This document shows positions 1 through 64,000 of a stretch of DNA of 64,000 nucleotides, in pieces. Under the pieces are notes generated by a model. It ran no database searches. It saw nothing but the letters and a program-made list of their open reading frames with translations, and was not told the origin of the DNA. Source of the DNA: an uncultured Gammaproteobacteria bacterium (GTDB lineage Bacteria > Pseudomonadota > Gammaproteobacteria > UBA9214). Positions within the stretch are counted from its first letter, which is position 1. Each line of letters starts with the position of its first letter. The translations under genes and the position numbers were made by a program. The stretch lies in assembly GCA_963701455.1 (NCBI GenBank), contig CAVPAE010000006.1, forward strand, positions 900,458 through 964,457, given 5' to 3'.

Positions 1-1
1 T

Positions 2-286
2 GAGTTAGCTGCGCTGCTCGATCAGTCTGGAGAAATTCCTGAGGGAATAATCGAAGATGAACTACTTGCTGTTATTTACAGAGCGGATCCGGCTCTTGAT
101 GATGAATCCGGTCGATTAGTGCCAGGTATGAAAAACTCTGAAATATCTCTATCGCTTCATCTCACTGAACCAGGTCCAGATGGTATTTCACCGCTCGGTG
201 GAATTAGGGGGCAAGAGGCAATATTTTATTTGGTGCTAGAAGAACTTCAGAAGATTGGGTATGAGGTAGTAGATGGTCGCGTATAA
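2..286 (+). CDS. 3' end of a cassette ORF (hypothetical protein, truncated by the window edge)
   Basis: The open frame runs from the window start to TAA at 284-286. The stop lies inside the inverse core (GTATAAC) of the first attC. There is no recognisable similarity. Confidence 0.35.
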   Translation, partial: ELAALLDQSGEIPEGIIEDELLAVIYRADPALDDESGRLVPGMKNSEISLSLHLTEPGPDGISPLGGIRGQEAIFYLVLEELQKIGYEVVDGRV

Positions 287-370
287 CAAGTCGCCCAAGC
301 CGACGCGGGAAAGTATTGTGGCGCTTCGCGGAGGGTTTCTTGGCCGCGCGGCTTGGCTCAAACGTTAGGC
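281..370 (+). other. attC recombination site (cassette 1)
   Basis: Inverse core GTATAAC at 281-287. Core GTTAGGC at 364-370. Imperfect internal palindrome gcccaagccg...cggcttggct. Confidence 0.55.
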
Positions 371-375
371 ATCAT

Positions 376-780
376 ATGACTAGAGAACAAAGGGGCTTGG
401 TGCTCTACTGGATGTTCGGAGGAGTTGTTATTCTGGTTGGAGCTAGCACATTGCTTCTAGATATCAAATTTCAAGAATTAGCTTTATTGGGTGTTTCAGC
501 TTTTTATGGATTGGTTTCGCTGTTTCAGGACTTCTCATACTATCGAGGATACGGAAGCGGAAGACAGTTGCTTGGTAAATTTATTGAGTGTCATCCCAAA
601 TTAAAAGTATGGACAGTAGGCTACTGTGTGTTTGTATTACCGTACTTAATTTATAAGATTCAAGCTGATAATGAGGTTTCTGGAGTGTTGTACTTTTTGA
701 GCCTTCTACTACTGATCGGGCCATTCGTATATGTATCAGAGGTTGAGCGTTTTCATTCAATGGGCGACAAGAATGCCTAA
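376..780 (+). CDS. Cassette-encoded small integral membrane protein (134 aa, about 4 TM helices), function unknown
   Basis: ATG at 376. Hydrophobic segments include VLYWMFGGVVILVGASTLLL and VLYFLSLLLLIGPFVYV. The TAA stop lies in the attC inverse core. The ORF track starts at 316 from an upstream in-frame start. Confidence 0.55.
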   Translation: MTREQRGLVLYWMFGGVVILVGASTLLLDIKFQELALLGVSAFYGLVSLFQDFSYYRGYGSGRQLLGKFIECHPKLKVWTVGYCVFVLPYLIYKIQADNEVSGVLYFLSLLLLIGPFVYVSEVERFHSMGDKNA

Positions 781-835
781 CAAACGCCTCCAAGGCGACG
801 CGGCTCCGCCGCGCGCTTGAGGCGAGGCGTTAGGC
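775..835 (+). other. attC recombination site (cassette 2)
   Basis: GCCTAAC at 775-781 and GTTAGGC at 829-835. Dyad symmetry aacgcctc...gaggcgtt. A nearly identical copy occurs at 4739-4799. Confidence 0.7.
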
Positions 836-910
836 ATCATATGACTAGAGAACAAAGGGGCTTGGTGCTCTACTGGATGTTCGGAGGAGTTGTTATTCTG
901 GTTGGAGCTA

Positions 911-2065
911 GTGTAGGTCGTCATAAATAATGTAACATATAAGCTCTTGCGAAGTACTGAGGGCTTCCTATGCGAATTGCGGTAGAAATTGCTTTGTCTG
1001 AGGATGAAGTCGCTCACCTGAGCAAGTTGTCAAAATCACGTTCAGTATCCGTGCGGCTTGCAGAACGTTCACGAATTATTCTGCTGGCAGGGACGGGCAT
1101 GACCAATGAAGAGATTGGCGATGAACTGGGCATTACAAGACAGAAGGCGGGCCGCTGGCGAGTGCGCTACGCCGAAAGTGGAATCGACGGTATCAGCCAG
1201 GATGCATCTCGACCCGGACGAAAACCAAAGATCAGTTCACGCAAAGTCGCGAAAGTGATTAAGCTCACAACACAAACGACACCGGAAAATGCAACGCATT
1301 GGAGCCAACGTCTGATGGCAGAGAAGGTAGGCATCAGCATGTCATCAGTGGGGCGGATATGGAAAAGTCATGGTTTGAAACCGCACCGGGTGAGTACGTT
1401 CAAGCTATCAAATGATAAAGCGTTTGCTGAGAAGCTGGAGGCTATTGTCGGCCTTTATGTGTCCCCTCCAGAAAATGCCATCGTATTGAGTTGTGATGAA
1501 AAGAGTCAGATACAAGCATTGGATAGAACACAGCCTGGCTTGCCGATGAAGAAAGGCAAGGTGGCAACCATGACACATGACTATAAACGCAATGGCACCA
1601 CGACTCTGTTTGCCGCACTGAACACGTTAACAGGAGAAGTACTGGGTACCTGTACCCAGCGGCATCGACATCAGGAATGGCTGGTGTTTCTACGCAAGAT
1701 CAATCAATCCACGCCCAAGGATAAAGACATTCACATTATCTGTGATAACTATGCGACGCATAAACACCCAAAGGTGAAAAGCTGGTTGAGATATCACAAA
1801 CGTTTCCACGTCCATTTTACGCCGACCAGTGCATCGTGGCTAAACATGGTAGAACGATTCTTTCGTGAGTTGACTGATAAGCAGTTAAGACGGGGCGTGT
1901 TTAGCAGCGTGAAAGAACTTCAAGAGTCAGTGATGACATTCATTGAGAAGCACAATAAAGCCCCAGCACCTTACATCTGGACCAAGTCAGCAACCGACAT
2001 CCTGGAGAAAGTGAAGCGCGGGAGAGAAAATCTCAATAAGTTACAGACTGTTTGACGAGGTACAC
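911..2065 (+). mobile_element. IS630-family insertion sequence (copy A), flanked by TA
   Basis: Imperfect terminal inverted repeats gtgtaggtcgtc / gtgtacctcgtc. TA at 909-910 and at 2066-2067. The target gene has TA at the equivalent position (444-445). Confidence 0.7.
970..2055 (+). CDS. IS630-family DDE transposase
   Basis: 361 aa. N-terminal helix-turn-helix region. DDE region with the conserved blocks HDYKRNGTTTLFAALN, ICDNYATHK and SWLNMVERFF. Confidence 0.85.
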   Translation: MRIAVEIALSEDEVAHLSKLSKSRSVSVRLAERSRIILLAGTGMTNEEIGDELGITRQKAGRWRVRYAESGIDGISQDASRPGRKPKISSRKVAKVIKLTTQTTPENATHWSQRLMAEKVGISMSSVGRIWKSHGLKPHRVSTFKLSNDKAFAEKLEAIVGLYVSPPENAIVLSCDEKSQIQALDRTQPGLPMKKGKVATMTHDYKRNGTTTLFAALNTLTGEVLGTCTQRHRHQEWLVFLRKINQSTPKDKDIHIICDNYATHKHPKVKSWLRYHKRFHVHFTPTSASWLNMVERFFRELTDKQLRRGVFSSVKELQESVMTFIEKHNKAPAPYIWTKSATDILEKVKRGRENLNKLQTV

Positions 2066-2067
2066 TA

Positions 2068-3209
2068 GTGGTCCATGCGGTTAATTCTGTAACGCGTCCT
2101 TTGCGCGACCGACAGCGGCCAGGATATGACTGGCCGGTTTCGTCCACTTGAAGGGCTTGGCACTCTCGGCGTTGTGAGCCTTAATGAACCGTTCCAACTC
2201 GGCCTTCAGTTCTGGCACGCTGGTAAAGACACCCCGATACAAGGCACGCCGTTCCAGTTGCGCAAACCAGCCTTCCACCGCATTGAGCCAGGACGAACTG
2301 GTCGGTGTGAAATGCAGATGAATGCGCGGGCGTAAAGCCACCCACTCCTGAACTGCCTGCGTTTTGTGGGCACTCAGGTTGTCTACAATAATATGTAATT
2401 GCCGATCCGCCGGGGTGCGTCGATCGAGCAGCTTTAGGAACGACAGAAATGCCTTGCTGTTCGTGCGCTCTGCCACTTTGCCGATCACTTTTCCGGTCAA
2501 TGTGTTGAATGCCGCATACAAGCTGGTGGTGCCGTTCCTTTTATAGTCGTGGGTGCGACTACCGATTCGGCTGGGATTGAGCGGCAATCCCGGTTGGGTA
2601 CGATCCAACGCTTGAATCTGCGTCTTCTCATCCACACTGAGCACCACGGCGTTTTCCGGCGGGTTCATGTAAAGGCCGATAATATCGACGACCTTCTCGG
2701 CAAACTGTGGATCGTTGCTGATCTTGAACGTCTTCAAGCGATGCGGCCGCAGGTCTGCCGCCTTCCAGATCTGGCGAACCTGCCAGGGCGTGACATCCGC
2801 ATAGCTCGCCATCAACTCAATGCTCCAGTGCGTCGCTTCCTGGGGGACCCGTTTGGTCGTCAAAAACAAAACCTTTTCCACTGTCTTCTTGTCGATGACT
2901 GTCGGGCGTCCGCTGCGCGCCCGCTCCAGCAGGCCGTCAATCCCTTCGGCTTCAAATCGATTTCGCCAGCGATGTACCGTCTTTGCCGTGGTTCTCTGAG
3001 CGGTGGCCACTTGTGTCGGTGTCATCCCCTCACTGAGCTGAAGGATGATCTTCGCCCGCATGATCTGACCATGCGGGAGCGTGGTCGAACGGCACCACTC
3101 GTTCAGCACTGCTGCATCCTTGTCGGACAATTGAAAGGTCTTGGGTAAGCGCATGCCATAGTGTATATGCCCTGAACTATTAATAACAATATTTTACGCA
3201 TGAACCACT
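2068..3209 (-). mobile_element. IS630-family insertion sequence (copy B, a different member), inserted at the TA adjacent to copy A
   Basis: Terminal inverted repeats gtggtccatgcggttaat / gtggttcatgcgtaaaat. TA at 2066-2067 and at 3210-3211. The interrupted gene resumes at 3212. Confidence 0.7.
2081..3154 (-). CDS. IS630-family DDE transposase
   Basis: 357 aa, paralogous to 970..2055. Conserved blocks HDYKRNGTTSLYAAFN, VDNLSAHK and SWLNAVEGWF. Confidence 0.85.
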   Translation of the reverse strand: MRLPKTFQLSDKDAAVLNEWCRSTTLPHGQIMRAKIILQLSEGMTPTQVATAQRTTAKTVHRWRNRFEAEGIDGLLERARSGRPTVIDKKTVEKVLFLTTKRVPQEATHWSIELMASYADVTPWQVRQIWKAADLRPHRLKTFKISNDPQFAEKVVDIIGLYMNPPENAVVLSVDEKTQIQALDRTQPGLPLNPSRIGSRTHDYKRNGTTSLYAAFNTLTGKVIGKVAERTNSKAFLSFLKLLDRRTPADRQLHIIVDNLSAHKTQAVQEWVALRPRIHLHFTPTSSSWLNAVEGWFAQLERRALYRGVFTSVPELKAELERFIKAHNAESAKPFKWTKPASHILAAVGRAKDALQN

Positions 3210-3332
3210 AGCACATTGCTTCTAGATATCAAATTTCAAGAATTAGCTTTATTGGGTGTTTCAGCTTTTTATGGATTGGTTTCGCTGTTTCAGGGTAATC
3301 ATCCCTTTTTTAACCGGCACCAAAAGTAGACG

Positions 3333-4157
3333 TCATGCTGCTACCAGCATGTGTTTTGGTGGAAAGCCACCATTGGCCTTGTTGGGCCGTTCATGATTGT
3401 AGAACCAGAGCCACTGCGTAGCATAGTCCTGAACCTCTTCGATTGAGTCGAACTGGTACTGGCTCAGCCAGCTGTAGCGAACCGTTCGGTTGTAGCGTTC
3501 GACATAGGCATTCTGTTGTGGCTTGCCTGGCTGGATGAATTCCAGCTGGATGTCGTGCCTGCCCGCCCATACTTCCAGGTCCTGACTGATGAATTCCGGG
3601 CCGTTGTCACAACGTAGCCGGCCAGGTTTGCCGCGCCATTCGATGATCTGATCCAGCGCCCGGATCACACGTACGGCGGGCAGCGAGAAATCGGCTTCAA
3701 TGCCCAGCCCCTCACGGTTGAAGTCATCCAGCACATTGAACAACCGGAAGGTACGACCATCCGTCAGCTGATCATGCATGAAGTCCATGGACCAAGTCGC
3801 ATTCGGCGCTTCGGGCACTGTCAGTGGCACAGGTTTTTCACGCTGCATTCGTCGCTTGGGCTTGATTCGCAGGTTCAATTCCAACTCGCAGTAAATCCGA
3901 CGGATACGCTTGTGGTTCCAGGCAAAACCCTTGACGTTACGCAGATAGTCCCGGCACAGACCGAAGCCCCAGTCCTTCTGATTATGCGTCAACCGGACCA
4001 GCCAGTCGGCAATCTCGGCATTCTCATCGGACAGGATCGGTTGGTAACGATAGCAGGTCTCGCTGATGCCAAAGGCCACGCAAACCAGGCGAACACTGGC
4101 ACCGTATGTCGATGCCGCTTCCTTGGCCATCTCCTTGCGTCGAGATGGCCTCACCAC
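3333..4157 (-). CDS. IS3-family transposase OrfB (integrase catalytic core)
   Basis: 274 aa with a DDE/rve-type core ([10 protein letters not shown]..., ...CDNGPEFIS...). Confidence 0.85.
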
Positions 4158-4417
4158 TTTTTTGCCAGCGCCTCCTGGACCATCTCCGCCTTGAGACGCT
4201 CATCGGCATACATCTTCTTCAGCCGCCGGTTCTCGTCCTCCAGCTCCTTCAGGCGCTTCATCAGTGAGGCATCCATCCCTCCGAACTTGGCGCGCCACTT
4301 GTAAAATGCCGCGCTGCTCATGCCGTGTTCCCGGCACAGCGCCGGCACCGGCGTCCCGGCCTCGGCCTGCTTCAGAATCGCCAGGATCTGGCTGTCACTA
4401 TAACGTGATGTTTTCAT
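4151..4417 (-). CDS. IS3-family transposase OrfA (helix-turn-helix)
   Basis: 88 aa with a helix-turn-helix and leucine zipper. It overlaps OrfB at the AAAAAAG heptamer (minus strand, about 4152-4160), consistent with a -1 programmed frameshift. Confidence 0.8.
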
Positions 4418-4738
4418 GCAGAATCTCCTCTTAACCTATTATGAGAAAATTCTACTTCTGATGTCAGCTAGTTTTGGGGATGATTACCTCAGGACTTCTC
4501 ATACTATCGAGGATACGGAAGCGGAAGACAGTTGCTTGGTAAATTTATTGAGTGTCATCCCAAATTAAAAGTATGGACAGTAGGCTACTGTGTGTTTGTA
4601 TTACCGTACTTAATTTATAAGATTCAAGCTGATAATGAGGTTTCTGGAGTGTTGTACTTTTTGAGCCTTCTACTACTGATCGGGCTATTCGTATATGTAT
4701 CAGAGGTTGAGCGTTTTCATTCAATGGGCGACAAGAAT

Positions 4739-4799
4739 GCCTAACAAACGCCTCCAAGGCGACGCGGCTCCGCCGCGCGCTTGAGGCGAGGCGTTATGT
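4739..4799 (+). other. attC recombination site (cassette 3, duplicate of the 775-835 site; core GTTATGT)
   Basis: Identical to attC 2 apart from the last bases of the core, which derive from the downstream cassette. Confidence 0.65.
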
Positions 4800-4834
4800 T
4801 TAAAAAACAAAAATATTGGAGCCTCTAGATTTAA

Positions 4835-5488
4835 ATGGATACAAATACATGGTTAATAACTGTTTTTGGCATATATATAGCGAGTGTTGTCACGTACTCA
4901 ATAGTATATTTCCGGTTGTATGAAAAAGATCACTCTCGTTTTCTATTTAATGAAAAGGCCATGGAGAAGCAGCATAACAACCTTATCGATAAATTAAATA
5001 AAACCACTTCAGATTCCATCAAAAACAGCCCGTTACTTTTAGATGTTTTAGGTTATTTAGAAAAGCATCAGGAAATTAAAAGTATTAAAAATAAATGGAT
5101 CCTACTTGAATCTGGTAATAGCTTTAAATACAGCAGGGATGCCTTTGCACATCAAGGAGGTGCGCATGTTTTGACCACCTTAAAAATAAGAGATGAAAAA
5201 GAAGAATTGATTTTTGACCACAGATGGAACGACGTAGATGGGTTAATAAAGATAATTTCGGAACACATGTCTAGCACAGAGGCGCTAATTAAATCTTTAA
5301 GTCATAAAATAAGCACATCTGAAAACCAGTATCCTGATTTTTGGTCATATTTTGACTTTTTATATTTTAGTGTAATTAGCCAAACCACTGTTGGATATGG
5401 TGATATTCTCCCGAACTCTACTTTGATAAGGAAAGTCGTAATCACTCTAGTAATGCTAGGCCTACTTACTATTTGTTGTCATAATTAA
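4835..5488 (+). CDS. Cassette-encoded 2-TM potassium-channel-like protein (selectivity filter TTVGYGD) with a ~135-aa domain inserted between TM1 and the pore helix
   Basis: 217 aa. TM1 is residues about 6-27. The pore helix and filter are FSVISQTTVGYGDILP. The C-terminal TM is VVITLVMLGLLTICC. Confidence 0.55.
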   Translation: MDTNTWLITVFGIYIASVVTYSIVYFRLYEKDHSRFLFNEKAMEKQHNNLIDKLNKTTSDSIKNSPLLLDVLGYLEKHQEIKSIKNKWILLESGNSFKYSRDAFAHQGGAHVLTTLKIRDEKEELIFDHRWNDVDGLIKIISEHMSSTEALIKSLSHKISTSENQYPDFWSYFDFLYFSVISQTTVGYGDILPNSTLIRKVVITLVMLGLLTICCHN

Positions 5489-5507
5489 TCTGTCTTTTCA
5501 GGCGCAA

Positions 5508-5580
5508 ACATAACAAATCGTTCATGTGGGAATTTTGTTACGCTGCGCTTCACAAAATCCCCATAACTCAAACGTTAGGC
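5508..5580 (+). other. attC recombination site (cassette 4; degenerate inverse core ACATAAC, core GTTAGGC)
   Basis: Core GTTAGGC at 5574-5580 is preceded by ctcaaac as in attC 1. Internal pairing aacaaa/tttgtt. Confidence 0.45.
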
Positions 5581-5606
5581 AGCTACCATGAGCCATAAAG
5601 GGATAC

Positions 5607-5801
5607 ATGAACTTTAACGGACTACAAAAGACTTATTGGGAACAGCAAATTGCGCGTGTAGAACGTGTTCGCGAGCAGATAGCTTCCCGACTGAATATCA
5701 GTCCCGGTCGCACCATCCCCGACACAACAGATCTTGCTATAGGCAACAGGTCGCAGATTGTCTGCAGCCATAATGTTCATCGATATTTGTGGATTCTCTA
5801 A
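5607..5801 (+). CDS. Small ORF at the start of cassette 5 (64 aa). It may be an independent small protein or the frameshifted N-terminus of the downstream cyclase.
   Basis: ATG with a good ribosome-binding site (aaaggga). It overlaps the cyclase ORF by 44 nt in another frame. The cyclase frame has a stop only 6 codons before its start. Confidence 0.25.
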   Translation: MNFNGLQKTYWEQQIARVERVREQIASRLNISPGRTIPDTTDLAIGNRSQIVCSHNVHRYLWIL

Positions 5802-6360
5802 TCGTCCATCTGAGACAGAGGCAGAACAGGCAGCGTTAATGGCTGCGCTCAATCTGTTTTTTTCTGAAATGATTAAAATTGCGGAAGACTATGGCGGGAC
5901 TGTAGAAAAGAATACCGGTGATGGTTTAATGGCCTATTTTGAGGATGGAACTTCAACACCGCCAGAAAATGGGCCACACAGAGCAGTCGCGTGTGCCTTA
6001 ACCATGATGGCAGCTTCAGAGCATTTGCTGAATCCAATTCTTGCGAGATCGGACATCGACCCTATTCAGTTTCGCATATGCATTGATTCGGGCAACGTGA
6101 CAATAGCCAAGCTTGGTGCAGCTAGACGATTCAATGCGGTAGTGGCAATAGGTACAACTGCTAATGTTGCATCAAAGATGCTCGCAACTGCCAAAGCCGG
6201 ACAAATACTTCTAGGCGAGAATGTAAAAGCAAAACTGCCTTTAGAATGGCAGGTTTCTTGGGTGAAATTGCATACGTACAAGACAGGGTGGGTATTCCGT
6301 ACTAACGAACAACCCTATTCCTTTTATCTGTTCGACGCACATTGGGCAAGGTTACTGTAA
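5758..6360 (+). CDS. Class III nucleotidyl (adenylyl/guanylyl-type) cyclase catalytic domain, stand-alone (~200 aa)
   Basis: CHD (cyclase homology domain) motifs: RRLSAAIMFIDICGFS (metal-binding Asp), EKNTGDGLMAYF (second Asp), FRICIDSGNVTIAKLG, GTTANVASKM. Start is TTG at 5758 or ATG at 5773. Confidence 0.7.
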   Translation: MSAAIMFIDICGFSNRPSETEAEQAALMAALNLFFSEMIKIAEDYGGTVEKNTGDGLMAYFEDGTSTPPENGPHRAVACALTMMAASEHLLNPILARSDIDPIQFRICIDSGNVTIAKLGAARRFNAVVAIGTTANVASKMLATAKAGQILLGENVKAKLPLEWQVSWVKLHTYKTGWVFRTNEQPYSFYLFDAHWARLL

Positions 6361-7001
6361 TGGGAAATGACTCTAATGAATTGGCCTCGAAAAGCCAAAT
6401 TCCAATTCCTGCTGAGCTTGAGGGTAAAAACCTGGGGACTCCTGCCCGGCAAGGGAAAAGCGGTGATGTTAGTGGGGTTGTCGCAGAATCAGAGCAATCA
6501 GATACGAAAAAAATAGATCATGTGGATAAATATGCCAAGCATCTCCACTCGTACATTCGGGAATATATATCCGCAGCTGATAAAAAGGCTTCATTTGTGT
6601 TTGCAATTGGAGCTGCACTGTTGGTGTATCTTTATGAAAAGAATCTTGCCGTAACCTGGGTCAAGGCTGTAAATACATGGACCCTTAATGAAGGGATCAT
6701 CTTTTTAGCAATTATAGGCCTCGCTATATCGTGCCTTCTTTCAATTTTGGTTGTTGTCCCTTTTCTTAAAGGCTCAAGGAGAGGGTTTGTTTTTTGGGAC
6801 TCCATCGCTGAATTTAGCAACTCTTCTGAGTTTTCGAATGAGCTATTTAAGCTGGGCGACTCACAGCTAACGGAAGAAATACTACGGCACTCTTACGAGC
6901 TCTCGCGCGTGTGCAAACGGAAATATCTATTACTGAACTGGTCATTAAGAGTTGGTGCAGTAGGCGCAATATGTACGTTGCTTGTTCTTGTAAAAGGGTG
7001 A
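6342..7001 (+). CDS. Multi-TM membrane protein co-encoded with the cyclase; candidate membrane-disrupting effector (SLATT-like topology)
   Basis: 219 aa. Overlaps the cyclase ORF by 19 nt. N-terminal soluble/low-complexity region, then TM helices FVFAIGAALLVYLY and IIFLAIIGLAISCLLSILVVVPFL, a ~70-aa soluble segment, and a C-terminal TM VGAVGAICTLLVLV. Confidence 0.55.
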   Translation: MGKVTVMGNDSNELASKSQIPIPAELEGKNLGTPARQGKSGDVSGVVAESEQSDTKKIDHVDKYAKHLHSYIREYISAADKKASFVFAIGAALLVYLYEKNLAVTWVKAVNTWTLNEGIIFLAIIGLAISCLLSILVVVPFLKGSRRGFVFWDSIAEFSNSSEFSNELFKLGDSQLTEEILRHSYELSRVCKRKYLLLNWSLRVGAVGAICTLLVLVKG

Positions 7002-7010
7002 TAAAACGCT

Positions 7011-7065
7011 GCCTAACAAGGCGCCCCAGCCGGACGCTTCGCGCCGCTGGGCTTGGTCGTTAGGC
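7011..7065 (+). other. attC recombination site (cassette 5)
   Basis: GCCTAAC at 7011-7017 and GTTAGGC at 7059-7065. Internal dyad gcgccccagc...gctgggcttggtc. Confidence 0.7.
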
Positions 7066-7118
7066 ATAACGAGTTAAAGTGCCAGTATATTTATAGATAG
7101 AAAAGGGCTATTACACTT

Positions 7119-8003
7119 ATGAAATACGAAAACCCTAATGAATTACGCAAAGCTTGGCTGTCAAATGATAAAACATGGTCGCAGGCTCGTAAAAAAGAGT
7201 GGGGACGAATTAATGAAAAAATTAAGAGTCGCGCGTTCCAGTTTGTTAGAGCTCATGACAATATCAAAAGACTGAAAAGCTATTTTTTGACTGGCTTTCC
7301 GCCAGGCCCGGTTCCTAATGACGAACTAGATCTGCATAAATATTATTTTCGACCCCTTGCAGGGATTCCAGGAAATATCCTCTTTGAATGCTGGCTTTCA
7401 CCCGATCACTCTAAAGAATATTTCTCTGAAGTTATTGAAAGAAACCCGGACAACCTTGTAGATAGCCGTAACAGATTTAGAAAAATGGTGCGGGATTTTT
7501 TTCCTGAAAAAGAGGGGACACTATTTGACGGGCTCGAATCGGATTTCTATCTATTGTTGGGTGGGAACAGGTGTAGAAAAGATATCGAATATCCTGATAT
7601 TGATGACGATGAATATAAAAAAAGATGTCACACGCACTTTAATGAATGCCTGCCAATTATTAATCGGGTACTTTTTGCTGAGCCTGAAGACGTGAATACT
7701 AAAGATATTGCCCATTTGATGGTGGCAGAATTCATTGATAGTTATACAGGTTCATTTGAATTAGTAGTTAACCATGAATATGAAGAAGGGCTAACGTTCA
7801 AAGACTATGGTCTTGATGAAATCCGTCGTAGCCAGCTCGAACGCTGTAGTGAAATACTAAAGGCGGAAGATAAATTACACCCTCGACAGATTGAAATTGC
7901 AACGCAGCTTTTGAGCTCAATAAATGAGTTGAAATTACATGAAGAACTTGAAAAAGTGATCTCACCATATTTGATAGACACCATAAATTCGCATGATGCC
8001 TAA
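7119..8003 (+). CDS. Cassette-encoded hypothetical soluble protein (294 aa)
   Basis: Clean ORF with a ribosome-binding site. Its TAA stop lies inside the next attC inverse core. No recognisable motifs. Confidence 0.55.
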   Translation: MKYENPNELRKAWLSNDKTWSQARKKEWGRINEKIKSRAFQFVRAHDNIKRLKSYFLTGFPPGPVPNDELDLHKYYFRPLAGIPGNILFECWLSPDHSKEYFSEVIERNPDNLVDSRNRFRKMVRDFFPEKEGTLFDGLESDFYLLLGGNRCRKDIEYPDIDDDEYKKRCHTHFNECLPIINRVLFAEPEDVNTKDIAHLMVAEFIDSYTGSFELVVNHEYEEGLTFKDYGLDEIRRSQLERCSEILKAEDKLHPRQIEIATQLLSSINELKLHEELEKVISPYLIDTINSHDA

Positions 8004-8060
8004 CAAGGCAAATTCAGCTGACGCGCCAAAGGCGCGCGCGGCTGATTTGCGGCGTTAGAG
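7998..8060 (+). other. attC recombination site (cassette 6; core GTTAGAG)
   Basis: GCCTAAC at 7998-8004. Dyad gctgacgcgcc...ggcgcgcgcggctga. Confidence 0.6.
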
Positions 8061-8112
8061 GGCTGAATATAACGTCTTGACGTTATGGCGACATAGTGCT
8101 ATATATTACCCC

Positions 8113-8346
8113 ATGAGCAGTGATCCCAAACGAGCAACCGTATATTTTGATCCAGCGCTTCACCGCGCACTCCGGGTCAAAGCAGCAGAGACTGAGCGAT
8201 CCATATCGGACCTGGTCAATGAGGCTGTGCAATTAAGCCTTGTTGAGGATGCCGAGGACCTTGCTGCTTTCGAAGACAGGGTGAACGAGCCCAGCTTGCC
8301 GTATGAAGATGTCGTTAAAGATCTGAAACGACGTGGAAAAATATAA
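8113..8346 (+). CDS. Type II antitoxin, ribbon-helix-helix (RelB/ParD-like)
   Basis: RATVYFDPALHRALRVKAAETERSISDLVNEAV is an RHH antitoxin signature. It overlaps the downstream toxin gene by 14 nt. Confidence 0.7.
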   Translation: MSSDPKRATVYFDPALHRALRVKAAETERSISDLVNEAVQLSLVEDAEDLAAFEDRVNEPSLPYEDVVKDLKRRGKI

Positions 8347-8602
8347 GGTATCGATTAAGCGTTCTGCGGTGAAAGAAATTGAAGCCATACCGCAAAAGAA
8401 AGAACGGCAACGCATAATCCGTCGCATTGGCCAACTGGCTAATGATCCACGCCCCCCAGGTTCAAAGAAGCTATCCGGTCATGATAAATATCGGATACGC
8501 CAAGGTTCTTATCGTATTGTATACAGCATCGAAGGTAATGAGCTTGTCGTCGTTGTAGTGAAGGTGGGTCATCGGAAGGATGTTTACCGTGGCGCCCTCT
8601 AA
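8333..8602 (+). CDS. Type II toxin, RelE/ParE family
   Basis: 89 aa. KLSGHDKYRIRQGSYRIVYSIEGNELVVVVVKVGHRKDVY is typical of the RelE/ParE fold. GTG start. Confidence 0.8.
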   Translation: MEKYKVSIKRSAVKEIEAIPQKKERQRIIRRIGQLANDPRPPGSKKLSGHDKYRIRQGSYRIVYSIEGNELVVVVVKVGHRKDVYRGAL

Positions 8603-8656
8603 CAACTCAGCCCAGTCCGACGCGCTGACGCGCGCTGCTGGCTTCAGCCGTTAGGT
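8597..8656 (+). other. attC recombination site (cassette 7; core GTTAGGT)
   Basis: Inverse core CTCTAAC overlaps the relE stop. Dyad cagcccagtccgacgcg...cgcgctgctggcttcag. Confidence 0.6.
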
Positions 8657-8660
8657 GCTT

Positions 8661-8984
8661 ATGAAAATCACCAGCTTACTTGCTTCAATTATTCTGGGAT
8701 TAACCCTGGCTGGTTGCTCGGGCTCAAGCGACATTACGAATGCAGCAGAAGTACAAGAAGAACTTGATGACTTGTTACAGGTTGGAGCTTCAAAAGAGTA
8801 TATTGAAGCCACGCTTGTGCGTCTGAATATTGGCCATTCGTTTGATAAGTATGCTTCACGATATCAAGGCATTATCAGGAATGCCGGCGGTCCGATGGAT
8901 CATGCGGTAGTGGTATATGTATACATGGATGAAAACGACAAGCTCACAAGGGTGGAAACCCATGATTCATATACAGGGCCATAA
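8661..8984 (+). CDS. Cassette-encoded small lipoprotein (signal peptide plus LAGC lipobox)
   Basis: MKITSLLASIILGLTLAGCSG. A possible degenerate last attC (ACACAAC...GTTAGGA) lies at about 8993-9068. Confidence 0.5.
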   Translation: MKITSLLASIILGLTLAGCSGSSDITNAAEVQEELDDLLQVGASKEYIEATLVRLNIGHSFDKYASRYQGIIRNAGGPMDHAVVVYVYMDENDKLTRVETHDSYTGP

Positions 8985-9290
8985 TGTTGATTACACAACC
9001 TGCGTTTTCCAGGGCTTGCTTTCACTCGGCCGATTATGTGTGCGTAAGATGAAAAATACCGGTTAGGAACTTGACTCGAAAAATTAGTTGAATCGTTTAA
9101 GGAGCACAGTTAATTGTGCCCGGACTGTTCACTCCAATCGATGCCCGTCCCTCGCGCAATTGAGTTCAATCGCTAGACCTCGTTAAAAATACTAATTGTG
9201 TCAGTACGAATTAATTTCTAGTATTGGCGATTATTCAGGCTGACACATTTTATAAACGTTCACACTATTTCATCCAGAAGGGAAATAAAC

Positions 9291-9749
9291 ATGGGAATGA
9301 TTAACGAGTTCAAGCAATTTGCAATGCGCGGCAACGTGGTCGATATGGCCGTGGGTATCATTATCGGCGGTGCGTTTGGAACGATCGTCAAAAGCCTGGT
9401 TTCGGATGTCATGATGCCGCCGCTTGGATTGTTGCTGGGTGGTGTGGACTTTTCCGATCTGTTTATCACCCTGAAGGAAGGCGCCACTGCCGGGCCGTAT
9501 GCGACCCTGGCGGCGGCGCAGGCGGCGGGCGCGGTGACTATTGGCTACGGCGTGTTTATGAACGCCGTGATCAGTTTCCTGATTGTTGCATTCGCTGTTT
9601 TCCTGCTCATCAAGGGTATTAACAAGCTGCAGAGCGAAAAGGAAGAACCGGCCGAGCCGACCACGAAGGATTGTCCGAAATGCTTTACTGCCATTCCGAT
9701 TAAGGCGACGCGTTGTCCGAACTGCACTTCGGAAATCGGGTCTGCATAA
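9291..9749 (+). CDS. mscL: Large-conductance mechanosensitive channel MscL with a C-terminal CxxC...CxxC extension
   Basis: [30 protein letters not shown] is the MscL N-terminus. GC rises to core-genome level here. Confidence 0.85.
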
Positions 9750-9779
9750 CGGCGGGGTGAATTTAAGGAGAGTGTGAAC

Positions 9780-9925
9780 AAGTCTCGAATCGTCATTCCG
9801 GCGCATGCCGGACAAAAGCGCAAGGCGCGTTGAACGCCCGGAGGGTGGGCGAAGCGAGTCATCCAGGTAAATCGACAAGCTGGACCCCGGCCTTCGCCGG
9901 GGTGACGACTTATTCAGAGTTACCT
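9780..9925. repeat. Dispersed palindromic repeat element (cgtcattccggcg...ctggaccccggccttcgccggggtgacga family)
   Basis: Related copies at 35275-35375 and 62925-62995. Confidence 0.5.
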
Positions 9926-10065
9926 TAAGAAGACAGGGCGTCAGTGCACATGTATTTCTGATCTTCGGGCAAATCGTGCCCTGACACTCTTTCCCCCGGT
10001 CCGCTCCGGGTCAGCCCATTGGATGCAGCGCGGGGTGGCGTATACTGGGCTGAAAGACAGGGAAA

Positions 10066-12420
10066 ATGTCCATGCGACTGCGTCCTCAAGTCAACCTGTT
10101 AACCGGCCTCATCATCGCCATCATCCTGCTCGGGGTGATCAGCGCGGCCACGGTGTTCGTGAACGCGCGCACCTACCGTGACCTGGCGTTTGATTTCCAG
10201 CGCCAGTACATGACCCAGATGGTCGCCGCTGAATCCGCCAGCATCCTCGCCGAGGAAGATCGTAACGCACGCAATCTCGGCCTGCGCATCCAGGAGCAGG
10301 ACGATTTCCTGCAGGCGTTCGACGCCGGTGACAGCGTTGCGATTTCGGCCGTGCTCGATGCACTGTACGACCAGTCAACGACCACAGCCAGTCTCGTGGA
10401 TGTGGTTGCCTTTTACGTGTTCGGTAACGATTCCAGGCTGCTGGCAAGGGCAAGCCGCCTCGTGCCGGCGGCAGCGGCGGGCGGGGAAGCGCTGCTGTGT
10501 CCGGGACTGATCACCAAGGCGCGGGTGCGCGCCGGACCGATGCGCGAGAAGCCGCTGTACGAACTCTGCCTGTTTGACGGCTTGCCCTACCTGGCATCAC
10601 TGCTGCCGGTCGGCGAACCGGAGCCGGGCGGCTACCTGCAGATAGTGACCGACCCGGTACCGAAACTCCTGCGGATCGGTCACCGGCTGAAGATGCCGGT
10701 GCAGATCCGCCGCACCGACGGTGCGGTCATTCATACCGCGTCCGCGTGGGTGGATGCCCGCACTGACCACGAGGTGATGTCCGAGTATGTCCTGACGGCC
10801 AATAATTCCCGGCCGGCGCTGAACATTGCCGCCCAGCGCAATGCCGACAGCCTGGTGATGCAGATCGAGAAGACCAACAACCGGCTGCTGTTCGTGGTGG
10901 GGCTGATTATTCTCGCGACCGTGGTGCTGGCGCTGTTGATGGTCAAGTTCTCGGTACTCAATCCGCTGCGCGATATCAGCTACCAGTTCCGGGTTTCCAG
11001 GAAGCGGGATGCGGCCGCGACCGATGCCGTGGCGGAGCCGGGCGGGCCGGTGAGTTTTCATGCGCTGGGGCAGCTGTACGAGACCCTGCACGACATGGCC
11101 ATCCGCGATCCGCTCACCGGCACCTACAACCGTGCGCTGCTGGAGGACCGTCTGAAGCAGGTGATTGCCGAGCACCGCCGGACCCCGGGCAAGGCTGCCA
11201 TCCTGCTGACAGACATGGTGCGATTCAAGTACGTCAACGATCTGCTCGGTCACCATGCCGGCGACCTGCTGCTCAAGGAGGTCGTGGTGCGCATCGGCCG
11301 GGTGCTGCGCGAATCGGACACCCTGGCGCGGCTTGGCGGTGACGAGTTCGTGATCATCCTGCCCGACACGGATGCCGAGCAGGCGATCCAGGTGGCGGAA
11401 AAGATCATCCAGTCCATGGTGCCGGAATTCGAGGTGGAGCAGAATCGGCTGTCGACGTCGGTATCCATCGGCATCGCCCTGATGCCGGAGCATGGCGACG
11501 ATGTCGAGACCCTGCTGCGCAACGCCGACTATGCAATGTATTCCACCAAGCATGACCGCCGCGGCTACGCGATCTACGACCCTGCGACCCGGGAAGACAT
11601 CAACGTCGACAGGATGCAGCTGGACGGCATGCTCAACGAGGACATACGCCGCAACGACCTGTTCCTGGTCTACCAGCCGGTGATCGAGTTCGGCAGCCAC
11701 CGCGTCAGTTACCTGGAGGCGCTGGTGCGCTGGCGCCAGCCGGACGGCCGGGTGCTGATGCCGGGCGACTTCGTGCCCGTCGCCGAGCGCAGCGGGCTGA
11801 TCCGGCAGCTCTCCGAATGGATCATCGACCGCGTCTGTCGCGAGCTTGCCATGCTGCAGCAGGACAACCCCGGGATGCGCGCCGGCATCAACCTGTCGAT
11901 GTACAACCTGCATGACCTGAACCTGAAACAACAGATCCATGATGCGCTGTCCCGGCACCGGCTCCGGCCGGAATCACTGCTGCTGGAAATCACCGAGACC
12001 GGCGTGATGCTGGACCCGGAGCAGGTCATCGAGACACTGGGGGAGCTTGCCGAGATGGGGCTCAGCCTCTCCATCGACGATTTCGGCACCGGCCACGCCT
12101 CGCTGGTCTACCTGAAACGCCTGCCAGTGCAGTCACTCAAGGTGGACAAGTCGTTCGTGGTGGACATGGACAGCGACGAGGACAATTTCTCCATTGTGCG
12201 CGCCACCATTGACCTGGCGCACAGCCTCGGCCTGACGGTGACGGCCGAGGGGGTCGAAACCGGTGCGGTCTACGCGCAGTTGCGGGGCATGGGCTGTGAC
12301 TACTACCAGGGGTATTATGTCGGCAGGCCGAAAGACCGCGAGGCCATCAGGGAATGGCTGGAGGAGAACAACCGGGGGAGGGTCGAGCAGGGCCGGCGCC
12401 CGGGGTGGAGCGCCGGATAG
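10066..12420 (+). CDS. Sensor protein with GGDEF and EAL domains (c-di-GMP synthase/phosphodiesterase), N-terminal periplasmic sensor flanked by 2 TM helices
   Basis: GGDEFVIIL motif, RDPLTGTYNR, and an EAL domain (LEALVRW, DDFGTG). Confidence 0.85.
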   Translation: MSMRLRPQVNLLTGLIIAIILLGVISAATVFVNARTYRDLAFDFQRQYMTQMVAAESASILAEEDRNARNLGLRIQEQDDFLQAFDAGDSVAISAVLDALYDQSTTTASLVDVVAFYVFGNDSRLLARASRLVPAAAAGGEALLCPGLITKARVRAGPMREKPLYELCLFDGLPYLASLLPVGEPEPGGYLQIVTDPVPKLLRIGHRLKMPVQIRRTDGAVIHTASAWVDARTDHEVMSEYVLTANNSRPALNIAAQRNADSLVMQIEKTNNRLLFVVGLIILATVVLALLMVKFSVLNPLRDISYQFRVSRKRDAAATDAVAEPGGPVSFHALGQLYETLHDMAIRDPLTGTYNRALLEDRLKQVIAEHRRTPGKAAILLTDMVRFKYVNDLLGHHAGDLLLKEVVVRIGRVLRESDTLARLGGDEFVIILPDTDAEQAIQVAEKIIQSMVPEFEVEQNRLSTSVSIGIALMPEHGDDVETLLRNADYAMYSTKHDRRGYAIYDPATREDINVDRMQLDGMLNEDIRRNDLFLVYQPVIEFGSHRVSYLEALVRWRQPDGRVLMPGDFVPVAERSGLIRQLSEWIIDRVCRELAMLQQDNPGMRAGINLSMYNLHDLNLKQQIHDALSRHRLRPESLLLEITETGVMLDPEQVIETLGELAEMGLSLSIDDFGTGHASLVYLKRLPVQSLKVDKSFVVDMDSDEDNFSIVRATIDLAHSLGLTVTAEGVETGAVYAQLRGMGCDYYQGYYVGRPKDREAIREWLEENNRGRVEQGRRPGWSAG

Positions 12421-12457
12421 CCGCGGCCGGTATCTACAGGACAGGGGAATACAGACG

Positions 12458-12649
12458 ATGATGAGATATTCCGTATTATTGGTACTGCTGCTGGCAGGCT
12501 GCGGCGGCGAGCAGGAGCCGCCGGCCGAGAAGCGTGGCCATGTCTGGCAGGAACAGATCAACACCATGGACAAGGCGAGGGATGTCGATACCCTGCTGCA
12601 GGATTCCGCCGCCGCGCAGCGCCAGGCGATCGATGCACAGGCACAGTAA
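12458..12649 (+). CDS. Small lipoprotein (63 aa)
   Basis: MMRYSVLLVLLLAGCGG signal peptide and lipobox. Ribosome-binding site aggggaa. Confidence 0.4.
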   Translation: MMRYSVLLVLLLAGCGGEQEPPAEKRGHVWQEQINTMDKARDVDTLLQDSAAAQRQAIDAQAQ

Positions 12650-12739
12650 GACTTTGCCGTTGCCTGGCCGGCGCTAAACTCCGCCGCCAGTGGCGGCACG
12701 ACAACAACGCTGCCGGTTGGGGCGGTTGTCGTCGGGTAA

Positions 12740-14215
12740 ATGAATATGACGAGAATAATGACAATAAGCAGTGGACTGGCTCGGGTGGGCAAAACGCACC
12801 TGGCGGTGAATCTCGCGCTGGAATTCGCACGGCGCGGCCGGCGTGCCGCGGTTTACCATGAGCTGGGATCCGTCACGCCCATCGAGGCCGTACTGGCCCT
12901 GCCGCATGCCGTCACGCCGCTGCGTCGCGCCACGGACGCGCAGGAGGCGAATGATTTTATTCGCCGCGGTTATCTCGGTATCGATATTCTTTCCTGTCGC
13001 CAGCCGCTGCGCGCCTGGGCCGGCCATGACGCGCAAAGGCTGGCCGCCTGCCTCGATGGCCTGCAGGCGCAGCAGGAATGCGACGACCTGCTCATCGATA
13101 CCTCGGGCATGGATCCGCGCAGCCTGGTTGCCTGCTGCCGTGCCTCCGCCAGCGTCATCCTGGTCGTGACGCCGGATGCCCATTCCCAGGCAGAGGCCTT
13201 TGCCCTGTTGAAGGTGCTGGTGCTCAACGGTTATGCCGGCGAACTCTGGCTGCTGGTGAACCGCGCACCTGACGCGGAGAGCGCAGAGGAAATCCAGCGG
13301 CGTATCAGCACCCAGGTGCAGGCACATCTTGGCGGGGAGATCCCGCTGCTGTGCAGCGTGCCCGAGGATGCACGGGTCGGCAGGGCGCAGGGTTGTCTGC
13401 AGGCTTTCAGCGCGATATTTCCCGACTGCGATGCGGCTGCCGCGATCGTCAGGCTGGCCGATGTCCTGCCGCCGGGGCCGGCCACTGCCAGCGTGCATGG
13501 CGCGCTCCGCAGCTTCTGGGAACGCTTTATCGAGATCATGCAGGAACCTGTGCACCTGGCGGGAAATGCCCTGCTGCAGGAAGCTCCCGTTGCGGCATCC
13601 GGACAAGCGCATGTCGCGGCCGGTGCCGCTCCCGCGGAAATGAACCTGTTGTCGCATGCCGGCGAACTTGCGGACCTGCCGGTTGTGCTGGAGCGGGCTG
13701 CCGAATCCCTGCAAACAGCGGCGGCGACGCTGGCTGCCTTCGCGGCCCGGCTTGAAGAAACCGGCGACATCCTGCCGGAAACGCCGGCGGCGCAGCTGGA
13801 GAGCAGCCAGTTGCCAGCCGTGGTGGCGCAGTTGCTCGCGGTACTGGCTGCGGATGCGGTGCATGCGCAGGTCGAATTGTGGCTGGATAGCGCCAGCGTC
13901 GCCACCGCTGACGCTGACTGGCTGCAGCCGGGACAATACCTGAAATATACCCTGCAAATGGCGCTGCCGGGCGGTGCCGCGGAGACGCGGTTGCGGTCGC
14001 TGCTGGACGATATCCCGGTGCAGCCGGCGCCAGGCGCGGAGGAAGGCACCCTGCAGGTAATCCTGACGCCGCGGCACGATGCCTGTCTTGATGTCCTCAT
14101 CAGCTCCGGTGACGGGGTACGCATCCATGCCTGGCTGCCGGTCGCCACGGCCGTACCGGCCGCGGCCAGCCTGCCGGTGGCGGGCGTGGTACCCGCCGCC
14201 AAGCGTCTGCACTAG
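12740..14215 (+). CDS. ParA/MinD-like P-loop ATPase with a long Ala-rich C-terminal extension
   Basis: N-terminal MTISSGLARVGKTHLAVNLA is a deviant Walker A motif. The long antisense ORFs on the opposite strand are GC artefacts. Confidence 0.45.
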   Translation: MNMTRIMTISSGLARVGKTHLAVNLALEFARRGRRAAVYHELGSVTPIEAVLALPHAVTPLRRATDAQEANDFIRRGYLGIDILSCRQPLRAWAGHDAQRLAACLDGLQAQQECDDLLIDTSGMDPRSLVACCRASASVILVVTPDAHSQAEAFALLKVLVLNGYAGELWLLVNRAPDAESAEEIQRRISTQVQAHLGGEIPLLCSVPEDARVGRAQGCLQAFSAIFPDCDAAAAIVRLADVLPPGPATASVHGALRSFWERFIEIMQEPVHLAGNALLQEAPVAASGQAHVAAGAAPAEMNLLSHAGELADLPVVLERAAESLQTAAATLAAFAARLEETGDILPETPAAQLESSQLPAVVAQLLAVLAADAVHAQVELWLDSASVATADADWLQPGQYLKYTLQMALPGGAAETRLRSLLDDIPVQPAPGAEEGTLQVILTPRHDACLDVLISSGDGVRIHAWLPVATAVPAAASLPVAGVVPAAKRLH

Positions 14216-14217
14216 TG

Positions 14218-14344
14218 ACCCCTGAATAATTCATGTATCGCGTCATTGCGAGCGTAGCGAAGCAATCTCGTGACATGTGCCTCAATTACTTACAGATTGC
14301 TTCGTCACCGTGTTCCTCGCAATGACGAAATATTCAGGGGTTCC
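14218..14344. repeat. About 125-bp nested palindromic (MITE-like) element
   Basis: Nested inverted repeats: cccctgaata/tattcagggg, gtcattgcgag/ctcgcaatgac and gaagcaatct/agattgcttc. A related element occurs at about 21990-22265. Confidence 0.5.
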
Positions 14345-14449
14345 CTGGTAGAAAAAATATTTCAATCATCCGGCCGGGTGTGAATAAAATACCGGCCTGA
14401 AATTCTCCAGCGGCTTTTACCCGGGTACAGGCAACCGGCCGAGACACGT

Positions 14450-15886
14450 GTGAAGATGGTTTTACAGCGCAACCTCAGCGACAGGCTGTTCACCCCCGTC
14501 GATGCCGCTTCACTGGCGGTGTTTCGCATCGGCTTCGGCTGCATCATGCTGGTCGAGATGTTGCGCTATTTCCACTTCGACTGGATCCGGCGCTACTACG
14601 TCACCCCGGAGTTTCACTTCAGCTACTACGGTTTCGACTGGGTGCAACCCCTGGGCGAAACCGGCATGGTCCTGCTTTTCGCGGGGCTTGCGCTGCTGGC
14701 GTTTTTCATCGCCATCGGCTATCTCTACCGCTTCAGCATTATCGCTTTTACGCTGGGCTTTACCTGGGTCTTTCTGCTTGACCAGACCCAGTACCTGAAT
14801 CACTTCTATCTCGTCATCCTGCTCGGGATTTTGTTGAGCGTGCTGCCGGCGCAGCGCGCCTTCTCCGTCGATGCCCGGCTGCAGCGCAGGCAGGGCACGG
14901 CGGAGGTGCCCGCGTGGGCGGTCTGGGTGCTGCGGGCCCAGTTCGAGGTGATGTATCTGTACGCGGGTATCGTCAAGCTGAATCCGGACTGGCTGCGCCT
15001 CGAACCCATGGCGATCTGGATGACACGCGGAGCCGAACTGCCGTTGATCGGCCCGTTGATGACGGAGCCGCTGGCCGTGGCCGCGGCCAGCTATGGCGTG
15101 ATTGTCCTGCACCTGGTCGGCGCGCCCCTGCTGTTGTGGCGGCGTACCCGGCTCGGTGTGTTTCTCATCTACGCGGCCTTTCATACCACCAACCACTTCA
15201 GCTTCAACATCGGTATCTTTCCCTGGCTCACGCTGTTCGGCACCCTGATCTTTTTCGAGCCTGACTGGCCGCGGCGTGTCTGGCGGGTGCTGACCAAGCG
15301 CGCGGCAGTGGCAACGCAGGCGGATGCCGGTGATGGCGGGAACGGTGTTGCGGCGGCAACGCCGGCTGTGGCGATGGGCAGGCGCCTGGTCATCGGCCTG
15401 CTGGCCGCATGGTTTGCCTTCCAGGTGCTGGTGCCGCTGCGGCATCTGCTGTACCCGGGCAATGTCAGCTGGACGGAGGAGGGACACCGTTTCGCCTGGC
15501 AAATGATGTTGCGCGAAAAGGGAGGCACCGCGAAATTCAGCGTGACCGACCCGGCAAGCGGCCGCGTCTGGCATATCAACCTGCCGGATTACCTGACCCC
15601 GCGCCAGGCCCGGAAAATGGCGACGCGCCCCGACATGCTGCTGCAGTTTGCCCACCACCTGCAACGGGTCTGGGAACGGGAAAAGAACCTGCCGGGCGTC
15701 GAGGTGCGCGTGACGACCGCCATCTCGCTGAACGGTCGCGCGCCGGTGCTGCTGCTGGACCCGGCAAGGGACCTGGCCGCCGTGCCGCGCGACCTGCGTG
15801 CTGCGGACTGGATCCTGCCGCTGACCGAGCCGCTGCCTGCGATTACCTTCAGGCGCCTGTTTCAAGACACAATCGCGGTCAGGTGA
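14450..15886 (+). CDS. HTTM domain (vitamin-K-carboxylase-like) integral membrane protein
   Basis: LAVFRIGFGCIMLVE...DQTQYLNHFYL. Multi-TM N-terminal half. Confidence 0.6.
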   Translation: MKMVLQRNLSDRLFTPVDAASLAVFRIGFGCIMLVEMLRYFHFDWIRRYYVTPEFHFSYYGFDWVQPLGETGMVLLFAGLALLAFFIAIGYLYRFSIIAFTLGFTWVFLLDQTQYLNHFYLVILLGILLSVLPAQRAFSVDARLQRRQGTAEVPAWAVWVLRAQFEVMYLYAGIVKLNPDWLRLEPMAIWMTRGAELPLIGPLMTEPLAVAAASYGVIVLHLVGAPLLLWRRTRLGVFLIYAAFHTTNHFSFNIGIFPWLTLFGTLIFFEPDWPRRVWRVLTKRAAVATQADAGDGGNGVAAATPAVAMGRRLVIGLLAAWFAFQVLVPLRHLLYPGNVSWTEEGHRFAWQMMLREKGGTAKFSVTDPASGRVWHINLPDYLTPRQARKMATRPDMLLQFAHHLQRVWEREKNLPGVEVRVTTAISLNGRAPVLLLDPARDLAAVPRDLRAADWILPLTEPLPAITFRRLFQDTIAVR

Positions 15887-16795
15887 CCGCTCCTGCACGT
15901 AATAGAAGCACCTGTAGGAGTACCCTGAAGGGCATAAACGCCGCCCTTCGGCGCGATTGTTTGAGGCGCCCATCGCGGTCAGGAGACCGCTCCTGCACGT
16001 AATAGAAGCGCCTGCAGGAGCGCCGTCCTTCGGCGCGATTGCTTGAGGCAGGCAATCGCGGTCAGAAGACCGCTCCTGCACGTAATCAAGAAGCACCTGT
16101 AGGAGCGCCGCCCTTCGGCGCGATTGCTTGAGGTCAAGCCCATCGCGGTCAGAAGACCGCTCCTGCACGTAATAGAAGCACCTGCAGGAGCGCCGTCCTT
16201 CGGCGCGATTGCTTGAGGCGCCCATCGCGGTCAGAAGACCGCTCCTGCACGTAATAGAAGCACCTGCAGGAGCGCCGTCCTTCGGCGCGATTGCTTGAGG
16301 CAGCCAATCGCGGTCAGGTGACCGCTCCTGCACGTAATAGAAGCACCTGCAGGAGCGCCGTCCTTCGGCGCGATTGCTTGAGGCAGGCAATCGCGGTCAG
16401 GTGACCGCTCCTGCACGTAATAGAAGCGCCTGCAGGAGCGCCGTCCTTCGGCGCGATTGCTTGAGGCAGGCAATCGCGGTCAGAAGACCGCTCCTGCACG
16501 TAATAGAAGCGCCTGCAGGAGCGCCGTCCTTCGGCGCGATTGCTTGAGGTGCCCATCGCGGTCAGGTGACCGCTCCTGCACGTAATAGAAGCGCCTGCAG
16601 GAGCGCCGTCCTTCGGCGCGATTGCTTGAGGCGGCAATCGCGGTCAGGTGACCGCTCCTACACGTAATAGAAGCACCTGTAGGAGCGCCGTCCTTCGGCG
16701 CGATTGCTTGAGGCAGGCAATCGCGGTCAGAAGACCGCTCCTACACCACCAGGTGCACCTGTAGGAGCGGCCTTTGGCCGCGATCGCTTTGCTGG
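15872..16795. repeat. Tandem array of about 11 copies of an ~82-bp palindromic repeat unit
   Basis: Unit: atcgcggtcagRRgaccgctcctgcacgtaatagaagcRcctgYaggagcgccgYccttcggcgcgattgcttgagg plus about 8 variable bases. Each unit contains two hairpins. Confidence 0.85.
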
Positions 16796-16809
16796 TTGCC
16801 TGTTGAGAA

Positions 16810-17217
16810 CTAGAAGCGGTCGCTTCCCGTGCGGCCCAGGTTGTTGATCCTGCGCCTGCCCAGCAGTTTCAGGAGCAGGTTGCGCAGTGCGCGCAGTACC
16901 GGGTACAGCAGGCGCGACAGTCGCGCCGACCTGAACAGCCAGTAGTTCAGACGGTTGAAGATGCCGGAGCGGGTGCTGAGCAGCGCCAGGGCGTGTATGG
17001 CGTCGGCGCCGTAGTAGAGCTGGTCATCCAGCTTGAGGACCATCCCCTGGTCGATATCCAGACCGTGTGCGGTAATCTCCTGCAGGATGTCACTGTGCTC
17101 GCGGGCGTTGACGATCTGGAGTTCGCCGGCGGCGGCACGGATACGCACCGCCTGGCAGTAGTTGTGGCACACGGGGCACTCGCGGTCGTAAACCAGTAGC
17201 ACCTGCTTGCCTGGCAT
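16810..17217 (-). CDS. DCC1-like thiol-disulfide oxidoreductase family protein (DUF393)
   Basis: VYDRECPVCHNYCQ motif near the N-terminus, 135 aa. This family often neighbours HTTM proteins. Confidence 0.6.
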   Translation of the reverse strand: MPGKQVLLVYDRECPVCHNYCQAVRIRAAAGELQIVNAREHSDILQEITAHGLDIDQGMVLKLDDQLYYGADAIHALALLSTRSGIFNRLNYWLFRSARLSRLLYPVLRALRNLLLKLLGRRRINNLGRTGSDRF

Positions 17218-17306
17218 ATCCCGGATTCGGTTTGCCTGAGGAATTGCGGTTGCGTCGGGGCGTGGCGGCTGGCGGAGTTCTTCCGCCAGCCGCGAACCCG
17301 GTCTGA

Positions 17307-18149
17307 CTATTCCATGATTTCGATGCTGGCCGAGTTCTTCAGTTCCTCGACGTGCTGCTGCAGCTGCTGGTTGGCGAGCAGCATTTTCAGGCGGTCCTTG
17401 ACGTCCTCGAATGGCGGCGGGGTGCTTTCACGGGAATCATCCAGGATGATGACGTGCCAGCCGAACTGGGTCTGCACCGGCTCCTTGGTGTACTCGCCCT
17501 TTTCCAGTTGTGCCGCGGCCTCCGAGAACGGTGCGACCATCTGGCCGGCGCCGAACCAGCCCAGCTTGCCGCCGCTGCTGCCCGACGGACCGGTGGATTT
17601 TTCCTTGGCCAGTTCCGAGAAGTCCGAGCCCTGGTCGAGCATCACGATCACGGCCTTGGCTTCATCCTCGGTTTCAACCAGGATGTGACGGGCATTGAAT
17701 TCCTTGCCCGGTTTGCCCACCTGGGCGTCGTAGAGTTCCTGCGCGGCTTCATCGGTGACCGGGTTGCTGTTCATGAAGTCCTTGATCGCGGCACCGGCCA
17801 GTGCAGTGCGCTCCTGCTGGTCCAGCGCGGCGACGACCATCGGCAGCGCGTTGAGTCCCTTGCTGATACTTTCCTGGCGCATCAGCTCCAGGGAAATCAG
17901 CTCGTTCAGCACGGCTTCCTGGTCACTGTCTTCCGGATTGGTGCTCTGGCTCTTGCGCATTGCGCTATAGACATCCAGCACGGACTGGGTCAGCGGGGTG
18001 CCATTGACGGTAGCGATCACAACGCCTTCCACGACCGGCGCAGTGGCCGCAGGCGCGGTGGCATCTGTCTGTCCAGCGGATGGCAGCTTGTCGCAGCCGG
18101 CAACCAGGGCCAGCGCGGCGAGTAACGGTAAAGCGTGACGATAGTTCAT
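17307..18149 (-). CDS. Peptidyl-prolyl cis-trans isomerase, parvulin/PpiC family, lipoprotein
   Basis: LAALALVAGC lipobox. Parvulin domain FNARHILV...GGKLGWFGAGQMVAPF...GWHVI. Confidence 0.8.
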   Translation of the reverse strand: MNYRHALPLLAALALVAGCDKLPSAGQTDATAPAATAPVVEGVVIATVNGTPLTQSVLDVYSAMRKSQSTNPEDSDQEAVLNELISLELMRQESISKGLNALPMVVAALDQQERTALAGAAIKDFMNSNPVTDEAAQELYDAQVGKPGKEFNARHILVETEDEAKAVIVMLDQGSDFSELAKEKSTGPSGSSGGKLGWFGAGQMVAPFSEAAAQLEKGEYTKEPVQTQFGWHVIILDDSRESTPPPFEDVKDRLKMLLANQQLQQHVEELKNSASIEIME

Positions 18150-18155
18150 ACAGTG

Positions 18156-18449
18156 TTACCTTTCAGGGTTTGTGGATTGGAATTCACCAGGCGTTGCGGC
18201 CTGGATGCTGAGAGCATGGATGTCGCGCTGCATCATATCACCGAGGGCATCATAGACCAGGCGGTGCCGCTGGATGAGCGGCTTGTCCTGAAACGCGGCG
18301 GCAACGATGTGCACGATGAAATGGCCGCCGCCGCTCGCGGCACCCGCGTGTCCGGCATGTTTGGCGCTTTCGTCGATAATTTCCAGTGATACCGGCTGCA
18401 GGGCCTCTGTCAGGCGGGTGCGGATCCGGTCGATGCGTTCGCTGGTCAT
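18156..18449 (-). CDS. BolA family protein
   Basis: MTSERIDRIRTRLTEALQPVSLEIIDESAKHAGHAGA...HFIVHIVAAAFQDKPLIQRHRLVYDAL...HALSIQA. The ORF track extends it spuriously upstream. Confidence 0.75.
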   Translation of the reverse strand: MTSERIDRIRTRLTEALQPVSLEIIDESAKHAGHAGAASGGGHFIVHIVAAAFQDKPLIQRHRLVYDALGDMMQRDIHALSIQAATPGEFQSTNPER

Positions 18450-18450
18450 G

Positions 18451-18750
18451 TCAGGGCAGTACCTGCTTGAAGGGTTTGACGGTGACCTGTGCATACACAC
18501 CGGCGGGCACGTAGGGATCGGCATCCGCCCATGCCTGGGCATCTTCCAGCGAGGCAAACTCCGCGACCACCAGGCTGCCGCTGAAGCCGGCCGCACCGGG
18601 ATCGGGGCTGTCGATGGCCGGGTGTGGGCCGGCCAGCACCAGGCGCCCGGCCTCCTGCAGTTGCTCGAGCCTGGCCAGGTGAGCGGGGCGCGCCTGCAGC
18701 CGGTCGGCCAGGCTGCCTTCGCGATCCTCGCTGATGATGGCGTACAGCAT
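18451..18750 (-). CDS. YciI family protein
   Basis: [28 protein letters not shown], 99 aa. The upstream extension in the ORF track is a GC artefact. Confidence 0.7.
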
Positions 18751-19292
18751 TAATCGCCGCCCTCCGGTGATTCCATGTAGCGGCTGAGATAGAACGCCTG
18801 GGCGAACACGAATACCAGCGTCAGTCCCATCATGCCGAACAGCTTGAAATTCACCCAGGTGTCTTCGCTGTAGTTGTAGGCGACGTACAGGTTCAGCAGT
18901 CCCATGAACGCGAAGAACAGCGTCCATGCCCAGTTGAGGCGTGCCCACACCGGTGACGGTGCGGAGATGGCGTGTCCCATCATGCGCTCCACCAGGGGAC
19001 GCTTGCCGATGAACTGGCTGCCGAGAAAGGAGATGCCGAACAGCCAGTTGACAACGGTTGGCTTCCACTTGATGAACACCGGGTCGCGCAGCGCGAGGGT
19101 GAGGCCGCCAAACAGGACCAGGATGCCCAGCGTGATCAGGTGCATCTTTTCGAACTTGCGGTGCTTCAGCCAGTATGCCCCGGTTTGCACGAAGGCGGCG
19201 CCGATGGCCACGGCCGTGGCCACGTAAATGTCGTACAGCTTGTACGCCAGAAAAAACAGCAGGATCGGAAACAGGTCAAAAAGAAACTTCAT
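18750..19292 (-). CDS. yciB: Intracellular septation protein A (YciB/IspZ)
   Basis: [26 protein letters not shown]. 180-aa membrane protein next to yciI and bolA. Confidence 0.8.
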
Positions 19293-19498
19293 CGCAAATT
19301 CATTTTGTAATAGAGGAAGCCAGCCAATTCAGTGGCTTGCCGGTGTTGCATCATAGTCTTTTTAGAATGTGGTTGAAAGCATTGTGCCAGCCCGGCATCA
19401 GTCGTTCGGTTAGTCAGGGAATCCACGGAAAAGTTTCGGGCGGGTGTTATTCCTTACCGTGTTTTTCCGTGGATTCCGTGGCCATGCTATCCCGTGAT

Positions 19499-20239
19499 CT
19501 AGTGCAGGGCGCGGTTAACCGTCCACTGGCGATGGTATTTCTCCATCACCTTGCGCACCTGCGCCGGGTAGTCCAGCGCGTCCATCTGCTGCATACCCTC
19601 GGTGAAGAAGCGCCCGGCATCCTCCGGGAGCTTGCTGGTGAGCACCGCAAAGGCCTGTTCCATGAGTTCGGGATTGTGGCTGCGCGTGGCGATGATGCTC
19701 TGGTTCAGCAGCAGCACCCGCCAGGGTCGTCCCGGGTTCACTTTCTCCAGGTCCTGGCTGATCATCGGGGCAACGGCCGCCACGATGCGGTTGATGACGT
19801 GGCTGAGGGCCTCGAGCCTGGGGGGTTCCCGCAGGTTATTGGCCAGCAGCGCCAGCGCGTCTACCACCGGTTCCAGGGTGTCGATGCGCCCGCCGTGGTC
19901 AGCTACCCACAGGGCAATGTTGATAGAGACCAGGGCGAGCGCCTCCTGGCGGTCGTCCAGTCCGGCCTTTGCGGCCAGCGTCGCCAGGGCCTCCTGCAGG
20001 CGCAGGGCATATTCCCCGATCTCGGTAATATCCGCGCTGTCGCGCATCCGGTCCGCACGCGCGTCGGACTCGATACGTGCCATCACATCCAGCAATTGCC
20101 TGAAGGCTTCCACCAGCGAGGAAGGATCGGTTGCGTCCTGTGCCGCAGGTGCAGCCGTGGCGGCGGCCTCGATACAGGCCGGCAGCAGGGTGTCCAGCAG
20201 GGATTGCAAGTCCGCTGGCCTGCCTGTCGGTATTTCCAT
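19499..20239 (-). CDS. Hypothetical protein (246 aa)
   Basis: Balanced amino-acid composition on the minus strand. The overlapping + strand ORF is Arg-rich and artefact-like. No motifs found. Confidence 0.4.
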   Translation of the reverse strand: MEIPTGRPADLQSLLDTLLPACIEAAATAAPAAQDATDPSSLVEAFRQLLDVMARIESDARADRMRDSADITEIGEYALRLQEALATLAAKAGLDDRQEALALVSINIALWVADHGGRIDTLEPVVDALALLANNLREPPRLEALSHVINRIVAAVAPMISQDLEKVNPGRPWRVLLLNQSIIATRSHNPELMEQAFAVLTSKLPEDAGRFFTEGMQQMDALDYPAQVRKVMEKYHRQWTVNRALH

Positions 20240-20365
20240 GGGGTAGCAGCTCCGGAAAATATGGCTGCATATGGTACCGCTTTCGTGGCAGGCCCGCGAG
20301 CCGTGAAACCCTCTCGACTATGTGTTTAAGCCCCCCTGGGCAGGCGGCTTCTGTAGAATACCGGG

Positions 20366-21244
20366 ATGTCCCTGAGTTATGACCTGCACTGCCACTCGCT
20401 GGCGTCCGACGGCACCCTTTCCCCGGCCGGGGTGGTGGCTGCTGCGCACGCCGCGGCGGTGGACGTACTGGCCCTGACCGACCATGACACCACGGCGGGG
20501 ATCGCCGCGGCCACGGAGTCTGCGCGGCCACTGGGTATGCGGCTGGTGCCGGGCGTGGAGATCTCGACCAACTGGGGTTCCCAGACCGTGCACGTACTCG
20601 GGCTGGGAATCGACCCCGACTGCGAGGCCCTGCAGGTCGGGCTGGCGGAGCTGCGTGCCTTCCGCGACTGGCGCGCCGTGGAAATCGGGCACCGGCTGGC
20701 CCGTGCCGGCATCGGCGGTTGCTACGAGGGTGCGCGGCGACTGGCGCAGGGCAGTATCGTGAGCCGAACCCATTTCGCGCACCACCTGGTTGCCACGGGG
20801 CATGCCGCCTCGGTGCGGGACGTGTTCAAGCGCTTCCTGGTCAACAACAAGCCCGGCCACGTTCCCGGCCGGTGGGCCGAGCTGGAGGCGGTCATGTCCT
20901 GGATCGCGGCAGCGGGCGGTATGGCTGTTATTGCCCACCCGGCCCGTTACAATATGACCGCCAGCAAGCTGCGCCGCCTGGTCGGTGAATTCCGGGAGTG
21001 CGGCGGTATCGGCATGGAGGTCGTGTCCGGCAGCCACACGCGCGACAATATCATTGCCATGGCGGCACTGAGTCGCAACGAGGGGATGCTGGCCTCGAGC
21101 GGTTCGGACTTTCATGGCCCGGAAAATCCCTGGGTCAGGCTGGGGCAGCTGGCGGAGATGCCGGCCGGCTGCCGCCCGGTCTGGGAAAGCGAGCACTGGC
21201 TGAACCCTGCCGGCTGCAGGCAACATATAAACAACTACGCATGA
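20366..21244 (+). CDS. PHP-domain phosphoesterase (TrpH/YciV, RNase AM-like)
   Basis: YDLHCHSLASDG N-terminus, then TDHDT. Confidence 0.75.
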   Translation: MSLSYDLHCHSLASDGTLSPAGVVAAAHAAAVDVLALTDHDTTAGIAAATESARPLGMRLVPGVEISTNWGSQTVHVLGLGIDPDCEALQVGLAELRAFRDWRAVEIGHRLARAGIGGCYEGARRLAQGSIVSRTHFAHHLVATGHAASVRDVFKRFLVNNKPGHVPGRWAELEAVMSWIAAAGGMAVIAHPARYNMTASKLRRLVGEFRECGGIGMEVVSGSHTRDNIIAMAALSRNEGMLASSGSDFHGPENPWVRLGQLAEMPAGCRPVWESEHWLNPAGCRQHINNYA

Positions 21245-21363
21245 AGGATTAGACAGGTCAATTGATTCGGGTTAAAAGTATCCGCCCCGCTACGGTTGCC
21301 GGCCGGGTATTTACGCGGCAACCCCCACAGCCACTACCCGAACACGCCGATCGAGTTGCGCCC

Positions 21364-21984
21364 ATGAGCCAGTATTTCCAGATCCATCCGGTGAACCCGC
21401 AGCCACGCCTGATTTACCAGGCCGTGGAGATCCTCCGCAACGAGGGCCTGATCGTGTATCCCACCGACTCCAGTTATGCGCTGGGCTGTCACGTGGGAGA
21501 CAAGCGCGGCATGGAGCGGATTCGTCGCATTCGCGCGCTGGACAGCCGCCACAATTTCACGCTGGTGTGCCGCGATCTCTCGGAGATTGCCACCTACGCC
21601 AAGGTGGATAATGGTTCCTACCGCCTGCTGAAGTCACTGACGCCTGGCCCGTATACCTTTGTCCTGCGTGCTACCCACGAGGTGCCGCGGCGCCTGCAGA
21701 ACCCCAAGCGCAAGACCATCGGTATCCGGGTTCCCGATAACCCGATCGCGCACGCGCTGCTGGCGGAACTGGGTGAGCCGATGATGAGTTCCACGCTGAT
21801 TCTGCCGGGACGGGACATGCCGGAGACCGATGCTCAGGATATCCGGGAGCGGCTTGAACACGATGTGGACCTGGTGATCGACGGCGGCAACTGCGGCTTC
21901 GAGCCGACCACGGTGATCAACATGAGTGACGCCGTGCCTGCGCTGTTGCGCCAGGGCTGCGGCAGTGTCGAGGGTTTTCTCTAG
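21364..21984 (+). CDS. YciO / L-threonylcarbamoyladenylate synthase family protein (Sua5/YciO/YrdC)
   Basis: MSQYFQIHPVNPQPRLIYQAVEILRNEGLIVYPTDSSYALGC, 206 aa. Confidence 0.75.
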   Translation: MSQYFQIHPVNPQPRLIYQAVEILRNEGLIVYPTDSSYALGCHVGDKRGMERIRRIRALDSRHNFTLVCRDLSEIATYAKVDNGSYRLLKSLTPGPYTFVLRATHEVPRRLQNPKRKTIGIRVPDNPIAHALLAELGEPMMSSTLILPGRDMPETDAQDIRERLEHDVDLVIDGGNCGFEPTTVINMSDAVPALLRQGCGSVEGFL

Positions 21985-21989
21985 AGACA

Positions 21990-22265
21990 CTCTGGTTTAT
22001 TCATATATCGCGTCATTGCGAGCGCGATGTACCGGGAGAAGATGAGGCCGGGAACCGGTCGAGAAGCTGGCCTGGGCCATGTACGAGTGTCGCGGGAGGC
22101 ATGGACGCCGGGAGCGACCAGCGAAGCAATCTCGTAACCAGTGAATCAACGAGTTACAGGTTGCTTCGTCACTGTGTTCCTCGGTAACTGCTCCATGCGT
22201 CGCCTAAGGCGCCTACTGTTGGTACTCTACCTCCTACATCCATGTAGTCGTCGCAATGACGTATA
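21990..22265. repeat. MITE-like palindromic element with an internal insertion
   Basis: Terminal arms cgcgtcattgcgagcg / cgtcgcaatgacg and gaagcaatctcg / caggttgcttcg. Confidence 0.4.
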
Positions 22266-22308
22266 AATCCTGGCATGCAATCAACGGACACAAGGTTATA
22301 ATCCGCCG

Positions 22309-22998
22309 ATGCTTGATCTCAACCTGGTACAGAAAATTGCGGTCTGGATCGTCCCGGTGCTGCTGGCGATCACGGTTCACGAAGTTGCGCACGGCTGGGT
22401 GGCCAGCAAGCTGGGTGACAAGACCGCTTTCATGCTGGGCCGGCTGACGCTGAATCCACTCAAGCACGTTGATCCCATGGGCACGATCCTGATACCCGGG
22501 ATGCTGCTGCTCCTGCAAACCGGATTTATTTTCGGCTATGCGAAGCCCGTGCCCGTTACCTGGCAGAACCTGCGCAATCCGAAGCGGGACATGGCGCTGG
22601 TCGCGGTCGCCGGACCGGCTGCGAACCTGCTGATGGCCATCGGCTGGGCGTTGCTGATGCGTGTCGGGCTGCTGCTGGGTGAGCAGGGCATGGCCCTGAT
22701 CTACATGGGTGTTGCCGGCATTTCCATCAATACCATCCTGATGGTGCTCAACCTGCTGCCGCTGCCGCCGCTGGACGGCGGGCGCGTCCTCACCGGCCTG
22801 CTGCCGGGGCCGTGGGCATACCGCGTCAGCCGCATCGAGCCGTACGGTTTTTTCATCCTGATCGCGTTGCTGGTCACGGGCCTGCTGGGCCTGATACTGT
22901 GGCCGCTGATCAGCATGGTCATGGCCCTGCTGGTGCCGGTGTCCGGCCTGCCGGCGCAGCAATTCCAGTTGCTGCTGATGACACTGATGGGTGGATAG
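22309..22998 (+). CDS. Site-2 protease family (peptidase M50) membrane metalloprotease
   Basis: HEVAHGW (HExxH) in TM1. Multi-TM, 229 aa. Confidence 0.75.
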   Translation: MLDLNLVQKIAVWIVPVLLAITVHEVAHGWVASKLGDKTAFMLGRLTLNPLKHVDPMGTILIPGMLLLLQTGFIFGYAKPVPVTWQNLRNPKRDMALVAVAGPAANLLMAIGWALLMRVGLLLGEQGMALIYMGVAGISINTILMVLNLLPLPPLDGGRVLTGLLPGPWAYRVSRIEPYGFFILIALLVTGLLGLILWPLISMVMALLVPVSGLPAQQFQLLLMTLMGG

Positions 22999-23007
22999 GA
23001 GATCGTT

Positions 23008-24222
23008 TTGGGTAGTGTAGAGACTCACAGCCGGGTGCTTTCCGGCATGCGGCCGACCGGGCAGTTACACCTCGGTCATTACCACGGTGTGCTCAAGAAC
23101 TGGGTGGCGCTGCAGCAGGAATTTGACTGCTTTTTCTTCGTGGCCGACTGGCATGCGCTGACGACACATTACGAAGAGGCGCATATTATCGCCGACAGCG
23201 TCTGGGACATGGTGATTGACTGGCTTGCCGCCGGCGTTGATCCGGGCAAGGCCAACCTGTTTATCCAGTCGCAGGTCCCGGAGCATGCCGAGCTGCACCT
23301 GCTGCTCTCCATGGTCACGCCACTGGGCTGGCTGGAACGGGTGCCCAGCTTCAAGGACCAGCAGGAAAAGCTGCGGGAACGCGATCTCGCGACCTACGGG
23401 TTTCTCGGCTACCCGCTGCTGCAGAGCGCCGACATCCTGATCTACGGCGCCGACAAGGTGCCGGTAGGGGAGGACCAGGTGGCGCATGTCGAGCTGACCC
23501 GCGAGGTCGCGCGCCGCTTCAACCATATCTACGGACGCGAGCCCGGTTTCGAGGCGGCCGCCGAGGCGGCCATCAAGAAGATGGGCAAGAAAAACGCCCG
23601 CCTGTTCCGGGAGCTGCTGAAACGCTACCAGGAGAAGGGAGACCACGAGGCCGTGCCCGTGGCGCAGGCCCTGCTGGCGGAACAGCAGAACCTCGCCCTG
23701 GCGGACCGCGAACGCCTGCTGGGCTACCTGGAAGGCAGCGGCCGCATGATCCTGCGGGAGCCGGCGGCGCTGCTGACGCCGGCCTCGAAAATGCCGGGAC
23801 TCGACGGGCAGAAGATGTCCAAGTCCTACAACAATACTATCAGCCTGCGCGAGAATCCCGCTGCCGTGGGCGAGAAGCTGCGCACCATGCCGACCGACCC
23901 GGCGCGGGTGCGGCGCACCGATCCCGGCAACCCGGACATCTGCCCGGTGTGGCAGCTGCACGAGGTCTATTCCGGCGCCGAGGTGAAGGACTGGGTGCGC
24001 AGCGGCTGTACGTCCGCCGGCATTGGCTGCCTGGATTGCAAGCAGCCGATCATCGACAGCATCCTGGCGGAGCTCGAACCGCTGCAGGCGCGCGCCCGTG
24101 AATTCGAGCAGAACCCGGGCCGGGTCCGCACCATCCTCAACGAGGGGACCGAGGCGGCGCGGGAAGTGGCGCGGGAAACGCTGGAAGAAGTGCGCAGCGT
24201 GATGGGCCTGAGCTACACCTGA
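23008..24222 (+). CDS. trpS: Tryptophan--tRNA ligase (long form)
   Basis: Class I HIGH-like motif GQLHLGHY and KMSKS. Confidence 0.9.
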   Translation: MGSVETHSRVLSGMRPTGQLHLGHYHGVLKNWVALQQEFDCFFFVADWHALTTHYEEAHIIADSVWDMVIDWLAAGVDPGKANLFIQSQVPEHAELHLLLSMVTPLGWLERVPSFKDQQEKLRERDLATYGFLGYPLLQSADILIYGADKVPVGEDQVAHVELTREVARRFNHIYGREPGFEAAAEAAIKKMGKKNARLFRELLKRYQEKGDHEAVPVAQALLAEQQNLALADRERLLGYLEGSGRMILREPAALLTPASKMPGLDGQKMSKSYNNTISLRENPAAVGEKLRTMPTDPARVRRTDPGNPDICPVWQLHEVYSGAEVKDWVRSGCTSAGIGCLDCKQPIIDSILAELEPLQARAREFEQNPGRVRTILNEGTEAAREVARETLEEVRSVMGLSYT

Positions 24223-24339
24223 ACCGCCCGCAATAATTACGGCAAACCGGGGACATCCCGTTGAAAATAGGTTAGTATCGCCCGGACGATGCAAGTCGTC
24301 CCTAGGCTACGACGCGGTCACCACGTACCAGGGAGTTAC

Positions 24340-25224
24340 ATGAGCGAAAACCAGAGTTGCGAAGTCACGCCGGATATCCAGCACCAGGAAGAACTCCCCC
24401 TCGCCGTTGTCCAGGGCAGGGTCCTCGAAGCACTCCCCAAAGATCTCTACATCCCGCCGCAGGCGCTGGAGATTATCCTTGAGTCCTTTGAAGGGCCACT
24501 GGATCTGCTGCTGTACCTGATCCGCAAGGAGAACCTCGATATCGTCGACATCCCCATCGCCGATGTGACCCGGCAGTATGTCGTATACATCGAGCTGATG
24601 CAGGAGATGCAGCTGGAGCTGGCAGGCGAGTACCTGGTGATGTCCGCGATGCTGGCGGAGATCAAGTCCCGCATGCTGCTGCCGCGGCCACCTGCAGCGG
24701 AGGAGGGCGAGGAAGACGATCCGCGTGCCGAGCTGATCCGCCGGCTGCAGGAATACGAACGCTACAAGCAGGCCGCCGAGGACGTGGACGCCTTGCCACG
24801 GCTGGGCCGCGATGTCTTCCAGGCACATGCCCAGGCTCCCGATCAGAAGGTTGTCAGGCTGCCGCCGGAAGTGGAGTTGAACGACCTGGTTGCGGCCTTC
24901 CAGCAGGTCATGCAGCGGGCCTCGATGTACGCCCACCATCACGTGCAAATGGAATCCCTGTCGGTGCGCGAGCGCATGTCCATTATTCTCGGCAAGGTGA
25001 ACTCGACCGGATTTACTGCATTCACCGACCTGTTCACGGTTTCCGAGGGCCGCATGGGCGTAGTGGTCTCCTTTCTCGCGGTGCTGGAACTGATGAAGGA
25101 ATCACTCATTGAACTGACACAGTCGGAGCCCTATGCCCCGATTCATGTCAAAGCCGCGACCCGCATCGAGGATGCCCCGGTATCCGTGCCGGAAGAGCCA
25201 ATGGCGGAACAGGCAAGCGCCTGA
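24340..25224 (+). CDS. scpA: Segregation and condensation protein A
   Basis: ILESFEGPLDLLLYLIRKENLDIVDIPIADVTRQY. The ORF track start at 24289 is probably too far upstream. Confidence 0.85.
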   Translation: MSENQSCEVTPDIQHQEELPLAVVQGRVLEALPKDLYIPPQALEIILESFEGPLDLLLYLIRKENLDIVDIPIADVTRQYVVYIELMQEMQLELAGEYLVMSAMLAEIKSRMLLPRPPAAEEGEEDDPRAELIRRLQEYERYKQAAEDVDALPRLGRDVFQAHAQAPDQKVVRLPPEVELNDLVAAFQQVMQRASMYAHHHVQMESLSVRERMSIILGKVNSTGFTAFTDLFTVSEGRMGVVVSFLAVLELMKESLIELTQSEPYAPIHVKAATRIEDAPVSVPEEPMAEQASA

Positions 25225-25240
25225 GCAAGGGTAGAAAGCA

Positions 25241-25927
25241 ATGGAAACAGAACAGCTGAAAACGGTCATCGAAGCGATCCTGCTGGCTGCGGGACGTCCC
25301 CTGACACTCGACCAGCTGCTGGCAATGTTCGAGGAGCAGGAAAAGCCGGAGCGCACGCAGGTGCGCGAGGCCGTGGCGGCGCTGCAGGAAGATTATGCCG
25401 GCCGCGGCATTGACCTGGTCGAGGTCGGCAGCGGCTACCGCATCCAGGTGCGCGCCAGCATGCAGCCCTGGGTGTCCCGGCTGTGGGAGGAAAAACCGGC
25501 GCGTTATACGCGCGCCCTGCTGGAGACCCTGGCACTGATCGCCTATCGCCAGCCGGTCACGCGCGGCGAGATCGAGGATGTCCGCGGCGTCAGTGTCAGC
25601 AGCAACATCATCAAGACCCTGCAGGAGCGCGAGTGGATCCACGTCGTCGGTCACCGCGAGGTGCCCGGCCGTCCCGCCATGTACGGGACTACCCGGCAGT
25701 TCCTGGACTATTTCAGCCTGAAGACACTGGACGAGCTGCCCTCGCTGGCGGAACTGCGCGACCTGAACGAGATCGGGCGGGAGCTGGAGTTCGACATGGC
25801 GGATATCCCCGGCTTGCAGGTGGAGGACGGCGACGCGGAAGAACCGGCGGAAGCTGCCGCCGAGACCGAGGAATCCCTGCCGGTAGCGGAACCGGCTGTC
25901 GGCGAGTCCGGCGCCACCATTCATTAG
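25241..25927 (+). CDS. scpB: SMC-Scp complex subunit ScpB
   Basis: IEAILLAAGRPLTLDQL...PVTRGEIEDVRGV with an acidic C-terminus. Confidence 0.85.
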   Translation: METEQLKTVIEAILLAAGRPLTLDQLLAMFEEQEKPERTQVREAVAALQEDYAGRGIDLVEVGSGYRIQVRASMQPWVSRLWEEKPARYTRALLETLALIAYRQPVTRGEIEDVRGVSVSSNIIKTLQEREWIHVVGHREVPGRPAMYGTTRQFLDYFSLKTLDELPSLAELRDLNEIGRELEFDMADIPGLQVEDGDAEEPAEAAAETEESLPVAEPAVGESGATIH

Positions 25928-25994
25928 CGGCTGCATTCGCATGCGGCAGCTTGCAGCGGCGGTGTCCGACCCTCGGTATTCACTGCCTTATGGC

Positions 25995-26200
25995 GTTGCT
26001 ATCCCGTTAACTCCTTCTCCCATCGGAGGGTGTCGTAAAAGTACCCTCTCCCTGCGGGAGAGGGTTAGGGTGAGGGGATAAAACAGGATAACCGCCTGAT
26101 TTTATATCCCCTCATCCCAGCCTTCTCCCGGAGCACCCAAAGAACGGGCATAAAGGAGAAGGGGATACACCCTTTTACAACACCCTCCAACGGGAGAAGG
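25995..26200. repeat. About 190-bp element with long-range inverted repeats
   Basis: ggagggtgtcgtaaaag...cttttacaacaccctcc. Internal hairpin ccctctccctgcgggagaggg. Shares cccaaagaacgggcataaag with other repeats. Confidence 0.4.
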
Positions 26201-26417
26201 AATTCTCTTTTGTTTCGACTAGTGGGTCGTCATGTCCTGTGCTTCAATATCATCGTAATCAGCTTTGTATATATGATGTTTCTGGATTTCAATACAACTT
26301 AACGGAACAGCAACGACCATATGATTATCAATCCCGCCTGTTTTTTCACGACGCGGCACGCCTGCACGCGCTCGCCGCGTCAGGCCGCTAGCGGCGTCGC
26401 CCGCTAGTCCCGCTCCC

Positions 26418-27215
26418 ATGGCCGAACGACTGCAAAAATTCCTGGCACAGGCCGGTTACGGCTCGCGTCGCGAGATCGAGAACTGGATTCGTGAGGGCAG
26501 GATCAGCGTGAACGACAAGCCTGCCGAACTGGGGGTCAGCGTTACCGCAGACGACCGCATCCGGGTTGATGGCCGGCTGGTTGCTGCCGCGAGTACGGAG
26601 TCGCGGCCGCCGCGAACCATGGCCTACCACAAGCCGGCCGGGGAACTGACGACCCGCAAGGATGCCGAGGGCCGTCCGACCATCTTCGACAACCTGCCGA
26701 AGATCCGCAGCGGCCGCTGGATCAGTGTCGGACGGCTGGATTTCAATACCGCCGGCCTGCTGCTGGTCACCACGGACGGCGAGCTGGCCCATCGACTGAT
26801 GCATCCCTCGTGGCAGATCGAACGGGAATACGCGGTGCGTATCCTGGGCGAAGTGGAGGATGCCGTGCTGCAACGCCTGCAGGAGGGGGTCATGCTGGAT
26901 GATGGCATGGCCGCGTTTGCCTCGATCAAGGATGCCGGCGGGCAGGGCGTCAATCACTGGTATCACGTGATCGTCAGGGAAGGGCGCAACCGCGAGGTGC
27001 GGCGCCTGTGGGAATCGCAGGGGCTGCAGGTCAGTCGCCTGATCCGGATCCGCTTCGGCCCGGTCGAACTTCAGCGCAGCCTGCGCGCCGGACGCTTCCA
27101 GGACCTGACGCCGCAGGAGCTGGCCGCCCTGTATGCGGCCGTGAAGCTGCCCGTGCCGGAGGCGCCGCCGCGGCGGCGCAAGGCGGAGGCCAGGTACGGC
27201 CGCCGCCGGCGCTAG
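26418..27215 (+). CDS. rluB: 23S rRNA pseudouridine synthase RluB
   Basis: S4 domain, RSA family. MAERLQKFLAQAGYGSRREIENWIREGRISVN, Arg-rich C-terminal tail. Confidence 0.85.
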   Translation: MAERLQKFLAQAGYGSRREIENWIREGRISVNDKPAELGVSVTADDRIRVDGRLVAAASTESRPPRTMAYHKPAGELTTRKDAEGRPTIFDNLPKIRSGRWISVGRLDFNTAGLLLVTTDGELAHRLMHPSWQIEREYAVRILGEVEDAVLQRLQEGVMLDDGMAAFASIKDAGGQGVNHWYHVIVREGRNREVRRLWESQGLQVSRLIRIRFGPVELQRSLRAGRFQDLTPQELAALYAAVKLPVPEAPPRRRKAEARYGRRRR

Positions 27216-27392
27216 GGAATCACTGATTAATTAATTCACGTGTCTCGTCATTGCGACGAACGCAGATTGTAGGTTGGGCTGAACAACTGAAGCCCAACAT
27301 GGCAAGAATCGACGGAATTCCCGCTCGTTGGGCTTCGCAGGCTCATCAACCTGCGTGCCTGGCATACGGGCGGTGTCCATGCAAGAGGTCCC

Positions 27393-29210
27393 TTGTCCTT
27401 GCTGAAGATCGACCGTCGCAGGTTATCGCCGCTGTTTGCCACGCTGTTGCGCACCTGGGGGCCCCAGCACTGGTGGCCCGGTGAAACGCCCTTTGAAGTG
27501 ATGGTGGGCGCGGTGCTGACGCAGAACACCGCCTGGACCAATGTCGAGAAGGCGATCGCCAACCTGGTCGCGCGCGACTGGCTCGATGCCGACCGGATTG
27601 CAGGACTGCGGCAGCGGGACCTGGCGCGGTGCCTGAAACCCTCCGGTTATTTCAATATCAAGGCACAACGCCTGCAGGCATTCTGCCGCTGGTACCGGCA
27701 GGCGGGCGGCTACCCGGCGCTCGCGCGGCTGCCAACGGCGGAACTGCGCGAGGCGCTGCTGGCCGTCAAGGGCATCGGGCCGGAGACCGCCGATGACATG
27801 CTGCTGTATGCCTTCGACCGGCCGGTTTTCGTGGTCGATGCCTACACCCGCCGGTTGTTCTCACGCTTTGGCCTGTGCAGTGGTGACGAGCCCTACGAAC
27901 AGCTGCGCAGCGCCGTTGAGACGGCAATGGGCACCGACGTCGACGCATTCAACGAGCTGCATGCACTGATCGTGCGCCATGCCAGGGAGGTCTGCGGGTG
28001 CGGCCGCGCTGCGCTGACTGCGTGCTGGCCGGACGCTGTCCCGCGGCGCATACCGCCGTCGGCTGACTCCCCTGCGGACAGAGGGGTTTTGCCTGCTATT
28101 CCCGCGGTCTCTGCTAAGATCATTCTGTCAGACACCAATCCGGACACAATGGTGAAGCGCATGCTGCACAAGATCCTCCGTTACCTGCTGGCAATTCCCT
28201 TGCTGCTGTTCCTGAGCGGTGTACAGGCGGAACCGGTATCGCCGCCGACCGGGCTGGAAGCCGGCATGATCAACCCCGGTTACGAGGAAAAGCCGGACTG
28301 GTTCGTCAACTCGTTCCTGGATATCCGTGAAGATGTCAGTGACGCGGCCGCCGCGGACAAGCGCGTGCTGCTGTACTTCTACCAGGACGGTTGTCCCTAC
28401 TGCAAAAAACTGCTGGATACCAATCTTGCACTGAAGGATACCGAGACCCGGATGCGCGAGCATTTCGCGGTGATCGCCATCAACATGTGGGGCGACCGCG
28501 AGGTCACCGGTTTCGCCGGCGAGTTGACCACCGAGAAGGCCTTCGCGCAGTCGCTGCGGGTGATGTTCACGCCGACGCTGCTGTTTCTCGACGAGGCGGG
28601 GAGCGTGGTACTGCGCGTGAATGGCTACTACCCGCCGCACAAGTTCAACGCGGCCCTGGATTATGCCGCGCGCCATGACGGCAAGGACCCGGATTTCAGG
28701 ACCTGGTTTGCGGCGCAGGCAACGGCACCTGCCAGCGGGGTGCTGCACCGCGAACCCGCCTGGCTGTCACCCGAGGCGAACCTGGCCGCGCGTCCGGGCG
28801 GGCGGCCCCTGCTGGTGATGTTCGAGCAGCAGGACTGCGCGCCCTGCGATGAGCTTCATCTGGATATTCTCAAGCGTCCGGCAAGCCGTGAGCAGCTGGC
28901 GCGGCTGGATGTCGTGCTGCTGGATATGTGGTCGCAGGAACCGGTGGCCCGGCCGGACGGCAAGACCGGCAGCGTGGCTGAATGGGCGCGGGAGCTGAAC
29001 GTGCAGTATGCGCCGACACTGGTGTTCTTCGATGCCTCCGGTACCGAGGTCTTCCGTACCGAGGCCTGGCTCCGGTCCTTTCACATCCAGTCCGCCATGG
29101 ATTATGTCGCCTCGGGAGGCTACCTGGAGCAGCCCGATTTCCAGCGGTTCATCGGTGCGCGCGCCGATGCCCTGGAAGCGCAGGGGATTCACGTCGATTT
29201 GCTGGACTGA
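27393..29210 (+). CDS. Single 605-aa ORF. Residues 1-215 are an HhH-GPD base-excision DNA glycosylase-like domain (EndoIII-like). Residues ~250-605 are a signal-peptide-containing double thioredoxin-fold domain (CPYC, CAPC). It is probably two genes, or a fusion.
   Basis: N-terminal half VLTQNTAWTNVEKAI...AVKGIGPETADDML. Second half MVKRMLHKILRYLLAIPLLLFLSGVQA then YFYQDGCPYCKKL and MFEQQDCAPCDEL. No in-frame stop between them. Confidence 0.5.
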   Translation: MSLLKIDRRRLSPLFATLLRTWGPQHWWPGETPFEVMVGAVLTQNTAWTNVEKAIANLVARDWLDADRIAGLRQRDLARCLKPSGYFNIKAQRLQAFCRWYRQAGGYPALARLPTAELREALLAVKGIGPETADDMLLYAFDRPVFVVDAYTRRLFSRFGLCSGDEPYEQLRSAVETAMGTDVDAFNELHALIVRHAREVCGCGRAALTACWPDAVPRRIPPSADSPADRGVLPAIPAVSAKIILSDTNPDTMVKRMLHKILRYLLAIPLLLFLSGVQAEPVSPPTGLEAGMINPGYEEKPDWFVNSFLDIREDVSDAAAADKRVLLYFYQDGCPYCKKLLDTNLALKDTETRMREHFAVIAINMWGDREVTGFAGELTTEKAFAQSLRVMFTPTLLFLDEAGSVVLRVNGYYPPHKFNAALDYAARHDGKDPDFRTWFAAQATAPASGVLHREPAWLSPEANLAARPGGRPLLVMFEQQDCAPCDELHLDILKRPASREQLARLDVVLLDMWSQEPVARPDGKTGSVAEWARELNVQYAPTLVFFDASGTEVFRTEAWLRSFHIQSAMDYVASGGYLEQPDFQRFIGARADALEAQGIHVDLLD

Positions 29211-29214
29211 GATG

Positions 29215-29460
29215 TTGCTATCGCGGTCAGTACCCAAAGAACGGGCATAAAGAGATCGCTTCTAAACCTGCTAGTTTAACTGTAGGAGCGCCGCCCTTCG
29301 GCGCGATTGTTTGAGTTCGCAATCGCGGTCAGTACCCAAAGAACGGGCATAAAAAGACCGCTCCTACACCTGCTAGCCCACCTGTAGGAGCGCCGTCCTT
29401 CGGCGCGATTGTTTGAGGCCGCAATCGCGGTCAGGAGACCGCTCCTACAGCAGGTCCGCG
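29215..29460. repeat. 3 tandem copies of the 82-bp-family palindromic repeat (variant modules)
   Basis: atcgcggtcag...ctgtaggagcgccgcccttcggcgcgattgtttgag units. Some carry a tacccaaagaacgggcataaagag module. Confidence 0.7.
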
Positions 29461-30215
29461 GCGCTCAGTTGCTGGCCGGTGATGCCCTGGCTGTCGGGGC
29501 CGAGCAGGAACAGGAATGGTTTGACGACGTCCGCCGGTTCCGGCAGTGAATTGCGGTCTTCATAGGGATAGGCCATGCGCCGCAACGCGGTGCGCACCGG
29601 GCCCGGGTCCAGGCTGTTAACCCGTATCGGCGTATTCGCTTCGAGTTCATCCGCCAGTATCTGCATGAAGCCCTCGGCGCCGGCCTTGGAGACGGCATAA
29701 GCGCCCCAGTAGGCCTTGCCGTGGCGGCCAGCGGCGTCGGCGGCAAACACGATCGAGGCGTCCCGGCTTTGCTGCAGCAGGCCGAGACAGGCCATGGTCA
29801 GCAGGTAGGGCGCATTGAGATTGACCTGCAGCGTCTCGAACCAGAGTTCGTGCTCGAAATTGGCGAACGGCACCAGGGCGCCGAGGTGTGCCGCGTTGTG
29901 CACCAGCCCGTCGAGGTGGCTGAATTCCTTTTCGATGGTTTCGGCCAGCGTGGCGTAGTCATCCGGCGTGGCGCCCTTGAGATCCAGTGGATACAGGGCG
30001 GGCTCGGGATGACCGGCGGCGGTGATTTCGTCGTAGGCCTGCTCCAGTGCACGCACGTCACGGTCCAGCAGGATGACGCTGGCGCCATGCGCGGCGCAGG
30101 CACCGGCGACGGCGCGGCCAATGCCGTTGGCGGCGCCGGTGATCAGGATGACCCGGTCGTGCAGCAGTTCGGGGGCGGGGTTCCAGTCATGCAGGGTGTC
30201 GGGGATGGCGTTCAT
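29445..30215 (-). CDS. SDR-family oxidoreductase, YciK-like
   Basis: ILITGAANGIGRAVA (TGxxxGxG), YAVSKAG (YxxxK). Confidence 0.75.
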   Translation of the reverse strand: MNAIPDTLHDWNPAPELLHDRVILITGAANGIGRAVAGACAAHGASVILLDRDVRALEQAYDEITAAGHPEPALYPLDLKGATPDDYATLAETIEKEFSHLDGLVHNAAHLGALVPFANFEHELWFETLQVNLNAPYLLTMACLGLLQQSRDASIVFAADAAGRHGKAYWGAYAVSKAGAEGFMQILADELEANTPIRVNSLDPGPVRTALRRMAYPYEDRNSLPEPADVVKPFLFLLGPDSQGITGQQLSAADLL

Positions 30216-30338
30216 GCGGGCGAATTATACCCGGGTTTGCATGATTCGGGCGGCTAATATGTTGTCCCGGCGACACTGACCGGCTGTACGGTTACCGGTT
30301 GTGGCACAATAACAGGACCCGATTAAACAGGCTGGACC

Positions 30339-30986
30339 ATGCTCAAGAATATACCCCTGTTCGCGGACCTGGATGACGCCGAGCTGGAATTCCTTTCGCG
30401 CCGCGCGGTGACGCGGAAGTTTCCACGCAACGCCGTCTTCATGACCGAGGGGGATTACAGCGATTCCCTCTATTGCATCCTGTCCGGCCGGGTGAAGGTC
30501 TACCTGAACGATGACGAGGGCAAGGAAGTGATCCTGAATGTCCAGGGACCGGGGGAATATTTCGGGGAACTGGCCCTGCTGGATTCCGGGCCGCGTTCCG
30601 CCTCGGTCATGGCGCTGGAGAAGTGCCGGCTGTCGGTGATTTCAAAGGCCGATTTCGAGGAATTTCTGGACAATCATGCAGCGGCACAAAAGAAGATCAT
30701 GCTGGGCATGGTCAAGCGCCTGCGGGCGCTGACGGAGAACGTGCGCACGCTGGCACTGCTGGATGTCTACGGGCGGGTGGCACGGGTATTGTTGCAACTG
30801 GCCAGGCCGGTCGGCGATGTGCTGGTGATCAATGAGGAACTGCGCCAGCAGGATATCGCCAATCGCGTCGGTTCCTCGCGCGAGATGGTGAGCCGCGTCC
30901 TGAAAGACCTGCGCGAGGGCGGTTATATCGAGATCGACGAAAACCGCCACATCGTGATCAAGGAGAAATTGCCGGCGGGGTGGTGA
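30339..30986 (+). CDS. Crp/Fnr-family transcriptional regulator
   Basis: cNMP-binding domain (GEYFGELALL) and a C-terminal helix-turn-helix (RQQDIANRVGSSREMVSRVL). Confidence 0.85.
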   Translation: MLKNIPLFADLDDAELEFLSRRAVTRKFPRNAVFMTEGDYSDSLYCILSGRVKVYLNDDEGKEVILNVQGPGEYFGELALLDSGPRSASVMALEKCRLSVISKADFEEFLDNHAAAQKKIMLGMVKRLRALTENVRTLALLDVYGRVARVLLQLARPVGDVLVINEELRQQDIANRVGSSREMVSRVLKDLREGGYIEIDENRHIVIKEKLPAGW

Positions 30987-31029
30987 CCGGTATCGGTTGC
31001 TGCAAGTTTCCCCGATCGTGAAGTTATGC

Positions 31030-31375
31030 TTCCGTCCTGTAGGAGCACCCTAAAGGGCATAAACGCCGTCCTTCGGCGCGATTGTTTGAGGTTCGCATCG
31101 CGGTCAGAAGACCGCTCCTACACGCAATAGATGCACCTGTAGGAGCGCCGCCCTTCGGCGCGATCGTGCAAACATCCATCGCGGTCAGAAGACCGCTCCT
31201 ACACGCAATAGATGCACCTGTAGGAGCGCCGTCCTTCGGCGCGATCGTGCAAACATCCATCGCGGTCAGAAGACCGCTCCTACACAACCAGAAGCACCTG
31301 TAGGAGCGCCGCCCTTCGGCGCGATTGTCCGGGTCTGGTATCGCGGTCAGGAGACCGCTCCTACAGGAGGATGAT
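31030..31375. repeat. 4 tandem copies of the 82-bp-family palindromic repeat
   Basis: Same ctgtaggagcgccgYccttcggcgcgat...atcgcggtcagaagaccgctcctaca units. Confidence 0.7.
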
Positions 31376-31399
31376 TGCAACGATGGAGTTTGCCGGGTC

Positions 31400-31606
31400 C
31401 TAGAAACAAACCCACTGGCCCTGAAACCAGAAGCAGAGATGTCCCGGACTGTGTTTGGTTGCGGCCATGACGATGATGTCCGAGTGGGGTGGTGCAGGGG
31501 CCGCCGGTGCCTTTCCCGCGTCGCCTCCGCCGATCTTTTCGATGCCCACGATCTTGCCTGTGGGGTCCATCTCGAACTCGATCTGGAATTTCACATTTCC
31601 GCTCAT
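31400..31606 (-). CDS. Small hypothetical protein (68 aa) with a Gly/Ala/Pro linker and a Cys/Trp-rich C-terminus
   Basis: MSGNVKFQIEFEMDPTGKIVGIEKIGGGDAGKAPAAPAPP...CFWFQGQWVCF. Coding status uncertain. Confidence 0.3.
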   Translation of the reverse strand: MSGNVKFQIEFEMDPTGKIVGIEKIGGGDAGKAPAAPAPPHSDIIVMAATKHSPGHLCFWFQGQWVCF

Positions 31607-31744
31607 GATCTCCTCCCTGCTGCTTGCCGGTAGATTGCCGCGCCCGTTACTCCGGGGCGACGCAGTGCTTTGCAGCGGCCGTGGTGGGCCGCTGGCTCCT
31701 GCTTTATTCTGTCTGCCGAGCTGTGGACTCGGCCGGTTCGTCAG

Positions 31745-34700
31745 AACGCCAGGGTAATGCGCCCGTAGACGAGCCGTTCCGGATAGATTCGCGGGTTGAA
31801 GGGATCGGTATCGACGAAGTTGAACGATTCGTCGAACAGGTTGCTGACACCGACACTGACCAGTCCACGGCGTTTCGGCAGGCGATAGCCCAGCGCGGTA
31901 TCCACGATCCAGAAATCTTCATCCTGTTCTTGCAGTCAACGTACTGCCCGGCTGTATCAGCGAAGTCACCTGTCTGGTCCATGTAGCTGGCCTTGAGTTT
32001 CGCGATGTAGCCGTCGGGGATGAAAATAATTGATGCTCAGGGGGAGCTTGTTGGTCCGGACCCGGGTTGCCTCCAGTTCACCGGTGAAATCGTCGGTACG
32101 CGCAAAGCGCTCGTACTGGTATTCCGCCCCGATGGACAGGCGCGGGTGTGGCGTCCAGAGGAGGTAGGCCCGCCCGAAGCGCTCCTGCCAGTCGGATTCA
32201 ATCACATCCGGAACCGGTGTTACCTGGATGCGTGGAACATCGAGGTCACGCCAGGAGTATTCCATGCCTGCCGCGAGGTCGGGGCTGAATACCTGGTCGA
32301 GCGCCACGCCGTAGCGCTTTGTCACGGTACCTTCCGGATCATCGTAGAACTGGTTGAAGCCCGCGACCTGGGTCGGTTCCACGGTCTGGTTCGAGATCAG
32401 GCTGCGCTTGACCGTGCGAAAGGCGGCGGCTCGCAGGGTGGTGTCGGGGATGAACTCCCAGCTCAGGCCGAGCTTCGGATTGAACTTGTTGACATCGTGT
32501 GTGAGTTTGTCGGTCGAGGTGATCGGGAACGGAATAGCATCCAGGTTGGTGACCGAGTTAACCGTCTTGTCGTTCTCAAAATCATCGTAGCTCCCGCCAA
32601 CTGTCACGGTCAGGTTGTCGCGCGGCAGGTAATAGGTATAGATATAGGCGTTCGCATGGGTGATGTCATCGTGTTCTGTGGCTGTTATGTCACTGAACAG
32701 AAATTCGTCACCCATGAAGGAGTTGTCGATGACACGTTCATTTCGCTTCCTGTCTGCATCGAAGTAGCCGATGCCGCTGATCAGGTTAAGCGATTTACTT
32801 CGCCACAGATGCTGCAGTTCCGATACATAGCCATCAACCGGCCCGTCCAGATCAGCCGTATAGAGTGATGCAATCTCGGAATGCAGATTCTCATCACGAT
32901 CCTGACGTATATAGGACGCGATGATTTCCGAGTGGGGGGTGAATTTATGATTCAGGCCCAGCCGTGCGGTATCGGTATCGATGGTCCTGCGTTCATTTGA
33001 TCTCATAAAGTTCGGGTCTATATGCAGCTGCAGATCACCGCCATCGCTCTCGAGATGCCGTACCTCGGCCTGGAGGCTGGTCTTGTAGCTAACTGCCGTC
33101 TGCACGAACAGGTTGTAGACCGTCCTCGTTCTGGTCGCCGTTGTCCTGGTAGCCGTCGGTTTCGTAATGGAACTGGCCCGCGCTCCAGGACCAGTTGTTG
33201 TACACGCCGCTTTGTACCAGGTCATCGCCCAGGGTGTCGTTGCCCCCGGCGAGAGCATTGGCCTGCAGGGCAAGGCGGTTGCGTGTGAACAGTGGATTGA
33301 ACTCCAGGAATGCCGCATCTGACGGGCCGGCATTTTCCAGGATGAACAGGTCGGTCTCGGCCAGTTGCGGTTGCACCGGTGTCAGGTTGAGGGGCTGCAG
33401 CAACTGCGATTGCAGCAGTTCGCTAACGCGGGCGATCTCGTGGCGCGGCTGGGAAGAATAACTATCAGCCAGCAGGCGGTGGGCGGAGAAATTGGTCGGG
33501 TCGGTGTTGACCGACTGCCAGCCCTCGACCAGGGCGCGTTGTTCGAAGCCGAGGTCACGTGTAAATCCGTGCAATGCTGGCGCTGCGTGTCGCCAGGTCG
33601 GAATCCAGTTCCAGGCGGGAGCGGTAGACCGCGCGGTTGTCGTTCAGCTTGATGGAGGTCTGCAGGTCATGCAGGGCCTCGACGGGGCGGTTCTCCGTCT
33701 GCTTGCGGATGGCGTCGTAGAACCACGGCGTCGGATCGTTGGGGTCCAGTTTCCGGGCCATCTCGTACTGGGTCCCTGCCAGCCTGTCGCGTTTTTCCTC
33801 GTAGTAGGCCTTGCCCATGTAGCTGCGGATCAGGGAATTGCCCGGGTCCAGCGCCACGGCGACTTCGATTTCCTCGCGGCCGGCTGTCAGTTCGCCGCGG
33901 CGTATCTTTGCCAGCCCGAGGCCGAGGCGGGGCAGGGGCGCGGCCTGGTCGAGTGCGATGGCCTTCTCGAATGCCGCCGTGGCCTCGGGCAGCCGGATTT
34001 CCGTCAACCAGGCGAAGCCCAGTACGGTCTGGGTGTGGGCAACGTTCACGTCCAGTGCCACGGCACGTTCCGCTGCATTCACGCCCTGGTCAAGGTCGCC
34101 CACGGAGAGCCACAACTCCGCCAGGCGTGACCAGGCGAGCGCATTGCCAGGTTGCTTGCGGACGGCATACTGCAGGGTGGCGAGCGCGGCAGACAAGTCA
34201 AAGTGCGCCTGTTGTGCATAGGACAGCGCGATTCTGGCCGTGGCGGATTCCGGTGCGGCCTCCACTGCACGTGTCGCCAGTGCCAGCGCGGAATCCTTGT
34301 CGTTCAGGGTCAGGGCGATAATCGATTGCAGTGCCAGTGCATCGCTGTTGCCGGGGTCCTGCTGCAGCAGCATGTCGAGCAGGCCGCGGGCGGCATCGAC
34401 CTGGCCGACGTCAAGCGCCTGCGCGGCCTGTTGCAGCGTGGTGTTGCCGGACGTCAGCACCGGCGGGTAATACAGCGTCCACTGAACGGCATCACGGGGG
34501 CGCACCAGCACCTGCTTGAACGGGGCCATTCCGGCCTGCGCGATAGCCTGCTCGCCGTCAGCCACTGCGACATCGCCTGCAGCGGACTCGACCCGGACCC
34601 GGCCTTCATAAACGGTCACATCCGTCTGGTTCGTTGCGACCTCGACCAGGAACTCCGTGCCTTCGATGGCAGCATTGGCAAACGGGGTGATGACTTTCAA

Positions 34701-35139
34701 CGAGCGCGGATCGCGGCTGATAAGGTGGGCCGCACCTTTCAGCAGTTCCAGCCAGGTCGAGCCATCCGTGGTTTCCGCGGGTGTAAACACGATGGAGCTC
34801 GACTGGTCCAGCCGGATAATGGTTTCCGGGTACAACTGGATGGCAACCCGGCTGTTCGCACCGGTACGCAGCGGCATCGCCGGGACAGTACTCCTCTTCC
34901 CGGGTTGCCGCCTGCCAGTCCGTTTCACCGGCATAGCGGACATCCAGGGGGCCTTGTATAGAGACCGCACGGGCGATGCTGGATTCGCAGCGCTCTGCTG
35001 CAGTGATGTGTGGTGAGGCGAATGCCAGTGCGAGTTGCAAGCCGATACAGGTGATGGAATAACGCGTCGCTGAAAAGTCAAAGAACTCTCTCCCCGAAAA
35101 AGCCCGGCATTGCGGGCGATTATCATGTTGTTTAGCCAT
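31745..35139 (-). pseudogene. Large secreted protein gene (~1130 aa) split over at least 5 reading frames: signal peptide, FecR-like domain, TPR repeats, C-terminal beta-barrel ending in Phe
   Basis: Pieces on the minus strand: 34606..35139 (signal peptide), 33555..35126 (ITPFANAAIEGTEFLVEV FecR block plus TPRs), 33089..33574, 31966..33333 (beta-rich), 31745..31928 (…NLFDESFNFVDTDPFNPRIYPERLVYGRITLAF stop). Frame breaks near 34880, 33565, 33100-33330 and 31940. Confidence 0.5.
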
Positions 35140-35400
35140 ATACGTAAAACTACGTAGTACTAAGTAGTTTTACGTATATGGCGCTATTTGTAGTGTTTGT
35201 GAGGAGTACTTTAAGTGTCCTGCGCTGGAAAACCAACCCTGTGAACAGGAGTTTTGCTCGATTTAAGGAGTCTCTGAACAAGTTATGATTCGTCATTCCG
35301 GCGAAGGCCGGAATCTAGGGAAATCAACAAACTGGACCCCGGCCTTCGCCGGGGTGACGAATTGTTCAGGATTTCCTTAATGTGGATCAATTGACCGGGA

Positions 35401-37626
35401 TCATTTGAGATCCATGCGAATCATTCCGTCCTGGTCAGGCGGCGGTTGCAGGCGGCAGCGGGCCAGGAAAAAACGCAGCACGCCGTCGCGATCGTTCTCC
35501 TTCTGCAGTGCCGAAAATATCGATTCAGCCGTGTGCCGGTCGCCGGCACGAAACGCGGCGAGTCCCTCGGCGAAGCGCGCCAGGTAGCCACTGCGGCTGG
35601 CTGCTTCCGGGTCGGCTTCGGTACCCAGCAGTTCATGGATCACCACGGGGCGGGATTTACCTGAAAGGATGAAGCTGCCCAGCTCGCGTGTCTGCAGGCC
35701 AGCGACACCGGCAAGGACTTCCGCGCTCAGCAGGATTTGCGTTCCCAGGTGTGAATTCAGCCCCTGGATGCGCGTGCTGGTGTTGACGATATCCCCGACG
35801 GCCCGGTATTCGTAATGGTCCACCGCGCCGATGTTGCCCAGCAGGATTTCTCCGCTGTGCAGACCGATGCGTGTCTGCAGGCAGTGCCGCATACCTGCGT
35901 TTGCAGGCGCATCCAGGGCGCGGTTGATCTCCAGGGCCGCCTGGATCGCCTGACGCTGGATAGCAGGTTCCCGTTTCACCGCCGCCCAGATCGCCAGCAT
36001 GGCATCGCCCACCACGTCGGAGATAATGCCGTTGTTGTTGCGCACCGGTTGAAACAGGGTTTCGTAGTAGGCATTCATTAATTCACCCAGCTCCGCGGGC
36101 GGCATGGCTTCCGACATCCGGGTGTATTCGTAGGCATCGGTGGACAGACAGACCCCGTGCATCAGTTGTCCGGCTGCCTGGGTATCGGCGCGCTTGCTGG
36201 CAAGTTCGTCCACCACCTGCGGGGGCAGGTACAGGCCGAAAGCCGAGCGGATGGTTTCCCGTTCCCGGTTGACGTCGAGGTAATGCCACAACAGGGCGGC
36301 GAACAGGGCCAGCGGCAGTTGCAGTCCCAGCGGCATCAGCAGCGGCAGCCACACTGCCGAATGGCTGAACAGGAGATGGCTGCCGCCGAGGTAGAGACCC
36401 GCAAGGCCAATTCCCGCCAGGATCGCCGGGACAGCCGGCAGCAGCCGTACCAGTGCACCTGCCAGGACGCCCCATGCCAGCAGCAGGCCATAGAAAACCG
36501 GTAACGGCAGCGGGGTGACGGGCAGGTCTTCCAGCAGGTTGGCGAATGCCGTGGCGGCGATTTCCACCCCGCTCAGGTTCAGTCCGTTGTCCTGTGAGAA
36601 CACGGTGTAGAACTCATCCAGTTGTTCGGGGTGCAGGCGTTCCGAGTAACCCACGAACACCGCCTTGCCCTGCAAGTCGGGCAGCCCTGTCTCTCCTGGC
36701 CGGGTGTTCCCGGGCGCCAGCAGGCGTGCGTAGGGAATGGTGGTAATGGTTTGCGGCGGTCCGTAAAAGTTCAGGTAACGGCTGTCCGGGCCGGAATACA
36801 GGCCGAGCAGTGCCAGCAGCAGACCATGCTGTTTCGTGTCGGTGCTGAATGCCCCACGCAGCGCAGTTGCCAGGTCCGGGTTTGCCGCAAAGGTTGCGCG
36901 CAATGCCTGTATTTCATGCACCAGGCCGGCTCCAGGCTGACTGCCGGATGTGGCCGGTTTTCGAGCAGGCGCCGTGGCCAGGTCGGCAACCCGTGCCTGC
37001 AATTCGGGAATGGCCGCAGCCGTATGCAGTTGCAGTGCGACCACCGGTTCGCTCGGCAACTCGCCGGTGCCGCTGGTGAAGGCCCAGTACTGGCTGACCC
37101 TGACCGGGTAGACCGGCAGGGGGAAGGGCGCTATGGCACGGGCCGCCGTGGCAAGTTCCTCAACGGGCGGCAGCAGTTGCTGGGTGATCATCTCCCCGGT
37201 GTACTTGCCGGTTGCATCAAACAGGCGGGTGATATCCTTGCGGGTATAGGCGAACAGGACCACGCGATTGGCATCCCTGATGGCCTGCGCCAGCAGCCGG
37301 TCTTCCCCGGGTCCCCGTGCTTCCCTGAAAAAGATATCGAGTGCGATGACCGATGCCCCGGCAGCGGCAAGCCGGTTTACCAGTTGCGCATGGATGCTGC
37401 GCGGCCACTGTGCAGGTTCGTTTGGCAGCCCCAGGGCCTGCGCGGAGAGCTTGTCGATACTGACGACGATGACGTCTTCAGGCGGCGCGCGGGTTCCCCG
37501 CAGCTTGAACAGCAGGTCGAGGCCGGTGCTTTCCTCGAGCGCGTGCATGCCGGGCAGGCTGCTGACAATCACGCCAAACAGGCCGGTGAGGACTCCCAGC
37601 AACAGCGCCTTTGCCTGTCTGGTCAT
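35401..37626 (-). CDS. CHASE2 sensor domain-containing adenylate/guanylate cyclase
   Basis: N-terminal CHASE2 domain, TM region, C-terminal class III cyclase (VVGDAMLAIWAA, RIGLHSGEILLGNIG, GDIVNTSTRIQG). Confidence 0.85.
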   Translation of the reverse strand: MTRQAKALLLGVLTGLFGVIVSSLPGMHALEESTGLDLLFKLRGTRAPPEDVIVVSIDKLSAQALGLPNEPAQWPRSIHAQLVNRLAAAGASVIALDIFFREARGPGEDRLLAQAIRDANRVVLFAYTRKDITRLFDATGKYTGEMITQQLLPPVEELATAARAIAPFPLPVYPVRVSQYWAFTSGTGELPSEPVVALQLHTAAAIPELQARVADLATAPARKPATSGSQPGAGLVHEIQALRATFAANPDLATALRGAFSTDTKQHGLLLALLGLYSGPDSRYLNFYGPPQTITTIPYARLLAPGNTRPGETGLPDLQGKAVFVGYSERLHPEQLDEFYTVFSQDNGLNLSGVEIAATAFANLLEDLPVTPLPLPVFYGLLLAWGVLAGALVRLLPAVPAILAGIGLAGLYLGGSHLLFSHSAVWLPLLMPLGLQLPLALFAALLWHYLDVNRERETIRSAFGLYLPPQVVDELASKRADTQAAGQLMHGVCLSTDAYEYTRMSEAMPPAELGELMNAYYETLFQPVRNNNGIISDVVGDAMLAIWAAVKREPAIQRQAIQAALEINRALDAPANAGMRHCLQTRIGLHSGEILLGNIGAVDHYEYRAVGDIVNTSTRIQGLNSHLGTQILLSAEVLAGVAGLQTRELGSFILSGKSRPVVIHELLGTEADPEAASRSGYLARFAEGLAAFRAGDRHTAESIFSALQKENDRDGVLRFFLARCRLQPPPDQDGMIRMDLK

Positions 37627-37744
37627 CAGGATGAGCTGTTTCAGGGTAGCGTTTCGTGAGAATCAATAATGGGACAGAAACAGGGGGATGACAAGCAAAC
37701 CCTTGATGCTGCAGGCAGTCGGGTATGCAGTTCTACGGTGCGGT

Positions 37745-37850
37745 TGCTTAAGTCCGCATCGCGGTCAGTACCCAAAGAACGGGCATAAAGAGACCGCTCC
37801 TACAGCCAATAGTTGCACCTGTAGGAGCGGCTTTCAGCCGCGATTTGCGC
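37745..37850. repeat. Single copy of the 82-bp-family palindromic repeat
   Basis: atcgcggtcagtacccaaagaacgggcataaagagaccgctcctaca...cctgtaggagcgg. Confidence 0.5.
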
Positions 37851-37973
37851 CTGCAAAACCGGACCAGAAGATCACCAGCGGTGAATTCCAGGAATGGCAT
37901 GAAATAGTCATTGCATCCTGTAATTCATGGGGTGAAATGGGTTGTCAATCCAGAATATATGCAACTGACGAGT

Positions 37974-38597
37974 TCAGTTTTCCGACTGGCAGCACTGGCA
38001 CAGGTCTGCCAGGTGCACAAGTTCTACCAGCGAGTTCGTCCTCATCTTCTTGTTGACATTGGCGCGGTGTACCTCGACGGTGCGGATACTGAGTCCGAGA
38101 TTCTCGGCAACCTTGCTGTTGGACATGCCGGCAACAATATGCTCCATCACTTCCCGTTCGCGTTCGCTCAGACTGCTGCATCTTTGCTGCGCCAGCTCCC
38201 TGAGTCGACGGGTCTCATCGAGATCGTTCATCCTCTTGAAGGCAGTTTCCACGGTCTCCAGTAACGCTTCGTTACCGACCGGTTTCTCAAGGAAGTCCAT
38301 GGCTCCGGCTTTCATTGCCTTGACGGAAAGCGCGATGTCACCACTGCCTGATATGAAGATAACGGGCAGTTCGATACCAAGACCATTGAGTTCCGCCTGC
38401 AGTTCAAGTCCGGACATGCCACCGAGGTAATGGTCCAGTACGATGACGGCGCGGCTTGCGTCATTGACGGCATCGAGCAGTTCGCTGGCGGTGCTGAATT
38501 GCAACACATCGTAGCCTTCACGCTCAAGGAACAGCCCCAGCGCATCGCGTATCGCGGGATCGTCGTCAACCAGATAAATCCTTTCTGACTGTCCCAT
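37974..38597 (-). CDS. Response regulator, FixJ/NarL (LuxR-type helix-turn-helix) family
   Basis: RIYLVDDDPAIRDAL receiver domain and a C-terminal LuxR helix-turn-helix (SLSEREREVMEHIVAGMSNSKVAENLGLSIRTVEVHR). The start is taken at MGQSE, not the longer ORF-track start. Confidence 0.8.
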   Translation of the reverse strand: MGQSERIYLVDDDPAIRDALGLFLEREGYDVLQFSTASELLDAVNDASRAVIVLDHYLGGMSGLELQAELNGLGIELPVIFISGSGDIALSVKAMKAGAMDFLEKPVGNEALLETVETAFKRMNDLDETRRLRELAQQRCSSLSEREREVMEHIVAGMSNSKVAENLGLSIRTVEVHRANVNKKMRTNSLVELVHLADLCQCCQSEN

Positions 38598-38844
38598 TGC
38601 CTTTCCCCGTCCGTTCGCTACTGAAGCGTTGCCCTGCAGGCCAACTATCTGCAGTGGTTCCGCCATATCCCGGTGCATGGCCATCCCTGGCGGGCCATCC
38701 GTGGATATCCTCCCTGATATGACAAGCATAGGTAGTATTGACGCGCAGGCGTATGAACAAATCACGCGGCAGCTGTGAATTATTCACACGGATGACCGGC
38801 GGCGGCCGGAAGGGGAAAGGCGTGGCGGTTGCGTGGTCTGCGGG

Positions 38845-40167
38845 CTAGGCCCCGGCCTTGCCGTGCTGCGGCCCGGTATCGGCTTCGCTGGTATCGCAGC
38901 GTGACTCCACATGCCGCGTGGCACGCTCGATCTGCTCTACCTTGGGGGGCGTGTTGCTGCCGGTGACGCCCAGTTCGGCAAACTTGCGCGCCCCGGGAAG
39001 AACGCGGGAATCATAGGAACCAACCGCCTTGTTGAAGGCGTCGACGCTGTTGTCGAGGCTGCGGCCCAGTCGTGCGAGGTGGTCGGCGAAGGTGGTCAGG
39101 CGTGCATACATCTCCTGTCCCACTGCCTGGATCTCCTCGGCATTCCGGGCCAGCGCCTCCTGCCGCCAGCCGTAGGCGACGGCGCGCAGCAGGGCGACAA
39201 AACTGCTGGGGGTGGCAAGGATGACGTGGTGTTCCAGTGCGTCCTCGAGCAGCGCGGTGTCGATTTCGAGCGCGGCGCTGAGGAACTGGTCGCCGGGGAT
39301 GAACAGCACCACGAACTCGGGGCTGTGCCGGAACTGCTTCCAGTAGGCCTTGCCGGAAAGCTCCCTGATGCGCTGGCGCACGTTGCGCGCATGCCGCTCC
39401 AGGTGCTTGCTGCGTTGCGCATCTTCCGTGGCTTCCACGGCGGAAAGATAGGCATCCAGCGGGGTCTTGGCATCCACGACGATGTCGCGCCTGTCAGGCA
39501 TGCGGATCACCATGTCCGGGCGTTGCTGGCCGGATTCGCCGGCCACGGTCGGCTGCTCGGTAAAATCGCAGTGCTCCACCATGCCCGCCAGTTCGGCGAG
39601 CCGCTTCAGCGTCAGCTCGCCCCACTGGCCGCGCACCTCGGGTCGCCGCAGGGCCTGCACCAGGTTGCGGGTCTCGCCCTGCAGCAGTCGATGGGATTCG
39701 GCGATAGTCTCGAGGTGCCGGGTGAGTGCACCCTGCGCCTCCTTGCGCTCGTTCTCCATGCGGCGCATTTCCGACTCGGTTTTGCCGAGGGCGTCCTGGA
39801 TGGGTTTCACCAGTCCCTCGATCGCCTGCTCCTTGCGGTTGAGATCACTCTCCGCGCGGATCTGGAACTGCTTCATGTTCTCCCGCGCAAGCTGCAGGAA
39901 CTGGTCGGTGTTGTCCCGGAGTGCATTGCCTGCCAGCCGGCTGAAGGTGTCCTTGAGGGTGCGGGTGGTTTCCTCGAAGGTGGCCTCGCGCGCCACGGCT
40001 GCCTTGCGCTCATAGTCGAGCTCGACGAGCAGGCGCTGGTACTTGTTACGCAGGCGGTTGAATTTCCGGTTCTCGATCAGGTAGGCCGTGAGTGCGCCAA
40101 TTTCAAGGGAGATGACGACAACCAGAATCAGGAAGGTGATTTCATTAACGGCCATGGCCCGGATCAT
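38845..40167 (-). CDS. rmuC: DNA recombination protein RmuC
   Basis: N-terminal TM helix, coiled-coil, and an RmuC C-terminal domain (FVVLFIPGDQFLSAALE). Confidence 0.85.
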   Translation of the reverse strand: MIRAMAVNEITFLILVVVISLEIGALTAYLIENRKFNRLRNKYQRLLVELDYERKAAVAREATFEETTRTLKDTFSRLAGNALRDNTDQFLQLARENMKQFQIRAESDLNRKEQAIEGLVKPIQDALGKTESEMRRMENERKEAQGALTRHLETIAESHRLLQGETRNLVQALRRPEVRGQWGELTLKRLAELAGMVEHCDFTEQPTVAGESGQQRPDMVIRMPDRRDIVVDAKTPLDAYLSAVEATEDAQRSKHLERHARNVRQRIRELSGKAYWKQFRHSPEFVVLFIPGDQFLSAALEIDTALLEDALEHHVILATPSSFVALLRAVAYGWRQEALARNAEEIQAVGQEMYARLTTFADHLARLGRSLDNSVDAFNKAVGSYDSRVLPGARKFAELGVTGSNTPPKVEQIERATRHVESRCDTSEADTGPQHGKAGA

Positions 40168-40204
40168 ACCATCGAAGTCGCAGGCGTTTTGTTGTGCGGG
40201 AGAG

Positions 40205-40888
40205 TCAGATAATGCCGCGGGTTTCAGTCCGGTCGAGCCACGCCAGCAGGTCGGCGGGTGCGTCGATCATGGCGTCTGCCTCCCATTCCTGTGGCCGGTC
40301 ATTGTCCTGGAAATAACCGAACAGGGCGACCAGGGTGTACATGCCGGCTTTGTTTCCCGCCTCGACATCACGCTGTGCATCGCCGACATAGACACAGCGC
40401 TGCGGTTCGCTGCCGGCAAGCGCGCAGGCGTGCAGCATGGGTGCCGGGTCCGGCTTGCGTTGCGCCAGTGTGTCACCGCTGACGACACAGGCGGCGCGCT
40501 GCAGCAGCCCCAGGTCACTGAGCAGCGGGTCTGTCAGCCAGCCAGGCTTGTTGGTGACCACGCCCCAGTTGAGGCCGCGTGCCTCCAGGGTGTCGAGTAC
40601 CTCGGCCATGCCCGGGAAGGGCCGTGTGTGCGTGGAGATGTTCGCCCGGTATATTTCCAGCAGGCGCTGGCGCAACGGCTCGATGGCGGGGTCGGATGCC
40701 TCCAGCTGGAAGCCGCGACGCACGATGGCGACGCCGCCGTGCGACACGGCTGGCCGGATGGTTTCGAAGGGAAGTGGTTCGCGGTGGTTTTCCGCGAGCA
40801 CCGTGTTCAGTGCGGCTGCGAGATCCGGTGCCGTGTCGAGCAGGGTACCGTCGAGGTCGAACAGGACGGTCTGGATGCCGCCGGGCAC
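40205..40888 (-). CDS. gph: HAD-family hydrolase, phosphoglycolate phosphatase-like
   Basis: VLFDLDGTLLDT motif I. Downstream of ubiG, as in many gammaproteobacteria. Confidence 0.7.
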   Translation of the reverse strand: MPGGIQTVLFDLDGTLLDTAPDLAAALNTVLAENHREPLPFETIRPAVSHGGVAIVRRGFQLEASDPAIEPLRQRLLEIYRANISTHTRPFPGMAEVLDTLEARGLNWGVVTNKPGWLTDPLLSDLGLLQRAACVVSGDTLAQRKPDPAPMLHACALAGSEPQRCVYVGDAQRDVEAGNKAGMYTLVALFGYFQDNDRPQEWEADAMIDAPADLLAWLDRTETRGII

Positions 40889-40891
40889 GGG

Positions 40892-41599
40892 TCAGGCCTT
40901 GCGAAAGCAGGCAAGGTAGTTGACGGAGACATCGCCGCCGAGGCTGTACTCCTGTGTGAGCGGGTTGTAGCTCATGCCGGTCAGGTCGGTCAGTTGCAGG
41001 CCGCAGTCACGCGCCCATGACTCCATCTCGGAAGGGCGGATGAACTTGCTGTAGTCGTGCGTGCCCCTGGGCAGCATCCGCAGCAGGTATTCGGCACCGA
41101 CCACGGCGAACAGGTAGGCCTTGGGGTTGCGGTTGATGGTCGAGAGAAATACGTGGCCATCATCCTTGATGAGCTGTGCACAGGCGGCAATGACGGCGGC
41201 CGGGTCCGGCACGTGCTCCAGCATTTCCAGGCAGGTCACGGTGTCGAAGTGCCCGGCCCGGGTCGCTGCGACCTGTTCCGCGGTCGCCTGCTGGTAGTCA
41301 ATCTCCAGCCCGGATTCGTGCTGGTGCAGCCTGGCGACCGCCAGCGGTGCCTTGCCCATGTCGATACCGGTGACATGCGCGCCGCGCAGGGCCATGCCTT
41401 CGGTGAGCAGGCCGCCGCCGCAGCCGACGTCGATGATCTGTTTGCCGGCCAGCGGGGCAAGCCGGTCGATGTAATCAAGGCGCAGCGGGTTAATGTCGTG
41501 CAGCGGCTTGAACTCGCTGTGCGGATCCCACCAGCGTCCGGCCAGCTTTTCGAACTTGGCTATCTCGTCGTGATCGACGTTGTGTATCGCTTCGGTCAT
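40892..41599 (-). CDS. ubiG: Bifunctional 3-demethylubiquinol 3-O-methyltransferase / 2-polyprenyl-6-hydroxyphenol methylase
   Basis: [35 protein letters not shown]-binding motif, 235 aa. Confidence 0.85.
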
Positions 41600-41610
41600 G
41601 GTTCTGCAGG

Positions 41611-42936
41611 TTATGTTTGGTGAGTGGATTGAATGCGGTCTCTCCAGCCGCGGGTGCGCGCGAGGATGTCGTTGCCGTCCAGCGTGGTCAGGCGGCGCTC
41701 TTTCAGCAACTGCCGGCCGGCCACCCAGACATCGGTTACCTGCTCGCGCCCGCCAGCGTACACCAGCTGGGATACCGGATCATACACGGGCTGGGTTTCC
41801 GGGGTATCCAGGTTGACGGCGGCCAGGTCCGCCCACTTGCCGGGCTGCAGTGAACCGGTTTCCTCGCCCAGCCCCAGCGCAGTGGCGCCATTCAGGGTGG
41901 CCATGCGCAGCACCTCGTGTGCCGGCAGTGCGCTGGCATCTCCGCTGGTGCCTTTCGCCAGCAGCGCGGCGGTGCGCATCTCGCCGAGCATGTCGAGGTC
42001 GTTGTTGCTGGCCGCGCTGTCGGTGCCCAGCGCCACGTTGACGCCGGCGGCAAGCAGCGCCTGCACCGGGCAGAAGCCGCTGGCAAGTTTCAGGTTGGAC
42101 TCCGGACAATGCACCACGTGGCCGCCGGCAGCAGCGAAGGCGGCAATTTCCGCGCTGCCCAGCTGGGTCATGTGGACGGCGATCAGTGCCGGGGAGACCA
42201 GTCCGAGATCATGCAGGCGGGCGAGGGGACGCTGGCCCGTGAGTTCCTCGGCCTTGTCGACCTCGTCTGCCGTCTCGTGCACATGCATGTGAATGCCGAT
42301 CTCCAGCTCGTCGGCGAGGACGCGAATGTGCTGCAAAGGCTGGTCGGATACCGTGTAGGGGGCATGTGGTGCAAACACCGTGCTGATCAGCGGATCGCCG
42401 CGATAGTTGTCGTGCACGGCGAGGCCCCTGGAGATGTACTCGCCGGCGTCGTTTGCCCACACCGTGGGAAAATCGATCACGATCAGGCCGACGCTGGCGC
42501 GCATGCCGCAGGCGGCCGCGGTCCGTGCCGTGATATCCGGGTAAAAATACATGTCGTTGAAACAGGTGGTGCCGCTGCGCAGCATCTCGGCGATGGCGAG
42601 TTGCGTGCCGTCGTGGACAAACTCCTCGTTTACCCAGCGTGATTCGGCTGGCCAGATATGCCCGTTGAGCCATTCCTCCAGCGGGATGTCGTCGGCCAGT
42701 CCGCGCAGCAGCGACATGGCTGCATGGGTATGCGCGTTGACCAGTCCCGGGATCAGCAGGTGGCGATCCAGGTGGTGTTCAGTGTCAGCGGTATAGCGGG
42801 TATGTGCCTCGACAGTCGGCAGGATGTCGAGGATGCGGCCTTCCTGAATGGCAAGGCTGTGATGTTCGTAAAGGGTCGCTGCCGGTTCGACCGGGGCAAT
42901 CCAGCGGCAATGGATGAGGGTATCGATGTTGTTCAT
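41611..42936 (-). CDS. mtaD: Amidohydrolase, 5-methylthioadenosine/S-adenosylhomocysteine deaminase-like (TRZ/ATZ family)
   Basis: [19 protein letters not shown] metal-binding HxH, 441 aa, adjacent to ubiG. Confidence 0.7.
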
Positions 42937-42986
42937 GCGGTGATTTCAGGCGGCATGCAGCACGGTACTCTCCATGGTTGCGAGAC

Positions 42987-43023
42987 AAAAAAATGCCCGC
43001 CACCCGGTAGCCGGGTGGCGGGC
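42987..43023 (-). terminator. Rho-independent terminator downstream of the ompA-like gene
   Basis: Stem gcccgccacccgg / ccgggtggcgggc with a 3-nt loop, followed by a U7 run on the minus strand. Confidence 0.7.
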
Positions 43024-43046
43024 AGGCATTACTTCATGCGGCTGGA

Positions 43047-43671
43047 TCAGTTCTTCGGCGTTTTGACACCGACACTGATATCAACACGACGGTTCTGGGC
43101 ACGGCCTGCCTTGGTGCTGTTGTCTGGCCACCGGCTCGGATTCACCCTTGCCGCTGACATCGATGATGCCCGCATCGATGCCTTCGCTGACCATGTAGTC
43201 CTTGACGGATGTGGCACGACGCAGGGACAGTGCCTGGTTGTACTCTTCGGTACCGATGCTGTCGGTGTGACCCACCACGTTGATGTCGATCACCTGGGCA
43301 CCCTGGCTCTTGATCTGGTCGTCAAGCGCTGTGATGGCTGCCTTGCCTTCCGGCTTCAGGTTGGACTTGTCAAAGTCGAACAAGGCTTCAGCCTTGATGG
43401 TGGAGGTTGTATAGACCGGAGCGGCGGGTGCCATCGGTGCTGGTGGCGGTGCTTCAACCACCTCGAGGCCGCAGTCCACGGTCATGTCTTCGGCCTTCCA
43501 GAAACCGGTGCGAACGCAGTTGCCCGCGCTGTCCGTCACGTAGTGACCGTTGGCATCGCCGACGTAACCTGCGCCAGCCTTGCCGGCTTCATGGGCTGTA
43601 ACGCTGCTTGCGAACAGCAGTCCGGCAGCAATAGAGGCGACTATTCCTCCGATTTTATAGTCGTTTTTCAT
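43047..43671 (-). CDS. OmpA-family peptidoglycan-associated protein with an apparent 1-bp insertion near 43124 that breaks the conserved C-terminus
   Basis: OmpA-like domain VGHTDSIGTEEYNQALSLRRA. The present frame ends RQQHQGRPCPEPSC at 43081. The +1 frame restores the canonical DNSTKAGRAQNRRVDISV end with a stop at 43047. Confidence 0.7.
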
Positions 43672-44084
43672 GTGTAACCGCTCCTGTGGGATGTTGATAA
43701 AAAGTCTATTTGCTCGTCTTGCCAGATTTGCTGAGATTGTACTCTAGATCACAGTTCAAGTGATTGAAATAAGGTTATCATTGCACGTTGCGCACTTTAC
43801 AATCCTCATTGCACAAATGCAACAACAATTTTCAAAAAAACCACAAATTCGCAAATTGCGTAGCTAAAAAACAACAAATGCGATCAGGGTTGTCATGTCT
43901 GGCCCCGTTAATAGAGATTATTGTCATTACTTATCAGTAGCATAGATATGTTTAGCCGCGCAAGAGATCGGCGGGGTCGGCATGTCGTATCCGGAATGTT
44001 AAACCAGCCCCATCAGGACGGTTTTTTCCGCTGGAATCAGTAGAATACCCCGATTACACCGGTTTCGGGAACCCATGCAAAGCC

Positions 44085-45143
44085 ATGAATGACCAGAATG
44101 ACACTGTTTCAGCCGTCCGCTGGACGGACGCCGGCCTGCGCTTGCTGGACCAGCGCCGCCTGCCGGATGAAGAAAACTACCTGCAATTTAATGATGCGGC
44201 GGCGGTGGCCACCGCGATCCGGGACATGGTGGTGCGCGGTGCGCCGGCCATCGGTATCACGGCGGCCTATGGCGTGGTACTGGCGGCCAGCCGGCATGTC
44301 CTGGAGTCCCCGCAGGCATGGCAGGCCGGCGTGCTGCAGGATATCCAGGTCCTGGCAGCTGCGCGTCCCACGGCGGTGAACCTGGTCTGGGCGCTGCAAC
44401 GCATGCAGCGCCGCCTGGCAACGGCCGGTGATGAGCCGGTCGCGGCGTTGCTCGACGAGGCCAGGCGGATTCACGCCGAGGATATCGCCGCCAACCGGCA
44501 GATGGGCGAGGCGGGTGCTGCGCTCATTAACAAGGGCAGTGCCGTGCTGACGCACTGCAATGCCGGGGCGCTGGCGACCGGTGGTTACGGGACCGCGCTG
44601 GGCGTGATTCGCAGTGCCTGGGCGGCGGGGAAGCTCCGCCAGGTCTACGCGGATGAAACGCGGCCCTGGCTGCAGGGTGCCCGGCTGACGGCCTGGGAGT
44701 TGCTGCGCGATCAAATCCCGGTGACCTTGCTCAGCGACAGTGCGGCATCTCTTTTGATGCAGCAGCAACGTGTGCAATGGGTGATCGTCGGGGCCGACCG
44801 GGTGGCCGCCAACGGTGATGTCATCAACAAGATCGGCACCTATCAGCTGGCGGTTGCCTGTCGCTACCACGGGGTGCGCATGATGGTCGTTGCGCCGCTC
44901 TCCACGCTGGACAGGGACATGCCGGACGGGCAGCAGGTCACGCTCGAGGAGCGTTCGCCCGACGAGGTCCTGCAACTGGCCGGCCGGCGGATCGCTGCGC
45001 CCGGGGCAACAGCCTGGAACCCGGTATTCGACGTCACGCCTGCCGGGCTGGTCGATTACCTGGTGACGGAAGCGGGCGTGGTGGCGGCACCGGACAGGGA
45101 AAAACTGGCCGCGCTGCCTGTGGTGCAACCCGACCTGAAATAG
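44085..45143 (+). CDS. mtnA: S-methyl-5-thioribose-1-phosphate isomerase
   Basis: eIF-2B alpha/beta/delta family. [15 protein letters not shown]. Confidence 0.85.
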
Positions 45144-45323
45144 CCGGCCAGGGATACGTGTTTTCTTTGGCAGGCGGCCTCAGCGCCCACGGAAAGCATT
45201 ATTTTTCGGCTGTAGTGGGGGAGGCGACTATGTTAAAATGCGCGGTCTTTGTTGCTTGCGGCTGCCTCAAACGCCACCTGCAGCGCCCGGTCACCTGAAC
45301 AAGGAAGCGCACTTCACTCCCAA

Positions 45324-47906
45324 ATGAGCGATTTCGCAAAAGAAATACTGCCCGTCAATCTCGAGGACGAGATGAAGCAGTCCTACCTCGATTACGCCAT
45401 GAGCGTGATCGTGGGACGGGCATTGCCGGATGTGCGTGACGGTCTGAAGCCGGTGCATCGCCGTGCGCTCTTCGCCATGAGCGAGCTGGGCAACGACTGG
45501 AACAAGGCCTACAAGAAATCGGCGCGTATCGTCGGTGACGTCATCGGTAAATACCACCCGCATGGCGATACCGCGGTGTACGACACGATCGTGCGCATGG
45601 CGCAGCCGTTCTCGCTGCGCTACATGCTGGTCGACGGCCAGGGCAACTTCGGTTCCGTGGATGGCGATTCCCCGGCCGCGATGCGTTATACCGAAGTCCG
45701 CATGGCGCGGATAGCGCACGAGCTGATCGCCGATATCGACAAGGAAACCGTCGATTTCGTTCCCAACTATGACGAGACCGAGCACGAACCTTCGGTCTTC
45801 CCGACGCGTTTACCGAACCTGCTGGTCAACGGCTCTGCCGGTATTGCCGTGGGCATGGCGACCAACATTCCGCCGCACAACCTGACGGAAATCATCAGCG
45901 CCTGTCTTGCGATTATCGACAATCCCGAGATCGATATCGACGGACTGATGGAATACGTGCCGGGTCCGGATTTCCCGACGGCCGGGATCATCAACGGTGT
46001 GCGTGGCATTCACGAGGCCTATCGCACCGGGCGCGGCCGCATCCAGATACGGGCGCGCAATCACGTCGAGACCGACGAGGCCCGTGGGCGGCAACACCTT
46101 GTGTTTACCGAGTTGCCCTACCAGGTGAACAAGGCGCGCCTGCTGGAAAAGATCGCCGAGCTGGTCAAGGACAAGAAGATCGAGGGTATCTCCGGCCTGC
46201 GCGACGAGTCCGACAAGGACGGCATGCGCATGGTCGTGGACCTGAAGCGTGGTGAAGTGGCGGAAGTGGTGCTGAACAACCTCTACCAGCATACCCAGCT
46301 GCAGAATGTCTTCGGCATCAACATGGTGGCGCTGGTCGATGGCCGCCCGCAGCTGCTGAACCTGAAGCAGTGCCTTGAGGCCTTCATTCGTCACCGCCGC
46401 GATGTGGTTACCCGGCGCACCGTGTTCGACCTGCGCAAGGCGCGCCAGCGGGCCCACATCCTGGAAGGCCTCGCCGTCGCGCTGGCCAATATCGATGAGG
46501 TGATCCGGGTCATCAAGTCATCGCCCAACCGCGCCGTGGCCAAGGAGGCCCTGATGGCCCGCAGCTGGGAACCGGGGGCGGTGACCGACATGCTGGAACG
46601 CTCCGGCAGCGATTGCCACGCGGCCGGATGAACTGGAAGAAGGTTACGGACTGGTGGCCGATGGCTACCGTCTGTCCGAGGCACAGACCCAGGCCATCCT
46701 CGATCTGCGCCTGCACCAGCTGACCGGGCTGGAGCAGGACAAGATTGTCGACGAATACAAGGAACTGCTCGACCTGATCGACGAACTGCTGGCCATCCTG
46801 CAGAATCCGGAGCGCCTGATGCAGGTGATTCGCGACGAGCTGACCGAGATACGCGACCAGTTACGGGGATGAGCGCCGCACGGAAATCCTCACCGACCAT
46901 CTCGATCTCACGCTGGAAGACCTGATCACCGAGGAAGACGTGGTGGTGACGCTGTCGCATGCCGGCTATGCAAAATCCCAGCCGCTGTCGGACTACCGCG
47001 CCCAGCGCCGTGGCGGCCGCGGCAAGAGTGCGGCGGACGTCAAGGAAGAGGATTTCATCGACAAGCTGTTTATCGCCAGCACCCACGATACCATTCTGTG
47101 CTTCTCCAGCCGCGGCAAGGTTTACTGGCTCAAGGTCTACGAATTGCCGCAGGCCGGCCGCGCCGCGCGCGGCAAGCCGATCGTGAACCTGCTGCCGCTG
47201 GAGGCGGACGAGCGCATCAATGCGATTCTGCCGATACGTGATTTTTCCGACGGACCACTACGTGTTCATGGCGACGGCGCTGGGTACCGTGAAGAAGACG
47301 CCGCTGGTGGATTTCTCCCGCCCGCGTGCCAACGGCATCATCGGCATCGACCTGCGCGACGAGGACTACCTGATCGATGTGGCGATCACCGATGGCACCC
47401 AGGACATCATGCTGTTCAGCAATGCCGGCAAGGTGATCCGCTTCCGCGAGGCTGACGTGCGTGCCATGGGACGCACCGCCTGCGGCGTGCGCGGCATCAA
47501 GCTGCAGTCAGGTCAGCAGGTCATTTCCCTGATCATCGCCAGCGAGAGCCCGGTACTGACCGCTACCGAGAACGGCTATGGCAAGCGCACCCTGGCCGCG
47601 GACTACCCCGTTTACGGCCGTGGTGGCCAGGGGGTCATCGCCATCCAGGTTACGGAAAGAAATGGTGCCGTTGTGGGCGCTGTGCCTGCTGACGAAACGG
47701 ACGAAGTCATGTTGATCAGCGGCGGCGGGACACTGGTGCGCACCCGCGTCAACGAGATCTCCGTGATGGGCAGGAATACCCAGGGCGTGCGCCTGATCGC
47801 CCTGGATGCCGGCGAACAGCTGGTCGGTATCGAGCGCATTATCGAGGATCGTGGCGAGGACGAAGATGCCGACGATGCCAAAACGAATGAGGAAACATCA
47901 GAATGA
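45324..47906 (+). CDS. gyrA: DNA gyrase subunit A; reading frame interrupted by three apparent 1-bp insertions (near 46613, 46863, 47254)
   Basis: [47 protein letters not shown]... Canonical GyrA sequence continues across ORF-track pieces 45249..46631, 46654..46872, 46940..47455 and 47220..47906. Deleting one base at each site restores [25 protein letters not shown] and [15 protein letters not shown]. Confidence 0.85.
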
Positions 47907-47918
47907 AGGTAATTGAGC

Positions 47919-49001
47919 ATGCCTGATATCTATAACTTCAGTGCCGGACCGGCGATGCTGCCGCGGGCAGTGATGACGCAGGCGCGTGATGAACTGCTGG
48001 ACTGGCACGGCAGCGGCATGTCGGTGATGGAAATGAGCCATCGCAGCAAGGCCTATCTTTCCATCGCCGAACAGGCGGAGGCCGATCTGCGTGACTTGCT
48101 GGCGATACCGGACAACTACAGGGTGCTGTTCCTGCAGGGAGGTGCCACCAGTCAGTTCGCCATGGTCCCGATCAACCTGCTGCGCGGCAAGGGTGGTGCG
48201 GATTACATCAATACCGGCGCCTGGTCGAAGAAGGCCATCGGCGAGGCGCGCAAGTTTTGCGAGGTTAACGTCGCCGCCACGGGTGAAGCCGGCAATTTCA
48301 GCACAATCCCCGCATTCGAAAGCTGGCAACTCGATTCCAGTGCCGCCTACGTGCACTACACACCGAACGAGACCATCGGCGGTGTGGAGTTCCACTGGAT
48401 ACCGGAGACCGGAGAGGTGCCGCTGGTCGCTGACATGTCATCGACGATTCTTTCCCGGCCAATCGATGTATCACGCTTCGGACTGATCTACGCCGGGGCG
48501 CAGAAAAATATCGGCCCGGCCGGGCTGACCGTCGTCATCGTGCGCGATGACCTGATAGGCAAGCCGCTGGCGGGTACGCCGACGATGTTCGACTACCAGG
48601 TGCATGCCGACAACGCGTCGATGTACAACACGCCGCCGACCTACGCCTGGTATCTTGCCGGCCTGGTGTTCAAGTGGCTGCTGGGCCAGGGCGGCCTGGA
48701 TGCCATGGCGGAAATCAACCGGCGCAAGTCGCAGCAACTGTATGCAGCGATCGAGGCGTCGGACTTCTACAGCAGCCCGGTGGATGCGGCGTGCCGCTCC
48801 TGGATGAACGTGCCGTTCACACTGGCGGATGCCGCGCTCGACGCCGCTTTCCTGGAACAGGCAGGGCAGGCCGGCCTGCTGAACCTGAAAGGACACCGCT
48901 CCGTGGGCGGTATGCGTGCCAGTATCTACAATGCCATGCCGGAGAGCGGCATCGCCGCGCTCATCGACTTCATGGGCGAGTTCGAACGGACGCACGGCTG
49001 A
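47919..49001 (+). CDS. serC: Phosphoserine aminotransferase
   Basis: MPDIYNFSAGPAMLP. Class V aminotransferase, 360 aa. Confidence 0.9.
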   Translation: MPDIYNFSAGPAMLPRAVMTQARDELLDWHGSGMSVMEMSHRSKAYLSIAEQAEADLRDLLAIPDNYRVLFLQGGATSQFAMVPINLLRGKGGADYINTGAWSKKAIGEARKFCEVNVAATGEAGNFSTIPAFESWQLDSSAAYVHYTPNETIGGVEFHWIPETGEVPLVADMSSTILSRPIDVSRFGLIYAGAQKNIGPAGLTVVIVRDDLIGKPLAGTPTMFDYQVHADNASMYNTPPTYAWYLAGLVFKWLLGQGGLDAMAEINRRKSQQLYAAIEASDFYSSPVDAACRSWMNVPFTLADAALDAAFLEQAGQAGLLNLKGHRSVGGMRASIYNAMPESGIAALIDFMGEFERTHG

Positions 49002-49066
49002 GCGCTGTTGCGGGCATGAGCCCCGCGGCAACTTCCTGAATTATGACTGCCTGACATAGAACCCTA

Positions 49067-50230
49067 ATGCAAAAAATTCTCACGCTGAACAATATCGCAC
49101 CCGCCGGGCTGGAACATTTCCCCCGGGATACCTACGAAGTGGCCTCCGAGATCCAGCATCCGGATGCCATCCTGCTGCGTTCCTTCAATATGCACGACAT
49201 GGAACTGCCGCCGTCGGTCAAGGCGATCGGTCGTGCCGGTGCCGGCGTCAACAATATTCCCGTCGAGCGGATGAGCGCCGCCGGCATCCCGGTATTCAAT
49301 GCACCGGGCGCGAATGCCAACGCCGTCAAGGAACTGGTTATCGCCGGCATGCTGCTGGCCTCGCGCAACATCTGCCAGGCATGGGATTTCGCCCGTTCCC
49401 TGGAAGGCGAGGATGTAGCTATTCACAAGGCGGTGGAGTCAGGCAAGAAACAGTTCGTCGGTTTCGAACTGCCGGGCAAGACACTGGGCGTCGTCGGGCT
49501 GGGCGCGATCGGTGTCCAGGTGGCCAACGGCGCCCTGGCGCAAGGCATGCATGTCGTCGGGTTCGATCCGGGTATCACCGTGCGCCGCGCCTGGGAAATG
49601 TCCTCCGAGGTGCGCCAGGCGGCGAGCATCGAGGAACTGCTGACCCACGTGGATTATGTGAGCTTCCATGTGCCGCTGGTGGACGAAACCCGCCACATGA
49701 TCAATGCGGAACGGCTCAAGCTGATGCGGGACAATGCCATCATTCTGAATTTCGCGCGCAACGGCGTTGTCGATGACTCGGCCGTGGTTGCCGCGATTGA
49801 TGCCGGCAAGATCTACGCCTATGTCTGCGATTTCCCGAGCAACCTGCTGAAGAACCATCCGCGGGTGATCGCGCTGCCGCACCTGGGCGCTTCCACGCAC
49901 CAGGCCGAGGTAAATTGCGCCATCATGGTGGCCGAGGAAGTGCGCGAATTCCTGGAAAACGGCAACGTCAGGAATTCCGTGAATTTCCCTGAAATGATGA
50001 TGCCGCGCAACACCGGCTACCGCCTGGGCATCGTCAACAGAAATGTGCCCAACATGCTGGGGCAGATATCCACCTGCATGGCCAGTTCCAACCTGAATAT
50101 TCTCGACATGCTGAACAAGTCGCGCGGTGACCTGGCCTATACGCTGGTGGATGTTGATACGCCGGTCAAACCGGATTGCCTGGCCAGCATCGCCGCGATT
50201 GAAGGCGTGCTCAACGTCAGGGCGTTATAG
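49067..50230 (+). CDS. serA: D-3-phosphoglycerate dehydrogenase (2-hydroxyacid dehydrogenase family with C-terminal ACT-like domain)
   Basis: GKTLGVVGLGAIG NAD-binding motif, catalytic histidine region. Positioned between serC and pheA. Confidence 0.75.
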   Translation: MQKILTLNNIAPAGLEHFPRDTYEVASEIQHPDAILLRSFNMHDMELPPSVKAIGRAGAGVNNIPVERMSAAGIPVFNAPGANANAVKELVIAGMLLASRNICQAWDFARSLEGEDVAIHKAVESGKKQFVGFELPGKTLGVVGLGAIGVQVANGALAQGMHVVGFDPGITVRRAWEMSSEVRQAASIEELLTHVDYVSFHVPLVDETRHMINAERLKLMRDNAIILNFARNGVVDDSAVVAAIDAGKIYAYVCDFPSNLLKNHPRVIALPHLGASTHQAEVNCAIMVAEEVREFLENGNVRNSVNFPEMMMPRNTGYRLGIVNRNVPNMLGQISTCMASSNLNILDMLNKSRGDLAYTLVDVDTPVKPDCLASIAAIEGVLNVRAL

Positions 50231-50239
50231 CAGCCGGTT

Positions 50240-51322
50240 ATGGGCGACGACAGCAAACTCGATGAGCTGCGCGAACGCATCGACAGCCTGGATGAACAGA
50301 TCCAGGCGCTGATAAGCCAGCGGGCGGCCTGCGCCCGTGAAGTCGCGGCGGTAAAACTTGCCGCCGGCGAAGACACGCATTTCTACCGTCCCGAACGCGA
50401 GGCCGTCATCCTGCGCCGCATCGGCGAGCGCAATTCCGGTCCCCTGCCGGACGCGGAAATGGTGCGCCTGTTCCGCGAAATCATGTCGGCCTGCCTGGCG
50501 CTGGAAAAACAGCTCACCATCGCCTATCTCGGGCCGGAAGGCACCTTCACCCAGGCGGCCGCGCTGAAACAGTTCGGCCATTCGGTGCAGACACTGGCAC
50601 TGAACGGCATCGGGGATGTGTTTCGCGAAGTCGAGGCCGGGGCCGCGGATTACGGCGTCGTACCGGTGGAAAACTCCACCGAGGGTGTCATCAGCCACAC
50701 CCTTGACCTGTTCCAGTACTCGCGCCTCGGCATTTGCGGCGAGGTTGAGCTGCGCATTCACCATCACCTGCTGGCGCAGCGCAGTGATGTGAAAATCACC
50801 CGGGTGCTGGCGCACCAGCAGGCGCTGGCACAGTGCCGCGGCTGGCTGGAGCTGAACCTGCCCGCTGCCGAGCACATTGCGGTCGGCAGCAATGCCGAGG
50901 CGGCGCGACTGGTCAGTGAAGATGAATCCGCTGCAGCCATCGCCAGCGATACGGCGGCGGAGCTCTACGGCCTGGTGATCCTGGAGCCGAATATCGAGGA
51001 CGAGCCGACCAATACGACCCGCTTTCTGGTGATCGGCATGCAGGTGGCAGCGCCCAGCGGCAATGACAAGACCTCCCTGCTGATCTCGGTGCGCAACCGG
51101 CCGGGCGCCCTGTATCGCATGCTGCGACCGCTGGCCGACCACGGCATCAGCATGACCCGCATCGAGTCCAGGCCCTCACGCCAGGCCATGTGGGAATATG
51201 TCTTCTATATCGATGTGGACGGGCACCGTGAGGATGCCGCAGTCGCCGCTGCGCTGAGTGACCTGGAACAGGAGACCTTTGCCGTCAGGGTGCTGGGGTC
51301 ATATCCGAAATCGGCTGTCTAG
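50240..51322 (+). CDS. pheA: Bifunctional chorismate mutase / prephenate dehydratase (P-protein)
   Basis: N-terminal chorismate mutase (LRERIDSLDEQIQALISQRAA), prephenate dehydratase domain, C-terminal ACT domain. Confidence 0.9.
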   Translation: MGDDSKLDELRERIDSLDEQIQALISQRAACAREVAAVKLAAGEDTHFYRPEREAVILRRIGERNSGPLPDAEMVRLFREIMSACLALEKQLTIAYLGPEGTFTQAAALKQFGHSVQTLALNGIGDVFREVEAGAADYGVVPVENSTEGVISHTLDLFQYSRLGICGEVELRIHHHLLAQRSDVKITRVLAHQQALAQCRGWLELNLPAAEHIAVGSNAEAARLVSEDESAAAIASDTAAELYGLVILEPNIEDEPTNTTRFLVIGMQVAAPSGNDKTSLLISVRNRPGALYRMLRPLADHGISMTRIESRPSRQAMWEYVFYIDVDGHREDAAVAAALSDLEQETFAVRVLGSYPKSAV

Positions 51323-51417
51323 AATCGTGTGGACTACGACGCTACCTGCTACAGGCTTGAGAGAGTAAATGCTGATGGCTGTCGCGGATAACCACTTTTT
51401 CGACCTGGCGGCACCGG

Positions 51418-52503
51418 GTGTCGCGCCAGTTGCGGCCCTACCAGCCGGGCAAGCCGGTCGCGGAACTGGAACGCGAATACGGGATTCGCGATGCCATCAA
51501 GCTGGCGTCCAACGAGAATCCCCTGGGGCCAAGCCCCCTGGCAGTTGCCGCGGCGCAGGCCGTGTTGCAGGACATCGCGCGCTATCCCGAGGGCAGCGGC
51601 CACACGCTGGCGCAGCGGCTGGCGGAAAAACATGTGCTGTCCCGGGAATGCGTAACCCTGGGCAATGGTTCCAATGACATCCTCGACCTGGTTGCACGGG
51701 TGTTCCTGACGCCGGAGCATTCCGCGGTTTACTCGGAGTATGCCTTTGCTGTCTACCCGATAGCGGTGCAGGCCGTTGGCGCGCAGGCCAGGGTGGCTCC
51801 CGCTCACGACGGCAGCCGCGGTCCGGCGTACGGCCACGATCTTGCCGCGATGCAGGAGCAGGTGGATGACACGACCCGCCTGGTCTTTATCGCCAACCCC
51901 AACAACCCGACCGGGACCTGGCTGGCGGAGCCGGAGCTGGAAGACTTCATCGCCAGCCTGCCGGCACATGTCATGGTGGTGGTCGATGAGGCGTACTTCG
52001 AGTACGTGGGCCACGCCAGCTACCCGGATACCTCGCGCTGGCTGGAACGGTTTCCGAACCTGATCGTGACGCGCACCTTTTCCAAGGCCTACGGACTCGC
52101 CGGCTTGCGGGTTGGCTATGCGCTGTCGCATCCGGCCGTCGCCGACCTGCTGAACCGGGTGCGGCATCCCTTCAACGTCAACCTGGTCGGCCAGGCCGCC
52201 GCGCTCGCGGCGCTGGAGGATAACGAACATCTCGACAAGAGCATTCGCTGCAACCATGAAGGCATGTTCCAGTTGCTGACCGGTGTTTCCCGGCTGGGGC
52301 TTGCCGCTATCGAATCGGCCGGCAACTTCCTGACCCTGGATACCGGGCGCGCCGCGCTCGAGGTCTACAACGCACTGTTGCAGGAAGGCGTGATCGTGCG
52401 CCCGGTCGCAAACTACGGCATGCCGCAGCACCTGCGCGTGACCATCGGGCGTACAGATGAGAATGCGCGCTTCCTGGCAGCGCTGGAAAAGGTGCTGGCA
52501 TGA
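51418..52503 (+). CDS. hisC: Histidinol-phosphate aminotransferase
   Basis: LASNENPLGPSP. Class II aminotransferase. Overlaps tyrA by 4 nt. Confidence 0.85.
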   Translation: MSRQLRPYQPGKPVAELEREYGIRDAIKLASNENPLGPSPLAVAAAQAVLQDIARYPEGSGHTLAQRLAEKHVLSRECVTLGNGSNDILDLVARVFLTPEHSAVYSEYAFAVYPIAVQAVGAQARVAPAHDGSRGPAYGHDLAAMQEQVDDTTRLVFIANPNNPTGTWLAEPELEDFIASLPAHVMVVVDEAYFEYVGHASYPDTSRWLERFPNLIVTRTFSKAYGLAGLRVGYALSHPAVADLLNRVRHPFNVNLVGQAAALAALEDNEHLDKSIRCNHEGMFQLLTGVSRLGLAAIESAGNFLTLDTGRAALEVYNALLQEGVIVRPVANYGMPQHLRVTIGRTDENARFLAALEKVLA

Positions 52504-53360
52504 TCGAGCGACTCTGCATCATCGGTGTTGGCCTGATCGGCGGCTCGCTGGCGCGGGCATTGCGCGAGGCCGGCTATTGCAGGTCCGTGGTGGGAGCGGG
52601 GCGCAACCCGGAGAATCTTCGGCATGCCATCGAACTGGGTGTTATCGACAGCTATGAAACCGATCTTGCCCGGGCGGTAGCCGGCGCAGACATGGTGCTG
52701 GTCGCGGTACCCCTGGGTGCGATGGAACCCGTCTTCAGCGCAATTCGGGGACATCTTGCCGATGGCGCCGTGCTGACCGATGCCGGCAGCGCCAAGGTCA
52801 GCGTCATCGAAGCGGTACGGCGGGCATTCGGGGAAGTGCCGGAGAACTTCGTGCCAGGGCACCCGATCGCAGGTATCGAGCAGAGCGGGGTGGCGGCCTC
52901 GCTGCCGGACCTGTATCGCAATCGCCGGGTGATCCTCACACCGTTGCCGGAAACCGCCGCCGCTGCCACCCAGCGGGTGCGGAGCATGTGGGAGGTGGCC
53001 GGCGCGGAGGTGGTGGACATGGAACCCGTGCATCATGACGCGGTGCTCGCGGCAACCAGTCACCTGCCGCACGTGCTGGCGTTTACCCTGGTGGAGAGCC
53101 TGGCGCGGCTGCAGGACAAGGCGGAAATTTTCGAGTATGCGGCCGGCGGATTCCGGGACTTCACCCGTATCGCCTCCAGCGATCCCGTCATGTGGCGCGA
53201 TATCTGTATCGCCAACGGGGATGCGATCCAGCAGATGATCGAGCGCTTTATCGGTGACCTGCAGGTGCTGGATCGAGCCGTGGAGGCACGCGATGGTGAC
53301 CGTCTGCTGCAGATTTTCGCGGATGCCAAGGCGGCTCGCGACCGCTTTGTGCACAAGTAA
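52500..53360 (+). CDS. tyrA: Prephenate/arogenate dehydrogenase
   Basis: IIGVGLIGGSLARAL NAD-binding N-terminus, 286 aa. Confidence 0.85.
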   Translation: MIERLCIIGVGLIGGSLARALREAGYCRSVVGAGRNPENLRHAIELGVIDSYETDLARAVAGADMVLVAVPLGAMEPVFSAIRGHLADGAVLTDAGSAKVSVIEAVRRAFGEVPENFVPGHPIAGIEQSGVAASLPDLYRNRRVILTPLPETAAAATQRVRSMWEVAGAEVVDMEPVHHDAVLAATSHLPHVLAFTLVESLARLQDKAEIFEYAAGGFRDFTRIASSDPVMWRDICIANGDAIQQMIERFIGDLQVLDRAVEARDGDRLLQIFADAKAARDRFVHK

Positions 53361-53374
53361 CCCGGGGTACGCTC

Positions 53375-55366
53375 ATGAGTGAACTGCGCTTTCATGCAAC
53401 GCCCGGCGGCTGCCTGACCGGCCGCCTGCGGGTGCCCGGCGACAAGTCGATTTCACACCGTTCCATCATGCTGGGTTCGCTGGCCGAGGGGGAAACCCGG
53501 GTCAGCGGTTTTCTGGAAGGTGAGGACAGCCTGGCGACACTGGCGGCGTTTCGCGCCATGGGCGTGGATATCGAGGGGCCGCAGGCCGGCAGGGTGCGCA
53601 TCCAGGGGGTGGGTCTGCATGGCCTGACCGCGCCCGCCGATGCGCTGTACCTGGGCAATTCCGGGACCTCCATGCGGCTGATGTCGGGGCTGCTTGCCGG
53701 CCAGGCATTCGATACCACCCTGACCGGGGATGTCTCCCTGTCGGGACGGCCCATGCAGCGCGTGGTGCGGCCACTGACCGGCATGGGGGCGCGTATTGAT
53801 GCGACAGCGGCCGGGACGGCGCCGCTGCGGATACACGGCGGCGCGGCGCTGACCGGCATTGACTACGACATGCCGGTTGCCAGCGCGCAGGTGAAATCCA
53901 GTGTCCTGCTGGCCGGGCTGTATGCCACCGGGACAACCTGTGTGCGCGAACCGGCGCCGACCCGCGACCACACCGAACGCATGCTGGCGGGGATGGGTTA
54001 TCCGCTGCGGCGTGAACCCGGGCGGGTTTGCCTGGATGGCGGACACGGGCTGCACGGTATTGAAATCGATGTCCCGGCGGACATTTCCTCGGCGGCATTT
54101 TTTCTGGTAGGTGCCAGTATCGCACCGGGTTCCGACCTGGTGCTCGAACATGTGGGCATGAATCCGACGCGCACCGGGGTCATCGATATCCTGCAGCGCA
54201 TGGGTGCCGCGATCGAGGTGCGCAACGCACGCGATGTCGGCGGTGAACCGGTGGCCGACCTGCATGTCCGTTCGGCACCCCTGCGGGGGATCGATATCCC
54301 GCCCGAACTCGTGCCGCTGGCGATCGATGAATTTCCCGTGATCTTTGTCGCGGCGGCCTGCGCGCAGGGCAGGACCGTGCTGACCGGTGCCGAGGAGTTG
54401 CGGGTCAAGGAAAGCGATCGCATCCAGGTGATGGCGGATGGCCTGAAGGTGCTGGGCATCAATGCGGTCGCAACCGCGGACGGTATGCAGATCGAGGGTG
54501 GTACGCTCGGCGGCGGCTGCGTCGACAGTCACGGCGATCATCGCATCGCCATGGCGTTCACCATGGCGGCACTGCGGGCGCAGGCTGCCATAGAAATTCG
54601 TGACTGCGCCAACGTGAACACCTCGTTCCCGGATTTCGTCGGCCAGGCACGCCACGCCGGCGTCAACGTCGAGACAGCTCGAGCTGAGATTTCTATGCAC
54701 GTTCCGGTTATCACCATCGACGGCCCCAGCGGTTCCGGCAAGGGCACGATCAGCCAGTTCCTGGCGGAGGAACTGGGCTGGCATCATCTTGACAGTGGTG
54801 CGTTGTATCGACTGCTGGCCTATGCCGCGTTGCAGGAATCCGTGGCGCTGGATGATGCCACGGCGCTGGCGGCGCTGGCCGGTCGCCTGCAGGCACGCTA
54901 CCGTTTGCCGACACGGCAGAATCCGGAGATCCTGCTCGATGGCGAGGATGTTGGCGAGGCCCTGCGATCCGAGACCTGCGGCAACGCGGCATCGCAGGCG
55001 GCGGCCCTGCCGGCGGTGCGCCAGGCGCTGCTGGAATGGCAACGGCACTACCGCCAGTCACCCGGTCTGGTCGCTGACGGACGTGACATGGGAACGGTGG
55101 TTTTTCCCGATGCCGACCTCAAGCTGTACCTGGTGGCGCGTCCCGAAGTGCGCGCCCTGAGAAGATATAACCAATTGAAAAAAAAGGGAATAGAGGTGGA
55201 TCTGGCGGAGCTGGTTAGCGCGGTCGAGACCCGCGACCGGCGTGATTCAGCACGCGAGGCATCCCCCCTGAAACCCGCCGGGGATGCACTGATCGTGGAT
55301 AACAGTGACCTGGATGAATCCGAAACCCTGCGTCTCATTCTGGACGCCGTCCACAGGGTTGTGTAA
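53375..55366 (+). CDS. aroA: 3-phosphoshikimate 1-carboxyvinyltransferase (EPSP synthase, residues ~1-435) continuous with cytidylate kinase (residues ~440-663) in one ORF
   Basis: EPSPS N-terminus LRVPGDKSISHRSIMLGSLAEGET. The cytidylate kinase part starts MHVPVITIDGPSGSGKGT. No in-frame stop. An out-of-frame TGA 8 nt upstream of the cmk ATG suggests a possible 1-bp indel rather than a genuine fusion. Confidence 0.8.
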   Translation: MSELRFHATPGGCLTGRLRVPGDKSISHRSIMLGSLAEGETRVSGFLEGEDSLATLAAFRAMGVDIEGPQAGRVRIQGVGLHGLTAPADALYLGNSGTSMRLMSGLLAGQAFDTTLTGDVSLSGRPMQRVVRPLTGMGARIDATAAGTAPLRIHGGAALTGIDYDMPVASAQVKSSVLLAGLYATGTTCVREPAPTRDHTERMLAGMGYPLRREPGRVCLDGGHGLHGIEIDVPADISSAAFFLVGASIAPGSDLVLEHVGMNPTRTGVIDILQRMGAAIEVRNARDVGGEPVADLHVRSAPLRGIDIPPELVPLAIDEFPVIFVAAACAQGRTVLTGAEELRVKESDRIQVMADGLKVLGINAVATADGMQIEGGTLGGGCVDSHGDHRIAMAFTMAALRAQAAIEIRDCANVNTSFPDFVGQARHAGVNVETARAEISMHVPVITIDGPSGSGKGTISQFLAEELGWHHLDSGALYRLLAYAALQESVALDDATALAALAGRLQARYRLPTRQNPEILLDGEDVGEALRSETCGNAASQAAALPAVRQALLEWQRHYRQSPGLVADGRDMGTVVFPDADLKLYLVARPEVRALRRYNQLKKKGIEVDLAELVSAVETRDRRDSAREASPLKPAGDALIVDNSDLDESETLRLILDAVHRVV

Positions 55367-55528
55367 AAAACCCTATACAATGAACTAGATACAGTTATAC
55401 TATTCACTTTCGCCGGATCGGGATCTGTATTCCGCTCCTTACTTTTAACCAGACTTGTCGCGATCTTCCCGGAGATTGCGGCGCATAGATAGCGGGCCGT
55501 GTTTAACGGTCCCAGGAAGTTTTCCCCC

Positions 55529-57202
55529 ATGACCCAAAGTTTTGCTGAAATGTTTGAAGAGAGCCTCGTCAACCAGGAGTTGCGTCGGGGTGCAGTTGTA
55601 ATCGGGACAGTTGTTGATATTCAGTCAGATAGTGTGATTGTCCATGCCGGTCTCAAATCGGAAGGTGTGATTCCGATCGAGGAGTTCAAGAACGCCTCGG
55701 GTGACCTTGAAGTTCAGGTCGGTGACGAGGTTGAGGTTTCCCTGGAGGCCATCGAGGATGGTTTTGGCGAGACCCGCCTTTCCCGCGAGAAAGCGAAACG
55801 TGATCAGGTCTGGCGTCGTCTGGAAAAAGCGTTTGAAAACGAGGATATCGTCAAGGGTGTTATCAGCGGCAAGGTGAAGGGTGGTTTCACCGTGGATATC
55901 GAGGAGATCCGTGCATTCCTGCCGGGCTCCCTGGTCGATGTCCGTCCGGTGCGCGATCCGGTCTACCTGGAAGGCAAGGAACTGGAATTCAAGGTCATCA
56001 AGCTGGACCAGCGTCGCAACAATGTCGTGGTTTCACGCCGCGCCGTTGTGGAAACCGAGTTCAGTGCCGAGCGCGAAGCGCTGCTGGAAAGTCTGCAGGA
56101 AGGCATGACGGTGAAGGGTATCGTGAAGAACCTCACCGATTACGGTGTGTTCGTGGACCTCGGCGGTATCGATGGCCTGCTGCACATCACGGACATGGCC
56201 TGGAAGCGGGTCAAGCATCCTTCTGAAATTGTCAACGTCGGTGACGAGATCGACGTCAAGGTTCTCAAGTTTGACCGGGAACGCAACCGCGTTTCTCTGG
56301 GCATGAAACAGCTGGGACAGGATCCGTGGGCGGACCTGGCACGTCGCTACCCGGCCAACTCGCGGCTGTTCGGCAAGGTGACCAACATCGCCGACTACGG
56401 TTGTTTCGTCGAGATCGAGGAGGGCGTGGAAGGCCTGGTGCATGTTTCCGAAATGGACTGGACCAACAAGAACGTCAACCCTTCCAAGGTCGTTCACATC
56501 GGTCAGGAAGTCGAGGTCATGGTGCTGGACATCGACGAGGAACGCCGCCGCATCTCGCTGGGTATCAAGCAGTGCTTCCCGAACCCCTGGGATGAATTCG
56601 GCGCGACCCGCAACAAGGGTGACCACGTCAAGGGCACCATCAAGTCGATTACGGATTTCGGCATCTTCATCGGTCTGGATGGGGAAATCGACGGTCTGGT
56701 GCACCTGTCGGACATCTCCTGGCATGAGCCGGGCGAAGAGGCCGTGCGCAAGTTCGCCAAGGGTGACGAGATCGAGGCCGTCGTGCTGTCGGTCGATCCC
56801 GAGCGGGAGCGTATCTCGCTGGGCATCAAGCAGCTGGAAAAAGATCCCTTCTCGAATTTTGTTGCTGAACACAGCAAGGGCAGTGTCGTTACGGGTACTG
56901 TCAAGGAAGTCGATGCCAAGGCAGCCATCATCGACCTGGGAGACGGTGTCGACGGTACCCTGCGTGCCTCGGAGCTGTCCCGCGATCGTATCGAGGATGC
57001 CCGGACCGTGCTGAACGTGGGTGATGAAGTCGAGGCCAAGTTCATGGGTGTCGACCGCAAGAGCCGCGCCATCATGCTGTCGATCAAGGCCAAGGACTCC
57101 GATGACGAGGCCGCCATGATGCAGGACTACGGCTCGGGTTCCACGGAGGCAACGACGAATCTCGGCGATGTGCTCAAGCAGCAAATGAATGGAGATGACT
57201 AG
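55529..57202 (+). CDS. rpsA: 30S ribosomal protein S1
   Basis: [13 protein letters not shown]... Six S1 repeats, 557 aa. Confidence 0.95.
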
Positions 57203-57286
57203 TCAGCCGATAGCCTGATGCAGGCGATCACGGCTGATTCATCGAGTATGACTGGAACGGAAATCTAATCCGGGTTGGTGGATAAA

Positions 57287-57592
57287 ATGACAAAGTCTGA
57301 ATTGATCGAGATACTTGCGGCGAAAAACGGACATCTGAATCACAAGGATGTCGAGTTGGCCGTCAAAAGTCTTCTTGAACAAATGAGCTGGGCACTCGCA
57401 ACCGGACAACGGATTGAAATCAGGGGGTTCGGCAGTTTCTCGTTGCATTACCGTCCACCGCGCATCGGCAGGAATCCGAAGACCGGAGAATCTGTCGCGC
57501 TGGCAGCCAAGCATGTGCCGCATTTCAAGCCGGGCAAGGAGCTCAGGGAGCGGGTCAATGCCGGTCTCGCACGTGAAAGGGAATTGTTATAG
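57287..57592 (+). CDS. ihfB: Integration host factor subunit beta
   Basis: [17 protein letters not shown]...[27 protein letters not shown]. Confidence 0.9.
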
Positions 57593-57676
57593 CGAGACTT
57601 GCCTCGAATACGCCTCCGGTCCTGACAGTGACGCCATTGCCGGAAGTGACATCGTCTCCTGTTGTAACCCGATCAT

Positions 57677-57722
57677 CCGGGGCACCCGCCAGTTTGCCGG
57701 CAGGTGCCCCGGCTTTTTGTTT
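57677..57722 (+). terminator. Rho-independent terminator after ihfB
   Basis: ccggggcacc...ggtgccccgg stem followed by ctttttgttt. Confidence 0.75.
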
Positions 57723-57809
57723 GAACGTCGGCAGCACCCGGTTGCGGCCTGCTGACAGGCTGCTGCAGGCAACTGTGTTGCCGGGAGCAGCGCATACCGG
57801 TTCGCTATC

Positions 57810-58982
57810 ATGCTGACGCTTGATCTGCTCTGGCTGCTGTTGCCCGTTGCCGCGGCCACTGGCTGGATGGCCGGGCGCCGCAACCGGGGGAAACCCGGTA
57901 GCTGTTCTGACTCCATTCTCGGGCCTGAATACATCAAGGGGTTGAACTACCTGCTCAACGAGCAGCAGGACAAGGCCATTGATGTCTTCATCCGCATGCT
58001 CGAGGTCAACAGTGACACCGTCGAGACTCACCTCGCCCTCGGCAACCTGTTCAGAAAACGGGGCGAGGTAGACCGCGCAATCCGCATCCATCAGAACCTG
58101 ATCGCACGCAGCAGTCTCAGCTCCGAGCAGCGCAACGATGCCTTGCTGGAGCTTGGCGAGGATTACATGAAGGCCGGCCTGTTTGACCGTGCTGAAGGGT
58201 TGTTCAGCGAACTGATAGAGAACAACGTCCATGTCTCCAGCGCATTGCCGCTGCTGCTTGATATCTACCAGCAGGAAAAGGACTGGGCCAGTGCGATCAG
58301 GATTGCGGAGCAGATGGGCATTGTCAGCGGGCAGCCGTCCAGGTCAATCATCGCCCAGTTTTACTGTGAACTCGCAGAAAATGCGCGCGCTCGCGACAAT
58401 ATAGAGGAGGCGTGCAAGCTGCTTGAACAGGCCAGTGAGTTCGATCCCTACTGCGCGCGCGCGCGCCTGATCCGCGCTGTAATCGCGAGGCAGCAGGGCG
58501 AGTACCGGATGGCACTGGCTGCCTATGAACAGGTGGCGGAGCGCGACATTGAATTGCTGCCGGAAATTCTGGATGACATGTACGCCTGTCACGTGGAGCT
58601 CGGAACACTGCCCGTGATGATCGACTATCTGCACAAGGCCGTGTCACTGTATGCCGGCATCACGCCCGTGCTGATGCTCGCCGACATCATGAGCAGCGAG
58701 AAGGACGACAGGACAGCCGCCGCTTTTATTTCCGGGGAACTCGGCAAGCGTCCCTCGGTGCGCGGGCTTTCACGCTTCATCGATCTCAGCCTGGCCAACA
58801 GTGAAGGTGCAGCCCGGGAAAACCTGCTGATCCTGAAAAACATGACCGACAAGCTGCTGGAAAACAAGCCGGTCTACAAATGCCACGATTGCGGGTTTTG
58901 CGGCAAGGCATTGCACTGGCAGTGCCCGGGCTGCAAGCACTGGAATACCGTCAAACCGATACACGGCGTCGAGGGCGAGTAA
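57810..58982 (+). CDS. lapB: Lipopolysaccharide assembly protein B (YciM): TPR repeats plus a C-terminal rubredoxin-like zinc finger
   Basis: N-terminal TM LLWLLLPVAAATGWMAGRR, TPR repeats, C-terminal CHDCGFCGKALHWQCPGCKHW. Confidence 0.85.
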   Translation: MLTLDLLWLLLPVAAATGWMAGRRNRGKPGSCSDSILGPEYIKGLNYLLNEQQDKAIDVFIRMLEVNSDTVETHLALGNLFRKRGEVDRAIRIHQNLIARSSLSSEQRNDALLELGEDYMKAGLFDRAEGLFSELIENNVHVSSALPLLLDIYQQEKDWASAIRIAEQMGIVSGQPSRSIIAQFYCELAENARARDNIEEACKLLEQASEFDPYCARARLIRAVIARQQGEYRMALAAYEQVAERDIELLPEILDDMYACHVELGTLPVMIDYLHKAVSLYAGITPVLMLADIMSSEKDDRTAAAFISGELGKRPSVRGLSRFIDLSLANSEGAARENLLILKNMTDKLLENKPVYKCHDCGFCGKALHWQCPGCKHWNTVKPIHGVEGE

Positions 58983-59009
58983 CTGATGAATTTCCCGGAG
59001 GATGAGTGA

Positions 59010-59727
59010 ATGAGCACGGCGGAGAAACCCGAACCCAGGGTAATCGTGGCCCTGGACTACCCTGACCGCACCGCGGCCCTGGCGCTGGTCGAGCGACTGG
59101 AGCCGGGGTCTATGCCGGCTGAAGGTAGGCAAGGAACTGTTTACCCGTGCCGGGCCACAGCTGGTCGAGGACCTGATTGCGCGCGGCTTCGAGGTGTTCC
59201 TGGACCTGAAATTCCACGATATTCCCAATACGGTGGCCAGCGCCTGCCACGCCGCTGCGGACCTGGGCGTGTGGATGCTGAATGTCCATGCGCTCGGCGG
59301 GGAGCGGATGCTGCTGGCGGCGCGTGAAGGCTGCGCAAGGGCAGGGCACAACCCGTTGCTGGTCGCGGTTACCATTTTAACCAGCATGGATGCGCAGGAC
59401 CTCGCAGCAGTCGGTCTTGCCGGGTCGCCGGAAGACAATGTGCTGCGGCTCGCAGCCCTGGTGCAGCGCTGCGGTCTCGACGGTGTGGTTTGTTCCTCCC
59501 GCGAGACGGCTGTCCTCAGGGAACGGCTCGGGCCGGACTTCACCCTGGTGACGCCGGGCATCAGGCCGGCCGGCAGTCAGCAGGACGACCAGCGCCGCGT
59601 CATGACGCCGCAGGAGGCCATCAGCAGTGGTGCCAGCTATCTGGTGATCGGCCGCCCGGTGACCCAGGCTGACGACCCGGTCAGCGTTTTGCGTACAATC
59701 AATTCGGAACTCGCCGCTTTGCAATAG
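59010..59727 (+). CDS. pyrF: Orotidine 5'-phosphate decarboxylase; frame broken by an apparent 1-bp indel near 59110
   Basis: [23 protein letters not shown], then after the shift [43 protein letters not shown]-track pieces 59010..59327 and 59194..59727. Confidence 0.8.
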
Positions 59728-59834
59728 CCTGCCTGTACGGCATCTTCCCTGGTGTGGTGTTCGCATGCAGTGATCCTGGTGCGGATACCGCAGGTAACAA
59801 CATATACAGGGAAAGTCACCAACAGGAGGCAGGA

Positions 59835-60107
59835 ATGCATTATCTCAAATGGTTTTATCTCATGCTTGTGCTGCTCATGGCGGCGCCGGTGTCGGCCGGT
59901 CCGGTCGACATCAATACCGCGGATGCCGCCACGCTGGCGAGTGCCATTAATGGCGTCGGCGAGAAGAAGGCGGCGACGATTGTCGAGTACCGCAACACCC
60001 ACGGACCGTTTGCCAGCGTGGACGATCTGGCCAGTATCAAGGGTATTGGTGCCGCCACAATTGACCGCAACCGTGACAACCTGACGGTTGTTTCACCCTC
60101 CAGGTAG
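59835..60107 (+). CDS. ComEA-family helix-hairpin-helix DNA-binding protein (secreted)
   Basis: Signal peptide MHYLKWFYLMLVLLMAAPVSA, then DINTADAATLASAINGVGEKKAATIVEYRNTHGPFASVDDLASIKGIG. Confidence 0.7.
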   Translation: MHYLKWFYLMLVLLMAAPVSAGPVDINTADAATLASAINGVGEKKAATIVEYRNTHGPFASVDDLASIKGIGAATIDRNRDNLTVVSPSR

Positions 60108-60382
60108 TTCTGCATCCCCGCCATCCCGGTTTGACCAGGATGGCGGGGGATGTCTCTACAGTCTTCTTTCCGTCTCGACAATACTGGCTCGGTCTCTTGC
60201 GAAGCCTGTTTCCTGTGTGCATGCCTATTGCTGTCAGGATGCGGTACGATAGCTCCTGTTGACGGCGACATCCCGGAGGCTCTGCGCCTGCCGGATTGTC
60301 AATTTTTCAACTGCGAAGCCGATGTTCCTGTAGGTTGGGGAAGGTGGTCTTCTCCATTGCTTGATTGCCAGGGAAACGAAAA

Positions 60383-61807
60383 ATGTCATTGTATCCAGTC
60401 ATTCTATCCGGGGGCTCAGGGTCACGACTGTGGCCGCTCTCGCGCGAACATTTCCCCAAGCCCCTGCTGCCGCTGGTCTCGGAGCTCACGCTGCTGCAGG
60501 AAACCGCCTGTCGCCTGGATCCTGTTCCCGGACTGGGTGATGCCGTCTACGTCTGCAACGAGGAGCATCGTTTCCTGGTTGCCGAGCAGGTGGCACAGCT
60601 CGGAAAAAAACCGGCAACCATCATCCTCGAACCGGAGGGCCGCAATACCGCACCGGCCCTGACGCTTGCCGCACTTTATCTCGTGGCGCGCGACCCCGAT
60701 GCCATGATGGTGGTGATGCCCGCGGACCATGTCATGACGGAGCCGCAGCGGTTTGTCGATATGGTGCAACTGGGCAGCGTCAGCGCGCAGTCAGGTTCGC
60801 TGGTGACGTTTGGCGTGGTGCCGGATTCCCCCGAAACCAGCTATGGTTACATCAAGCGCAACGGTGAACTTGAGGGAGGTGCCGCCTACACGGTGGCGAA
60901 ATTCGTCGAGAAGCCGGACCTGCAGACCGCCATGCGCTACGTCGATGCCGGTGACTATTACTGGAACAGCGGTATCTTCCTGATGCGCGCGGATCGCTGG
61001 CTGGAGGAAATCGGCAAGTATCGTGCCGATATTCTGGACTGCTGCCGCCAGGCGCTGGAGCAGGGCGCCGAGGACAGCGATTTTCTGCGGGTCCAGAAAG
61101 CGGCATTCACCGCTTGCCCGAGTGATTCGATCGACTATGCCGTCATGGAAAAAACCAATCGTGCCGTGGTGGTGCCCATCAGTGCCGGCTGGTCCGATGT
61201 CGGTGCCTGGTCGGCGCTGTGGAATGTCTGCCCGCGGGACGCGGATGGCAACGTCATCCAGGGTGACGTGATTGCGCAGGATACGCATAATGCCTTCCTG
61301 GTGGCCCAGCATCGCTGCCTCGCCACGGTGGGCATGGAGAATGTCATCGTGGTGGAGACATCCGATGCGGTGCTGGTCGCGAACAAGGACAAGGCGCAGG
61401 ACGTCAAGGAAATCGTCAAGCGGCTCAAGGAAACGGGCCGCAACGAGCACAAGTTCCACCGCAGGGTCTATCGTCCCTGGGGTTCCTTTGAAGGGATCGA
61501 TGCCGGGCCACGCTTCCAGGTCAAGCGTCTGAGTGTCAAGCCCGGCGCGCAACTCTCCCTGCAGATGCATCACCATCGCGCGGAGCACTGGGTTGTCGTG
61601 AAGGGAACGGCACGGGTCACCTGCGGTGAACGCATCTTCAACCTGCATGAAAATGAATCGACCTACATCCCGCTCGGCGAGCGACATCGTCTGGAAAACC
61701 CGGGAAACATTCCGCTGGAGGTGATCGAGATCCAGTCGGGCAGTTATCTCGGGGAGGATGACATCGTTCGTTATGACGATGTCTATGACCGGGTGCAGAA
61801 AAACTGA
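60383..61807 (+). CDS. manC: Mannose-1-phosphate guanylyltransferase / mannose-6-phosphate isomerase (type II PMI)
   Basis: MSLYPVILSGGSGSRLWPLSR N-terminus and a C-terminal cupin (PMI). Confidence 0.85.
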   Translation: MSLYPVILSGGSGSRLWPLSREHFPKPLLPLVSELTLLQETACRLDPVPGLGDAVYVCNEEHRFLVAEQVAQLGKKPATIILEPEGRNTAPALTLAALYLVARDPDAMMVVMPADHVMTEPQRFVDMVQLGSVSAQSGSLVTFGVVPDSPETSYGYIKRNGELEGGAAYTVAKFVEKPDLQTAMRYVDAGDYYWNSGIFLMRADRWLEEIGKYRADILDCCRQALEQGAEDSDFLRVQKAAFTACPSDSIDYAVMEKTNRAVVVPISAGWSDVGAWSALWNVCPRDADGNVIQGDVIAQDTHNAFLVAQHRCLATVGMENVIVVETSDAVLVANKDKAQDVKEIVKRLKETGRNEHKFHRRVYRPWGSFEGIDAGPRFQVKRLSVKPGAQLSLQMHHHRAEHWVVVKGTARVTCGERIFNLHENESTYIPLGERHRLENPGNIPLEVIEIQSGSYLGEDDIVRYDDVYDRVQKN

Positions 61808-61839
61808 TACGGAAAGCTGATAGCAAGGAATCACTCTAA

Positions 61840-62751
61840 ATGGACAGAAAAATCAGGAAGGCGGTATTTCCGGTTGCCGGACTCGGCACCCGGTTTCTGC
61901 CGGCCACCAAGGCCAATCCCAAGGAAATGCTCACGGTCGTAGACAAGCCGCTGATTCAGTATGCAGCGGAAGAAGCGGTCAATGCCGGCGTCGAGGAACT
62001 GATTTTCGTAACCAGCAGCAGCAAGCGCGCGATCGAGGACCATTTCGACAAGAATTATGAACTCGAGTCCGAGCTGGAAAAGCGCGGCAAGACCGATTTA
62101 CTCAGGATCGTTCGGGAAGTCGTGCCGGCAAATGTAACCTGCGTCTATATCCGCCAGCCTGAGGCGCTGGGGCTTGGCCATGCCGTCCTGTGCGCGCAGC
62201 CGGTTGTCGGTGACGAAGCCTTCGCGGTGATTCTTGCAGACGACCTGATTCACTGCGGCCGCAAGTGCGTGCTCGGCCAGATGATCGCGGTCTTCAATGA
62301 TCGCGATTGCAGCATTCTCGGTGTCGAGGAAGTGCCGCCTGACGAAACACACAAGTACGGCATCGTCGATCCCGGAGAATCCGACGGGCGCATCACCCGG
62401 GTGCGCAATATCGTCGAAAAGCCAAAGCCGGCGGATGCCCGCTCCAATCTCGGTGTCGTGGGGCGCTATATCCTGACACCGGCGATCTTCGACCACCTGC
62501 GGGGAATCCCGCGGGGCGCCGGCGGCGAAATTCAGCTGACCGATGCGATTGAGCGGTTGTTGCAGGATGAGCCGGTACTGGCCTACCAGTTCGCCGGCAA
62601 GCGGTATGACTGCGGCAGCAAGCTGGGCTACCTGCAGGCGACCGTGGAATATGCGCTCATGCACCCCGAGCTGCGCGACGAGTTTGCCAAATACCTGGCG
62701 ACGGAATTTGGCCAGCACGTGGAACAGCCGCTGCGCAGCGGCAATTGCTGA
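61840..62751 (+). CDS. galU: UTP--glucose-1-phosphate uridylyltransferase
   Basis: [25 protein letters not shown]...VDKPLIQY. Confidence 0.9.
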
Positions 62752-62924
62752 GCTGGATCTGGCTGATTTACTTAGAATGGCTCCCCGGGACGGAGTTCGG
62801 CCAGCAACTGGAACGGCCGTTGCGCCGGGGCAATTGCTGAGCTGTATCAGGCGGAATTTCCGGGCATGGCTCGCCTGGAAGGATAAATCCGGGGGCTGGT
62901 GCGAGCCGCAGGGTGAGCGAAGCG

Positions 62925-62995
62925 AATCATCCTGGGGAATCAACAGGCTGGACCCCGGCTTTGGCCGGGGTGACGACTTGTTCAGGCTTTCATAA
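62925..62995. repeat. Dispersed palindromic repeat (ctggaccccggctttggccggggtgacgac family)
   Basis: Same family as 9780-9925 and 35275-35375. Confidence 0.45.
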
Positions 62996-63066
62996 CTGTC
63001 ATTGAACGCGCCTTTGATGCGTGTGCAGGCACTCCGCGGTTATCGATAAACGCGGTCAACCACCGG

Positions 63067-63774
63067 TCATATCTTGTTGTGACCCGGCTCGGCAACGACA
63101 TACCAGTGAGGTGAGCGTCCCCAGCGTACGGCATACGCCTTTTTGACGCTGAAGCCCGCCGCTTGCAATTCTGCCTTGAAAACCCGCATCGGAATCGGAA
63201 TCCTGTCGACAGGCTGGCGGTTTTTGAGGCGGTTCTTCAGCTTGCGAAACATCGCGCTCAGGGAAAACGAGTTGAAAAACGAAATGATTACCGGGCCGCG
63301 GCTGATCCTGTGCAACTCTGCAAGCGCAGCCTTTCGGGTCTCGCTTTCGGTGAAATGGTGAAATAGCCGGTTACAGATCACGGCATCGAACGCCTTGTCC
63401 TCGTAACCGGTGTTCATGATATCCCTGACCTCAAACGTTACATCGAGGTCGGCCTGATCTCCGCGAGTCTCAAAGCTCTCGCGGGCTGCGGCGACCATGC
63501 CGGGTGCACTGTCCGCACCCGTGACCCGGAAACCCCGCTCCAGCAGCATGGCGGTGAGCCGTCCGGTACCACACGGAAGGTCGAGCACATGACTGCCTGC
63601 CGGGATATGTTCCAGCGTACGAAGGATACAGCGCATCTCATAACGGTCGCGGCGACTGCTGGCACGGTAAGTTGCCGGGTAGCGGTTGTAGGTGTTTTCC
63701 AGGCCAAATCTCTGTTGCGCGAGTTTGTAGGATTTACCGGTCACATGTATTGCCTCGAATGTTGCTTTTGCCAT
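63067..63774 (-). CDS. Class I SAM-dependent methyltransferase
   Basis: VLDLPCGTGRLT (motif I), 235 aa. Confidence 0.7.
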   Translation of the reverse strand: MAKATFEAIHVTGKSYKLAQQRFGLENTYNRYPATYRASSRRDRYEMRCILRTLEHIPAGSHVLDLPCGTGRLTAMLLERGFRVTGADSAPGMVAAARESFETRGDQADLDVTFEVRDIMNTGYEDKAFDAVICNRLFHHFTESETRKAALAELHRISRGPVIISFFNSFSLSAMFRKLKNRLKNRQPVDRIPIPMRVFKAELQAAGFSVKKAYAVRWGRSPHWYVVAEPGHNKI

Positions 63775-64000
63775 TGTAACTTTCGGTGTGCAATCGCCGT
63801 AAGGTTAGCAGTTCCCCCTTAAGCAGAACTTAAGGTGTCCTCCGCATTCACAGATACCTGGTGGGGTCTTGTTTTGACGTTGAGGCAGGGATTCTAACCC
63901 TGGGAAGGTCACCCTTCAACGGTTTTCAGGTACGTTCCCGGTTATACAGGCCTGTCCTGTCTTGTCCGGTATTGTCCTTTATAATCGAGCTCTGAAGTGG

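Follow-up and report, generated by a model that had tools for sequence, protein, structure and literature searches.

The breaks that split gyrA into four reading-frame pieces, and those in other genes of the 64,000-nucleotide stretch analysed here (the window), are most probably consensus indel errors and not mutations of the organism; judging from the sequence, we put this at about 90%. The true gyrA would be intact and unremarkable, with about 859 codons, and the consensus would have gained bases (9 cases) or lost bases (2 cases) at 11 places in roughly 57 kb. The source is most likely a long-read metagenome-assembled genome (MAG). An earlier note, made from the bare sequence, had proposed this reading of the breaks. 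It is supported by lesions private to this sequence, by an essential gyrA that has not decayed, by the predominance of insertions (9 of 11) and by frameshifts in other MAGs.

Three single-base insertions in gyrA

The broken gene is the canonical, syntenic copy of gyrA. It lies in the order mtnA-gyrA-serC-serA-pheA-hisC-tyrA-aroA-cmk-rpsA, and relatives share a common order of ompA-like, mtnA, gyrA, serC, serA, pheA, hisC, tyrA, aroA, cmk, rpsA, ihfB and lapB. Searches by tblastn with twelve orthologous GyrA proteins, and later with GyrA of close relatives, resolved the gene into four pieces that tile the orthologue with zero residues missing, every step between pieces being +1.

45324-47906, + strand: gyrA, syntenic canonical copy, in four frame pieces with three single-base insertions
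45324-46610, frame 3: gyrA residues 1-429 (tblastn)
46606-46860, frame 1: gyrA residues 428-512 (tblastn)
46859/46862-47248/47251, frame 2: gyrA residues 512/513-641 (tblastn)
47244-47903, frame 3: gyrA residues 640-856 (tblastn)

The open reading frames and the DNA alignment place the breaks at these junctions. In the ORF list and the three-frame translation, the first frame ends at a TGA at 46629-46631; the +1 frame runs to 46870-46872 and the +2 frame to about 47250, after which the original frame continues to the stop at 47904-47906. Aligned as DNA with five relatives (83–91% identity), gyrA shows one-base insertions at exactly three positions, about 46611, 46859 and 47250, and the remaining gaps, all in the acidic tail, have lengths divisible by three. 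The earlier note had put the breaks at about 46613, 46863 and 47254; three-frame translation, tblastn and DNA alignment confirm these positions to within about 4 bases. It had also recommended comparison with orthologues, and all three extra bases are absent from the five relatives aligned as DNA.

46611-46614, + strand: gyrA frameshift 1, codon 430; extra base in AGC-GATT-GCC, where relatives have ATT, GTT, ATC, GAT or GAC
46859-46862, + strand: gyrA frameshift 2, codons 512/513; extra base in GAC-CAGT-TAC, where relatives have CGC TAC or CAG TTC
47250-47253, + strand: gyrA frameshift 3, codon 642; extra base in TCC-GACG-GAC, where relatives have GCA, GGG, GCC or GAT, then GAC or GAT

Recoding does not account for the arrangement. 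Three +1 ribosomal frameshifts, transcriptional slippage or editing could in principle carry expression across the breaks, and the three shifts do sum to +3, bringing the last piece back into the original frame. But the sites (GAT TGC C, CAG TTA CGG and GAC GGA CC) have no common motif, A-site stop or homopolymer run, frame 0 reaches a stop 15 nt past the first insertion, and the arrangement occurs in 0 of 120 relatives. The window's one genuine programmed frameshift, in an IS3-family element, has the expected A6G site, whereas the gyrA sites have none.

3333-4435, - strand: IS3-family element with orfA/orfB overlap; A6G slippery site near 4157-4163

The frameshift in this element is a natural -1 programmed event and is not to be counted as an error. 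With neither motifs nor conservation to speak for it, recoding of gyrA was rejected, and we give it next to no chance.

A canonical GyrA under mostly unrelaxed constraint

Removing one base at each site restores a complete GyrA, as the earlier note had predicted. The repaired protein has 859 aa, with no stop in the repaired frame, and is 94–95% identical over 100% of the length to intact metagenome GyrA proteins of 856–862 aa. Its 120 closest proteins, all from metagenomes, are without exception intact, at 843–882 aa in a single frame. Against the NCBIfam equivalogs TIGR01063 and NF004043 it scores 1271 and 1249 bits, passing the cut-offs of 902 and 877, and it spans positions 2–797 of the 798 in the NCBIfam profile. 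The deposited fragments (435 aa and 228 aa), scanned as they stand, reach 755 and 223 bits, below the NCBIfam gyrA cut-offs. Aligned with E. coli GyrA (6rks_A), the repaired protein is colinear in a single stretch, 1–849 on 1–849, which includes the C-terminal beta-pinwheel domain; the active-site tyrosine motif AAMRYTE and the QRDR motif HPHGD(T/S)AVYD match up.

Selection on gyrA continues past the breaks. After frameshifts 2 and 3, dN/dS is 0.02–0.07, against 0.04–0.055 upstream of the breaks, and pairs of intact relatives give like values. Only the segment between frameshifts 1 and 2 rises above baseline, at 0.12–0.25 versus 0.06–0.12 among relatives, roughly double; this segment, 430–512, is naturally variable.

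These values bear on a reading in which the breaks are real pseudogene lesions. The lineage would be losing genes, much as a bacterium does when it has recently become restricted to a host and its IS elements are expanding, and it would keep a working gyrA paralogue elsewhere in the genome. Inspection was confined to the window, and the postulated paralogue would lie outside it. Against this, gyrase is essential in bacteria, and the broken gene is the canonical syntenic copy. Constraint on it is unrelaxed after frameshifts 2 and 3, and the repaired frame contains no nonsense codons and no larger deletions. It is very unlikely that the insertions are truly in the DNA, whether with three +1 recodings or with canonical gyrA replaced and the syntenic copy newly decaying.

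Other broken genes in the window

A census against close syntenic relatives found 11 frameshifts in 6 genes, comprising 9 insertions and 2 deletions. The relatives were the syntenic contigs L081-L090, L091-L101, L171 and L172. The census took in every gene from 11.4 to 62.7 kb, plus one gene of the low-GC island judged by profile coverage, roughly 57 kb being checkable. The FecR-TPR gene carries four lesions and gyrA three, with one each in the ompA-like gene, pyrF, the HhH-GPD gene and pycC. None of the 11 was found in any relative compared. About 45 further genes are intact against relatives, and the CHASE2 cyclase is intact too.

5607-6360, + strand: Pycsar cyclase PycC; one-base insertion somewhere in 5741-5773, which leaves the N-terminus as a separate small ORF ahead of the cyclase ORF at 5758-6360
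27429-28066, + strand: HhH-GPD gene; one-base deletion at 27995/27996, TGC-GGG versus TGCAGGG in relatives
31744-35159, - strand: large FecR-TPR gene (1113 aa in L172) with four frameshifts; the upper coordinate is the stop-bounded limit
about 31922-31924, 32016-32019, 33121 and 33557: FecR-TPR lesions, the first a deletion, the others insertions (that at 32016-32019 in a CCCC run)
43050-43671, - strand: ompA-like gene, 207 aa long in relatives; one-base insertion at 43125, where the gene strand reads GCC-A-GAC and relatives have GCT GAC or GCC AGC
59010-59727, + strand: pyrF; one-base insertion within 59103-59112, CCGGGGTCTATGCC in the window versus CC-GGGTTCATGCC in relative L091

Several of the secondary suspicions raised by the earlier note proved sound. 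It had named breaks in the ompA-like gene near 43124 and in pyrF near 59110, and comparison with relatives resolves each to a one-base insertion, at 43125 in the first and within 59103-59112 (against L091) in the second. It had suspected that an HhH-GPD-thioredoxin fusion was an artefact: the deletion at 27995/27996 destroys the C-terminal C-x6-C-x2-C-x5-C of the HhH-GPD protein and causes readthrough into the next, thioredoxin-like gene, producing a false 640-aa ORF at 27291-29210. Likewise, the small ORF before the cyclase, flagged as a possible artefact, is the N-terminus of PycC severed by a one-base insertion, and repair widens the match to the PADLOC PycC profile from positions 43–207 to 9–200 of 226. 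The suspicion about the FecR-TPR gene held in part. The gene is indeed broken by four frameshifts, but its combination of domains is natural, since L172 has a 1113-aa protein with both FecR and TPR. Two of its lesions, at 32016-32019 and about 31922-31924, form a compensating pair 95 nt apart with three stops between them. Hidden pairs of frameshifts that compensate each other were also sought within long HSPs, and this FecR-TPR pair was the only one found.

The repaired cyclase belongs to a Pycsar-type defence pair at 5607-7001, in which PycC (5607-6360 after repair) is followed by a PycTM effector (6342-7001). Both match PADLOC models, and the pair sits in a low-GC island that occupies window positions 1-10000, at 42–50% GC versus about 62% elsewhere. 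The island also holds the IS3-family element at 3333-4435 and two further transposase genes.

970-2055, + strand: DDE_3 (IS630-like) transposase gene, in the low-GC island
2081-3154, - strand: DDE_3 (IS630-like) transposase gene, in the low-GC island

The census supplies evidence both for and against real gene decay. On the side of decay, the first 4.4 kb of the window hold three transposase genes; the ompA-like, FecR-TPR, HhH-GPD and PycC genes are dispensable, and four lesions fall in the FecR-TPR gene alone. Yet about 45 genes nearby show no break, and insertions make up 9 of the 11 lesions, opposite to the usual course of bacterial gene decay, which is deletion-biased. Together with the constraint on gyrA and with lesions of the same type in rpsA and trpS of other MAG loci, these counts make pseudogene formation improbable.

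Three further differences from relatives lie outside the census total. The first is at the junction of aroA and cmk, which form a single in-frame ORF of 688 aa at 53300-55366. All nine relatives inspected keep the two genes apart by a stop codon and a short spacer, which measures about 9–10 nt in the closest ones.

54680-54694, + strand: aroA-cmk junction, without a stop and in frame; its length is as in L081 and L088, where TAG is followed by a 9-nt spacer

The relatives' stop is replaced with length unchanged, and the fusion is therefore not assignable; hypothetically, loss of a T, turning GCT TGA into GCTGA, would likewise account for it. The second is in the amidohydrolase gene, which stops at a TAG at 41611-41613 where relatives have Gln or Arg and their own stop five codons later; natural variation of no consequence and a substitution error are the two possible readings. 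The third is a block at 30300-37900, about 7.6 kb more than in L081 and L171, that holds a Crp-like regulator, the FecR-TPR gene and the CHASE2 adenylate/guanylate cyclase. Parts of it occur in L172 and L088, and gene content differs among the close relatives.

The deposited record and other assemblies

The breaks belong to the deposited sequence. Public records contain both gyrA fragments (435 aa and 228 aa) as well as six proteins of neighbouring genes, and for each the only source is one NCBI/ENA contig of 966,777 bp. By exact look-up, the deposited fragments are identical to the window's and no second contig carries them; the breaks are thus publicly recorded as they stand in the window. 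From a contig of 966,777 bp in an uncultured lineage we infer a long-read metagenome assembly. No second assembly of the same species was present in the databases searched, where the best GyrA identity was 95%. Among the matches listed in a search of genome contigs with the GyrA N-terminal domain, the best reached 77% identity, the level of distant orthologues.

Long-contig MAG loci elsewhere in the clade have frameshifts of their own. Private lesions interrupt an amidohydrolase gene in L089 (ERZ25039508 contig_97735), cmk and rpsA in L090 (GCA_942491995.1) and trpS in L172 (ERZ25039549 contig_3976).

L089, 6662-6667: frameshift site in the amidohydrolase gene
L090, 20112-20140 and 21310-21316: frameshift sites in cmk and rpsA
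L172, 9992-10032: frameshift site in trpS

All four are insertions of 1–2 bases in non-homopolymer context, and all four sit in locally conserved codons. The JGI metagenome contigs that we fetched showed no frameshifts (L081 and L088 gene by gene, plus L171). The four insertions suggest that the records of L089, L090 and L172 share the same data-quality problem.

Clustering, variable codons and a possible origin

The errors are clustered in the window and, within gyrA, fall on its most variable codons. Four of the 10 inter-site gaps are 450 bp or less (P = 0.005, uniform model), and 7 of the 11 lesions lie in two genes. In an alignment of 120 relatives with 845 columns, the three gyrA junctions fall at columns 430, 512/513 and 642. 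The top 1.3% of columns by variability include 430, the top 3% include 512 and the top 10% include 513; at 642 the entropy reaches 2.05 bits, where the 99th percentile is 1.90.

Many of these errors may stem from a consensus built across mixed strains. Where reads of co-occurring strains or close species differ at adjacent bases, the consensus would keep bases of both alleles. In gyrA, GAT and ATT would merge to GATT, TTC and TAC to TTAC, and GAC or GAG before GAC to GACGGAC; in the ompA-like gene, AGC and GAC would merge to AGAC. Merging of alleles is our proposed cause for the excess of insertions, for the clustering and for the fact that the gyrA sites coincide with the gene's most variable codons. 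The local clustering itself could reflect strain heterogeneity or low coverage. The idea was formed post hoc, and we advance it with less confidence than the artefact explanation itself. Precedents exist for both: frameshifts from consensus indels are documented in long-read MAGs (PMC9262707), and in collapsed assemblies nearby allelic variants bring indel errors and truncated ORFs (PMC8445201).

Alleles of more distant relatives are enriched around one gyrA break. At 46.68–46.9 kb, about 12 of 26 informative sites in gyrA carry alleles of the B-clade (L089/L090), versus about 10% elsewhere. The stretch, 46680-46900, surrounds frameshift 2. The enrichment is suggestive of a chimeric consensus, and natural recombination would explain it equally well.

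Consensus errors could also arise with no strain mixture, from random single-read errors at low coverage or from base-calling errors tied to sequence context or a methylation motif. It would be one version of the artefact explanation and no alternative to it. Of the 8 sites found first, 6 have a GACC/GGTC motif no more than 8 nt away, versus 15% expected (p = 2.4e-4, uncorrected and post hoc), and at two or three sites a short homopolymer changes length (CCC to CCCC, GGG to GG, possibly GGG to GGGG in pyrF). The frameshifts of other MAGs also favour it: they sit in conserved codons, and allele merging is therefore not the sole mechanism. The motif enrichment, however, becomes marginal once corrected for the k-mers tried, and one of the GACC motifs is made by the insertion itself. 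Asp codons in variable loops further confound the test, and none of the four frameshift sites in the other MAG loci has the motif nearby. The clustering, together with the gyrA sites on hypervariable codons, led us to reject uniform random errors. Random error and mutation are both disfavoured because nothing would steer either to hypervariable gyrA codons. Errors confined to homopolymers were rejected too, just two or three of the 11 sites lying in runs of three bases or more. Error without strain mixture is possible but less likely than not.

Merging of strain alleles would change what such frameshifts mean. The gyrA errors fall on hypervariable codons and have the look of merged alleles, and frameshifts in MAGs may therefore mark strain microdiversity and not random noise. 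In other respects the consensus errors have quality-control value only. At least six genes of the window are mis-called, and the calls include a spurious HhH-GPD-thioredoxin fusion and a spurious small ORF, which is really the N-terminus of PycC, both due to single-base errors. Gene calls, pseudogene counts, fusions and domain architectures on this contig are unreliable before polishing, and the same probably holds for the sister long-contig MAGs of the clade.

Comparison with known systems

Programmed frameshifting and genome reduction each resemble the window in one respect. As in the +1 frameshift of prfB and the -1 frameshift of IS3-family elements, one gene is spread over two frames; unlike them, gyrA has no shift-prone motif and its arrangement is not conserved in relatives. 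Pseudogenes of reductive genomes likewise show frameshifted genes beside IS elements. Unlike such pseudogenes, the window has an essential syntenic gene hit three times under unrelaxed selection, and its lesions are mostly insertions and unshared by relatives.

Collapsed alleles in Trypanosoma brucei offer a closer parallel to the proposed merging (PMC8445201). There too, errors lie beside clustered variants, the extra base is present in neither allele, and ORFs are truncated. All three gyrA sites fall on codons variable among relatives, as collapsed-allele errors do. Unlike the homologous chromosomes of T. brucei, the alleles here would belong to co-occurring strains or species, with haplotypes proposed from the consensus.

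Long-read consensus indels, as detected by IDEEL-type tests (PMC9262707, 10.1101/2021.08.23.457338), are like the window in most respects. In both, the indels are single-base and private to one assembly, conserved and essential genes fall apart into neighbouring ORFs, with several cases per tens of kilobases, and the contig is long while relatives are intact. The window departs from classical nanopore homopolymer indels in that most of its sites lie outside long homopolymers and its indels comprise 9 insertions against 2 deletions. The gyrA breaks most probably fall in this well-known class of long-read consensus indel error, with a touch of the collapsed-haplotype kind, and are not a feature of the organism.
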